Assembly: GCA_035084275.1 (NCBI GenBank)
Contig: CM068749.1
Coordinates: 14,942,001-15,006,000 of the forward strand
Reading direction: 5' to 3'
DNA length: 64,000 nucleotides
From: Hydrolagus colliei
Lineage: Eukaryota
The notes under the pieces were generated by a model. It ran no database searches. It was not told the DNA's origin and saw nothing but the letters and a program-made list of their open reading frames with translations. Shown piece after piece: positions 1 through 64,000 of this stretch (the first letter of the stretch is position 1; every line of letters begins with the position of its first letter). The position numbers and the translations under genes are program-made.

Positions 1-3000
1 GGTCAGTTGACAGCTTCTTAACGAAAATAGTTGGAGAGGGAGGGAGGGAGGAAAGGGAGGGAGGGAGGAGGTGGAAGCTGCAGAAAATTCTCAAAGCGAC
101 AGGTTCCCACCATTGTGGCCTCGCACAATTTCCACATCATATATTTTGACATCTGTTCTACCTGTATCTAATATATATGTATATAGATATAGATATAGAC
201 CCTCTGCTTTAGCCATGTTGTACTCTATCCCTTCTTTGTTTATTTCGGGAGGAGGGGAGGAGGAGGCACGTTGTAAAGGTGCATGATGCAGGTACCGTGT
301 GTCCTCCAGATCACTGGAGCCACTGTTCTTTGTATCTCTGTGCACCGTGTAGTCCTTTTCCCACAAACGCTACACTTATTTCCTCTCTACTCTCGGGTGT
401 AATTTAATCCAAGTGTATCACTGACGGAAATGTTGATGTAACTTTGCGATTGTATCTCCCGACTGACTGCCTTGTCGCTTTCGTGACAAGCAAATCCTCA
501 ACTTGCAAAGTCTTCTATTTTGACTTGAATTGGAAAGACACGCACACCCAATGCTTCCGTCTGTATGTTTGGATGACATTCAGGTACACACGACTTTCCT
601 TTATAATGTAACTTTAACGAGGCTGTAAATCCACGGTTGAGGCGGTGGTAGACAACCATGACTGTATCCTTGTCTTCGGCAGACCCAGTGTTTATGTGGC
701 CAGTTTATTCTTGCAGGATGGAAACTCTAGGGTATTTGACGCAGACGAGGCTGTCTCAATATCATCCAGAATATAAGAAATAAATGTTTGGTCAGACACA
801 AAAAAAAATAGTTGAAGCTCTAGCGGAAGGAAACCTTCCTGAAAGGTAACAAAACCCAAAAAATATCCAACGGGTCTTCAGTTTTCTAACTCCAATCATG
901 AGGGAAAATATTGCTCACTCGCTTAAGTTTTTAGTCTAGTACTTTCAATCCAATCATCTCTCAAGAACTTAAGCTCGCATTTTCTCCAATAAGTGACTGA
1001 AGCAACATGGCCTCCTACTCTCCCATCTGGTGTGCAAGTTATTGGTAGCTGTTATTATGCTCTTCGGCCCCACAGATGGGTTGGAAAATGATATTTTCCG
1101 GGGGGAATTTAAACAAAAAGTGCCGTTTGCTATCAATCCGATTCTTACTCGGGAGTATGGGTGAAGATTTGGGATCGAAATAGTTTTTTTTAAAATCTAT
1201 TGAATCTTAATCATTCAGTTGAACAATTAATCAGGTAGTGTCGTCTTTGCTCATCAACCTGAAGGTGCCTCTAGTTTACCCTGATGCTAAACTATACTTA
1301 GCTGAACTGCAATTGGAGGAAACTAATGATGTGAGAGATAAGTCAACCCAGGTAGGATTCTACAGAATGGTCATTTTGCAGACTTTTCTGAAGAAAAACT
1401 AAAACTGGGTTTGGAGAGAGAAGAAAAGAAAAAACAATGTTTGGAGCTGATTGTTAAGTTGATTTGAAAAAAATACAGCAGGGCTCGATGGAAGGTCAGA
1501 ATTTAAACTTGTATAGCAACATTCATAATTAAATAATCAGAGTAAATAATTCAAAAATGACACCCGCGTAAATTAGATTTTGAGATTTTGTTAAAACCCC
1601 AACACGCATGTGAAACAAAATATTAGATTTGCGGGCGTGAAATGCGAGTGTTCATCGTAAGAAAACTGTATATTTGATCACGAATGATGTCTAAATTGCT
1701 TCATTTTTATTACGATGCAGAAATTATGATCTTTCATTATTTTAAAAAATAAGATAATAACGGCTGTTGGTCTCACAAAAGCAACACAGTCCAACGATTT
1801 ACCTACATTGATCAAAATAGTGTTTTAGTTCGTTTCTACTTTCCTAAATGTAATTTATAACTGTCATTTTTAAATGATTACTTTCGATTATTAGTTAAAA
1901 TAAATAAATCTGTTTTTAGAATCAAGATTTAATTGTAATTTTTAAAACGAGGCCAAAAATATTTAATTAAAAAGGCTAAGTATTAATAAATAAAACTTTA
2001 AATCCAATTATACTAAACTGCGTATCCGAAATGATCCAATTTTCTTTTCTTATCGTAAATACAGTATATCCTCGGAAAAAAAGCAATAAAGCTATATCAC
2101 AATCAAAACATAAGTCAATGGCATTGGACAAGACTTAACAAGAACTAACAAAAAAGGTTACATTTAATTTGAATTAAAATGTTGAATCAAAAAACACTTG
2201 TAGTATTTCAAATAGATGTCATCTTCTGTTGCAGTTGCAAATACTTACAATGTGTGTTAGGGTAACAGTTTCGTTGTCAGCTATAAACGTTTCGTTATAT
2301 AACATGGACAAGTAAAAAGGCGGACAAGTCAACATAGTCTTAGAAACTGTAATTCACCAGCGCGACAGAGAGCAACAATTTATTCAGTTTAGTGAAAGAA
2401 AAACAATGTGGCTCTCTCAAACACAGCCCGCGTTTATAAAATCATTAGTTTATCCATCAAAAACACATACCCAATCTTAATTTGAATGGAGGAAGGAACC
2501 AGAAGTATTTCTACTGCCATGAAACCTACCGCAAAACAAAAGTTCAACCTATAGTTTATTGAAATCTTCGTTACGGATGTAGACGTGGAGTTCAAGGTTA
2601 TTAAAGCAACGCTTTGCTTTCATAATCATTTACAACAGCTGTGAGTCGATCATCGTGTCATATGGAACAAGTGAAACACACCTTGTAACCTTCCTTATAT
2701 TGCAAGAATTAACACAGGCGATACAATGCAGTGTATAGTAGTTTTGTGATTGTAATGACATGTTTTTTCAGATACTAATCAAAGACGATATTAATTTTAA
2801 CAATGCTCGCAACCAACTAACTCTCACAATAACATTTTTTATCTTGGTTGATTTTCACGAGTAGTGGTGATATTTCACTGTAACTATTTATCGTTATTTA
2901 ACCGTAAAATGTGACTAATTGGCCGGTGATAACACAATCAATTTCACCACACTCTTTAAAAAGCAGACAAAAAAAATCAATTGAGTTCAGAGCTAGACTT

Positions 3001-3899
3001 AAACAGTCTTAGAACATTGCTGGAAAATACGAAAGGATTCAACGGAAGATGCCTTTTTTGTATATAAAATTGCAATAGCGTCAGGAAATAGACAGATATG
3101 GTAATTATTTTAAATTAGGATTAATATATTTCACATCCAAAATTTTACTAGCCTTTCTATGCGTGCCTCCCCTCTGCTTACAAGCAATCTACGATTACTC
3201 TTATGTCAGTTGCCAAAACGACCCCACGTCCAATATATATTCTATATGAAGTTGTGTGTGGCAGTAAACAGCCTATATAAACGAGCTGATTACCATCCGG
3301 TGAGGGGGGGGGGGGGGGGGAGTGAAGTGTTCCAATTATGTGCTGTGCAAATTGATGTTTACTGAGCGATATGTAATATATATAATATATATAATATTTA
3401 CTGTATATATATATATATATAGATACCGTATGTTGCAAATGCAGACCCATTTGAGAATCCCGAAACAGGTTTGATATTCGCTAGATCCGAATCTGTGCCT
3501 CGCTGACTACTTATCAGAAGTTTGTTTCTCTGCTGCATAATGAATGCCCCCACCCTTGGAATGATGAGGTTAACTCACGCCAACATGTGGCTAACCGATG
3601 TCAACCTTCATTTGAGTGGAAACAAATCCACGGGTTCCTCGTTCCACCTGTGAAGGGTTTATTCCCCCCCCAAAAAAAACCGAGGAACGTTTGTCCCGAT
3701 TGCTTATCGTGACTTGGAGTAACTACTGCGCTAGTTTTTAAGTTACTAACCACATACACACATACTGTGTAACTGTTGTACTAAATACTGACAATCTTCA
3801 GGCGATTGTAGCTTGCAACCATAGAATAAAAATGAGTGAAATCGTTGCTTCCAGCTCCTAATGCAAAGTAAACCCCCACACACAACAACTATTTTAGAG

Positions 3900-4751
3900 G
3901 CGAATGGGGAGATGTCTTTTGTGGCCACAATGAATTTTTCAGGAAGTGCAACTTTTTGAGAGTTTTTTTTGGGGGGGTGGTTTTCAATCGCTCATCTTGG
4001 TACTTTGTGTTCATCACTTGAAACTGCCGGCTCTGAAATATAATGTTGCTCGTGACTCAGATGGCATGAGCTGTGAGTGAAACCGTCTCTGAGAGAGTTA
4101 AATGGACCCGCAGAGTTTATGTTATTTCACACACACACACACACACAAGCACACACCCTATTGCTGTGTTTCTCTTTTGGAAAACAGGAGGATGTGGTGG
4201 TGGTGTGCTTGTGAGAAAATGGCGTGCAGTAACCAAATGTTTTTATTTTCCTTTCTTGTCTTCTGAAAGCTGTAACCCGAGTCTTTGTTTGGTTTTCAGT
4301 AAAGTCATGTAACCGATGATAGATAGGCTACTAGTGAGAGTGTGCCTGCTGCTGGTTGGACAAAACAATTACCCCTACAAACTATTTTTTTTGCAGACAT
4401 GTATGAATAAAATTCCTGCATACTCAAGACGTATTTTGTGTGGGAAGGTGCGGTCAGGAAGTTGAAGGGGGTGGGGGGGGGGGGAGTTTTCGAAAGTTCC
4501 ACCCACTTGAAAAGGTAACTTTTTTTAAAAAGAAAACAAGACCAAGCAACAGTTCAGTTCGACCCGTAGAGAAACGAGAGAGGAGCTTTGGACTAAAGGC
4601 CAACAACATATATATATTTTTAAAAAGGCCAACTATATATATATATATATATAGATAGACAGATAGATAGTCGTGAAAAAAATATCCACTTCAACCCTCT
4701 TGATACAAAAATAAGGAACCTCCTGTGACTGGAATACGAGTTTTGATTGCA
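3900..4751 (+). promoter_or_regulatory. LHX8 proximal promoter/5'UTR region
   Basis: Directly upstream of the ATG; CpG-retaining; G-tracts, (CA)n/(TA)n, and TCAAGTG (NK2-type) sites on - at 4015-4021 and 4504-4510. The TSS cannot be determined. Confidence 0.5.
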
Positions 4752-4832
4752 ATGTACTGGAAGAGCACTGAACTGTTTGTCTGTCGAATGGAAGGGAAAG
4801 AAAACTACACGGGGAACGAGTCTCTGGGCAAG
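4752..4832 (+). CDS. LHX8: LHX8 coding exon 1 ([27 protein letters not shown])
   Basis: ATG at 4752; 81 nt; donor AAG|gtaaga; resembles the vertebrate Lhx8 MYWKS..F.C N-terminus. Confidence 0.9.
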
Positions 4833-7800
4833 GTAAGAATGGTCCGCGATCCATTTAATGTTGTTTAGAAGTGGTTAATAAAGGATAGAGGAGGGAGGGT
4901 TCCTCACAGCCATGTCGACGTTTTTATGATACAGTATACGAATCGACTGTAAAATGTTGTTGAAACTCAAAAGGCGGATCTCACTCGGTGACATTGGTGA
5001 TTGTTTTTGTGGGGAGGGTTTCTCCCTTTTGTTGGGCTTTACGTCGAGGAATGTCTAGTGTGTGGATCCCTTCTCCTAAACGGCTCAGTCCATACTCACA
5101 AAAGGAGACAGACAGACAGACAGACAGACGATGGCGAGGAGGATAAGCATAAAGGCCATTTAACTTGTGGTGATATTATCCGTATCCCTGTGACCTGAAG
5201 CGGGAAGGCAAGGCAAGCTTTGACTTCGGGTGGGACATTTATGGTCTAGCTCTGGCCACTGGCGAGCAAGCAAGCGGTTCATCTGGTGTGTTTCACTTCG
5301 ATATAAAAGTATATTAAAATGTACAGGGATGACCGGGAGCTGGGTGGGTGGGGGTTTAATTCGGGTGAATATATTTGACGTGTGTGTGTGTTTTTGTTTT
5401 GCAAATACTTTTTAAGGTATTTTGAGGGCATATTCCTGGGAGCTGGTTATTAAACAGGCTGCATTGGCACAGTTGCTGACACTGCATCCTAAAATTAGGA
5501 TTAGCAAAAAAAAACGCGGGTTTTGTCTCTACACACTGACAGACACACACTCCCTCGTTGGAGATAACATTTAATATAGGTCACATCGATGATGGTGACT
5601 TGACGAACTAAATAACGACAATCAACATTGCCCCCTCCTTATTGCTGCACTAGAAAATCCTAAACGCTCAACGATAAAAATAAATACCCTACGAATAGAT
5701 ATTTGGTAAAATCCTTTAAATCAACGTTAGCTTTAGTAAACATGTGCGACTGTGTGTGTGTGTTTTGGTGGTGGTGGGGGGGGGGGGGGGGGGGGGGGAG
5801 GGAACTCTGTTTGATTTTCTGACCTTTAATTAGGAAAGGATTTGGCCAGGACCATGTGTGAAGTGGTGGTTTGTCAACGTGAATCACCTGCACCAGTAAT
5901 TGTTCTTTTTTCTCTCTCTTTAAATTGTCAATCGAACAAACATTCGCTCAGCGAATCGGCTGTAATTATCTTTCAAGTGGCTCCATTAAACCTCTTCACC
6001 TCGAGGTTACCCTGTGAAATGCGTTTGGAGTGGGGAGGGGAAGGCTTGTTTTAATTGTTACTACAAAATCAATTTGCCCTTTTCCCACCGACTCCCAACC
6101 TGATTTTGATTGACGTTAGCAATTGATCTGTGCGGATGAAAAGCTTTATGAAACCAGGGGAAAGAACGAGAAAACGGTCTCTCTTTTTATATATAGATAT
6201 ATATATATATATGCGCTTCACAAAATTCAACTAACAATTTGATAATGGGAGTTCACTATCGGTTCAAGTAGTTCTGTGTTTTCGTTAAAGGAGTCTAGGG
6301 TATTTACTATCCAAATTGCATCTTAATAATCACCACAAAAAAAGCGTTGTCATAGTGAACAAGCAAAGTGGTGGAAATTATTCACTGGTTTGTAGATGGT
6401 TTAAAAGGCTGCCACACACACACGCGCGCACACAAAAAGAAATAGAAAACGAGCGAGCAATTCATAAAGTGGCTGTGAAATACGTGGAAACCCTATTATT
6501 ATTTTTTACTAATGTTTGAAAGTCACGTCTGAAGATTGTGGCGACTCTGTTCCTTTCGGGGGGAATAAAACGCGGCCGAGGATCGCTTCCAGTTCGGTAC
6601 AAAGTAATAAATACTTCATCATCCAATGTCCGTCTGTCTGTCTGTCAGTCTGTCTCACTCACTCGATTTCCAACGGGTTTGCTCGGGCGCGTTTAACTTT
6701 TCTCTCTCTCTCTCTCTCTCTTCGTGTGTGTGTGTGTCTCTGTCTCAGATTAATCCCGAGAAAGTTTTCAAAGAAAATTCCTGCTCCCCACTCACGGCAG
6801 GATCTCCGCCCTTCTCCCCGCAATCCATGGCATCTTCAGGGACTGAGAAAAACATCTGTAACAGCTGTGCCTTGGAAATCGTGGACCGATACCTCCTTAA
6901 GGTGAGAGAGTATCGAAGCGCCTTCCTGTGTGAGAGAGAGATATAGAGAGAGATAGATACACAATAAATGTTGTTGAATTTGGGAAATGTATTTTCACAA
7001 CCGTGCCAGCCTCAAACTTTTGGATTAAACATGAATCGATGTAATCTCGGGCATGCAGTCTCATATTTTTCTGTCATGTATATCACACTGAACTATTTGA
7101 TTTTCTATTTTTTTTTAATTATTATGATTATTATTACGCTCTCGGGTGAGAATTCTTTTAGAACGTGGTTTTTGGTCAAAAAGTATTTTTTTGTGTGAAC
7201 AATAAAAGAAATTCGATACGAAATGTCTCAACTGGTTAAAAGTTTTAGAGTTTGCGAATGTGGTCGTGTACATTATAAAGCTTTGGTGCATCTAAAAATG
7301 CAACTGACTCGAGCCTTCATTTAAACCCTGCGTACAGTGAAGTTTTTTTTTGTCTAACCACAGGATTTGATTGTGTGCATGTCTCCCACTGTTTCGTGCT
7401 CTTTTTTGGGGGGGATTGATTGGTTTTCTAGACTTGTCTTTAAAGGTTCAACACGTCGTGAAAACGATCAGTGTAGCCCACTCTAACCTTTAGCCCGAGT
7501 TTAAAATCGGTTCTGATGAACTGCGATCTCTTTTTATTTCTCTCTCTCTCTCTCTAACCCCCCCCCCCACCCCCACCCCACACACACACCTCGCACCTTG
7601 CAAAATATGTATTAAATATACAGTATAAACGTCGAGTCGGCTAGTTTACTGGAGTGCAATGATAATGCTGAGGTTTTGATCCGGATTTATCTGTTGAATG
7701 CAGCAGCAGTCAAATTACATGCCTTGGAACAACTTCAGAAACGTAATAATCTGATTTGTTTGTATGTTAACTCGACTGGAAGTACTCGGATATCAATAAG

Positions 7801-10800
7801 ACTCCCCTTTCTCTCCCCCCCCCCCCCCCCCCCCCCCCCTCCCTCTTTATAAACTGAACGTTGCTTTTTGCTTGAAACATAACCAGCGCATTTGCTGTGT
7901 GAGCATTAAGACGCCTAGTGATTTCTGCAACAATTACGCTGCCATTTGGTTTTGAAATAATCTTATCAGTTTTGCTAAAGTCTACGGTTCTGATGTTTGA
8001 ATGGCTTTATGTTCCCCGTGTTGCTGTTATAGTTGTGTTGATGACTTGTCTGCCAAACCTGAAACCATTCTTTTATTGGTGTTGAATGATTAATATGTAT
8101 ATATACAGTATACATGTTTTCTCTCCCCCTCCCTATGTAGGTAAACGGGTTGTGCTGGCATGTCCGCTGTCTGGTTTGCAGTGTGTGTAGAACTTCTTTA
8201 GGAAAGGACAGCAGTTGCTACATCAAGGACCAAGAAATATTTTGCAAATTTGATTATTTCAGGTAATGCACTAATTTTCAAGCTTTCGGTATGAAAAGTT
8301 GATTTTAATCTTCTTAACGCTTTTTGGCCAAAGTGTGAAATTGCATTCTCTTATGTTTGTGTCGGCCTAATTCTGCAGATCGATTTTTTCCTATGTACAG
8401 TACCGCCCGATAACCTATCAAAACTAAACAATAACCAACAAGCAAAGAGCTCATTTCATTCAGAATCTCGAGATTTTAATGGACGAACTCCGCACAATAT
8501 TTATGTTCTGATTTTTTTTAAAAAAACCAAAAGAGGAAAAATGTTTTTAAGTGATTTTCTGAATGGAAAAACGTGTTAAATCAATGAAATTAGTGAAACG
8601 TAAGCGAGTCCTGTAAGTTATACACGTTGTATTGATTTCATTAGCAGCCTCTGTGCATTTGATGTATCTGTCGGGCAACAAATAAACGCTACACCTTGTG
8701 AGGTTACAATAGGATACAGCTGTTTGTGGAGCTGCAATTTACAACCGGTTAAATCGGTCCATTCAAACCTCTCCGGTTAAATCGGTCCGTTCAAACCTCT
8801 CCGGTTAAATCGGTCCATTCAAACCTCTTTCAATCAATTTACGGCAGAGCAATGTTTTAACGCTAAACGGTGCACAAGATTAACCCCAATATAATTTGCA
8901 AACCACGCTATTCAATGCCAGAAGCCCGAATTCACTGGACCTGTTTGGCGTTGGTTGGGTTTATTGCAAGTTTGGGAAGATAGTGCCACAAAACTCGGGA
9001 ACATAAATGATCATTGGTTCACTTTCCATCCTGGAATGTAAAAATGGACGAGGGATGGGGGAGTTGGGGAGGAGGAGGAGGAGGCGTCAATATATGAGCG
9101 GCCACCAAAACAACTGATGATGGGATCCGGCAAAAAAAAATGACACCTTGGGATTTTCACATAATCCTTTCTCTTTCCACCCAACCACCCACCCACTCAC
9201 TCTCGTGGCAGTAGCTTTAGGAAAGGGAAAATGCAAACGCAGACTCATTTGTGTTGTACAAAATTCCGATGATGAAAAAAAAATTTGGGAGAGAATATTT
9301 CATTGGTTTTGCCTGAAAAAATTGATTGTGTTTTTTTTTTAAAAAAAATTGCGCAAAGTATTCAGGTAGAACTCGTTCGTGTTTGTGTTTTTGTGCGGTT
9401 GTTGTTTCGGTCTCTTAACTGCAATGCTCTATACACATCTCCTCCTCTATAGTCTCATTAGTATAAGGTGTTGTGTGGTTTTGTTTGACAGGCGCTATGG
9501 CACTCGCTGTTCTCGCTGTGGCCGGCACATCCACTCAACAGACTGGGTCCGCAGGGCTAAAGGCAACGTGTATCACCTGGCTTGTTTCGCCTGTTTCTCC
9601 TGTAAGAGGCAACTCTCGACAGGCGAAGAGTTCGCTTTGGTGGAAGAAAAGGTTCTCTGTCGGATACACTATGACTGTATGTTAGAAAACCTGAAAAGAG
9701 CGGCCGAAAACGGTAATAATTTCATTCGTTAATCCCCAAAATTTGCGTCTGTTAAAATTTTTTTAATTAAGTGACACAAACTTTTGTTTAAAAAAGCTGC
9801 TGTTGACTTTTTTTGTTAAGAAGGTTCCGACTTTAAATGGACTAGAACTTAAACTCGCCTTTCACCGCGATGTGGTTGGTCTGTTTTGACTATTTCAATC
9901 AAACATATGTAATTTAAGGAACCCGAACCTTGCGTTTTGTTTTGTTTTTTAAGGCCCTCCAATATTTACTATTTCTGTTTGTATGATGTTGGCGAAATTG
10001 TAACTTAGACGTATGCAACTTTCATACCTAGCAAAATTTACATTTAAAAAAGACCTATTTTTTATTGTAAAATGTAAATTTTGTAATTTGATGTTGTTTT
10101 CATTTCTGATTAAGTTTGGATTAATACTGATTGTTGTCATAGATGCTTTGCAATACAATTAGAAAACATCTTAGCTTTATAAGTGAAAAGGAATAAGATT
10201 ATTAAAAGAATCATGTAGGTAGTTAAGCATATGTGCACTTACGCACATACTCCCTATACTTTGATGGAGCTATCCAAAATACATCAATTTTTGTGTGGAA
10301 AGTTCTTGTAATTGTAACACTGGGTGAAAAGTAGGAATGATTTATAAAATTATAGAAACTACTTTCATTCTGCAGTGTTGTGACATTCCTAAACATGACA
10401 ATTGATTAAAAAATGTTTGCATAACTTAATCACTGAGATGAAAGCTATTCTCTTAGTTTATATAATTCGATCACAGGGAGTGGCGTCAGTGTGGAAGGAG
10501 CCTTGCCAACTGAACAAGATATAAACCAACCAAAGCCAACAAAAAGAGCACGTACAAGTTTCACAGCAGATCAGCTTCAGGTAAAATGCATTCTCAACTT
10601 TGCTCAACATTTTTTTTGTTTAATCAGCTTGATTTATATTTTTCTCTAAGTTTGCAAAACAAAATTTAGGATGGCTTTTTTATTTCATTATTTTTGGGTG
10701 AGTTTTTTAAAAAAAAACACTTAATGCTTAAACTAGCATTTTGACTGGATTTGAGTTTTCATAAAGTAAATGTTATTTTCCTTGTGAGCAGTACACTTTA

Positions 10801-13800
10801 AGTGCAGATCACGAACATGGATTATATCCATTGGCTAAAAGTATTCAATTGCTGGTATGGCAAATGGAAATATTTACATCCATGTGGTGGTGAGGTTTTT
10901 ATTTTGAACAGAAAGTGTAGTTAGTGTGGGTGCCAACAGTGAATTTACTTTGCAATCTTGCCAGCCTGTGGCATAAGCAACTTTTATATTTCCCAAAATA
11001 TTTGTATTGTGTAATTCGGATAGAACATAAAAATTTAACAATCATCTAGGAAGTTTTTAACATAACTTTTGATACTTTTGCAGATCATGCAAGCACAGTT
11101 TGCACAAGACAACAATCCAGATGCCCAAACTCTGCAAAAACTTGCAGATAGAACTGGATTAAGCAGACGTGTCATACAGGTAAAACAATTTAAAAGCTTA
11201 AATGATCAGTTAAACTTTATTTTGTAAAATGCTGGTATTGAGTTTTTGAGGCTTTAATAGAAATGTGTTAAAACTAAGAGTGACCTTCAAATGGAGTACT
11301 TGCCTCAAACGATTAGTAGTGCCAGTCTGGAAAAATAGCTTGATTTTTAAAAAAAAATTATCCCCCATCCTGGATGAAGAAAAACATTACACTATCACAG
11401 GTACCTTCCTGGTACTTCATCTTGAATACAAATGTTGCCATGTTTAAGCTATTGGGTTCAATGCTATTGTGACCTAGTGAGCATTTTATTACTGACTTAA
11501 ACTAATCTGAATACAGTATCCTAAATTTGACAGTCAATGGTGATTGCATTGCCCAAATTATTGGAAAGAAAGCTCTTATTATTGAAGTTTAAACTTGTGA
11601 AATGTACTAGTATTTGTAAAGGAAAGTTTGAGACAGGTCAAGCTGTAACACAATTATTTGTTGTGTGTGTGATTCTCTCAGCATTTCCATTTTGTAGCCC
11701 TATGACCTAATTTGAATCCCCAGATGACTTGAAACCTTTCCAATTGTATTGTTTTCGGGGCCCATTGCATTGACACAAATCTTTCGACATTTTCCAGTTA
11801 GCGGTTATGGCCAAAATGTCGATTTTGTTTATTCCAGGATTTCATGGTTTGGGAACCAAATATTTATATTTGTATGATTCCTTTCAACTACTTATTCACT
11901 GTGACATGATATTTATGTAAACTCAATACATTATTGATAGTAATTTGAAACTCATTTACTCCAATAGTGTTGCATCCTGTTTGGAAGATGCTGTTTTATT
12001 GATGCTTTATTTTTGGTTTTTACTTTGATCCACGTTTGTCTAATATTGTTCCTAATGAATCCAGTTCTGTTGACTGATTATAAAATATTACAATAAAGCT
12101 AATGAGAGGGTTTGTCTTGCATTAAGTTGGTCTTGGTTTGGGCCTGCTTCAAGTCCCCTGCCTCTCCTGGTCCACTGTGGGTGGGCCTTCAACCTCTCTG
12201 CCCCTACCCTCTGGAACGCCATCCCACAATCTCTCCCTAGCTCCCATCTTTGCCTCCTACAAAACCCATCTTAAGACCCTCCTCTTCGACCGTGCCTTTG
12301 GTCATCCTCCTATCCCTACCTTCCCTGCTCTCTACCCTCCGCGATTCCGACCTCCAGCTTGGATGCAGATTCCTGACTGTCCAGTGTCTTGTGACATCGT
12401 CCTGATGCACGAGGTGCTATACAAATGTAATTTACTGTTAGTTACTCAGAGTGCATTAATTTCTAAAATTATATACCATGAACAACAATTATACACAGTA
12501 TCAGTAGGCCACCAATCCTTCCATAACCTGATTTAGCAAGTCTGCACTTGTGTTGGCCATGTAACATACATACACACACTGATCAACTGATCAAGTGTCT
12601 TGACTAATACTTTCTTGGAAGGTAAGGGCTGATCAGATGACTCAAAGCATATTAAACTGACAGCAACATATTATCATCTGTTCAAACACGGGACCGCACT
12701 ATATTATTTATGATGCTGTGTTCCAATGTTTCCAATTTGAGTCTTGTCAATCAGTGTAAATACAGTACTTAATTTGTAAAACGATTTGAGCAAACAAGTT
12801 CTTTATTTTGAACTTCTAATCTTTGTCATATCATAGAGGCAATCTCCTTCCCACAAACTGGAGAGTTGTTACCAGTTTGTTTTGCACATGTCTCTCAATG
12901 CTGACTTAAATACTGAGTCCTTTTTTTAAATATAAAAAAACGCATCTTTGCATCCAATTGGTCATTGAAGGTTATAGCCCACAGAAATGTTATGTAGAAT
13001 ATTTGTTTTGCTTCAGGTTAGTAACATTTTACAGAATAAAATTTCAAGCCTGTGTACTTAATGTACAATATTCAATCAACCTCTTTCCACCCCTGCCCTC
13101 CACACTCCCCAATCCCTATCCCAGCTGGATCCAAAATACTGTCTGTCTAGTACTTTGGGACATCCTCTCAATGTGAAAGGCACTATGCAAATGTAATTTT
13201 CTTGTTGAGTTTGTAGGAAGGTGTGTTCGGGTGATAATTTTCAAGGTAGCTAATATTTGAGTTAGCTTGTTTGTAGTATTATATGTAGTATTAGCTGTGA
13301 GAACTGCTTAATGCATTTGAATAGTATTTTTCCTTACTATTCAGGTTTCCTCTATGATTTCATGCATAATTCAAGCTTATTTAAATTCATAATGTATCAT
13401 TTTAATTGTTAATGGAGTTCTTGAATGGCTGAGTTATCCACTGAACCTTGTGGACTCTGAACATTTTTAGCATTCAGTATGTTGATTTCAGTTGAGGAGA
13501 GTGAACAGTGCCCAAATAATGTACCTCTTAGATCCTGGGGTATGGAGTGGAAAAAACAATTAGGAATACCATTTCCCACCCAATACAGTTGAAAATGTTG
13601 AGGACAAGCTCCTGTCCACCCTACATCCGTGACCTTCTAACCCCTTACCAACCTGCCCGCCCTCTCCACTCACTAATTCCCTAGGCATCACCCTCTCTCT
13701 GGCCTCCTTCAAGTCCCGCTTCAAGACTCTCCTCTTCAATGGTTCCATCGACAACTCCTAATCCCTCCCGTCCCCTTCCTTCCTGTCCCCGTCCCCAGCT

Positions 13801-15957
13801 CAGGTCTGACATAGTGACTGTCCAGCTCCTTGGGATGTCCTCCTAGGACGTAAAAGGCGCTATACAAGTGTCATTTTGTTGTTTCTCCCCGCACCATCCC
13901 CCCTTTTCACTTGGTGTCCAACCATCTCTTTGTTCAGTGGCTATCCTGTGAGTAGGGCATTATAAAAGTATTAAAACAGTTGTTTTCAGAGTCTACTGAG
14001 CTGCTTTTATGATCATTTACTGTCTTTAGCATTGGGAAGTTTGCCTGATGGAGGTCAACCCTTGAATTTCACCTCACATGAGTCAGTACTTTCAGGAAAG
14101 GAGATTGAGAGGCAAATGTAATGTTTGAATATAAGTTGTCACTGATTTTTCAGCTTGAACTCTTAACATTCTTGCTAAGACTCTTCAGATTTTGATTTTT
14201 GCTTTCTGTATCTCAAAAATTCAGTGTGATAGCAGAATGCTGCAAATTTTACCTTTTAATTTTATTGCACTAAATAGTAAATGTATTGATAAAACTGCAT
14301 TGGAGTACAGCTTTGCATGGATTAAATTCGCAAAATGCTTACAGGTTTGGTTTCAGAACTGTAGAGCACGTCATAAGAAACATGTCAGTCCCAACCATTC
14401 ATCTACTACTATGACTGTGCAGCAGGCTCGACTCTCCCCACCCATGCTAGAGGAAATGACCTATTCAGCATATGTAGCACCAGATGGACCAATGTTGACT
14501 GCCTTACACACGTACATGGAATGTAAGTTCATAAAGTCTGTATGTAAGGGACTTGGGACTGTTTTCTTAGAAATTTCTTTGTACAAGTGGAATATGTTTT
14601 CTTGTTGGAAGCTTTTCAGGGAAATGTCAAAGTATATTACTTAACCTGGACTTCTATTTACATGATCAAAGTTACAAATATGTAGTAATGGAATAGTTTA
14701 CTATGTTCGCATCAATTTGTAGCAATAAATGTCCAAAATTCTTTTAAGGTGGGTGAAGTTTTTCCATGCCCCCAAAGTTCCCTAATTATAACCATAGTAC
14801 ACCAATGATTTCCTCCCACCTACCAACCTTCTGGCTTCTTTGGAGACAATTAATTCAATATTGAATTCTGGACACTGGATATGTATCAATTTAAAGCTGA
14901 GTTGCAATTGTCCCAACTTAACTTAGCCAGAAGTGATTCTATTTTGAATATGAAGCTGGGTATTGAAAGTCCAAACCACACCAATGTGCATTCCTCCCGA
15001 AACGTGCTCTCATGTCAATGCAGTTAGAGATGGAAACCAATGCAGAATTGAAACCCTTTAAGTGAAAGGAGTAAACCCAGAAATAGACATTGTATTACTG
15101 CTAGATTAGGGATATTCCAATCTTCTAGGATGAGTGGCTTTTTGTTAGCTTATGCAGTCAGATTGAAGATGACTCGTGCAATAGCAAAGATATTGACATT
15201 TGAGTACTTGTGGACATAAACATTTGAAATACAAAACTCTTCAATTCTGCTGTTCTTAACTTTTACTTCTATATTGAAAATAATTCGATAAATTTTCCTA
15301 CCTTGCCTTTTTAATATATCAATTAAAAGTTTTTCACCTTTCCTGAAAGTGTTGGGCACTATCTCCTTATACTGGAAAATGGTTCTCCAGGTGCTCTCCT
15401 GAACCTTGATCAAAAGGCAAGTCACGTTTGAGACATAGTAGTGAATGCCTGTACAGGATTTCACTTGAGTCCAAATATTGCCTTTATCGAATATTCACAT
15501 GTACGGATCAGTGAACTGCATTCTGGAAATTCAGTTTTGATTTTCTCTCCTCCCTAACCAGGGCACTGAAGCTAATTGTGTGCCCCCTAATGCCACACTG
15601 GCTGAGATCAGCTCACTCAGCACAGACTGGAACTCTATTTGCCTAAATGATGTGACTCGTGCTGAGCCATTGTGGAGACGAATACACTTTGAAAGTTGGA
15701 GCAACTTTGGAAAAAGTACTTGCCTTAAATCTGTATTGGTATAAAATAACTCTAATTGAACTGAACTATAACTTTTAAAATAAGTAATTGAATTGTACTA
15801 TGATTTACAATATGCAATCTAGGAATTTGGTTATTTTGTGAATAGTTATCTAATCTCTACCTTCCTTGTCCTGTTAACAGCTCATTCACCAACATCCCTG
15901 GCACTCCAACCAATTGTATCTCGTGCAATGACACAACTTCCCATTGGCCATGCTTGA
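4752..15957 (+). CDS. LHX8: LIM/homeobox protein Lhx8, spliced gene span (371 aa with the 6513-6596 exon, 343 aa without)
   Basis: Exons join in frame at GT-AG sites. They encode an MYWKS N-terminus, two LIM domains, the homeodomain [13 protein letters not shown]...[12 protein letters not shown] and the C-terminus MTQLPIGHA*. The gene is convergent with SLC44A5, as in human. Confidence 0.97.
6513..6596 (+). CDS. LHX8: LHX8 putative exon 2 ([28 protein letters not shown]), non-canonical acceptor
   Basis: 84 nt, phase 0-0, similar to mammalian C.GLMSEECG...RTRK. Donor TCG|gtacaa, but the acceptor position reads ttttactaa| rather than ..ag|. Confidence 0.55.
6700..6746. repeat. (CT)n-(GT)n compound microsatellite abutting the LHX8 exon 3 acceptor
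   Basis: tctctctc...gtgtgtgt directly upstream of ctcag|. Confidence 0.85.
6749..6901 (+). CDS. LHX8: LHX8 exon 3 (INPEK...SMASS...[17 protein letters not shown]), start of LIM1
   Basis: ctcag|ATT...AAG|gtgaga; 153 nt. Confidence 0.95.
8141..8262 (+). CDS. LHX8: LHX8 exon 4 ([40 protein letters not shown]), LIM1
   Basis: gtag|GTA...TTCAG|gtaatg; 122 nt; Zn-ligand C/H pattern. Confidence 0.97.
8745..8828. repeat. Minisatellite, 3 x 28 bp (CCGGTTAAATCGGTCCRTTCAAACCTCT)
   Basis: Three head-to-tail copies with one substitution, in the LHX8 intron between exons 4 and 5. Confidence 0.95.
9492..9712 (+). CDS. LHX8: LHX8 exon 5 ([32 protein letters not shown]...ENLKRAAEN), LIM2
   Basis: acag|G...AACG|gtaata; 221 nt; matches ORF 9379..9732. 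Confidence 0.98.
10477..10580 (+). CDS. LHX8: LHX8 exon 6 ([35 protein letters not shown])
   Basis: acag|GG...CAG|gtaaaa; 104 nt; start of the homeodomain. Confidence 0.97.
11084..11179 (+). CDS. LHX8: LHX8 exon 7 ([32 protein letters not shown])
   Basis: gcag|ATC...CAG|gtaaaa; 96 nt; homeodomain. Confidence 0.98.
12141..12445 (+). mobile_element. L2-type LINE 3' end fragment
   Basis: C-rich RT C-terminal remnant (..[14 protein letters not shown]..) followed by the tail ...gaggtgctatacaaatgtaatttactgtt. Confidence 0.7.
13610..13885 (+). mobile_element. L2-type LINE 3' end fragment
   Basis: ttcaagtcccgcttcaagactctcctcttc...gtaaaaggcgctatacaagtgtcattttgttgtt; homologous to 12141-12445. Confidence 0.7.
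14345..14522 (+). CDS. LHX8: LHX8 exon 8 ([20 protein letters not shown]...LTALHTYME)
   Basis: acag|GTT...GAAT|gtaagt; 178 nt; helix 3 WFQN motif. Confidence 0.98.
15490..15680 (-). mobile_element. Ancient SINE relic (AmnSINE2-like)
   Basis: gggcactgaagctaattgtg...gctgagatcagctcactcagcacagac resembles the reverse complement of the recalled AmnSINE2 5' region; related to 42840-43090. Confidence 0.5.
15881..15957 (+). CDS. LHX8: LHX8 last coding exon ([25 protein letters not shown])
   Basis: aacag|CT...GCT TGA; typical Lhx8 C-terminus. Confidence 0.95.
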
Positions 15958-16365
15958 TTTTTTTTTCCACATCAGCAATTAGTTTTGTTGTATTCAGGTT
16001 GAAGATGAATGCAAAGTGCATTAATCTACTGCATTTAGTTTACTATTAATGTGCAGTACAGTTGCTGCAGATAAACTTTTATTTCCCTCTAATTTTCTTA
16101 TTTATTGGCATCAGCAGAGCACTTTGATCTATACATTCTTTGGTTGCAATGTGCAAAATGTTTACAGTCTCTGTAGTATAAATGTTACATTAATTTTGAT
16201 ATTTGTAAGTTATTTTCAATTATGTGTTATTCTAAACCTTGAATATGTTTGTTGCAAACCATATCCTAGTGTTATAGTTAATGGTTCTTTCAGGAATTGT
16301 TACATTTGTGAAGTCCTATTAACAAGTTCAGTATTTTGTCATTGTTTGCATTCTGAACTCCGCAA

Positions 16366-16371
16366 AATAAA
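16366..16371 (+). terminator. Probable LHX8 polyadenylation signal AATAAA
   Basis: First AATAAA seen after the stop codon (~410 nt downstream), followed by GT/T-rich sequence near 16397-16425. Confidence 0.65.
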
Positions 16372-17664
16372 TGTTTGCTACTGAAGTTTATAGAATTGGG
16401 TTTTTATTATTATTAGAATTGGTTTGTTAAGCCCATGGATTCCATCATGAAAGAGTGACGATATTTAGTTTTTTTAAAACAAAGAAGATTCTGTTGATCT
16501 ATCTGCTGGATTTGCGATCCATCTGGTTGAGCTTTCAGTCTACCTGCCCCACACTCTGGAACTCCAGTACAAAATCCCTCATCTCAATCATGTTCTGGCC
16601 AAAGGCATACCTGTTTCACCCTCCTTCAACCATCTTCCATCTCCCTTTCTTCCCCCACCCAAACACACACAGACACATTCCACCTTTCCTGAATCCAACC
16701 TGCAGTTTGGGTGTAAACCCTTGATTGCCCCAGGTCCAGCACCTCGAGACATCATCCCAACACGAACGGCACTATATACAGTAAATGCAATTTGTAGTAT
16801 CCACTCCACTCGATGTTTCAAGCCTAAAGATACAGAGAAATACAGAATATTTCCCTTTGCAGAGGAAATAATGTGGCATTTGTGAATGCTTGGCATATAA
16901 GAAGCGACACTGGAAGCCACCTGACATTTTTTAAGGTCCATTTTAATGCAGCCGCTAAGATGTTGGACCCAGACAACTGTTAACTCAACATTCCTGCATA
17001 ACTAGTGTTTTTAATATGATTAGTTTAGTGTTAATATGGCTGAAGTTGCTGGAAAAAAAAAATTGAATTTTTATCTCAAAGGGCCTCATTAAAATATGAT
17101 CCCACATTTTCACATCAAACACATTTTGTGCGAATGAAACATTCATTGAGGAATGATGAAATGATAATTTCCATTGATGAGGATGCCTTAATAAATCTTA
17201 TTTGAGTGTCATAGAATATCCTCTGTATTTCAGATTTAAGTTGAATTGTTGGTGAAACCAAATTGTAATTCTCAAGAATTGTCCCTTGTAAAAATGGAAT
17301 GATCTTAGATTGCCACACATTGTTTACAAAATTATTCTATTGGAATAATTCATAATAATAATTTGCTATTTTGAAGATTGTTTTGTCCATTTTGATATCT
17401 TTCCAGAATACTCACCATCTTCCTGTTCTTTAAATGGTTTCATTGTACAGGCTAAAGGTGTCCTTTCCAGTTACCCATTCATGAGATGAAATGGGTTGTA
17501 TAAAACATTTTCTGGTGTCCTAGAATTACATTTAAAAACTCTTGTTTTTGTGCATCTGAAAATATCTCCTAATACCTATTTTAGGTATTGTGTACACATG
17601 TAAATTCCACTCTTAAATATTCCTAGCAGAAGAGCCCTAGATTATCTAAATAACATCCCTCAAC

Positions 17665-17820
17665 ATTGCACAGAGGACTGTTTGTGTGCTGTGCGCAATT
17701 AGCTGCCACGTTTTGCCCACAAATATCGTCAATTCACTTTACAATATACTCTGTGAAGCGCTTTGAGACATCTAGAAGACATGAAAAGTGTTATATCGAA
17801 TGCAAGATTATTATAGAAGT
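17665..17820 (+). mobile_element. 3' fragment of the tRNA-derived SINE family
   Basis: gctgtgcgcaattagctgcc...gtgaagcgctttgagacatctagaagacatgaaaag; near-identical to 20840-20972. Confidence 0.8.
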
Positions 17821-18407
17821 CTACTTTGTCAATTGCACTACTACTTCTACTTAGATGACATCCCTGTACACTGCAGTAGCATAATGGGGATCATCTAAGC
17901 TGAAGAGGCAACGCAGTAGACAAAGTACGATTTATAAGTTAAGACCTGGAACTGACAGCTTCAGCAAGAGATTCTTTTAATACATGTTTGTGATGGAACA
18001 TTTTTGTGATCTTGGAAGAAAGGGCTAACCACCAATTCCCAAACTACTTCATATGTCGGCAAAATTGATTTCCTGTCTTATTTCTATTATTTGATGAAAG
18101 CATGATGTGCAGATAAATTACGTGTGGTATCTATATCATGGTGGCTCTCCATTGGGTTTAGCTTAAACACTCAATGAATAATACTCAACAAGTTGTCACC
18201 ATGTCTTTAATATTGTCTGTTATTGCTAAATTCTGCCATAAATGTGGAATAATTAGCCATTTCTGATATAGTAATAGACTTATGATGACCAAGGAATGAT
18301 TCTAATAGTTTTAATATCAACAGGTTTGTGTCTGGAGGATTGAATTATCCATACTATAATAATTAATTGAACACAATGAGGTGATCGCATTATTCATTAC
18401 CTAAAAC

Positions 18408-18413
18408 TTTATT
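18408..18413 (-). terminator. Candidate SLC44A5 distal polyadenylation signal (AATAAA on -)
   Basis: TTTATT on +, ~1.8 kb past the distal stop. Several other candidate hexamers exist at 19030-19410. Confidence 0.35.
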
Positions 18414-20243
18414 AAATGTAATATTTCAATGTCATATTAATGTTGAATAAAACCCAGTACCAAGAGACATTGTCATTGCAAAGCATTGAGGGACAATACA
18501 TTGCCTGAAATACCAAACATTTAAAAGTTAATTACCAAAAAATTATGGCACTCAGTCAGATTTCTGCACAGCAGAAGCACAGAATAGACATAGCTTCACT
18601 TTTCATGCAAATTACCTTTTGGTGTAATGATAGAAATAATGTCATGTTAATAAATACATAAAATATTTGTAAAATAACACTTCATAAATGAGACATGCAA
18701 ACATGAATTTGATTTATATGTATTTAAATCCAGGTCTAGCTGGTACATAATTGTTCATTCAGTGAATTTTAAATTTATGTTCAGTATTAACCCTTGGCTC
18801 CCAATAATACAACAGCATTTAAAAAATAGCTATATAAACAATATCTTGCATGTCTGTTTTAGAAAAGACTGAAATAAAACTTAATCCATGTTTCCTTGCA
18901 GTATTAAATAAATACCAAGATAACCCCATTCAGTATTTTACTAGGTACAGTTGCTGCAAAGAAAGACACCTTGAACTGATGGATCAGTCCTGATCACTGT
19001 ATGTCATATTATCTTTTACTCTGAGAATAATTTTATTAACGTATGGGTAGTTGTGAAAATGGTACATTTAACATATACAGGCTATTATGTGTAATAAGCA
19101 GCAATTTCTGCTTAATAAATTTATTCCCAATGCAACTTACTTTTCATGTTTATTTCTAAGTTCCTGGTTAAGAGCAAGCTTCTTTTCCTATCGAGCTTTC
19201 ATTTTTCATTCTCATTTTGGTCAATGGTCGGGGGAGAGAAAGAGTAGAATATTTTTGTCCAGGATATTTTGGGTAGAAATGTTTTTCAGTAATGTTTATG
19301 GTTATTATTAAGAAATTTTCTGTAACTGTCACTGAATTAAATGTTATGTTGAATATTATTATTTATACACCTAACTTAAAGCATTGTGCACTGTCAGTGA
19401 AGTGTTTATTAACCATGAAAATGTGACCATCTGAGAATATAGATTCAAGAATTAACTTGCTCTTAACAGGAATTTAGAAAAATTTGTGTTATTCTGAAAC
19501 ACGTTTTTGAAGCGCTTTGACACTCTACCTGGCGTGTAGGGCACTATGTAAGTGCGAGTTATTGTTTTATCTCAAGTCATCTCAAAGTTTTTCTACCCAT
19601 AGGGAATCATTTCAAAAATGCCTTAGCTACTTTTAGCACAAAGTTGAGTCATTTTCAGTCTTGGACACTCTGTCAGTCACTAGTAATACGGCATCCCATC
19701 ATTCTAGACTCGTGACCAACACTGAAGGGAAGGCACTTGAACTGATTATCATCTAGAAATAATATTTTGAAATATCAAATTGGTATTAACATATTGGACA
19801 AATGGCCAAAATCAAATCAGCAATGGTATATATGTTTTATAAAGGAATAGCTCTGCTTTGGGTGACCTTTTGATGCCAATGCAAGTATTTAAATATTGCA
19901 GGCATTATTTCTAATAGTAATTATTTTCAATGGTATTTTCTGTTTTTTGCTAGCTGGAATGTTGTTCAATTTGCTGCCTTTGGGATTGATCACTAGTTTA
20001 TTGAAAGCTTAAAATAGAGTACTTTTCTAGTGACCAATCTATAATGCAATACTAAGTGCATATTTCCATATTCACAGGTCTCCCTGTTTATCACTATGCT
20101 CCCAAATTCTCCAACCATGTCTATTTTTACAAAGCATGGTCACCAAATATTGTTCAGATTCGCTTGACCTTTTAAATTACAATATGGACAACCTAGTATT
20201 TATGCAAACAAGTTGAGGAATGACGTAGTTTTCACCATATTCT

Positions 20244-20347
20244 TCATTCCTCCTTGACTTTATTCTTCTTGTTCAGAATCTTCCTCAATGACTTACTCAT
20301 GAAATAGGGCTTCTCTGGTGAGCCATCATTTCTCTCTAAATCTTCCA
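20244..20347 (-). CDS. SLC44A5: SLC44A5 distal alternative last exon ([34 protein letters not shown])
   Basis: tcatag|TG GAA GAT...GAA TGA; same phase; paralogous to 23888-24000. Confidence 0.92.
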
Positions 20348-23300
20348 CTATGAAGAGGAATTGCAAATGATTATAGGGATCAAAAGCAAGTTAAATAGCT
20401 GGGTCAAGTATTTTAATTTGATGATCAGTGACTTGTTAAATCAGCTTGGCTCTATTTTTCATGGCACATTCTGATATTCCGAGCATCATTGAGTATGAAA
20501 CTTATTATTGGTAATCATACAGCAATTATTATAGATATGTTGGAGGATAATTGACTCATATTTAATTATCGATCCAACAAAATCAATATAATTCATTCGA
20601 TTGTTGATTCTGTTTGGGACAAAAAATACTTTTATTAAAAACCTTGTCTTTTTGTACCTGGAAACTAGATGTTCTGATTTCTGGAGTAGTTTGAGCGCTC
20701 GCCTTGCAAGCGAGAGACCTGGGTTTAAATCCAGGCGGGGCGAAACCTTGGGCAAGTTTCCTTATTCCACATGCCCAACAATAATCCCTCAAAAACAAAA
20801 ACCATTTGTCACTTCAATCCACAACTGTTTGTGGGACACTGCTGTGTGCAATTGGCTGCCGCGTTTCACTCACAAATATAGTCAATTCACTTTACAGTAT
20901 ATTCTGTGAAGTGCTTTGAGACATCTAGAAGACGTGAAAAGCATGTTATCAAATGCAATGATTATTATTATTCTATTTTAAGATCTAATTCCACAAACAA
21001 AGATACAGGCACTAACTTAATTTCCAATTTGCATGTTAAATGCTGACAATTGTTTTTATATTGAAACCAATGTACTGTATATCTCCTTCTGATTTTAATT
21101 CACTGAAGCAAACAATCCAAGTTGAATAAAATGGAAAATACTAATTAATGTCCATATAAAATGTGCTGATGAAAATTTGCTTCTCAAATGCCACCCTGTG
21201 TGAAATAAACAAGGAGCAAAACAGAGATGTCATAAGGACATAAAAAATGATGTTCCGTCCTGGTGTGTAATATTGGAATGCATTTCAGCCCAGCTTCCAA
21301 TTGTATGTATAAATATTGTCTATTATCTTGTATGCTATCAATCATTTAATTGTTATGATGAAGATTAGGGTTTGATTTTTGGTGTTCTCAGTTTCTCACA
21401 TCCCACCTTGTGGATATTATGTTCATATCCCGTTAAGTATATATAAATTTAATTGACTTAAAATAAATTCGTACAACAATTTCTTCTCACCAAACCATCA
21501 GGTCATATCTTATAATACTTGAATGAATTAAATATTTTAAAAGAAAATCTTTTCAGATGTTATTTCACATTAAGTACTCAGAATCAAGCTTGTTTCTGTT
21601 TATATCCCCCCCAAAATGCATGACAGCTAAATGTTCTCTCATCCCTCTAAGATCCTGGACACAACTTGAGATCAGCACATCCCTGCAGGGAAGGAGAGCA
21701 TAAGACAAATAAATGCACTCACATGCCCAAAGAGCTAAATGGCTTAGCTGCTCAAAATCTCTAATACGTGACTCCTGCTGTCCCACTCAGAGCAGAATTG
21801 AAAGACTGGATGAGCTTTTTTAGGTTTGTAATCCCCAAAAGTCAGAAGAGACAAATTACGGCGTAAATGTGAAATACAACCTAAAGAGGAAGACCGTCTC
21901 TGACTATAGGATACTACAGTACTGCCTCTGCTTCTATCTTCACTAACTCACAAAAGAAGTTTAGATGAAGAATGCTATTTGGTCCATTTGATCCTTCCAG
22001 AATAGCAGACCAACCATTGTGCTGTCGTGTGCTGTTTATTTCATGAATAATCATTATAAAGATTCTCTACTTTGTGAAAATTCATGACTATCTTTATTCT
22101 AATGCACATACAGTGATTATATATTCTCACTGAGGTTTGACATACAGTACTGTGCTTTGCTGATGCCTTGCATCAGAAAATGTTGATCCCTTTTGTGGTC
22201 TGTGACAACCTGAAATATTCACCACTTATTAACTAAAGTAGTGCAAAGAATTTTCAAACTTGTGTAGAAAACTATTTTTGACATCCTGCATATAACAGTA
22301 TTCATTTGTTTTTAAATGCATTAGTTGTTGAACAATATTAGCTGATTTGCACTGATGAGATGGGTCTACATTCAGAGCCTCTGGAGCATTATCTACATTG
22401 GGTTAATAAATTCAAATGTGTTTTGATTTTTCTAAAAAAATCAGAATTGGGTTGCGCAAAATTCTCTTGTACATTATTTCTTGATCTTGGTTGCACCCTA
22501 CGAAAGATGAATGAAAGATGATCTGAATTGGATATATCTAATGTCTTTCAGTTTTGAAGTAGCTGCTTTGGCTCCTTTCAGTGTTAATGTTATCTTGAAA
22601 ATCCACACATGACTTAATTGGCCTGCACCAAATAAATCTTGTTTAATATAATTCAAATGAACTAAAATACAGCATGCAGGTCTTAAAGATATATCAACAA
22701 ACCACGGTACCACAATGCCCATTTTATCTAGAATATCTGTAAAATAAGTCAAATATGCAGCACCATAATTACAGCATTAGTATGGTAACCTTTTGTACAA
22801 ACGCCATAGTAAGGAATAACAAAGCTAACTTTTAATTCCTTTGATATTTTTTCTAACATTTATAAAAAGTATCAATGCTAATTAGTAAAAATGCACAAGA
22901 ATAGCCCTGTATTTTTGTGGAAAATAATATACAATAATGTGCATTGTATGAAATCTTCAAATTAACTTACACTACGTTCCTATTAAAGGAACTAATTTCA
23001 ACAATTAATAACAAAGGTTTGCTTAGTACCACTGATGAAATAAATTGGGTAAATGACGTGTTGATAACAAATGGCTTTAGTTTACATTCTGCAGGAATTT
23101 TAATGGCATACTTTACTACCCGAAGCACAATGCAATGTATCTGGACTTAACATCGTGCAGACTACAATGTGGGTAGTACAATCCTTGCTTTACTCTAGGC
23201 ACCTGAACCGTAAAATTCTACTTCGGAGATTGGTGTTTGTTTTGGTGTTTATTGCATATTAGTCTTGTATCAGTATTTGAACTTACTGCCACAATAGAGG

Positions 23301-26300
23301 ACAATTAAAAAGCTTGATAGTGCAGATCGGAACCTGCTTTAGGTACTTGTGTAGCAATACTGCATCAGACAGGTCAAGGACATAGTCCTTCTTTGTAAGG
23401 CCACTGGAGTTCTCACTGAAATGTTTCACCCTCTTGTAACATTTTCCAGTATTATAATTGCCTTGGATACTTGCACTTGATCTGCATCAATAGGCACTGA
23501 GTAAAATAGGAAAACAAAACTATGGAGGAAAGTAGGGAAAAAAAACTATTTATCTGCCCGATAAACTGGTATCAATCTATCTCTCCTACACAGCTTGATG
23601 TATAGAAATGCATGACAAGTGACATCTTGAAGGGTTACACTGTGTACATCCTTATTGCCACTAGCATCATATTGCTGATTTTTTTAAAAACTTATTTTTC
23701 CTAAGGTTTTTTTTTCCAAAAGTAGAACTCTACAACATTTTCCTTGAAGATAACACTTCAAAACAAATGGTGAAAGTCAGGTAACTGACATTCAGCAACT
23801 GACCAGTGACTTTGTTAAAAGATGTTACCATGTTCACACAATCAACAAAAGCAAGACAGAAAGTGCAGCTTGGCGCAGCATAAGCAGCTATCCATTTGCC
23901 TTCTTAGGACTTTGTTCCTTCCTCCCCAGAATTCTGTGTAGTTCAGCTGACATGAAGTAGGGCTTTGCTGCAGAACCATCATTTCTTTCCAAATCTTCAC
24001 CTGGATGCAGCAGCAAGGAGCCAAAGCAAGAGGGTGGAGGGGGTGTGCTCATCGAATCAATTACAATGGAAGGGAAAGAGGAATGAAAGGAAGCACAAGA
24101 AATATGTTAGAAGATTCGGTAGCACGTTTGAAAAAAATATTGCCAGCCTTTTAAGAAACAAAACAAACATAATTCCTGCCAGAATCTACAGAATCTAGTG
24201 AAGCTGGAAGATTACATTTTCACAGCTGGAGATATAGTTCAAGCACAGAAGTATCAAATGCGCAATCAGCATAAATTTAGGCCAGTGAACAATCAGAAAA
24301 GTGGGGAAACAATTTACAGTGTATTCAGGTTTCAATGATTTCAATGCAAAATAAATACTTAATCAGATGTTTGTAAGATAGCAGCTTAAGTTTTCGGTTA
24401 AAAAGTTCAGCACATGTGCAGCAAAGCCATAGAGCTCAAAGTGTTTTAAATTCATACAAAGAAAGCTCTACGATACATGAATAGTGATGATTTTAGAAAG
24501 AAAAACAACTATTGCAATATTTTTAACTGCACTTCAAGCACTCTGGGAAACTCTCTGCCTAAAGGGGTATAAATGCAGGTTGTTGCTGTTGAATAAGACA
24601 AATGGTTATTGTGCAATCGGTCGTACTGCAATGCAAAATACCACAGTTTATTTTATAACCTTAAAACTGCAGCAACTACAATCTTGTGTTTCAAATGTTA
24701 TTTGGACTTTAAATTGAAGTCAATGGGAAGATTGATTTGTGATATTAGTATGAATGATTACATGGGTCATTTTGGATATGAGATTCAGGCATTCAGAAAC
24801 TTGGATATTTCTAAAGAATAATTTGAACAGTGAAGGTTGCTATGGAAGTCTCCCTCAATCAAGGAACATGAGTATATTTACACTTACTCCCATCCTCCTA
24901 GACAACCAATTGAAAGAGAACATGTATGCATTAAAAAGAAACAGGCAAACGCCACGAGATGACACAGCATAATATATATATTTTGATAGATTAGGGGGAG
25001 TGCAGATACTCAAAAAATAAGATTGTAGAAAAACCTGGTGACATGGATCCACCCACTGACATCAGATGCCTACCTTGGTACTTTCACACATTGGAAAAAT
25101 GTAACATTAAAAACAGGTATCACACGTGCATAGAGGGAATCCTGTCCCATTGCCACAATCACCATTCATTTTAACAATCTCTTGCCATTTCTAAACCTCA
25201 AATGATTACATTTTGACAAAAATAAAATGTGTACTAGCTGAATTTCTACCATTTCGTGTTTCAAATTCAGTTTGGCGCTAATGGCTGGACATCAGTGTGT
25301 AATTGTTTAACTGATTTTGTTTAATGAAGCTCACCACCTGCTGGTATCAGAAAATGGGCCAGGTTTCCTCACGTGATGCCTCTTCAGTTAGCATGATTAA
25401 CATTTACAGTGAAGGTATTATTGTATCAAGTAATATCAATACTGTGCTGTAGCTTTTTTAAATGTTGAACAAAATAATAGAACATATTTAATTGTATTTT
25501 TTTTATGAGAGTACCTGTAGTTCTGTATAATTCAATATCATTGCAAGGGTAGACTGATGCTGTGGTTAGATTACAGCAAATCCTTCACATATGCAATATA
25601 TATTATACACTTAGAATCCCACATCCTTTCCAGTGTATTAAAAGTAAAACAGATTTTGATGGTACTGTATTATAGAAAACTAAAATGTTTACTATTTACT
25701 TACAGAAACAGAGGAATAAAGTATCTACACACATTGCATAGACACTGAAGAAACCATGTGCAATTAGATACGATCCAAATATCACAGTCTGCAAACAGAG
25801 GACATATGCATTTCAATCAAGTCAGAGGTCATGGGCAACAATTCGTAAAAGGGCATCTTTAGTTAGATGATTACACATTATTCAACATGGCTCTACTATC
25901 TTTGATCACTCAACTTTTCTACAATTCTACCCACAGACTATTATCTGGTACTTGTCTTGTCATGCAATGTGTGGAATGTGGTTATCTCAGAATATGAGAG
26001 CAAGCTGCTGTTTTTATTTTAATTCCATTTTGCTTGCCTTCAAGGTTAACCAAATCTTAGTTGAAAACAATAATAAAATTGATCTGATCTGATAATTCAT
26101 ACAAAACTAACATTAAAACGGTGGATAAGAATTCAGAATAAAAGAGTTTGGAAGTGTGTGATAGCATTATAAGTGCTAACCAGTTGGGTATGAAGTAAAG
26201 TAAGTTGTGTCAGGGTCACTGGTAACGATGCATTTGTGTAAATAGAATGTAGAAAAAAATCCAAATAGATTCCTTACCACCAAAGGTACCCAATAATAGT

Positions 26301-29300
26301 TTAACATCGGTGCCTCATCTGCAATTATAGTTATTCTGCGTGTGAAGAAGAAAAACGCAAGCACCCCTGTAGACAAGAAATACATCTTACAAATTGCTCA
26401 GGGATTGTAAACATTTAACTGTGTTTGATTTCACCATATTGCAAACATACTTCAGTAAGAGTCAATGTCTTGAGAAAGAGATTACTCACCTACACCTCCA
26501 ACAATCAGGAGTTTCCCCAGGAACAGTAGAAAATCTGTAACTTTATCTAATACTGCCACTCTGTTGAGCAAGAATGAATGTATGTTCAAGAGATTTTTAA
26601 AAAGCATAATTTGGAACTACAGTATTTGGAAAAAATTAAGCTACTTTCCTTGATGTCTTGCATCTGCTCGATTGGTTCAGGCCTCCTGCATGTCCATTGA
26701 GCTCTACGTTTCACTATTAGTGGCCACACTTTAAGCCACTATGTAATACTCTGTAATATTCTTCCTCAATGCCTCTATTTTGCCTCTTCCTTCCCTGATG
26801 AACCTGAAGACCTTCGTCTTTGACCATGCCTATGATCACATCCCCCCTTCCCCCAGGTTCGAAGTTGTGCTCTGTCACTCTCAAATGCCCTGGAACACTA
26901 TCCTGTGTGAGGGGCACTATATAAGTGCAAGCTGTAGTTGTCTTGGCCAACGATCCTCTAGATAAAGTTGGTTATGCAAATCATGACTCTTAGTAGGGCA
27001 TTGCTGAGTACAAATTGTCAGTACTGTACATTATATCCTGCGAAGTGCTTTGAGACATCCTCCCAAAATGAAATACCTAATGTCAGGATTATTATTAATA
27101 ATAACAATCTTGTTTAGATCAACCTTGCATAGTAGAACTATGATTATCCAATCATTTCAATTATTAATTATCGGATAGCCGAGATTCTATCTTATTTTTG
27201 TATTGTGTTTTATAATCTGTGGTAAGATAATGAATATCTAGCTTTGGTACATTTATATATATACATCTATCTAGATATTTATATATATATATACATATAT
27301 ATATCCACAGTAAAACCTCGATAATCAGGCACGGTTGGGGCCACTCATCTCCCAGATTTTGGAGTTTGCTGGTATCTACCCTAGAAATAGCTGGGGAAGC
27401 TCAGCCCCATAGAAGGGAAAAAATGCCTGAGAGCTCAACGAACAGCGCTGGATGACAGAGCAGCCACGCTGGGAACTACAAGCAGCTGTTCCGAACTTCG
27501 GGAGATTTGCCAGACATCGGGAAAAAAATTTATGCTGTTTGTATTTTGAAATTTTGCCGTTTTTTAGGGAGTTGCCGGCTTTAGGAATGTCGGATTGTCA
27601 AGGTTTTACTGTATATGACCACTCACCTGACAACATTCCTCATCAACAAAAAGAAGGCTTCCTTTGCAGACGTGCAGAAGTTTTTACCATATATTGCAAT
27701 CTAGAAAATAAAAATATACAACATAACCAATGTGATGCTATTGCTATCACAGAGTGAAAAGTCTTCTAACAAGTGGTACTATAGATTTCAGTTCCCGAAA
27801 CCAACTTACCATTATATATGCATTTCTATTAAGAAATTTAATGAATCTTTCCAGACACCAAAAACAACATTTCATGCAGCACAGCACAAATTTAGCAAAC
27901 TGGTTGTGGGCACCTGCAAGTGGAGAAACATATAATGAATGGTAGTCATAAGACAAAAGAAAATACATTTAATATAAATTCAACAGCACATTTTAACTCA
28001 TTTGCCCCAGACAATTATCTGCCAATTTGCAAACAACAAAATACTTTACATTCCTGCTCATAATAAGTAAACACTGTCGCTCGAAAATATACAATAATGT
28101 GAAAAATATTTTAGAAGCAGTAAGAAATAATTCCTTGTTTTCACACTTTCCCATGATGGACCCAATAGCCCTTTTTTCATCTTTTCATCAAAATTCAACA
28201 GAGACAACACAAGACAAGAATTGTAACTTGCCAAAGCAACAAGAGATAAGAGTTTGATCACCCAAGTTTGATCCTAGCGGCAGGAGAAACAAACTGCTCC
28301 TTATGCTCAAAATTGACATTGGTAAAAGGACAATACAAGTCTACTTAGTAAAGCTTGGCATCAGTGAAACTTGGTGCAAAGCCCATAGAGCAAAACTCGG
28401 TGAACCTGAATGACTGACAATATGAATGAAGGCTGCAAGACGTTGGTATTTATTGTTGTATTACCCACCACTGCTTAGGAATGTATGTTATTGGTTATGA
28501 CTCAATCTTATGTTTCTCTAATTACTTTATAATCTCTTCAAGTTTTGCTCTTTCTGATTCATTATCTCATCTGAAGTTTGCCTAGAATATTGCTGGTGTA
28601 AAGCGCTACTATTGTATACATTTTGTAACCTACAGAATTACATACTACTACACATAGAAATAATAAAGAGATAATTAACCGTCTTTTTAATTCAAGGAAA
28701 ATATTCACTTGAGAATACAGTTGACTCACATTTGATAAATCAGTCACATTCATCATGTCCAATCAGTTGATACTCTATCACTACTAACAGACTCATCAAC
28801 TTCACCTATTAATAATACAGACTAGCCAACAAGTAGTCACAGACTCACTTGTTTACTTTTCATTCACAGTCGGCAAAGAGTGACTTTGCAAAGACTCACC
28901 TTTCAGTTTATTATCCAGGTATTCTAAAATGATTCTTATAAATTGTACAATTGCAAGAATTAAAGAGCCAAAAGCCAATGAACCTGTGTGGTACCTAGGA
29001 ATAATGAGTGACAAACAGAAGTCATTAGTTACAAGGTACAAATAAATATTAGAGTGATCAAATGCAAGTAACAAAATGTGGATTGGAGTATTCATGCTAC
29101 AAGTTGTTCCAGTCACTTTTTAAAAACATATGAGCAAATGCTGCCATCTACTGACACAATAACATATAACTGACTGTAAATTGTTTAGCCTCATACCAGA
29201 AAGTAACTGATCTCTAGGACACTAACTGTAGTGCCCTGTGTGAGTCCTTCCATCACTTTTATTTGTATTCATTCCCTCTTAGAAATTCTTATACAGTTCA

Positions 29301-32300
29301 ATGACCATGAGTCTAGCAGGTAATGAAGGTGGCAGTGAAGTGAAGGGAAGAAAACCGTCAAGGTAGTCATTCTTCGCAGATTTTAAATACTTGTTGGCTG
29401 ATTGGAGAACAACAAATCATGTAATAAATGCAGAGATATGAAAACTTCCTATTCCCCCACCCACTCCCTGCAGAGGCAGCTTGCAGTGAGAAATGTAAGT
29501 GGAATAGAATGATAACAAGTAACCCGAATTGTCCTTGTTCTTACCTCAGTGTACGGCCAAATGACGCAAGCAGAGGGAATGCTGGTATATCAGCTGGCTT
29601 CTTAAAGGCCCAGTAATAGGAGGCAAAGGCACCAGCCAACGTGCACTGTCCCAATGCAATTGCAAAGTTCACAAGCCACAAGAAGACAACAAGATTGCAG
29701 ATTTGAAGGACAAGGATGTATTTGTGGTAAATGCTCTCTCCGCCATAGAAAGCGAATGAACACTGAGCACCCCGGCATACTTTGCTGACATTGGTCAAAT
29801 TAAATGTCTAGTGAAAAAGAGAACATGCAGTCAGGCTTCTTGCAAATGAAACACAAGACAATTGAGAATTCTACGTAGCCACCAGAAACTTTCCAGTTAA
29901 CAAAAAGTTATACTGGGAATATTGCAAGTGTATATTAGTGAAGCATGATGAATAAGGTTTTTTTTTGATGATGCAACAAAGCGCAAAATGCACAGTTCAT
30001 AAAATGATAGTCTGGCAATCATGGAATCTTCATGAAGTAATTCTCTCTTTTTCCACTTTCCTGACATTATGTTATAAATACGATTCTTCTTCAAAATAGT
30101 AACGGGTATATCTATTATTTATGCAGCAGATTGGACAGTGCCTCTCTGATACGGCATTTCCATTCTCAAAATAGGACTTTAATTTGTTACCGCTGTCATG
30201 TGAAGTGCAGATAGATCAAATCTGTTATTCATGACACATTCATTCCATGAGGTCTGCTAGAATGCATTCCAACAAATATAGTCAGGTATGTGTCTAAAGA
30301 ATCATGTTCAATGTAGATTCCTTTTATCACTACATGTTTGAAAGCTTACCTCAGGATTGCATGTTTTGTTTGCATATATACAGTTGCCTTCGTTAGCCAT
30401 CACTTTGTATACTGATTCACCAGACGTTGATAGGAATCTGCATGTTCGATGTTAAGATATATTTTATCATTCATACTGTAACACAAACTGTCAACATAGT
30501 TTTATGTTTCAAAGTATTGTAGAACTTTGTAAGACAGACATAGTGCCACAGACCATTTGAAAAATGAAATAAATACAGTATGTCTGTAAAGTTGTAGTGC
30601 CCCATTGCCAATAATAATTCTTGCATTGGCTAATTAGTGTTGCCTTATAAATTTGGAAGATAATGTTTAACACCCATTGCAATTACTTTTAAGAATACAT
30701 GTGTGCTGTGGGACCATTCATATTATCATTGCTTTAATTCTGTGATTCAAATGCATGATTGTGACCTAAAATGGTCATACAGATCGCTGGAAACTGGCAG
30801 CCTTGTGTTTTTCCACTTGCAGTACTATATACTGTAATAATATATCAGTTATCAACACTTTAGGCTTTTGTCAAAGGATACATAGATGTGACTGCCCAGT
30901 AGGAAATACAGATTGCTAGGAGTACAAAGGTGATGATAGGGTAGAATAGTGTCGACATGATATATCCTATGGCCCTGATGGGAAAAAAAAGCAAAACAAT
31001 CATAACACTTAATATTATTGCATTCCGCTAAATCATTGAAACAATCTTTAATAAGTTATTTTAATAAAACATAATGTAGACATTTGGACTCTATTTGTAA
31101 ATGCCCCATAGAGTATCCACATATAGAACCAGGGAATCTCACAGCACAGAAGGAAGCCATTCGGCCCATCGTGCTTGTGTCAACTCTTTGAAAGAGCCAA
31201 CAACTATTCCCATTCCCCTGCTTTTGCCCCATAACCCTTCCTTTTTTTCCCTTTTGAAAGCTATTATTGAATTGGCTTCCACCACCCTTTTAGCAGTACA
31301 TTGCATTTGAACATAGGCACATAAGTAGGCCATTCAGCCCGTCGAGCCTGTTCCGCCATTTAATTAGATCATAGATGATCTGTACCTCTACTGATCCTTT
31401 CAATTCCAATTTCCCGCTTTCTCCTTGAATCCCTTAATATCCTGACCATCCAAAAATTTATCAACCTCACTGTTCAAGGTGTGGATCGATCCAGCCTCTA
31501 CGATTTTTGGGGGGAGAGAAATCCAGATTTCTCCCACCCTTTGAGTGAAAAAATGCTTCCTGATTTCACTCTTAAATGGCCTGGTTCTAATTTTAAGACT
31601 ATGACTAATACTATGCACCTCTGTAACTACACAAGAAAATCCTATTTTGTGTAAAATGTCTTTTCAGTTGTCAAATAACTAATGTAAAGTACAAACATGG
31701 CCCCTAACTGTAGCAGTGATGCACCACAGCCTTTAAGAGAAACGTTTGTGAATGGGACCAAAAATAATCTTACATACAGGACCAACTCCAGCTATAATAC
31801 AAAGTGCAATGGTCACTTACTTGCTCCCTTCCCTGAGGAGTGCAATTGCAATAAAAATTCTTTTTCTTAGGAAAACCAGCATCAGTATGATGATCACTTC
31901 AATAATGCAGAGAATAATCACTGAAAAATACCATAGCTGCATTTTAGAAACGAGAAATATAAACATGTACTTTAATATAATTATGATTTAATGATGTTAT
32001 AAGTGGGCGGCCAGCATGCACCTAAACCATTATTTTCTCTCTTTGCCGGAATCCTGTAAAACTGTAGAAAGACTGCATTTGTGAGTTGCTCTCAATTTTT
32101 CCTTCTGATCTATGGTACGCACATGTAGTTTCTGCCTCTCTCCAATGGTACAGTGGAGATCATAAACACAGTATGGAATCAGAGCAGCATCTTCACATTC
32201 CTTCCACTCTGTTGGTTGACAGTTCACAACTGTGCTTATGTAAAACGTAGGTGAAAAGCTAAGATTCTGTATTGCTATATTTTTCTTGGTGGAGCTCCAT

Positions 32301-35300
32301 TTGATGTCTTGACTAGAAATATAATTTTTTTTCAGCCTTTTCCCACATTAGAATATCATTATCATATATTCCTGTTGCTACTTTGGCAGTGGCAGCTAAA
32401 CTAACAGCTTCCAATTTAATTCTGTAACAGGCAGGATTTAGATCTGTGATGCTACAAGAAGATGAGGTGACTATTGATGCACTGCTACTTTTCTACTAAT
32501 CTAAGGAAGCCATGTGTGCACGCAGGATGGATGGGATGGTTCACCATAAATTCATTCTGCGAGTAACAATCTTTCCAAGACACTTTTAGACTTACTAAAC
32601 GCCAGCCACGTCTGTCTGAGCTGCAGATAGACCCTGAAATCTGTCTGGAAACCAATGTCATAGATAGCAACATCTGCTCCAGGCTTCCCTTTGAGGCTGC
32701 TATATTCCCAGTAACAGTGCCAGATACCTGCAAGAGAAAGTAAAGGCGGGATGAAACACAACTGCTCCATGCGCCATTTGGGTAATTTTACTGTTTTATG
32801 TGTAAACTTGTTGGCAATTTGTGGTATGATAGTCCTGTGATTTTAATGGGGCATTGATTTGTAATGAATATGCTTTGGTTCCACATCAACAACAATAACA
32901 ACAACAAAATTACACTTGTATGGCGCCTTTCACGTCAGGAGGATGTCCCAAGGCACTGGACAGTCATTGTTTCTGACCCGAGCTGGAGTCATGGATGGGG
33001 AGGGTGGAGGGAAGGAGAGGGGGGGATTTAGGGTGACCGATGGGACTGTCGAAGAGGAGGATCGAGGCGGGACTTGAAGGAGGCCAGGGAGGGGGTGAGG
33101 GGAGGGACTGCGGGATGGAGTTCTAGAGGTTGGGGGCAGAGTGGCTGAAAGCTCGCCTGCCAATGTTGAGGCGGGTGAGTCAGGTGACGTGAAGCAGGCC
33201 GGAACCTGCTGAATGGAGGGGGCAGACAGGTTGGTAGGAGTTCGCAGAGGTAGGGTGGGGCGAGGCCATGGAGGGCTGTGAATGTGAGGACCAGGATCTT
33301 GAATTGGATCCTTTGGGTTCTGGGGAGCCAATGGAATCAGGTGAGGATGGGGGAGATGGGGATCACGATGCTTGGACCACAAGAAGCATATCAGTAGACA
33401 TGTTACTGAGAGTAATTCACTCATGTTCCAATTCATTCAGACATGGATATGAAAAGCTTCCCCTACCCAGCGTGGAGTGCGTTATATAAGTGCAAGTTAT
33501 TCTTATTGTTGGGTATAGATCACCTAAAAAAGATCTGATGAATGATACTCTACCCCTTCAGCAGGTAGCTGATGGATACAGCCGAGGGAAAATGTAATCG
33601 AAAAGATTATTTAAAAGGAGTCTTACATCATCAGTCAACAGTAGCCAACAATTCCAGTAGGGAAGAATACTATGTATTACTGAAGATAACATGACCCTTC
33701 TGAATGAGTTATGAGTTCAATGGTACAAACTGACAAATTACCTTTCTGCCAATGAATGATGCCATTTTCTTAGTAATAGCGAAGGAAAAGGATGAGGAAA
33801 TTTGGTAAAATTTTGATACGGGCTCATTCCCCCACCCCCTCCCACCAACTCCCCCCAAATTAAAATCTAACTTAAATTTGCAATTTGTTGTTACTTACTG
33901 GATAATATTGTGCACAAAGATATTTCCCAATACCAACAGAGAGAAGACTGATAAAACAGCAACACAAACCTTGCAGAAGTATTGTACTGCATGAAAGAGT
34001 CTGAGATTTATAGAAGCTTAGGATTTGTGTACTATGCCATATGCCAAAGGTGAAACTATATTTAAGAGACCAAGTCAATTCACACCATTTATGCAAAGCA
34101 CCAGTATGTCTTCTGAGGTCAGATCGCTTGCTTGGTGGGAGATAATGATAATGATTTGTAGTTTTGTAGATTCTACAAATTGTAGATTTGTAAAGAAACT
34201 TTACAACTTCTCAAATTCAGCTCATTCACGAGAACCAAAAACAGCGCTCACCATTGCATTGTATTGGAGCTCGGAGTTGCAGTTTGGTGGAGGAAGCAAA
34301 TTTTCCATACGGAGAGCTTCACTGGATGAATTTATTTTTATGCCATGTTTTTCCCCATTCTGGAGGCACCATGGGGTGTCAACACCTCTTCATTACTTAC
34401 TACCCTTGCTATCTTCATTTGTTTATGATTATAGGTACTTTGGTTTCCTCAGTGTGTATTTCCACATGCTCTATTTTAACATTTCCAATATTGAGTTGCA
34501 TATAGTAATAATGATATACACTTTTGGACATTACATTAGCTGCAGAGTGCCATGCTCCTTTTCATGCTACAGTCTCCCAAGATTTTTCTAATTGATTGTC
34601 ATTAACTATAGATACTATTTTGAATGTACTTTCAGCACAACATCTTAATAGGAACATTGAACCCTGCAAGCAGAAATGCACCAATGCTGTAATTGCCGTA
34701 CGTGCACAGATTATTGGGCAGTGCTGTGTAACCACTCATTCATACAGTTCTGTTGATCAGACCACCACAGTTTCCAGTGAGGAGCTGAATTTCAGCATCT
34801 TGTCTTAAATAAGTTATTGCAGCTTCACCTCCTGAGACAAATTCTGGATGTCTTTCTGGGAAATGAACCCCAGGATTCTAAATATAAAAAAACAATTGGG
34901 CTCCAGAAAATAACTGTTTTGCTTGGGATTATTGATAAGGATCAGTAGAGCGCTGGTTAGAATAATCCCATGGCATCTGTTTCCCTACAAATAAAATCAC
35001 CACAATTGACAGTACTGTAGTTCCCTGTGAAGCATTTTCAGGCATTTCATATTTATATTAAATGTAGGGATTAATATTATTTGATGATCATATTAGCTAA
35101 CAAAGCCTAAGACAGGGCATCAGACAAGACCACCAACTAAAAGGCAAACCTATTTAATCAATGAGAAATCTCAGTTGTTAGCTGCACAAGTTACAGAATG
35201 GTATTGCTCTATTCAGTCTATTGTGGGAAATAAATAAAAGCAATGTATTCTCTATTTTGTCTCAAAGCTTCACATTGCACTGAGTCACGTTGTTCCACTG

Positions 35301-38300
35301 TATTTGGTTTGTGCTGCAATCATACTGCACACTTGGTGGCAAATTGTCACAGTTTGGGGCAGAAATGCACTCTCCAATCAACCGCGCAGTATTAAATGGA
35401 AGGTGAGCCAACACAAATTGTGCTGGAATTATTCTCCCACATCATCTGGAAGTGTTGGTATCAGGATCGGTGCAAAGTAAAACTGACAGTACTAAATTGT
35501 CTTGGGCTCACTTCTGATTTTGACCATCACATGCATGGTCTCAGAACAATCAACAGGCTCTTTATTAACTTAATAAAAGTATTGATCAAAGTAACAAGCT
35601 CTTTAATCCCACTAAAACCTAAGACCACAATTCGCTGTTATGTGCATTCACCAACATCTCAAAATTAGGTGTTTTTCTTTTCATTCAATCTGATGTACAG
35701 AATGGAGTATAAATCAATATATAGTTACTGACAAAGGGTCGTGGACCCGAAACGTTGATTCCCTTTCCCCATAGATGCTGCCTGACCTGCTGAGTTTTTG
35801 TCCCCATGGTTACTTTGGTTACTACCACGTCATAATTTTTCTGAATGCACAAGAGGGTTTTGCCACTTTTTCAGTGTTCTCTATTGCCGTCGAAAGATTT
35901 CTATACTGCCTGTTCTTTCCCAAGAATATAGACATGGAGTGAGCGTTTCAGAAATCTTGCAGAATATCGCTACTTAAATGTTAAATTTTCAAAACTAGGA
36001 TACAGGTGCTGTTAGCCATTATCTAATTATAACAGGACGTTACAGCTGTCTTTTCTGTTGCAACTCTCAAATTGGCCATCAAGTTAATTTAGTAATAGAA
36101 GCTAATGTTCAAATGACAAAAATGCTTGCCAGTAAATCATTTTGATAATTGGTCAATTAGCCGTCATGGTAAGAAGGATTATTCAGTGCCCTCACCTTTC
36201 ACTGGCTGTACCGCTTTTAATTGTAACTGGTAGCTGAATTTTGACATTTTCCTTTGTTGCATGGAGTGTTATTACAAGATGGTGAAAACTGATTTGAAGC
36301 ACATTTTTAAATGCATTCAGCCTCCTTTGACACACAAGGTTATTATCATGAGACATAAAGCAGCAGAGCTAATGACAGCACACACTGAAATATGGATGGA
36401 GGTCATCACGGTTTATCAAAATTTTAAAGTTTATAAAAATAACCTTTATTTAATTGTTAAACAATGAAATCAAATGTCAGGTAAAACTCTTAAACTCTAA
36501 TCTACCCTACACCCAATGTCATTTGCAATTCGTCCACCCTCATAAAACATAAAAACACAGAAATCCACCTCTCCACCACCTGTTCACAAGTACAGTGGAT
36601 ACAATCTGTCATCTCCACACTCACAAGGACTTGGCTGTTAACTGGCAGGAAACTGGAACTGGGTTGCCTTAAAAAAAACGTTTCCATCAAATTAAATGCT
36701 AATTGCATCTAGACTAATTCTTTTTGATGTACCCTGTGTATTTTTTTTGAAAAAGATACAACGTATGTCAGCCTGATACTTCAAACCTCTGAGTCAGAAG
36801 ATTACGGATTTTAGCCCTTATGGGTGTTAGCACTTTAAGTTCACAAAGTCAACTAAACCGACACTCCTGGGGAGTACTGCATTGTCAGAGGTGTCGTCCT
36901 TTAGTGTGAGACCGAACATTTCCTGTTTGAATGGATCTTAAAAATCTCATGGCACTGTTTAAAAAGAAAAGAGAATTTCTCCCAATGGTGTCTTGGCCAA
37001 CAATCTCCTGACAAAACTGGTCATTCATTTCATGACTGTTTGTGGGACAATGCGGAGTGCAAACTAGGGAATGATTTCTCTGTTTCAATAGGGCCACCTG
37101 TCTCACTGCTAAAACATTGTTTCTCACTTACTGTCTTCGTCTTGTAGTCTGTGATAATATCTGTCATTTTTCAGAACCAGCATATTCTGGCATCTGCACA
37201 ATTTGAATTGCCAATTAAAATAGATTTGCTGTACACAATTTTTTTTACATTAGCCCTTTTAATTATACAGCAACCTCTGATTTAATGAATAATACTTCTG
37301 TCTTTCCAACAGGGAAAGCATGTACAAGCTTTTGCAATACATCCCAGCAGATGGGGCTAGTCTAATTTCAATTACATTCACATAATGTGTACACTCAATA
37401 CACAATGCAACTGTAACACAGACAAGGAAATAATACTTACCATAGCCTATCACCCCAACTACTGCAAAGATCACAAACCAGAATAATACGCCAGCTGTAA
37501 ACCGCAGGAGTAGGATGAACACCAGGCTCACAACCATTGCAATGACCAACCCACTATAAATAAAAAATGATGTTAATTACAGATACACTGAAAGGAACCT
37601 AATTATGTTCACCTCCAGTTGCATTGTCACTTAAGATGAGGTGTTTAGTTCATCACATTGTAACAGACGTCTGATGGTCACACATTAACACTTCATAACA
37701 GAGGTCAATTGGCACATTTTATAACACTGCAAGAGAAGCACCATGTGCATACCTTATCACGTTCTAGTATAAAGATATGTGCACTTCTTGGATTGTAAAT
37801 AGAAGCCAATGGTCAGTCATTTGCAACCGCAAATTATGAGAAACCGATAGATGCCTATTGCAACTTCAAATTATTAGATTTAAATTCACTTGGTTCAGCA
37901 AAAAAGGAGCCCTTCCCGGAAGCGTCATAACCTGATCATGCGTATTCATTCAATATGTTATCCACTAAAACAGTGAACTGGCTTTCTGAGTACTGTGTTT
38001 GTACATTTTAATATATTCTAGCTGGATTTCTATTTGTATGCTCGCAGGTTAATGTGTTTCTTGATATTTATTTGAAAGGGGAAAGAGAGTAATTGATTCT
38101 CAGTTTGTTGTTGTATTACACCTCCTCCTCCTCTCTGCTATGTAATGTAAAACTTTTGTTCAGTTACCTGATGAACACTTCCACCAAATTCCACCAATAT
38201 GTAGCACAGCAGGCCAATAATACTGTACTTAATGCTTAATAGCTAAATTTGATAGCATGATATGCATGAAAACAATCCTGCCTATACAGCAGTATGTGAA

Positions 38301-41300
38301 TTTGAACCCTCAGTCCTTCTGTCTTAGAAAGACAGAATATCATCAAGAGTTCCTGCTGGTTATGTCAATCCAGCAAATTGATGCAACTGAGACATGTGTG
38401 GATGTGCAGTGAGGGCAAGATGCTTGCCAATTAGGCTTATGCATTAAAAAGGGACACTATGACAATATATCACAGTGTGGCCCTGGAACTCGATGACTGC
38501 ACAAAAAAATTAAAAGCAATATTGTGTATCATCCTCTTTTGTATTTTGACCGCTGATTGCAATAGTAAATGCTTTGAAATGGGCACTTACTGCACTTAAA
38601 CAAACGATTTTCTGCATTTCTGCTGTAACTATTCTAAACCTATACTTACATTAAAATCCAGAACCAGGAGTTAGTATAGTCTTCAAAAATCTTCATTCCA
38701 ACCTCTCTCGCATCAAGAACATCATTTATGCCACTGTAACAAATTCAATCATATTACTGCCTATTTTGTATTCATAGTAATTACTACTGATTCAGCACAG
38801 CAACTTATTTCAGACTATTGCAAGAGAAGTTAATAATGTCACACCGGATTAGAAGCAATGCATTTAGCATTACCACGATAAGTACAATACATTACATCTC
38901 ACAGAAGTAAATTACTGTCATTTAAAAAATAGACTGGTAGTGAGTTGTTTGTAATACATTTCAACAACGTTTGCCAGTTAAGAACATAATTCTTTGCTGA
39001 AATAATCAGATATCACAAAGTTGAAGGATATGATATCACACTAGCCCTTCCACATGTAGAAAGTTCCCAGCCTGACTTATGCCACTGGATAGAAACATTG
39101 ACTAGAGACAGATGCTTCCCCAGAGGAAGATAAAGAAGATTTGGGGAGAAAGGTATTGTTAACATGCCAGTGAATCTCGTGGCTGCCCTTTGAGTTAAAT
39201 GTGATGTTTGATGTACGACAAAGAGGAGCTTAAAGCAAATAAAAAAATCTGTTGCACTAAAAATGAATAAGGAAATTTGAAGAATAAACAATAAAAAATG
39301 ATGTAGTTACTAATTACCCTGTAGGTGATATAATTGCAGTTTTTACCTCTTGTAAAATTGAAAGCAATATTTATCATCTGTATTACAACAACAACTTTGA
39401 TTTATATAGTGCCCCCCATGCCGGACGGCGTCTCAGAGCACTTAGAGTATTAGTTATCCTCTTTTTATCGTTTCAACTATTTGTTTCTAAGTCATAATTT
39501 TTATATAGAATCTCTGCCCTTTCATCATTTCTGAAACAGAGGGTTGCTACTGTTCTCTTTGTAATTGTTATGCTGATGATCACAACCGCTGACTAATAAT
39601 GGTGTAGGGACCATAGAAGTTCTGAAAAGATGGGATTAATTGAAATTTTGAAATCTTGATAGAATGTAAAATCAATGTAAGAAACTAATTAGGATTAACT
39701 TTGTAATATCAGAAATCTAAGAAGATTTTCAATTCACGTTGAGTGTTTGTGACTGAATTTGAAAAATCTTGTGAAGAAGTTTGAACAAATGGGATTGGAT
39801 TTGAGAAACCATCAACATATGTTATCCTCTCCCATATTAGGAATTCATCAAATTTGCAGCAGACACTTGTTCTCTTCTGAGTAAATATTACACTCTTTAC
39901 TTCTGTCATGCACAATCGTAGTAAAATAACTAGCAGATGTAATGTGTCTGCAGAAGCCATGTATAGAAGATGGTGTCAAGGAAACAGAAGGCATAATGCT
40001 CAAGACAATAGCTTAATAGTAAAATTTCTGGGAGCAATAACTGCTTTCTGGAAAGAAATGCAAGATGCAACACAACAGGTGTTAGTAAAGCATTTCCTGT
40101 CCCATATGACTGTCTACTCAGTTGGAATTTAAAATGCAAAACAAAAGCTGGCATCTCTAAAACGAACACCATATAATAACCATAAAACACAAAATATTAA
40201 ATTTGGAATAGTTGTCTTGTGTTGCATGTTATTACCAAGAGCAGCCTGCAGGCTGGTGCTGTCTATCTAGGGCTCCAAATGCACAATGCAGGGCAATACA
40301 CATTTTAATGACTTTTTAATCACGACTTTCATATCTTTTGCATGAAAATGCTGCACATAAATCTCAATTGAAGAGATGAAAGGCCTAAGGTTCCACAAAT
40401 CTTATCTTGTGACAACATTCTGTTTTAAAATTGAAGAAGATCGGAATTGTGGAAAGTTCTGTGAAAACTATCTGGCTTTCAAATAAGACTACATTAAAAA
40501 ATATTCCACAATTGTGGAAAATCGCATTAATAAAATTTTGAGAGTATTGCTCGAGTCCAGCGCTTTGTTCTTTGACAACAATAGATCATAAGCAAAATTC
40601 TTTCTTTGAAAGGAAATGAGAAGAATGGATGCCTTCCAGTGTTCCCATGGTTTCAAATGAGAGAATGCATCTCTAGGTGTGAACCACTAAGAACACAATA
40701 AGGTGAAAGGGAAAAATATCTGATTGCTGAGATATTAATAATAATCTATGCATTTGATATAGTGCTTTACATGTCTTCTAGATGTCTCAAAGCGCTTCAC
40801 AGAATATACTATAAAGTGAACTGACTGTATATTTGTGTGTGGTACTACATGGCAGCCAATTGCGCCCAACCGTGTCTCACAAGCAGTCATGGATTGAAAT
40901 GACCAATTTTTTGGAGGGATTATTATCAGGCACGTGGAGTATGGAAACTTGCCCAAGGTTTCACCCTGCCAGGAAATGAACCCAAGCCTCCTGCTTGTGA
41001 GGCGAGTGCTCTAACCACTGAGGTACAGGACTCGACATATTCTTTAACAGGGAGCCAGTGAACATAAGCATATAAGAATAAGAAGCAGGAGTAGGCCATT
41101 CGGTTCCTCGAGCCTGCCCCGCCATTCAATAAGATCACGGCTGATCTTCTAATCTAACTCCATCTGCCCGCCTTATCCCCGTGTCCCTTAATCCCTCTAT
41201 CCATAAGAAATCTATCAATTTCAGTCTTGAATATGCCTTTTGGGGTAGAGAATTTCACAAATTCACTACCCTCCAAGTGTTTACTCAATTCTGTTCGAAA

Positions 41301-44300
41301 AGGGTGCCCCTTAATCTTAAAACTGTGAACCCTAGTTATAGATTCTCCTACCAGGGGAAACACTCTCCCACTGTCTACTCTGTCATGCCCCTTAAGAAAC
41401 TTATAGGTTTCCATAAAATAACCTCTAATTCTTCTATATTCTAGAGAATATAGGCCTAGTTTACTCAATCTTCATGGGTCATACCCCTCATCCCCGGAAC
41501 CAACCTAGTGAATCTACACTGCACCCCTTCTAAGGCGAGCACGTCCTTTCTTAAATAAGGAGACCAAAACTGCGCACAACATTCTAGGTGCGGTCTTACC
41601 AAGGTCCTGTACAGTTACATTAAGACTTTTCTACTCTTGTAATTCTAACACCAACATGCAATTAGCCTTCCTAGTTGCATGCTGTACCTGCAAACTAACT
41701 TTTTGCGTTTGGTGTACCAGGACATCCAAATCCATCTGATCACTAACACTATCTGGTGTTTCCGCTTCTAGAAAATTCCATCTGCCGCCTTCTTGCCCAT
41801 TCACCTGGCCTATCTATATATCGTTGCATTCTTTTTGTGTCATCCTCGGAACTTTCTCTCCCACCTAGCTTTGTATCATCCGCGAATTTAGATATTTTAA
41901 GTTCTATGTCCTCATCTAGATCATTGATATAGATTGTAAATAGTTGAGGCCTAAGCACTGATCCTTGTGGCATATATTCGTTAGCCAATCTTCAATCCAT
42001 GCTAATATAGCATGGATATTAAAGGGCCCATGCCTTTAATTCCATGGGCCCTAATCTTGTGTAGCGACCTTTTATGTGGCACCTTTCGAATGCCTTTTAA
42101 AAATCTAAATACACTACATCTACTGGTTCCCCGCTATCTAACCTGCTAATTACATCTTCAAAAAACTCTAAAAGATTTGTTAAGCATGACTTCCCCTTTG
42201 TAAAGTCATGTTGACTGCATCTAATCATGCAATGTTCTTCTAAGCACCACTATGATGTCCTTAATTGAGGATCCTAGAATTTTCCCTACCACCGATGTCA
42301 GATTAACAGGTCTATCATGCCCAGACAAGCATTCACTGAAATCAGGCAAGAACTGGGTGAAGGAGTTCAGAGCCTGACATGGGCAAGGACAGCAGATCAT
42401 CAGGAAAAGTCATAAATGATGAGTAGGATAGCACCAGACTCCAAGAGGACTTAGATAGATTGGTAAAATGGGCAGAAACGTGGCAGATGAGATTACTAAT
42501 AATTGTCAAGCATAAGGATACCTGAGTGGATCTAAAAGTATTTGATTTAATTTTAAATAAACCAATCACTTTGGAAATCATTTAGCACAAACTTTCAGGA
42601 AATAACACTTCAAGTGTATAAAGAATTGGTTGAATGTGAGGAATGTGAAAGTCACATAGAGCAATACAAAGGATTATCCTCTCAAACAGCAGAATAGCTA
42701 GCTCAGATTGATGAATAGTTTGTTTTCTTACTGCTATAAGCAGTGTGGAGTAATGCTACCTGCTCCCTACCATTTTCTGAGTGAAGAAACTAGCTCTTTA
42801 TTAACATCATAAGTGAATTGTTGAAAATTCCTGGGTGGCCCGTTAGCTTGCCCAATTGGCCACTATTTATGTGTGAAAATTGACAGTGAGTGCTGGCAGG
42901 GTATTCAACCACAGTGGGGCTTAACTGCCAAGCCTGTTCTCTCCAGAGGTTCACACATTTGTCAATTGATCAGTACAGAGCAGTGAATAGCAATTAGCAG
43001 AATTTGGTTCTTTCCCTCATCCGCTAAACCCAACACTGAGGCTGATTGTAGGCCAAATACTGCCCCAAATGAGATCAGGTGATGCATTTTAAGTGATCAC
43101 TTTTGAATGCAGCCCAAATTGAATCACACCACCTGTGTTTAGAGTTCAGTTTTGCTAAAGGGTGTCTAGCTTGTATCGTCTCCTTCAGACACCCAGACTG
43201 CAACAGAAATCACCTGTAATATGTTTTTTTTTGTGTGGCCATTTGATGTTGTTTTGTGCAATTTTGCAATGGTATGCCCACCTCTGTTGTTGGCCAGTTT
43301 CCAGGAAGATCGCCACTGCTCAACTTTTTTTTAAAAAAATTCAATTTCCTTGGGAGCAGTAAGAGCATCAAAAGTAATTGTTTTCCTTAGGTGTAAATGA
43401 AGACTCAAAGGACATCTCAAAAGAATTGATGCATCATAAGAAATTCTCTTTGAAATAATGGAGCAAAGCAGGTTTGGGTTACAAAGTTGTTCTGCCAAAC
43501 TGAGGATATTGATTGTAAAACCATATGGAAGCTGGATTTAATTGTTATATTGACCATTTACTTACACATATTTTAAAAATTCCACTCGAAGATGAGTGGT
43601 GTGATAATATTTGATGGGTAATAAATCAATGGCTGACCTTACAACTTTAACTACTGACTGGAATATAAAATCATTTGTTTAGTCTTCAGGGATTGAAAAT
43701 CTCAGCAATATTGTTGCCTGGTTGACGATATTCTTATCTGTGATGAAAATTAGCATGTGCATTCCTTGGTATCAGAATCAGCTTTGATAAGTGTTTCTGT
43801 TGTGGCTGCAAAACTAATAACAAATTATTAAATAAACTACATGAGCTGATGGTATCAATCGGTCCACAATTTCTGTGCTCATACTTTTCTTAATGAGCCA
43901 GTCAGTTATGCACAGCAATAGATTGGCTTTATTTTGCAGATTTTTTTAAAAAAAACTGACCATCACATCAGATTCAATTTGAAATGATCATCACATCAAA
44001 TTCTAATCCGTTTCATAATCTGAAGCAAACTAAGAGTGACTGAAACCATCAAGATGGTAAAATGGGATGTGAATGTGGAACCTTGCATTTTCATACAGCT
44101 CATGGATAAAAATGATAGGCTATTAACTCTCCCTAAGCTGGTTATTCCAATGTCTACTTTGGGTTGCTTTAGAACGTCTGGAAACACTATGAGTATCATA
44201 ATAAGAATATGAGCATAAAGTGTCCACCTTTATGCTCCACCTTTACTACATCACTCTAACACCACCTAATCATTTTCACAATTAGGGCATCAGGCAGGGA

Positions 44301-47300
44301 CTTTGATGTATTATTTTAATGAAAGCTAATTACACAATTTGAAATATTAATGTTTTTTTCAAAATATCCATCTTCAGGCCTCAAAATGATTTGCATACTC
44401 AAATCAAATCACCTTTCATCCATAATTTAATTCTTCAATCTAAGTTTTCATTAAACATTATTAATAATTATATTATTAAGAAGCAATTTTTAGCCAGATT
44501 TATATAAGATAAAAATAAATCCTCCATTGTTTAAGGTTAGAAGCCACCTGGAGATTGAATCTTACTCCAAATGAATAATCCTTGCATTTAATGTAGCACT
44601 TTATCATTTCGTTGAGACATCTTAAAGCACTTCACAGAATATACTGTAAAGTGCATTGACTGTATATTGTGTGAGCAAGACGTGGCAGCCATTGCAAACA
44701 GCCATGGATTGATTGACCAAATGATGGAGAGAGATATATACTGTATTAAGAAATGAATGCCACTGTTGCCGGTCTGATTTGATCCTACATTTTGCAGAAA
44801 GGATACATTCATTTCCTATTAAGTCAAATTGGTCAAAAATAAATCTCTAATAGAAGTTGTTTTTAAAACAAAGAACTGTTTTGTATGGTTATACACAGCT
44901 GACATAGATAATGCAAAATAATATGTTTCTTTAATGTTATAATGTTGAGTGGACAAGACTATAAAGTATCTTTTTTTTAAAAAAGTACCAAAACCTTTCT
45001 GATATGAATGGTCTCTCTGGGAATCTTCCTTGCATCTGATTATCAGGATTGTACTGCTACAAGGTTGCTAATGAAGAAAAATCTGTATTAATTTGTTCCC
45101 ATGTGAACTCCCTTTCATCTTGGGTGGCCTTGATTTGCTGCATGCCTGAAGACTTCCAAACATATTATATATTATATATACACACATATATATAAAGGCA
45201 CACACAAATATTGCAATTCCCAAAGGTAAGACCTTCTACGTGCTAATTTTCAAGTATTAACCCTCTTTTCTCCAAGTTCAATACTTCCATTTTCTGCTAC
45301 CCTGTTCTGGCTCATTGCCTAATCCTACATATAATGTACATGATAGTCAATTAATCCACCTATCAATCAGGTCAAATATAGCATGGACTACATTCAGAAC
45401 AAAGCTACCTCTAATAGTAATGTGCTAAAGCTCCCTTTCAAAACAATAACTCTCTGTTTCACCCACTGACATTCTCCATCAGCTATGCTTAGCCACTCTG
45501 AGTGAGATTGGCAATTTGCGGTGAAATATAGGCAGGCATGTGATGATCATTGTCACTATTAATTAAGTTGATATTTCCCAATGTTCCCAGTCAATAGAGC
45601 GAGGAGACTTTCAACCTTTTGGTAATGAGCTATACTTGAACCCCAGTGTCGCAGACAATAGGAGTGCACATGTCCAACTTGCAACTTAGTCTCCCCAGGA
45701 ACATTTAACACCAACAATATAGTCAATTTTTTAGGGTAATTGAGAAGACGAGTGGATATTTTACTGCGACAAAGTATAACAGAGTTTGCAAACTTTTCCA
45801 TCATTTTTTTTGAACTACAGTACTGTACAGTATTCAAGAAAAAATACAACTAAGAACCAATGCTGGCACTCCAACCACAGCCATGCAGTTATTAAACAGA
45901 TCTTATATACAATCAACATTGTATCTAGTAACCACATGCATCATAAAGCAAATCTGCCTCGAATGCTCATACGTTTACAACCATTGTTGTCTCCATGTAT
46001 AACAAGCTGAAGTAAATCACAAACATGCACTGAATTCCAACTGAGCTGTAAAACTGACATACAGAACAGCCAAAGAGCTGATGGCAGGTTTAATGCATAT
46101 TAGCTCATTCAGAGCTTTTGATATTGTTTAAAAATAATTCCAACACCTTTTGGGTCTGTGACGGATTGTTGTAACTTGGCTGTAAATTTAAAAACAAATA
46201 TACTATTTGTCGCACTTACAAAAGTAACCCACTGCAAACAAATTTAAGCCATTCTTCACAAAATAAAATGTACAATAGAAGTGGTTTAGGTAAATTATGA
46301 CCAGAAAGTCAAACTGTAATCATTTTCTGAACCCATAGTGAGAATACAGCTTTACATTTGCTTCTGTTGGTTAATTTATATGCTGTGTGTTTCAATGGGT
46401 GGTTTTACTTCTGTTTGTTTTGCTCGCTAAACATTGTGAATTCTCTAGTACTGTATGTGTACTCTAGGTCATTGGATTATTAATTAAGTCAATAACTGGT
46501 ACATTGTACAAACATAAATATATCACTGGTGGCTACAGAATTATTAGCATCAAGCCCTGGTATGAAGTACAGCCTAATTAGATTGAACATTTATGGATAG
46601 AATCCTGCCAAGAAAAAAGATAGGACTCCACTGAAGCCATTTGAAAGAGGAGAGTATCTCTGCATTTTGGTTCTATTGAAAAGTGCTGTGATGAGATTAT
46701 TTGGTTTGTAATATAACAGCTGATTTTTAAATTAGCTAAGCCTGGGAATGAATGATGTTTGCAACTAGTTATCACTGATCAACCTATTCTACACCTCTGG
46801 GTGGTAATTGATTGCTGCTGGTGTGGCAGAGGTCAGTAGATCCATTCTGAAGCAGGGCAGGGATAATATTGTACTACTCACAAGAAATCTCAGCCATGTA
46901 TGTTTATTTTCAAGGACCTAAAATCGTAATGAGTTTTCATTGGCTCAGACTTGTGCTATGAAATGATTGCAATGCTAAGTAAATATGTTAACACCTCTAC
47001 CTATAAAATTGCACTCATTTTATTTGGCCTCTGCAATGGTGACAGTGACAGTATTTGGTAATTATGGTGTGGGTCCTCAATCAAGTCGAGAATTTAAAAA
47101 AGCAAGAAAAAATGCAAGCTTTCCTGCACTTCATTTTAATGAAATGCAATGATGATATTGGCCTTCGCGTTAACTAACAAAGCTATCAGAGGAATTGAGA
47201 CAAGTAGTGATAAAAGGCAAGTCAACATTTCTAGAATACTAATGATGATCTTTATGCTTGGAGCAAATGAGGCCTGATGGAAGAAGGCGTTCAATATGTT

Positions 47301-50300
47301 TGTTGGTTGAAATAGAATAATGGGATGCTTTAAAAAAAAATCTAAAATCGTTGCTAATTACTCCTTTCTTGGCCTCTGCCACATTAAGACTTCTGTGTCT
47401 AATACAGCTTAATTGCAGTTTGCTACAAGCTGCCTTGAAATCTGCAAGAAAGAGAAGTGTGTTCTGCAAATGTCTTTGGGAATTGGAATCTAACTGCTTG
47501 GAGAGCGTATGATCATCATATAGTGCATGTTCCTTTAACAATGCTTACTCTGTGAGCTCTCACTCTCATTTTTATCTAATCCATTGCTGTCAGGAGTCCT
47601 CAAATAAAATTTTCTAAGCTTGACACAGTAAAACTCACATAAGTGGTATCACTCGTGATCATGACATTTCATCTGATTTACTTGAAGTCCGAGTTGCAGC
47701 CAAATCTGTATAAATCGTATAAAATCTGATTCAATCAATAATCTACATTGTGTCACGAAGTGTGCCGACAGCAGTTCATCACTGTGGCCAGTAAGTGTGC
47801 ATGTGGTGACAGATCAACACCACATTTTCTTCGATTTAATGTAGCTGGTAAGTGCCAGAGTAATGGAGAATAGGGGAGCGGTGGTACGATTTAGGAGATG
47901 ATAAATCCAATTAGTGCAAAGAAATTTAAATGTTTTTGAAAGGTAACTGAATGGACTTGAGTGCATTGAGTGTTTATAATATATGATTTATAAAGATAAG
48001 AAATGCGAGTCTTACTGTATTAAAAATTAAACACACAGGAATGGTATTGATTTGAACAAGTCTGTCAAGTTCCCTAATTCTATTTACTTTTAGCTGTCCA
48101 AAAAAGCTGTCCAAAAAAATCTGTCCAAGCCAATTGTTCAATCCAGTTACACTTGCTTTATGCTATCTAATGCTATCATATTCTATTCTGCAAACTCAAT
48201 CTATGAGATTGAGTTTGCAGAATAGAATATGATGTAAGAGTTACGGTACTAATGTAACTACTGGAAATAAGTTGTGTGAAATACTGTATATACTTCACCC
48301 TCAGAGAATTTATAAAATGCATTTGACATCTATTATCATTAACACTAAACAATCCTTAACACTTGTATTTTAATTCCTTAGCATTCTTGTAGTATCTCTC
48401 TTGTTCACAAAACCACAGGAAACTAATATCTCTTGGGAAATGAATTTCATCCTTTGGCTTTTGTTTGAGTTCTGTGGAGAAATATTTGTCCAGTTAAAGA
48501 GCTGGTATAAATGAATGACGTACTTGGCAGCATCCCTTAAGTCAGTCACATTTCGTGTTTTACCAAGTCCATCTTTGAAGGTTGTCTTGTTCGCTACAGT
48601 TAATATTCCATTCTTGGTTGTAAAGTCAGGAAAGCATCTGCGTAGGACTGCAAAGTAGATCCAGGTCATTTTAGTATTTGTCACTCAAATTAAATTACAG
48701 TGCATTTATTTCAAAGCTGCATTTAGCTAAACACAAATGTTTTTTGTTCTTTGCAACCAAAATCTCATACGTACAAGGTCTGCTGGGAACAATCATTGAA
48801 GGACAGTCTTCATCTCGCAACACTTCTGCAACTGACTAAAATATAAAGAACAAGATAATATATCAGTACCAGTCTCTTATCATACTGCGCCTGCTTCAGC
48901 CATTGATTCGCATCAAACATTGTTTTTACACCAATAATTTCACACCTTCATTTATTTCTGTTTTTTGGGCAATCTTATGGAGAGGTTCAGATGAAGAAAG
49001 CCTTTGGTCCAATTACATTCCTCCTTCCACAATGTCCAAATTCCTGTCCTCGCAACAGAATTGGGCTGTATTTTAACTAAATCCAACATCCTGGCCTCAA
49101 CTACCCTTCAGGTAATCTATTCTAGTTGTTAATTACTCTCCAAGTAAAGAGATACCTCCTGGAATCTGACCTGAAATTGCCCTTTGCAACCCTAACCTTG
49201 TGTTCTTTTGCTCTGCCAGTCCCAGAGCAAGGTCAAACCAGAGTTCCTGTGAATTGACTTGATGTGCATCCAGTCACTGTCAGAAGTAACGAAATGCAAT
49301 GCCCAAATGGCACATTTTAGATCCCAATATATAAAGATAATGGAAATACACGGTACATTTTCAGTTGATTTGAAATCAGTAATCTTTCTTCAAGCGTACC
49401 AGGAATATTTTGCACTATTGTGAAAGCTCTCCGTTTGATTTTCAGAATTTAAATATTCTGTTTACCATAGCAAAAAACACTTTTATAGGCATAAGTGGGG
49501 TAAATAATTTGTGTACTTCCTTGTGCAATCATTAACTCAAAGTCTGCTAAAAAGAAATTTATGACAAAATGTCATCTTTCTAGGCATCCTTTTTTGCTTT
49601 TGCTCTCTTTCTCTCCTGTGCATTTTGTCAGTCAGCACGTACATAGGCGATGTTGCCATTAGCATATGTTTGCAACAAGAATAAATTATGTATGTCTGTA
49701 GACACCTGCCTGATACAGTGGAACTTTGAATGGTTCATTAAATCTGTTCTAGTGCTTTGATGTCACCAGTAGCTGTTTGTATGTATCTGTTAATGTTATA
49801 ACTAATGCATGGTATTGATTAGAGCAAAAGTGAACAAACCAAACTTCAGATGTAGTAAGTTGCATTACTTTCCCCTCCATCACTTTCCCCTCCATGCTCT
49901 CACTTTAACAGAGGTCTGTCCATCATTCCAAGGAGCTATAAAGCTAATAGTAATATTTAATTATAAAGTCACAAAGAGAGGTCAATCACCTGTGACCATT
50001 TCTGCAACATATTAAATTGCACTGCAGTAAACTTTCCACCCAGAGATAATCTCTAAATGCAGACACAACGCTCCTGTTCAAAAACAGGTAACTAACAAAT
50101 GTATTCGTCAACAGGCACCATGACTGACATGAGCAATTGGTATTTAGTCTTGTTGTGCCCCTCTACTGTAACGTTTAATTGTGACCATTGAAAAAAAAAC
50201 GTTTTTTTATTTATTTAGCAGAATAGTGTGTTTCCTTTCCTTTTGGAAAATTGGAATGTCTTGTAAAGTAGGACACCTGGAATAGTACCTCCCATGCTCA

Positions 50301-53300
50301 TTTAACACTTTGGCGAACAGCTGAGGTGTGTAACATGTCCTACTCAAAGCTGTTTCAGATGACACATATCTCTGCCAAATGCATTACCAAAGGTCAATTG
50401 GAAACACTATTTATATTATTATTACAAACCATTTAACACTCTCAGTTTTTTTTATTAAGAAAAATGTGAATGTATAAAGCAATACTGCAATTTACTAAAT
50501 AGGAATCCTCAACGACAATCTTGTGTCGTTGCCTCCCATGTTTTTTTTAAAAAACAATAGCATTGTTGAGTCAACAACATCAAGAAATTCCATTTACTGT
50601 ATATAGTAGCTTTCATGTTGGGAGGACATCCCAACATTCCTGAAAAACGTCGCGTAAATCTAAAATTTGTAAATCGGTATAAGGTCCCGTTATATAACTC
50701 AAAGTGGGTTATTTTTACAAAATTTCCGGACCTTTAACCTACTAAAATAACATACAAAACACACAAAATATGTGCGCTTTATCACCACCAATTTAGTGTT
50801 GACTTTGCGGGGTCTCTTACCGCTAGCGGTATTACTGCTGCTCATTTCACTTACTGGTCTCTTTTCTGACATTGTAGAAACGCGGTAGAGGCTGTAAATT
50901 GCTCGTAATTGCTGGGGAATTTTTGGAAATAATACTAACCACGCGTGGTGTCGCTTCAAAAGAAGCTGGCTTTAAAACAATGACGTAGTGACATATTATT
51001 GGCCAGTTCAACAGCTTGGATACAGTATACATACTGCGTATTTACCGTGAAATACACTATATACTGCGTACGCGCAAAAAAGATGCAGATTTTTTCTGTT
51101 AAAACAAAATAGTGCACATCGATTAAAAAGGTGTTAAAAAAATTACGTTTGTTAAATCGATATCATGTAAATAGAGATGCCGTAAATCAGGGGATACCTG
51201 TATTTGCCCCAGTGACTCAACCTATTTATTGCATAAGTACCAACCAGTCATCATTATAAGAGTCACTGAAGAAGACTGGAAAATAGCAGGATAGTTGTTG
51301 GGTAGAAGAATGTTAATCAATGCGACACTACTAAACCAAAATAAAGTTTAGATAACAATGAATCATCTCTGTACAATCAACCACTGGGGAGGAAAAGCAT
51401 GAAGAGACTCGTTCGCAGCTTGCACACACTGTAACAGGAAGCATTCAAATAAAATTAATATCACTAGTGTTCATCTATGAAAAACAATTCCCATAGATTC
51501 ATAATTTGGCCTGTTGAGTCCCATCAAATCCCACAAGACATACAAAATAATGGCATGATTTACAATCTATCCAATAAGATATTGCAGCTAACTTATAAAT
51601 AGGGTATATTGGAATGAGTGTGAAGGTTACATTGGTTAATATTCATAAGAAAGCATATTGAAGCTTCAGTAGTAAATGCTGCAACAGCTTAATTTAAGGC
51701 ATTAATCGAAAGCAATGTGGGAGAATTAATATGATTTTACTCCCAGGATACAAACCTTTCCAGGGTTATCGAAGCCTGGTTTGCAAAACTGTCTGTAATA
51801 CTTCCAATAGTTTTTTTTGTTTCTGTAGGACTGTGCTTGCATGTTGATATAACTTGCAAACCGGTCTGGGCACTTTGTAACACAGAGCTGTTTGAAATAA
51901 GAGGAAAATATTGAACAACGTTAACAGTTTCAACAACAGCAAAATTACATTGATAGGGCGCCTTTCACGTCGGGTGGACGTCCCACGGCGCTGAACAGTC
52001 GGGTCGGGACCCGAGCAAGGGATTCAATTTAATTTGAAGTATACACGGCTATAATTAAGATTGCATCAAAGAATGCTCCAAAAATGTACAGAATTCGGTT
52101 TTAATGCCCACCCCCCCCCCGCACCCGCCCACCCCCCCTTCTCCAAAGCCACATATGTTTTGTAGCTAAGTATATACCATCCATTGCAGGGAAGCAAATC
52201 CTCTGAATGTAAATTCCAACAAGCCTATTGATACACATCACACCTACACAGATAAGAAAAGGTTTGCCAATGCTTTCATGAAGATGGAATTTTAGATTGT
52301 CAAAAAGCTTGTTTGTTCGACAGAGGGTGTTTTAAATGTCTAATCCCATGGATTAAGTAAAGTTAACTAATGCTTTAAGATATCAAAACTGTACAGTTCC
52401 TGCCTTCCTTCTGCATGCATTTTGCAGCTTTTTAAAATCCATGCTTGGCACCACCTCTAACCATAACTAACGTCATTTAGTTCCTGGCGGCTTCCTGGTG
52501 CACTGTACGAACAGATCTTTTTGATTCTTAGTGGGGAGAGTCCAAACTAAACACTGACACAAAAGTGCTGCTCTTCCCTTTGTAAGCAGCTGTTGTAAAC
52601 CCTCAGGAGAATTTGGGTTCTAGCTTTAGTGGGGCTGATGAGCACAGGTTGCAACGAATAAACAGTATGAATAATAGAGAAGCTGTCAGCTTCCATTCCT
52701 CCTTTTCAGTATTAAAATATAATGTTAGAACGATTTAATGTCAGTAATACAGCACAATGGAGACGATAAAGCAATAGCCACCTGAGAAAGGGTCTGCAGT
52801 GTAAAAAAATTCTGTGAATCCAGATCCCCGGTTCAAAATCACGTGTCTGATTGAGTTACATGCTTTGTGCAATCTGCTTTACACTGACTGCCTATATATT
52901 GCCCTGGTACAAATCTTCCCGTTGATATTAAGAGCAGGACTCCAGCACGATTCATGTAGTCTGAATGTGCTTTATACTGTAACTCTGACTGTTCATCACC
53001 AAATGAGTACTTTATGTGCAACATCACATGACTGTTTGTGGCATGAGATCTTGGTACATGGGGATTCTCTGGAATCTATTTGTTTATTATTGCTTATTAG
53101 AAACTAACAGACGGTTTAGTTTGGTTTTTCTTTTATTTTTGCTGCTAATGCTCCCTGGAATCTTTTCACTTTGATTAATCCTTTGGATCGTTTCCACCTT
53201 GTCCATGGAGATTTTTCTAAAATCCTCTTTAAGAATAAAAGGGATTTAATCAAACCTGATGAAGTGGTTCTGCTTACCTGTTTCGTTGGACACTGCAAAT

Positions 53301-56300
53301 TTATAAGCACTGCGGGACTTGCACACTTGAGGATATTGAAGTAGAATAAAATTGTCTTGTTCCTGGAAAAGAATGCAGCAAGTATATAAACTCTTTTAAC
53401 AGTGCTGTCAAGTCCATTGGTACTTTAGCAATAATACAAGTTGCACGTTATGAACCAAAAATAATAAATATTCTTCACCCCCATGTAAACTTCAGTGATT
53501 GGCTTTAAAATGTATAGAATCTGTCCAATGCTGCATTGATTTGTTTGGGTGCTGAACAGAATAGAACCAGATCAGCTTCACGAAGGAAGGCTTTAGAATT
53601 GTGGGCTGCAGGAATATACTAAATTGAATGCTCTATGAATTGAATCTTTTCCAGTGACATTGAAGGACACAGTGAATTGAATCACAGACAGAGCCATATT
53701 CTAATGAATACTGCACATAATAATTTTATCCTTCTCAGTTTGACAAAATGTGTCAGTCACAGAAAATCTAAAAATACACTGCTACACTAGCCCGCAATAC
53801 TGTGTAATTGCAAAACAATAGTGAGCTCAACACCTAAACTCAAAGTATTGTATTTATTACAGAAATACGTATTATGTTTGAAAAATCCAGTGCAAACATT
53901 GTAAACCATGTTTACACAGAACTTGTGTCCTTCTGAAATGCGATTGTTATTGAAATACTTTATTGGAACCACTGCAGTATTGACCACAGGGTGGCAGCAA
54001 AAGGTGTGTCATGCAAAGTGACTTCTCTCTCACTCAATGTAAGGCATAACATTGAAGGAATGGGTAACTAGGTGCAAGTATTAAATGCCTTAAACAATGG
54101 AGCTGCCTGGCAGAATATCGCAAATTGAAATCCAAGCCTAAATATGTGCACACTCTCCTTACTTTGTAGCCATCTCACAATATGTGTACGGAAATGTCTG
54201 TGATTACCACATCCACAATATGAACTGTTGCACTGTAACGGTACTCAAAAAAGCAATAATGTCAGAGTACAGTATCTAGTTAGACAATATTAGTTGGAGT
54301 AGAGGACTGGGATGTCATGCACATCAGTTACTTTGTTCTTGGATTTTTGTTTGCCAAATGAATATATTTAAGTGTGAACATCTTAGTGGAATAAGGGTAC
54401 TGTATTGGAATGCTAGTCATGACAAGAGCACACATGGCAACCTGTAGAGAATCCTGTGCATGAAGAGGTGCACAATCTCACCAGTAAAGTAGTAGTAGAA
54501 TGGGGAAAGTGGCCAAAGTAAAAAGCTACTCTAGATGTCATTAACATAGTTTTCTAATAATACTAGTCAATATAGCAGAAAAATTTAAATAAAGTCCCAA
54601 AATGCCAAATGAACTGATAAAATTGTACATGAATATTTCCAAAATGGTACTGTTCTAAAGAAGCAAACTGCGATTTTGTCAGTCTACATTTCTATGGATA
54701 TCTGAATGGCTTATTGGACATTTAAGAACTGCTCAATTTCATATAGATCTGATGAAGCTCTCAGTAAGCCTTAAAAAGTTGATTATGTGTTCAGGCTTCA
54801 AATACAAGATTTGGTGACTATCTTCAAGAACCTCCTCCACTGATTATTTATGATTTTCCTTTTAATTTCCCCTATCAGTTAAGCAGTTATTATTTGAATT
54901 AGCTCCTTAAAGCCCTCTTGTACAATAAGTACATTTAGAATCAATTAATGACAAACTATAGATGTGCCCGAAACATTAAAGTGTTTAATAAGCAATAATA
55001 ATAATCCTTGCATTTGATATAGTGCCTTAAAATGTTGTGACATTGCCTTCAAATTGAATAGTGTTGAGCTATAATTGAGAATATGTAGTTACTTGGCAAC
55101 AAAGTAGGCTGCCTGAACCATGTAATTCAATCTAAAATGCATCTACTTTAATCGTTTATGATTACTTAAATGTGTTAAATGCAGAATTGGCTGTATTACC
55201 AAAATCATAGTATTGAAAGTATAATTACTTTTGCTCACAAAATATACAGTCAAATCACTTTACAAAATATTCTGTGAAGCATTTGAGATATCTCGAAAAT
55301 ATGATAAGGCACTATATCAAATGCATGGATTATTATTAATGGTGAATAACACATTTATGTATGGAAGACAGGAAGAATGAGATGATTTACTCCATTGTGT
55401 GGCCTGTCTTCAGTCAAGACTCAACCCAGATAAGACTAATTAAATGCAAGTCTTATTTGTGTACTGTGGCTATTTTTATATTTCTGGAGCAAAACAAGTT
55501 TCTTTTTAAAAACAAAACTTGCTCCCAACACGGTAGAAGATCCGAAGCTCCTGTTAGTGGTTTTCTCTTCTTGAAATAAATATTATCTGGATACTGCATT
55601 ATGTAGTCTGGGTGGAAGGCAAATCCTGTCTTATAGGATTTTTGTTGTACCTTATTACCCATCCAATTTATTACAAAATTTACAGCACTGGCAGTGCCAC
55701 ATCAAGGAATCAAAATATGAATTCTAACATTTTTATATACGGTATATGTTGAGATTTACCATTTTGCGCTTCTGGCTAGTTTTACATAGATAAATCGTGA
55801 TTTCAATGCTTCTGTATAAAGGACCATTTCAACTACTGTACAAAGAAAATAAAGGGCGTTCCCAGTTCTTCTGCTCCATTATTCATTTTCACAGAATATA
55901 CTGTAAAGTGAACTACAGTATTACTTTTACTAAAAGTAAGTTGAGGACTGACAAAGTATTGATGAACATTATGATTTATTCAAAATTCAGAATTGGAATC
56001 AAAGGTTAAACAGAAATTGCAACTTCAATGGGTTGAACCCAAAGTTTGACAATCAGAGCTGCACACTAGAAGAGAAAGAATGTCCCTTCCCATCCCACAC
56101 AGGAATCTCTTGTGAACTCTGAAGGCCTGAAATTTACAAAAGGGAAGTTTAATGGAAGGGCTTTCTGTCCTCCAGCACATGCCTATCAAGGCTTTTAAAG
56201 ACTGAGTAGATTCAAATCCAATATTGGACCAATATCAAATCCAATGTTGTGTAAGTTACAGTGACTTACACAACAGTAACTGTTACTTACACAACAATTC

Positions 56301-59166
56301 TAGTTCATTTTTATTCAATGCTGTGATATCCCTAGAAAAACAAATAAATATCTCAGCAAACTACTGGAATTAAACATCCCATCATCTTGATACTAATCTC
56401 TGTCTCTGAAGTTTCTGAGGATGACATTAATAATTCTGACTAGTTTCACGGAAGGCTGTTCGTTACTTACTGATTGACAGTGCCTTGCTGGCCACAGAAT
56501 TGCCCATGGCTATCGGTTGGGTAGATCACTTTTCGCGGGTCTCCATGAACCCAGGCTGAAAGTTAAAGAGATGAACCAGTTATTGTCCATATCCACTTAA
56601 TACAGGGATTCTCCCCATTAAATAAAAAAGGTTAAATTACCGGTATGCATAATCATTAGATATGTACTCTGCTAATGTGTCTTACAAATGTAATTTTGTA
56701 TTGTACTGTAATGTGTTTTCATCCATGTTGCATGTTAATGTAATTGGTTTCAAAAGAAGACTCAATATATCATTAGTGGCAGCAAGTTAACAATAAGTTA
56801 TGTTGTTGTTGTAGTACATTAACTTGTGGATAAGATACAAGTGGTACATTTAGCCATGGCATTAATTTTTTTTCCTTGTAGCACACACCACATTGTCCAA
56901 TATATTAAATATCCAGATTAAGTCAGTTACTGTATTGGGGACACATCCCATCAACTCTACTTGTGGTATAATGTAAAATTAATGTTTTAATCATGTTTAG
57001 TGATGCATGATGATGCCATTAAACTGTTTTTTTTAAAAGTTGAACAGATTATGCTGTTTGCAACAGACTGATATTTCAGTATTTTCCAAAATTATTTAAA
57101 TTATTAAATTTAAAGAATTGTTTTGCAAACCTATGGGCTAAAACGTGGTGGAATTTGGGGCCACCTATTTATATAGTGCCCTTCACATGGGAAGACATAC
57201 TATAAAAATCTATTATCTATGATAGTGGATGTTTATATGTAAAAAGCCAAGCTGGATTCTGCTTCAGTTAAAGTCATTATGCCATCTATAATGGTTTAAG
57301 ATTTTGCATCTAACCAATTTTCCAAGTGAAGTACATTCAGTGGTTGGAACACCACCATATCTTTGAAAGTGTTATAACCCTGAGGCTAATGGAGGGGTTA
57401 TCTTTCCCTCACCCACTCTGTTAGAAGTCTGAAGGGCATCATTGTCTGATAAAACAAGCTTCTTAGTAAGGACACAAGCACTTTGAGCAAGCAGAAATTG
57501 CATTGTTTTCAAGTTCCTCAGTAAAATGTTTTACGTTTCTCAGTAATATGTCTAACAAAGACTATTACCTTAGGCAAAACATCAGCAGTTTGATTTGTAC
57601 CGAGAAATCCATTGCATATAAAAATACTTGGCCTAAGGAGATTCAATTATACAGTTTTCAAGTGTGCTTTTTTCAATAAAATCAAGTCTGGCCACAGTTC
57701 AATTAGAGTGTCTCAAGTTGGTAGCAATTCTATATTCTGTGATTATGAAATGCATGGGTTGCCTTTGCTCCCATGGCACTTGAATCTGATAACCATGGAG
57801 TTTCATATTGAAGAATGGTCTACATGACAGATTTATCATAATTGAACAGCAATTACTCCTATGTTCTTAATTTTTAAGAACAATGTACAGGTACTGGAAG
57901 TTTTTAAAGCATCTCTAGATTCTTTTTTAATTTAATGTCACTAAACATACGAATGGCATGGTTTCTAGTGAAATGGCTATGTTAGGAGCAAGAATACAGT
58001 ACTTGTGTAGAAATATTTTGTGCTAGTTTTAACCTCACTTCTATGGCAATGCTCTATAAATAGTTGATCATTAAGCTCATTGCTACAACGTAGTATAGTA
58101 CAATAAAGCCTTGTTGATCCGGTACCCAGCATGCGCACATATTAACTTACCGAACACTGGAATGCTTTTTTACCGATCATTTTACCGAGTGTGCTGGAAT
58201 GTTTTAATGCTAAATATCCATAAAATATTCTGTATTATTTAGTCTATTATTAATATGGTATGTTTTAAAATACGTAATTTTTTTGCGTAGGGTTTTCAGC
58301 AACTTGCCACTCGAATATCCGGTATATTTAATTAACCGGCACCAGTCAGGTCCCGAGGGTACCGAATCACAAAGGTTTTACTGTATATCTAATTTATTAT
58401 TATGTATTTCCATAATTTCCACCAAAAAAGCATATCAATTACTTCAAGTGCATTTTGTTATGCTCAGATGCTTGCAACAAATTAAAATGCATCTTCCTAA
58501 CATTCAACAAAAATGGTCCTAAAATGCCATTGATGTTATGTCTCTTTGATTCATGGTCATTATGATCTTTCTCTCTCAGATTCTCTTTAGTTTATTGCAC
58601 TTCCTAGGCTATGGATCTTGTTCATTTTGTCCTAGCTTATCCCTTTTCATTTTATTAACTGGACATTAATTATTTGTATAACATGATGCTATGGCAAGGT
58701 TTGAGACTTTAGTCCAACTATTTATTTATGGCACAATTGATGGTGTAATCAACCTCTCCCTGGATCACTAATTGTACCACTGTAACCTTTTTAGGAACAC
58801 ACTAAACGCAGAAGTAGATGGAAATTCAAACACAATAGTTATATTAATTTTAGCTACAATGTAATTAACCAGTGGGGTCATTAAAAGAAGATCAATCAAA
58901 GCAACATACATATGTTAGCTCTCATCTCCATCTGTCACTTTCAAGTATTAATATAATTGTAAATAAGAACAGTCAGGGTTTTTATCTAATTTATTTGGCA
59001 TATATTTCAACTGCAATATTATTCACCAATATTTTTCTTCCCTGCGCATCTCGGGGGATTTAATCGGATTCAATTGTTTGCACTATACTTACCAACAACA
59101 CCGAGTGCCATGTACCCAAGGATCACAATAATAAATAGTACAAAGCAAAGGACGTCGGTACAACGC
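20244..59166 (-). CDS. SLC44A5: Choline transporter-like protein 5, spliced gene span, 5'-incomplete
   Basis: 19 shared exons plus 2 alternative last exons join in frame. They encode CTL-family motifs ([55 protein letters not shown]). The position next to LHX8 supports the SLC44A5 paralog call. Confidence 0.95.
20681..20972 (+). mobile_element. Near full-length tRNA-derived SINE (Deu-like core remnant, L2-like 3' tail)
   Basis: tRNA-like head (ctcgc-cttgcaa-gcgag arm; gggtttaaatcc B box), caattggctgccgcgtttc core, ...gctttgagacatctagaagacgtgaaaag...(att)n tail. Confidence 0.85.
23888..24000 (-). CDS. SLC44A5: SLC44A5 proximal alternative last exon ([37 protein letters not shown])
   Basis: atccag|GT GAA GAT...GGA TAG; phase matches the penultimate exon. 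Confidence 0.92.
25704..25788 (-). CDS. SLC44A5: SLC44A5 penultimate exon ([28 protein letters not shown])
   Basis: gcag|...T|gtaagt; 85 nt. Confidence 0.97.
26278..26366 (-). CDS. SLC44A5: SLC44A5 exon ([30 protein letters not shown])
   Basis: acag|...GTG|gtaagg; 89 nt. Confidence 0.96.
26490..26560 (-). CDS. SLC44A5: SLC44A5 exon ([23 protein letters not shown])
   Basis: acag|...G|gtgagt; 71 nt. Confidence 0.96.
26775..26945 (+). mobile_element. L2-type LINE 3' end fragment
   Basis: aacctgaagaccttcgtctttgaccatgcc...gcactatataagtgcaagctgtagttgt. Confidence 0.65.
27308..27611. mobile_element. Tigger/pogo-type MITE
   Basis: Terminal inverted repeats CAGTAAAACCTCGATAATC...GATTGTCAAGGTTTTACTG, with TA on the right flank. 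Confidence 0.8.
27627..27700 (-). CDS. SLC44A5: SLC44A5 exon ([24 protein letters not shown])
   Basis: ctag|...AG|gtgagt; 74 nt. Confidence 0.96.
27810..27913 (-). CDS. SLC44A5: SLC44A5 exon ([35 protein letters not shown])
   Basis: gcag|...ATG|gtaagt; 104 nt. Confidence 0.97.
28900..28994 (-). CDS. SLC44A5: SLC44A5 exon ([31 protein letters not shown])
   Basis: ctag|...G|gtgagt; 95 nt. Confidence 0.97.
29545..29807 (-). CDS. SLC44A5: SLC44A5 exon ([25 protein letters not shown]...[17 protein letters not shown]...GRTL)
   Basis: ctag|...AG|gtaaga; 263 nt. Confidence 0.97.
30350..30437 (-). CDS. SLC44A5: SLC44A5 exon ([29 protein letters not shown])
   Basis: gcag|...GAG|gtaagc; 88 nt. Confidence 0.95.
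30438..30881 (-). other. U12-type (minor spliceosome) GT-AG intron
   Basis: 5' splice site GTATCCTTTG; branch-site-like ATCTTAAC ending ~13 nt before the CAG; no polypyrimidine tract. Confidence 0.85.
30882..30974 (-). CDS. SLC44A5: SLC44A5 exon ([30 protein letters not shown])
   Basis: tcag|...|gtatcctt (U12-type donor); 93 nt. Confidence 0.96.
31120..31602 (-). mobile_element. Two adjacent CR1-type LINE 3' end fragments
   Basis: Remnant peptides [29 protein letters not shown] and [13 protein letters not shown]; two separate ggccattc..ccc 3'UTR motifs. Confidence 0.85.
31821..31920 (-). CDS. SLC44A5: SLC44A5 exon ([33 protein letters not shown])
   Basis: tcag|...|gtaagt; 100 nt. Confidence 0.96.
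32596..32727 (-). CDS. SLC44A5: SLC44A5 exon ([44 protein letters not shown])
   Basis: gcag|...|gtaagt; 132 nt. Confidence 0.97.
32885..33400 (-). mobile_element. L2-type LINE 3' fragment
   Basis: (aac)n tail then ggcgcctttcacgtcaggaggatgtcccaagg, the reverse complement of the tails at 12400 and 13850; G-rich body. Confidence 0.75.
35722..35800 (+). mobile_element. Penelope-like/retrozyme terminal-repeat relic with degenerate hammerhead core
   Basis: ctgacaa-a-gggtc-gtg-gaccc-gaaacgttg followed by agatgctgcctgacctgctgag, a recalled abundant chondrichthyan repeat motif. Confidence 0.55.
36786..37110 (+). mobile_element. Old DeuSINE (SacSINE1/AmnSINE1-like)
   Basis: ctctgagtcagaag...gagtactgcattgtcagaggtg...atctcatggcactgtt...ggtgtcttggccaac...ctgtttgtggga matches the recalled Deu-domain layout. 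Confidence 0.7.
37441..37553 (-). CDS. SLC44A5: SLC44A5 exon ([37 protein letters not shown])
   Basis: atag|...|gtaagt; 113 nt; transmembrane segments. Confidence 0.97.
38650..38733 (-). CDS. SLC44A5: SLC44A5 exon ([27 protein letters not shown])
   Basis: acag|...|gtaagt; 84 nt. Confidence 0.96.
40736..41032 (-). mobile_element. Full-length tRNA-derived SINE, same family as 20681-20972
   Basis: The reverse complement has ctcagtggttagagc (A box), gggttcatttcc (B box), gaaaccttgggcaagtttcc, the core and an (att)n tail. Confidence 0.88.
41061..42315 (-). mobile_element. 5'-truncated, degenerate CR1-type LINE (reverse transcriptase remnant)
   Basis: [29 protein letters not shown] and [13 protein letters not shown]...FKTEIDRFL peptides, frameshifted; 3' microsatellite tail near 41061-41085. 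Confidence 0.92.
42395..42495 (+). mobile_element. CR1 RT fragment in opposite orientation
   Basis: Translates ..[21 protein letters not shown] on +. Confidence 0.7.
42840..43090 (-). mobile_element. Ancient SINE relic (AmnSINE2-like)
   Basis: tggccac..atgtgtga...gacagtgagtgctggcagg.tattcaacc...cactgaggctgattgtag...gagatcag. Confidence 0.5.
44575..44700 (-). mobile_element. 3' fragment of the tRNA-derived SINE family
   Basis: ataatccttgcatt...aagcacttcacagaatatactgtaaagtg...ggcagcca. Confidence 0.75.
48175..48233. repeat. Perfect inverted repeat, 28-bp arms with a 3-nt loop
   Basis: ATCATATTCTATTCTGCAAACTCAATCT-atg-AGATTGAGTTTGCAGAATAGAATATGAT. Confidence 0.97.
48524..48647 (-). CDS. SLC44A5: SLC44A5 exon ([41 protein letters not shown])
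   Basis: gcag|...|gtacgt; 124 nt. Confidence 0.96.
48775..48835 (-). CDS. SLC44A5: SLC44A5 exon ([20 protein letters not shown])
   Basis: ttag|...|gtacgt; 61 nt. Confidence 0.95.
48975..49220 (-). mobile_element. Old CR1-like 3' fragment
   Basis: gcctcaactaccctt..ggtaatctattctagttgttaattactctc..gtaaagagatacctcc pattern, similar to the other CR1 ends. Confidence 0.5.
50610..51200 (-). mobile_element. Tigger/pogo-type internally deleted DNA transposon
   Basis: Right end CAGGTATCCCCTGATTTACG (on -) with flanking TA; CpG-rich; remnant peptide MSEKRP...[15 protein letters not shown] resembles a pogo/CENP-B-type N-terminus. Left end approximate. Confidence 0.65.
51756..51887 (-). CDS. SLC44A5: SLC44A5 exon ([17 protein letters not shown]...[18 protein letters not shown])
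   Basis: acag|...AAG|gtttgt; 132 nt. Confidence 0.94.
51930..52020 (-). mobile_element. Short L2-type 3' tail
   Basis: caacaacagc...gggcgcctttcacgtcgggtggacgtccca...gacccgagc; homologous to 32890-32985. Confidence 0.7.
53278..53362 (-). CDS. SLC44A5: SLC44A5 exon ([28 protein letters not shown])
   Basis: ccag|...|gtaagc; 85 nt. Confidence 0.96.
55245..55340 (+). mobile_element. 3' fragment of the tRNA-derived SINE family
   Basis: cagtcaaatcactttacaaaatattctgtgaagcatttgagatatc...gcactatatcaaatgcatggattattatt. Confidence 0.75.
56471..56555 (-). CDS. SLC44A5: SLC44A5 exon ([28 protein letters not shown])
   Basis: ttcag|...|gtaagt; 85 nt. Confidence 0.96.
58101..58383. mobile_element. Tigger/pogo-type MITE
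   Basis: TA|CAATAAAGCCTTGTTGATCCGG...CCGAATCACAAAGGTTTTACTG|TA; imperfect TIRs with TA target-site duplication. Confidence 0.7.
59093..59166 (-). CDS. SLC44A5: SLC44A5 exon ([24 protein letters not shown])
   Basis: ttctag|G...G|gtaagt; 74 nt. Confidence 0.95.
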
Positions 59167-62100
59167 CTAGAAAGAGAGAATGGGTGCAATTAACACAAGC
59201 GAATCAGTTTGTTTGAAATGTTACTCATTTAGCATTGAGCAATTATATTGTGAGGTTGTGGAAAAGTTATCTTGAAACAGATGCTGTATTTCTATAGTTA
59301 CTGTGCAATGTCCAAATCAAATCCTTTTGCAGAAATTAATAATATTCATCCTTGCATGTTTGTATGAGATGAACTGCAAATATTAAACTCCAAGCCATTG
59401 AAAAGAGTCAACCAACAAATGTTGAACTAAAATAAATGTTATCAAAAACGAGTGAAAATATTGTACAAAATTATTAATACTTTCAAAAACCTTTTTGAGG
59501 ATAAATCCTTTCTGTAATCACAGGTGAGAAATCATCTCGACTGAGTCCTACCCGTAATAAAAGTCAATTTACTAGACCACAACCTTGTTATGTGCCAAAT
59601 TTAGTTCAAAATGGGCCCAACATTTGACAGAATCAAAATATGAAACAACTCCAAGTACAGTACTTTAAAATACCTTAGACAAGACTTGTGAGCATTTCAA
59701 TGGGGAAAAAAATAAGTAAAAGCTACAGATCCATTAGTAGGAGTTTGTTATTCACTACTTGTATCAATAAGGTCTGTTATCTGGGCCAGTCTTCGAATTC
59801 TCCCTGACAGTTGTTAGATGTATTCGTCCTAAGTGTGAAATGTTGAATAACCTAATATATTTTTTCACAAATCAACACTTCCACATAGAGGCTGAGCTGG
59901 TGTTGATGACAAGCAATCTTCATCCCTATCAATCTCTTTCACTTCAGTATCTTTCTCACCAGCAAAGCACATTAACAGATGTTGACATCAGCCATAGCCT
60001 CAACACAAAGCAGGTATTTCCATAGACTTCTCTGCATTTTCCAATACAGCAGTGTTTTTTTTATATCAGTTATAAGTACAAAACATTTTGCGTTTCACTG
60101 TAACTTGAGGAGCATGTAAATTGTTTGAAAAAGATTGATCTATTTTGAGCCAGACATAATCCATTCATTCACTTCCATTACCAAGAGGACTAATAACTTG
60201 ACCCACCATTCTACTCCTGTAGTGTTTCACTAACACTTGATTGAATAACACCAATATGTTTGTAAGTTTAAAAACAAAATCGTTTTTCCATTTTTCCAAA
60301 GTACAATCCTGATATTCTGTGCAGCCGTAAAATGATTAGAATTTTTGCCCGTCTCTTTCTTGCCTTGTGCCAAGACGAATCCACTCAGCAAATATAACTG
60401 AGGTCATCCAAGCAATATAATTTGCTTCACAGTGAAGTCGGTTAAGTTAAGATTGACTCCATGGAAACAGCACGGCCTGTTACTCTTGCCAATAATATGC
60501 AACTTCATCTTATATGTGCATTCCTTTCCTTCAGTTCCAAAAACTCAGAGTTACACTGCTCCTTAAAATGAGATTTATATTGATTGTAACTGCATTAAAA
60601 ATTCCCGGACTTGATCACCATTTTACAAGTTGGACAGACGATCAAAATGAGATGCACATTAACAGCATCTGCCTTTTTTTTTCTTCCACATACTCCACTC
60701 TAGTACAATACTACGTCTCTGCCACCACTGATATCACTGCGTGTAGAACACCCATACCTCAGCAAGCGCTTTGAATTTTGTCTTCAGCATGTGTCCAGTT
60801 GCATTGAAGTACATTTTCCATATTACATGACTTCCTGCTGATATTGGAGTCTAGTCATCGTGAAATTGCAGAGGTTACAGCAAAGCGGGTAATGATTTAG
60901 AAATAAAAATATGATGTTGTAATCTCTCTAATTTAGACTAAGTCATCTTTACTGCACAATTGAATGTTAATAACCATTAGGAGCTGCTATAAGAATTTAG
61001 ACTGTAACTAATGGCTTCAGCAACAGAAAAAAACCTGAGGCTAAACAAGCAAGATTATTATGCATCGTAATTTAATACGGATGGTTTAACTTGGAAATTC
61101 TTGAGGAAGCTCATATATCTCTCGTTTTCCTAGCAATATGCTTCACCCTGGCGTCTATGTTGAACTGGCAACCATTTTGTTACTCTCACAGGTTACCAGC
61201 GAAAAGAGAAGCAATCAAATCTGCTAGATTTTCTAACCATTCCTGTCTGACTCATTTCATTTTCAATCTAGAAAAGGACATGTGTTTTCCTCCTACATAT
61301 TTCATTCTTCCTTATTTACTTTGATTAGGAGAACAAAACCATTGCTTGCAATTATTGAACAAAAATAATGGTAAGACTGTTATCGTTGGCATTAATCTGT
61401 GTGGCCTGATGTACCAGGAACAACTCATCCCAATAACTTCTTTAACCAGTGTGTTCCCATCCTTCTCTGTAAAGCCTTTTAATTGGTCTTTCAAGCTTGA
61501 AAATTGCTTGAAAGTGCTACATAGGAGCAACTTGTTTTGTGAGTCAGCAATATACAAAATTCCAACCAATTTGCATCTAACAGTTGATGTTATTTAACTT
61601 ACTTTTTATTTATAATTAAATATTGTAGTCTTTAATATAACTTTTCCATGTATACTAGTAGGCTAACATCTCGACACTATTACTATCCTTGCTTATAATG
61701 TATGGAATGATGTGAGCTTTCGCATTATGAAGTAAATGAGATTTGTGGTTACCCACATTTAATTTCTTTTTGTTTCAAAAGCACGTAGTCATAACAGCAG
61801 TGAATGTGATTGAATTGCTAGCTCTGAAAGTTCTTCTTGTATGGTCACACCTCATTGACAATAATTTCCAAGCATAATCTCTTGTCTTATTTGACTAGCT
61901 AAATTATCCAGCATCATATAATGATCTTTGCTGAATCAATTCTTCTATTGTATTTTAAATTTTACAGAAACCAAAACAGCCTAGGCTTTAAGAAAAAGAA
62001 GAAAATTGATCTGTAATAAATCTTTTCTATCTGGATGGTGTCACTTTTCTGAGATAAATGAAACCGTCGAGTAAAACCTGATGGGATAACATAATAATTC

Positions 62101-62289
62101 CACAAAACCATCTGAGCAGGCAGAAGCGTATTTATTTAAGAGACCTTTAGATCTTCACGAAAAAAAATCTAACTTAAAATGCTATAACTTAATATTAAAA
62201 GTCAGCTTCTTACTCTGGTTAGTGGTATGTGGAATATTTGTGACAGACTCCACTCCAAATTGTGCTGGCAAGATCGCAAAAATTGCCAT

Positions 62290-62440
62290 GGGGATAATGG
62301 CCAATTAATCAGGAAGTGTGTTGGCCAGGACACTGACGGAAATTACATTTTCTTTTGTAACAGTGTTATGGTATCACTATCTGAAAATAAGCACACATGA
62401 CCCTGGTTCAATACCTCAGGCACATACTGTACCTCAATAT
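62290..62440 (-). mobile_element. Old DeuSINE core fragment
   Basis: gttggccaggacac...ttctttt.taacagtgttatgg is the reverse complement of the Deu core seen at 36940-37005. Confidence 0.5.
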
Positions 62441-64000
62441 AGGAAAAAAGGCTTAGTTCCTTCAATGTTCACTGCAACTCAAATATACAATATTGTACGG
62501 ATGCCTTAACCTAATATTGAAAAAATCATATAGCTCAATATAAAGTAACTTTGTAACAACATACTTTTTTTATATAAAAAAAAGGACCAGATGACTATTC
62601 TGTTTTCTATGAGAGTAAATAGAATGTGATTCACAGTGAGTGGGTGGGAATTAAACATAGATGATAGGTTTTAACCTCATAAAGAGAATTCAAATAAATT
62701 CAGACCATGGAATCTGATTAATTCAGTGCTTTTCCAAATCTTGTGCAGCTTTGCTTTTTGCCAAAGCACATCGATATGATGATATCAACTCATGTGAAAA
62801 CCACATGCTAGCGAACAACTTTTTTTTTACCTTGTTAGTAGTAGAACAATAAAAATGTTGCAGAATACTTTGTGCGCCCATCCCTCAATACAAGTTGGAC
62901 ACCTGGTCAATATAAACCAAAATCCTGCAAATAACCAATGTTTGAGGTTGTTCCTGTGTTGATGTAAAACCTTTTAATGCAACAGAGAACAAACTTGTTT
63001 GTGTGATCTGAATCTGATCATTTGCAATTTGGACACTTTCAAATATAGGAGCACACACTTCAATTCAAACTAGTTTACAATGAAGCAAGGTTCATGTTTC
63101 AAAGAAAAAAGTAAGTCAGCAAAATTCAGATTAATTAATATTGTATCTTTTGATTCTTTTGATCCCGGTTTTATCTACTGTAATTCTGATAAATACAAGA
63201 AAAGTTCCCACAAACTGTCTTCAAAATGGAATAATATTTTTTATTAAACCTTTTCCATTTTCTTCACCTTTTTTGCATTTAGGAGGCATGTTTAATTCCA
63301 TGCTTTGCTATCTGTATTGCTAATTTGGCCGTTAATAGGAAGAAACCTTAAAATCAAGCAAAAATTCTATCCTGTATTGAGTGATAACAGTACTTGATTC
63401 ACAATTATTAAGTATGCGCTCAGCTTTCAAACAGATAAAATTGAGTCATTTAAACAATCTACAAATAACAATGAAGATGAAAATTGTTGTCAAAGCTCAG
63501 TGAGTAATATGCATGTGTACAGTATGTGGGCATCCAGTATCTGCCACTACTGTCCTTGATTCATTTTAACTGTAGCCTGCAGTCACTTGAAACACAAATT
63601 AACTAAAGCTACTGTAGTTCCCTTGGGATCTCTTCTACTCTCCAATCGTTCACTGAAGTGACTGGAGGGATGTTTCCTTTTGAGCATTGATATTGTCTGT
63701 TAGATAATGGCAGAGCATCTCTATTGCATTTAGGTCTGATGATGATGTGGTTCATCACGCATTTCTGAAATGTTGAGGTCGTGTGAAACTGATCATCTGA
63801 AATGTTAATAGGAGCAGATAACATTATCCAAATCATTCTGTTAAAGCTATCACAACTCCACTTGTACAACATGTTACTCCGTATGCCCTTTATTTTGTAG
63901 TGTAATTCTAAAAGATGATTGCCAACATTTTTGCTGGAAGGTTGCATGTCACACTGAGATACGATTTGACATTATCCACTACTCACAGAACAATTTGGGG

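What the first reader, a model, noticed from the sequence alone, without database searches (positions are those of the whole stretch)
20244..24000. SLC44A5 has two paralogous, mutually exclusive last exons from an ancient exon duplication
Seen: two intact exons 3.5 kb apart, both in phase with the penultimate exon, encode [37 protein letters not shown] and [34 protein letters not shown]. The [15 protein letters not shown] motif is conserved despite many synonymous changes, which implies selection on both. As recalled, human SLC44A5 has [10 protein letters not shown].. and [10 protein letters not shown].. isoforms, which would date the duplication to the jawed-vertebrate ancestor. Each isoform gets a different C-terminal tail and 3'UTR.
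Basis: partly seen in the sequence, partly recalled or inferred. Interest (0 to 1): 0.7.

Follow-up and report, generated by a model that had tools for sequence, protein, structure and literature searches.

The report
Known twin last exons of SLC44A5
A chimaera (ghost shark) gene for the membrane protein SLC44A5 carries two old, intact copies of its final exon that likely give the protein two different tails, an arrangement already published for human SLC44A5 and SLC44A2, so it is real but ordinary.

Summary
Real, correctly read and already published. On the minus strand the penultimate exon (25788-25704) is in frame with both exon A (acceptor 24000, C-type tail) and exon B (20347, L-type tail). 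The gene is SLC44A5 of a Callorhinchus-like chimaera. Both tails are annotated across jawed vertebrates. The SLC44A2-like locus of the same genome has the same pair in the same order; in the SLC44A4-like locus only the L-type was found. Exons cluster by position, not by species: C-type exons of A5 and A2 form one side of the tree (97/82). Tunicate and amphioxus proteins carry the L-type, so exon B is likely ancestral. Abascal et al. 2015 (PMC4494069, Table 2) already list these SLC44A2/SLC44A5 3-prime homologous exons. The two splice junctions were not seen directly in RNA here, and what the tails do is untested.

The parts
25704..25788 (-). Penultimate SLC44A5 exon (most of the last membrane helix); shared phase-1 donor GTAAGT at 25703
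   Evidence: Pfam PF04515 positions 295-321 of 326; spliced RNA-like contigs of runs X1 and X2 end exactly at 25704
23888..24000 (-). Proximal last exon A, coding part (C-type tail; likely the derived copy)
   Evidence: groups with C-type exons of other SLC44A5 and SLC44A2 genes
20244..20347 (-). Distal last exon B, coding part (L-type tail; likely the ancestral form, shared with SLC44A4 and invertebrates)
22035..23887 (-). Candidate 3'UTR of exon A; AATAAA hexamers at 23253, 22098 and 22040 (true end not mapped)
   Evidence: motif scan only
19032..20243 (-). Candidate 3'UTR of exon B; AATAAA hexamers at 20002, 19410, 19154, 19125 and 19037 (true end not mapped)
   Evidence: motif scan only
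26278..59166 (-). Upstream SLC44A5 coding exons, 18 located with AG and GT borders; a further 5' coding exon lies beyond the window end (L006)
   Evidence: tblastn; border check
24883..24909 (-). Site of a minor third, non-homologous terminal exon spliced in a related species; in this window its acceptor reads CAA, so it is likely unusable
   Evidence: joint 25704-24909 in run X2; acceptor letters

Best explanation
SLC44A5 here has two intact homologous last exons behind one shared splice donor, and transcripts likely end in one or the other, giving one membrane core with either of two cytoplasmic tails. Shown: the anatomy, the open frames, purifying selection, and the same pair in SLC44A2. 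Inferred: the choice is a competition between splicing to the proximal acceptor (24000) with polyadenylation before exon B, and skipping to the distal acceptor (20347). Inferred: exon B is the ancestral exon, and exon A arose once by tandem duplication in the common ancestor of SLC44A2 and SLC44A5, likely after SLC44A4 split off. Predicted from a fold: the exon encodes the cytosolic end of the last helix, a conserved loop, a short helix and a flexible tail. Both versions keep the structural part and differ in the short helix and the free tail. The most likely function, untested, is isoform-specific trafficking or regulation (Leu to Cys next to the membrane, a Ser-Pro-basic motif, tail charge) rather than a change in the core.
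For: Anatomy and dN much lower than dS. Orthology: upstream-exon hits are CTL5 records, the C. milii proxy sits in the A5 clade (100/99) and A2+A5 are sisters (98/97). Both tails are annotated within one species in 19 of 22 hand-picked record sets, from C. milii to frogs. Full-length proteins on record from Logan contigs carry the L-type (P0055, P0099, P0170) or C-type (P0155) tail. Own genome: C41 (A2-like) has C then L about 1 kb apart; C38 (A4-like) has L only within the 30 kb fetched. SLC44A2 records: 55 C-type and 29 L-type among 84 distinct tails from 120 proteins. Exon tree without the diagnostic first residue: all 16 C-type rows against 22 others, 97/82. L-type in 26 of 27 SLC44A4, 14 of 15 tunicate and 7 of 7 amphioxus records, with no C-type exon among them. 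Spliced contigs of runs X1 and X2 stop exactly at the donor, and X2 shows more than one continuation there. Model: helix to residue 684, helix 697-703, low-confidence tail. Published: PMC4494069 Table 2 and supplement row 85.
Against: Neither junction (25704-24000, 25704-20347) was displayed in any run laid, so use of both exons in this animal is inferred. The exon alignment has only 29 columns. A tree that holds A5 C+L together, as independent duplications would give, is not rejected (p-AU 0.26). A profile trained on A5 assigns only 20 of 38 A2 C-type exons to the C class, and one trained on A2 assigns 11 of 48 A5 L-type exons to C. The C41 C-type exon goes out of frame after about 21 codons, in a locus with a gap and other indels. 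A5 and A2 C-type tails differ in charge (+3.6 against -3.8) and in the Ser-Pro motif (18 of 41 against 0 of 55), so no shared tail function is evident. Abascal's supplement lists no peptides for human SLC44A5 and loss of the pair in fugu. No lamprey sequence was obtained, and the one hagfish protein is unplaced.
Confidence: 0.88

Rival explanations
1. The last exon was duplicated twice independently, once in SLC44A2 and once in SLC44A5, and the C-type copies look alike by convergence.
For: A5 C+L as one clade is not rejected (p-AU 0.26); cross-classification of A2 C-type exons is weak, 20 of 38; the distal tails of A2-C and A5-C differ strongly.
Against: The order (C proximal, L distal) and the split codon are the same in both genes; the best tree joins all C-type exons at 97/82; A2 and A5 are sister paralogs; His at position 22 occurs in 100% of A5-C and 44% of A2-C exons and is not among the two commonest residues of any L class.
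Confidence: 0.07
2. One of the two exons is a silent, unspliced remnant in this species and only one isoform is made.
For: No junction to either exon was displayed in the runs laid; the pair was lost in fugu, and all 5 marsupial records carry only the C-type.
Against: Both frames, acceptors and stops are intact while the flanks have diverged beyond recognition; each exon is within 1-2 residues of the C. milii annotated isoforms, and exon A is 93% identical to sturgeon over 29 columns; both tails are annotated in sharks and rays.
Confidence: 0.04
3. The second copy is an assembly artefact or a recent local duplication.
For: None found.
Against: The exons are only 65-70% identical in DNA with saturated synonymous sites; DNA-like run X4 covers both regions with near-identical long contigs; both copies have orthologues across jawed vertebrates.
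Confidence: 0.01

Closest known systems
Human SLC44A5 and SLC44A2 mutually exclusive homologous 3' exons (Abascal, Tress, Valencia 2015, PMC4494069, Table 2; supplement row 85)
   Same: [quoted passage not shown]
   Different: That study used five species and no cartilaginous fish, and found no lamprey hit. In the sections and row read it does not say which exon is ancestral or mention SLC44A4. The chimaera locus adds a cartilaginous-fish data point and the polarity (L ancestral, C derived).
RefSeq and UniRef CTL5 isoforms of Callorhinchus milii, Heterodontus, Stegostoma and Pristis
   Same: Both tails are already annotated as alternative isoforms; the C. milii tails differ from the window's by 2 residues (A) and 1 residue (B).
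   Different: Only small sequence differences; the window is a close relative or another allele.
SLC44A4 and invertebrate CTL2/4/5 pro-orthologues
   Same: They end in the L-type exon with the same [14 protein letters not shown] core and Asn at position 29.
   Different: No C-type exon in the 27 A4, 15 tunicate and 7 amphioxus records examined, nor in the 30 kb fetched around the A4-like locus.
SLC44A1/CTL1 (PDB 7WWB, 9QU3)
   Same: The last-exon region aligns with the CTL1 segment after the last membrane helix.
   Different: A distant paralog; whether it has a homologous exon pair was not tested.

Membership tests
SLC44/CTL family | Pfam PF04515 Choline_transpo domain | tested here: met
   window exons hit PF04515 above the cut-off; C. 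milii proxy E=1.6e-112
SLC44A5 orthologue | Groups with CTL5, apart from CTL2 and CTL4 | tested here: met
   named best hits are CTL5; the proxy P0122 (near-identical to the window by tblastn of its cluster mates) falls in the A5 clade 100/99
SLC44A5 orthologue | Convergent LHX8 neighbour (human synteny recalled) | tested here: inconclusive
   LIM-homeobox exons on the + strand 9370-14640; the name LHX8 and the human synteny are recalled, not from a call
Mutually exclusive homologous (tandem duplicated) exons | Two homologous exons in tandem, same phase, both intact | tested here: met
Mutually exclusive homologous (tandem duplicated) exons | Orthologous exons cluster by position across species | tested here: met
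   C-type split 97/82; window A+B clade rejected, p-AU 0.034; 29 columns only
Alternative last exons | Each exon is spliced to the shared donor in mRNA of this species | tested here: inconclusive
   contigs branch at the donor but neither junction was displayed; annotated and Logan-derived proteins of other species carry each tail
Alternative last exons | Each exon has its own polyadenylation site | not testable with these tools
   only AATAAA candidates in AT-rich DNA; contigs cannot show ends
Choline transporter (function) | Transports choline | not testable with these tools
   disputed for the family: PMC13160678 passages suggest a non-transport role

The most novel reading that the evidence does not exclude
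One exon duplication in the ancestor of SLC44A2 and SLC44A5 created a lipid-sensing switch kept for over 400 million years. The swapped short helix lies where CTL1 contacts phosphatidylinositol at its dimer interface: CTL1 E627 aligns with Gly in exon A and Asn in exon B. The two tails would then tune inner-leaflet lipid binding, dimerisation and targeting of a family now thought to organise membranes rather than carry choline.
Probability: 0.15. Interest if true: 0.5.

Novelty: already known. Interest (0 to 1): 0.15.

Why it matters
As a discovery it matters little: the exon pair is catalogued for human SLC44A2/A5 and annotated in shark and chimaera gene sets. It adds a cartilaginous-fish confirmation and a direction of evolution (L-type ancestral, C-type new in the A2/A5 lineage). 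It also offers a natural tail-swap experiment for a poorly understood family whose transport role is disputed.

Tried and rejected
RNA: no RNA holder listed on record; three 'RNA?' runs of a related organism from one study and one untyped run were laid. Exons A and B had little or no cover in them, which proves nothing because of the human-likeness filter, and a high-copy repeat at about 20570-21000 swamped the joint table. Contig depths (70, 18.8, 11.7 at the donor) were not used to rank isoforms. PDB searches with single exons found nothing; the alignment search found CTL1 and PNS1 only. Rfam over 15000-27000: 0 hits. A conserved di-lysine ER-retrieval signal was rejected: 0 of 41 A5 C-type and 6 of 56 A5 L-type tails fit, although the window's exon B does. 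A C-type exon in SLC44A4 was sought; the one candidate (P0552) proved to be marsupial SLC44A5. No lamprey protein surfaced, and these list only top hits. A weak second hit on C16 (E 0.18-3.5) was not followed. Literature: 10 searches found no functional comparison of the two tails; Kommareddi 2010, Nair 2016 and Beyer 2011 on SLC44A2 isoforms are not held and may contain one. Supplement file 1 of PMC4494069 could not be searched, and the supplements of the CTL1 preprint were not seen.

Full report
Observation. The minus strand carries a multi-exon gene whose penultimate exon (25788-25704) ends in phase 1 at a GTAAGT donor. Two downstream exons fit it. Exon A has its acceptor at 24000 and its stop at 23890-23888; exon B has its acceptor at 20347 and its stop at 20246-20244. 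A profile scan of all six frames finds no third homologous copy in the window. The copies are old: 16 of the first 20 residues match, pS is 0.79 against pN 0.18, and the flanks are no more alike than shuffles.

Identity. An upstream exon is 100% identical to Callorhinchus milii UniRef records, and the other named top hits are CTL5 apart from unnamed models. The last exons differ from C. milii by 2 and 1 residues, so the animal is C. milii or a close relative. Nineteen coding exons with AG and GT borders were located from 59166 to 25704. In a whole-protein tree without the last exon, the C. milii proxy falls in the SLC44A5 clade (100/99); A2 and A5 are sisters (98/97) with A4 outside. A LIM-homeobox gene lies convergently on the plus strand; calling it LHX8 and syntenic with human is recalled.

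Distribution. Among 220 CTL5 records, 18 had no typed tail; the rest gave 100 distinct tails, 44 C-type and 56 L-type. Both types occur in one species in 19 of 22 hand-picked record sets, covering chimaera, sharks, a sawfish, bichirs, sturgeons, teleosts, coelacanth and frogs. One unnamed gene model runs through both exons in the order C then L (P0236). A human record has the C-type tail (P0248); the human L-type was not retrieved. The 120 SLC44A2 records gave 55 C-type and 29 L-type distinct tails. In the own genome the A2-like locus on C41 has C then L about 1 kb apart, and the A4-like locus on C38 shows L only in the 30 kb fetched; these two paralog labels are inferred from exon sequence and structure, not from a tree. 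L-type tails were found in 26 of 27 named SLC44A4 records (from only four clusters), 14 of 15 tunicate and 7 of 7 amphioxus records. The exceptions are one truncated model and one odd Ciona model. The single hagfish protein is L-type and unplaced among the paralogs.

History. With the diagnostic first residue removed, a 29-column tree of 38 exons puts all 16 C-type exons of A5 and A2 on one side (97/82). It rejects the window's A+B as a clade (p-AU 0.034) but does not reject A5 C+L as a clade (p-AU 0.26). Profile cross-classification agrees in part. A5-trained, 20 of 38 A2-C and 0 of 23 A2-L exons scored as C; A2-trained, 27 of 29 A5-C and 11 of 48 A5-L scored as C. Three mis-modelled records and tails under 27 residues were dropped first. 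The simplest reading is one tandem duplication on the A2+A5 stem, with exon B ancestral.

Expression. In two RNA-like runs of a related species (one study), spliced contigs bridge the upstream intron and end exactly at 25704. Run X2 shows short continuations beginning with different letters, one of which joins a site at 24909. That fits a branch to exon B, exon A and a minor third exon, but the letters of the A and B junctions were not displayed, so this is inference. Full-length proteins with either tail are on record from Logan contigs of other vertebrates, those that are Logan-only being about 2.4 kb long.

Mechanism. Each exon ends in its own stop codon and is followed by candidate AATAAA signals. 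The choice is most likely an ordinary alternative-last-exon decision, coupling acceptor choice with polyadenylation (established knowledge; not shown here). An AlphaFold model of the shark C-type isoform (mean pLDDT 78.7) runs the last helix to residue 684, then a loop, a helix at 697-703 and a low-confidence tail. The conserved first half of the exon is thus likely structural and also aligns with CTL1, which explains why a whole-exon copy was needed to vary the tail. The differences are Leu against Cys at the membrane edge, the short helix, a Ser/Thr-Pro-basic motif (18 of 41 A5-C against 3 of 56 A5-L tails) and charge. I put the function at isoform-specific trafficking or regulation, untested. 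A preprint passage names CTL1 E627 as a phosphatidylinositol contact at the dimer interface (10.64898/2026.10.02.755950, passages); by my count on the alignment it matches the residue just after the swapped helix. PMC13160678 (passages) questions choline transport by this family.

Prior knowledge. Abascal et al. 2015 (PMC4494069; abstract, sections 4 and 8 in full, further passages and one supplement row read) list 'SLC44A2, SLC44A5 ... [quoted passage not shown] For SLC44A5 the supplement gives origin in jawed vertebrates, conserved in gar, zebrafish and coelacanth, lost in fugu, no lamprey hit, no peptides. PMC7612411 and PMC7253179 were read in passages only, for references. Three papers on SLC44A2 isoforms could not be opened.

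Verdict. A real, well-read, published feature. Novelty: already known. Interest 0.15.

Noticed in passing
window 24909 (minus strand): A related species splices the shared donor to a third, non-homologous terminal exon here (run X2, one contig); the window has CAA instead of an AG acceptor, so it looks lineage-specific or cryptic.
   Followed up: partly
window 9370-14640 (+): LIM-homeobox gene exons (LIM domain), convergent with SLC44A5; likely LHX8 (name recalled).
   Followed up: partly
L001 4400-7300 (G000 C41): The SLC44A2-like locus has a 200-N gap where its middle exons should be and indels in exons; its C-type last exon leaves frame after about 21 codons, likely assembly error but possibly decay.
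   Followed up: partly
window 20570-21000: Very high-copy short repeat between exons A and B, with similar copies in the C41 locus.
   Followed up: no
window 41000-42400 (minus strand): Broken reverse-transcriptase-like retroelement remnant in an SLC44A5 intron (frames seen; label recalled).
   Followed up: no
window 22555-22906: An intronic or 3'UTR stretch downstream of exon A is about 94% conserved in a contig of RNA-like run X1; could be a long exon-A UTR, pre-mRNA or DNA.
   Followed up: no
L004 (G000 C38, near 5172800): A frame resembling a PRY/SPRY (B30.2) domain lies about 11 kb beyond the SLC44A4-like gene (label recalled).
   Followed up: no
protein records P0552, P0602-P0605; bird records: Marsupial (5 of 5) and listed bird SLC44A5 records show only the C-type tail, hinting at loss or low use of the L-type exon in some amniotes; sampling is thin.
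   Followed up: no
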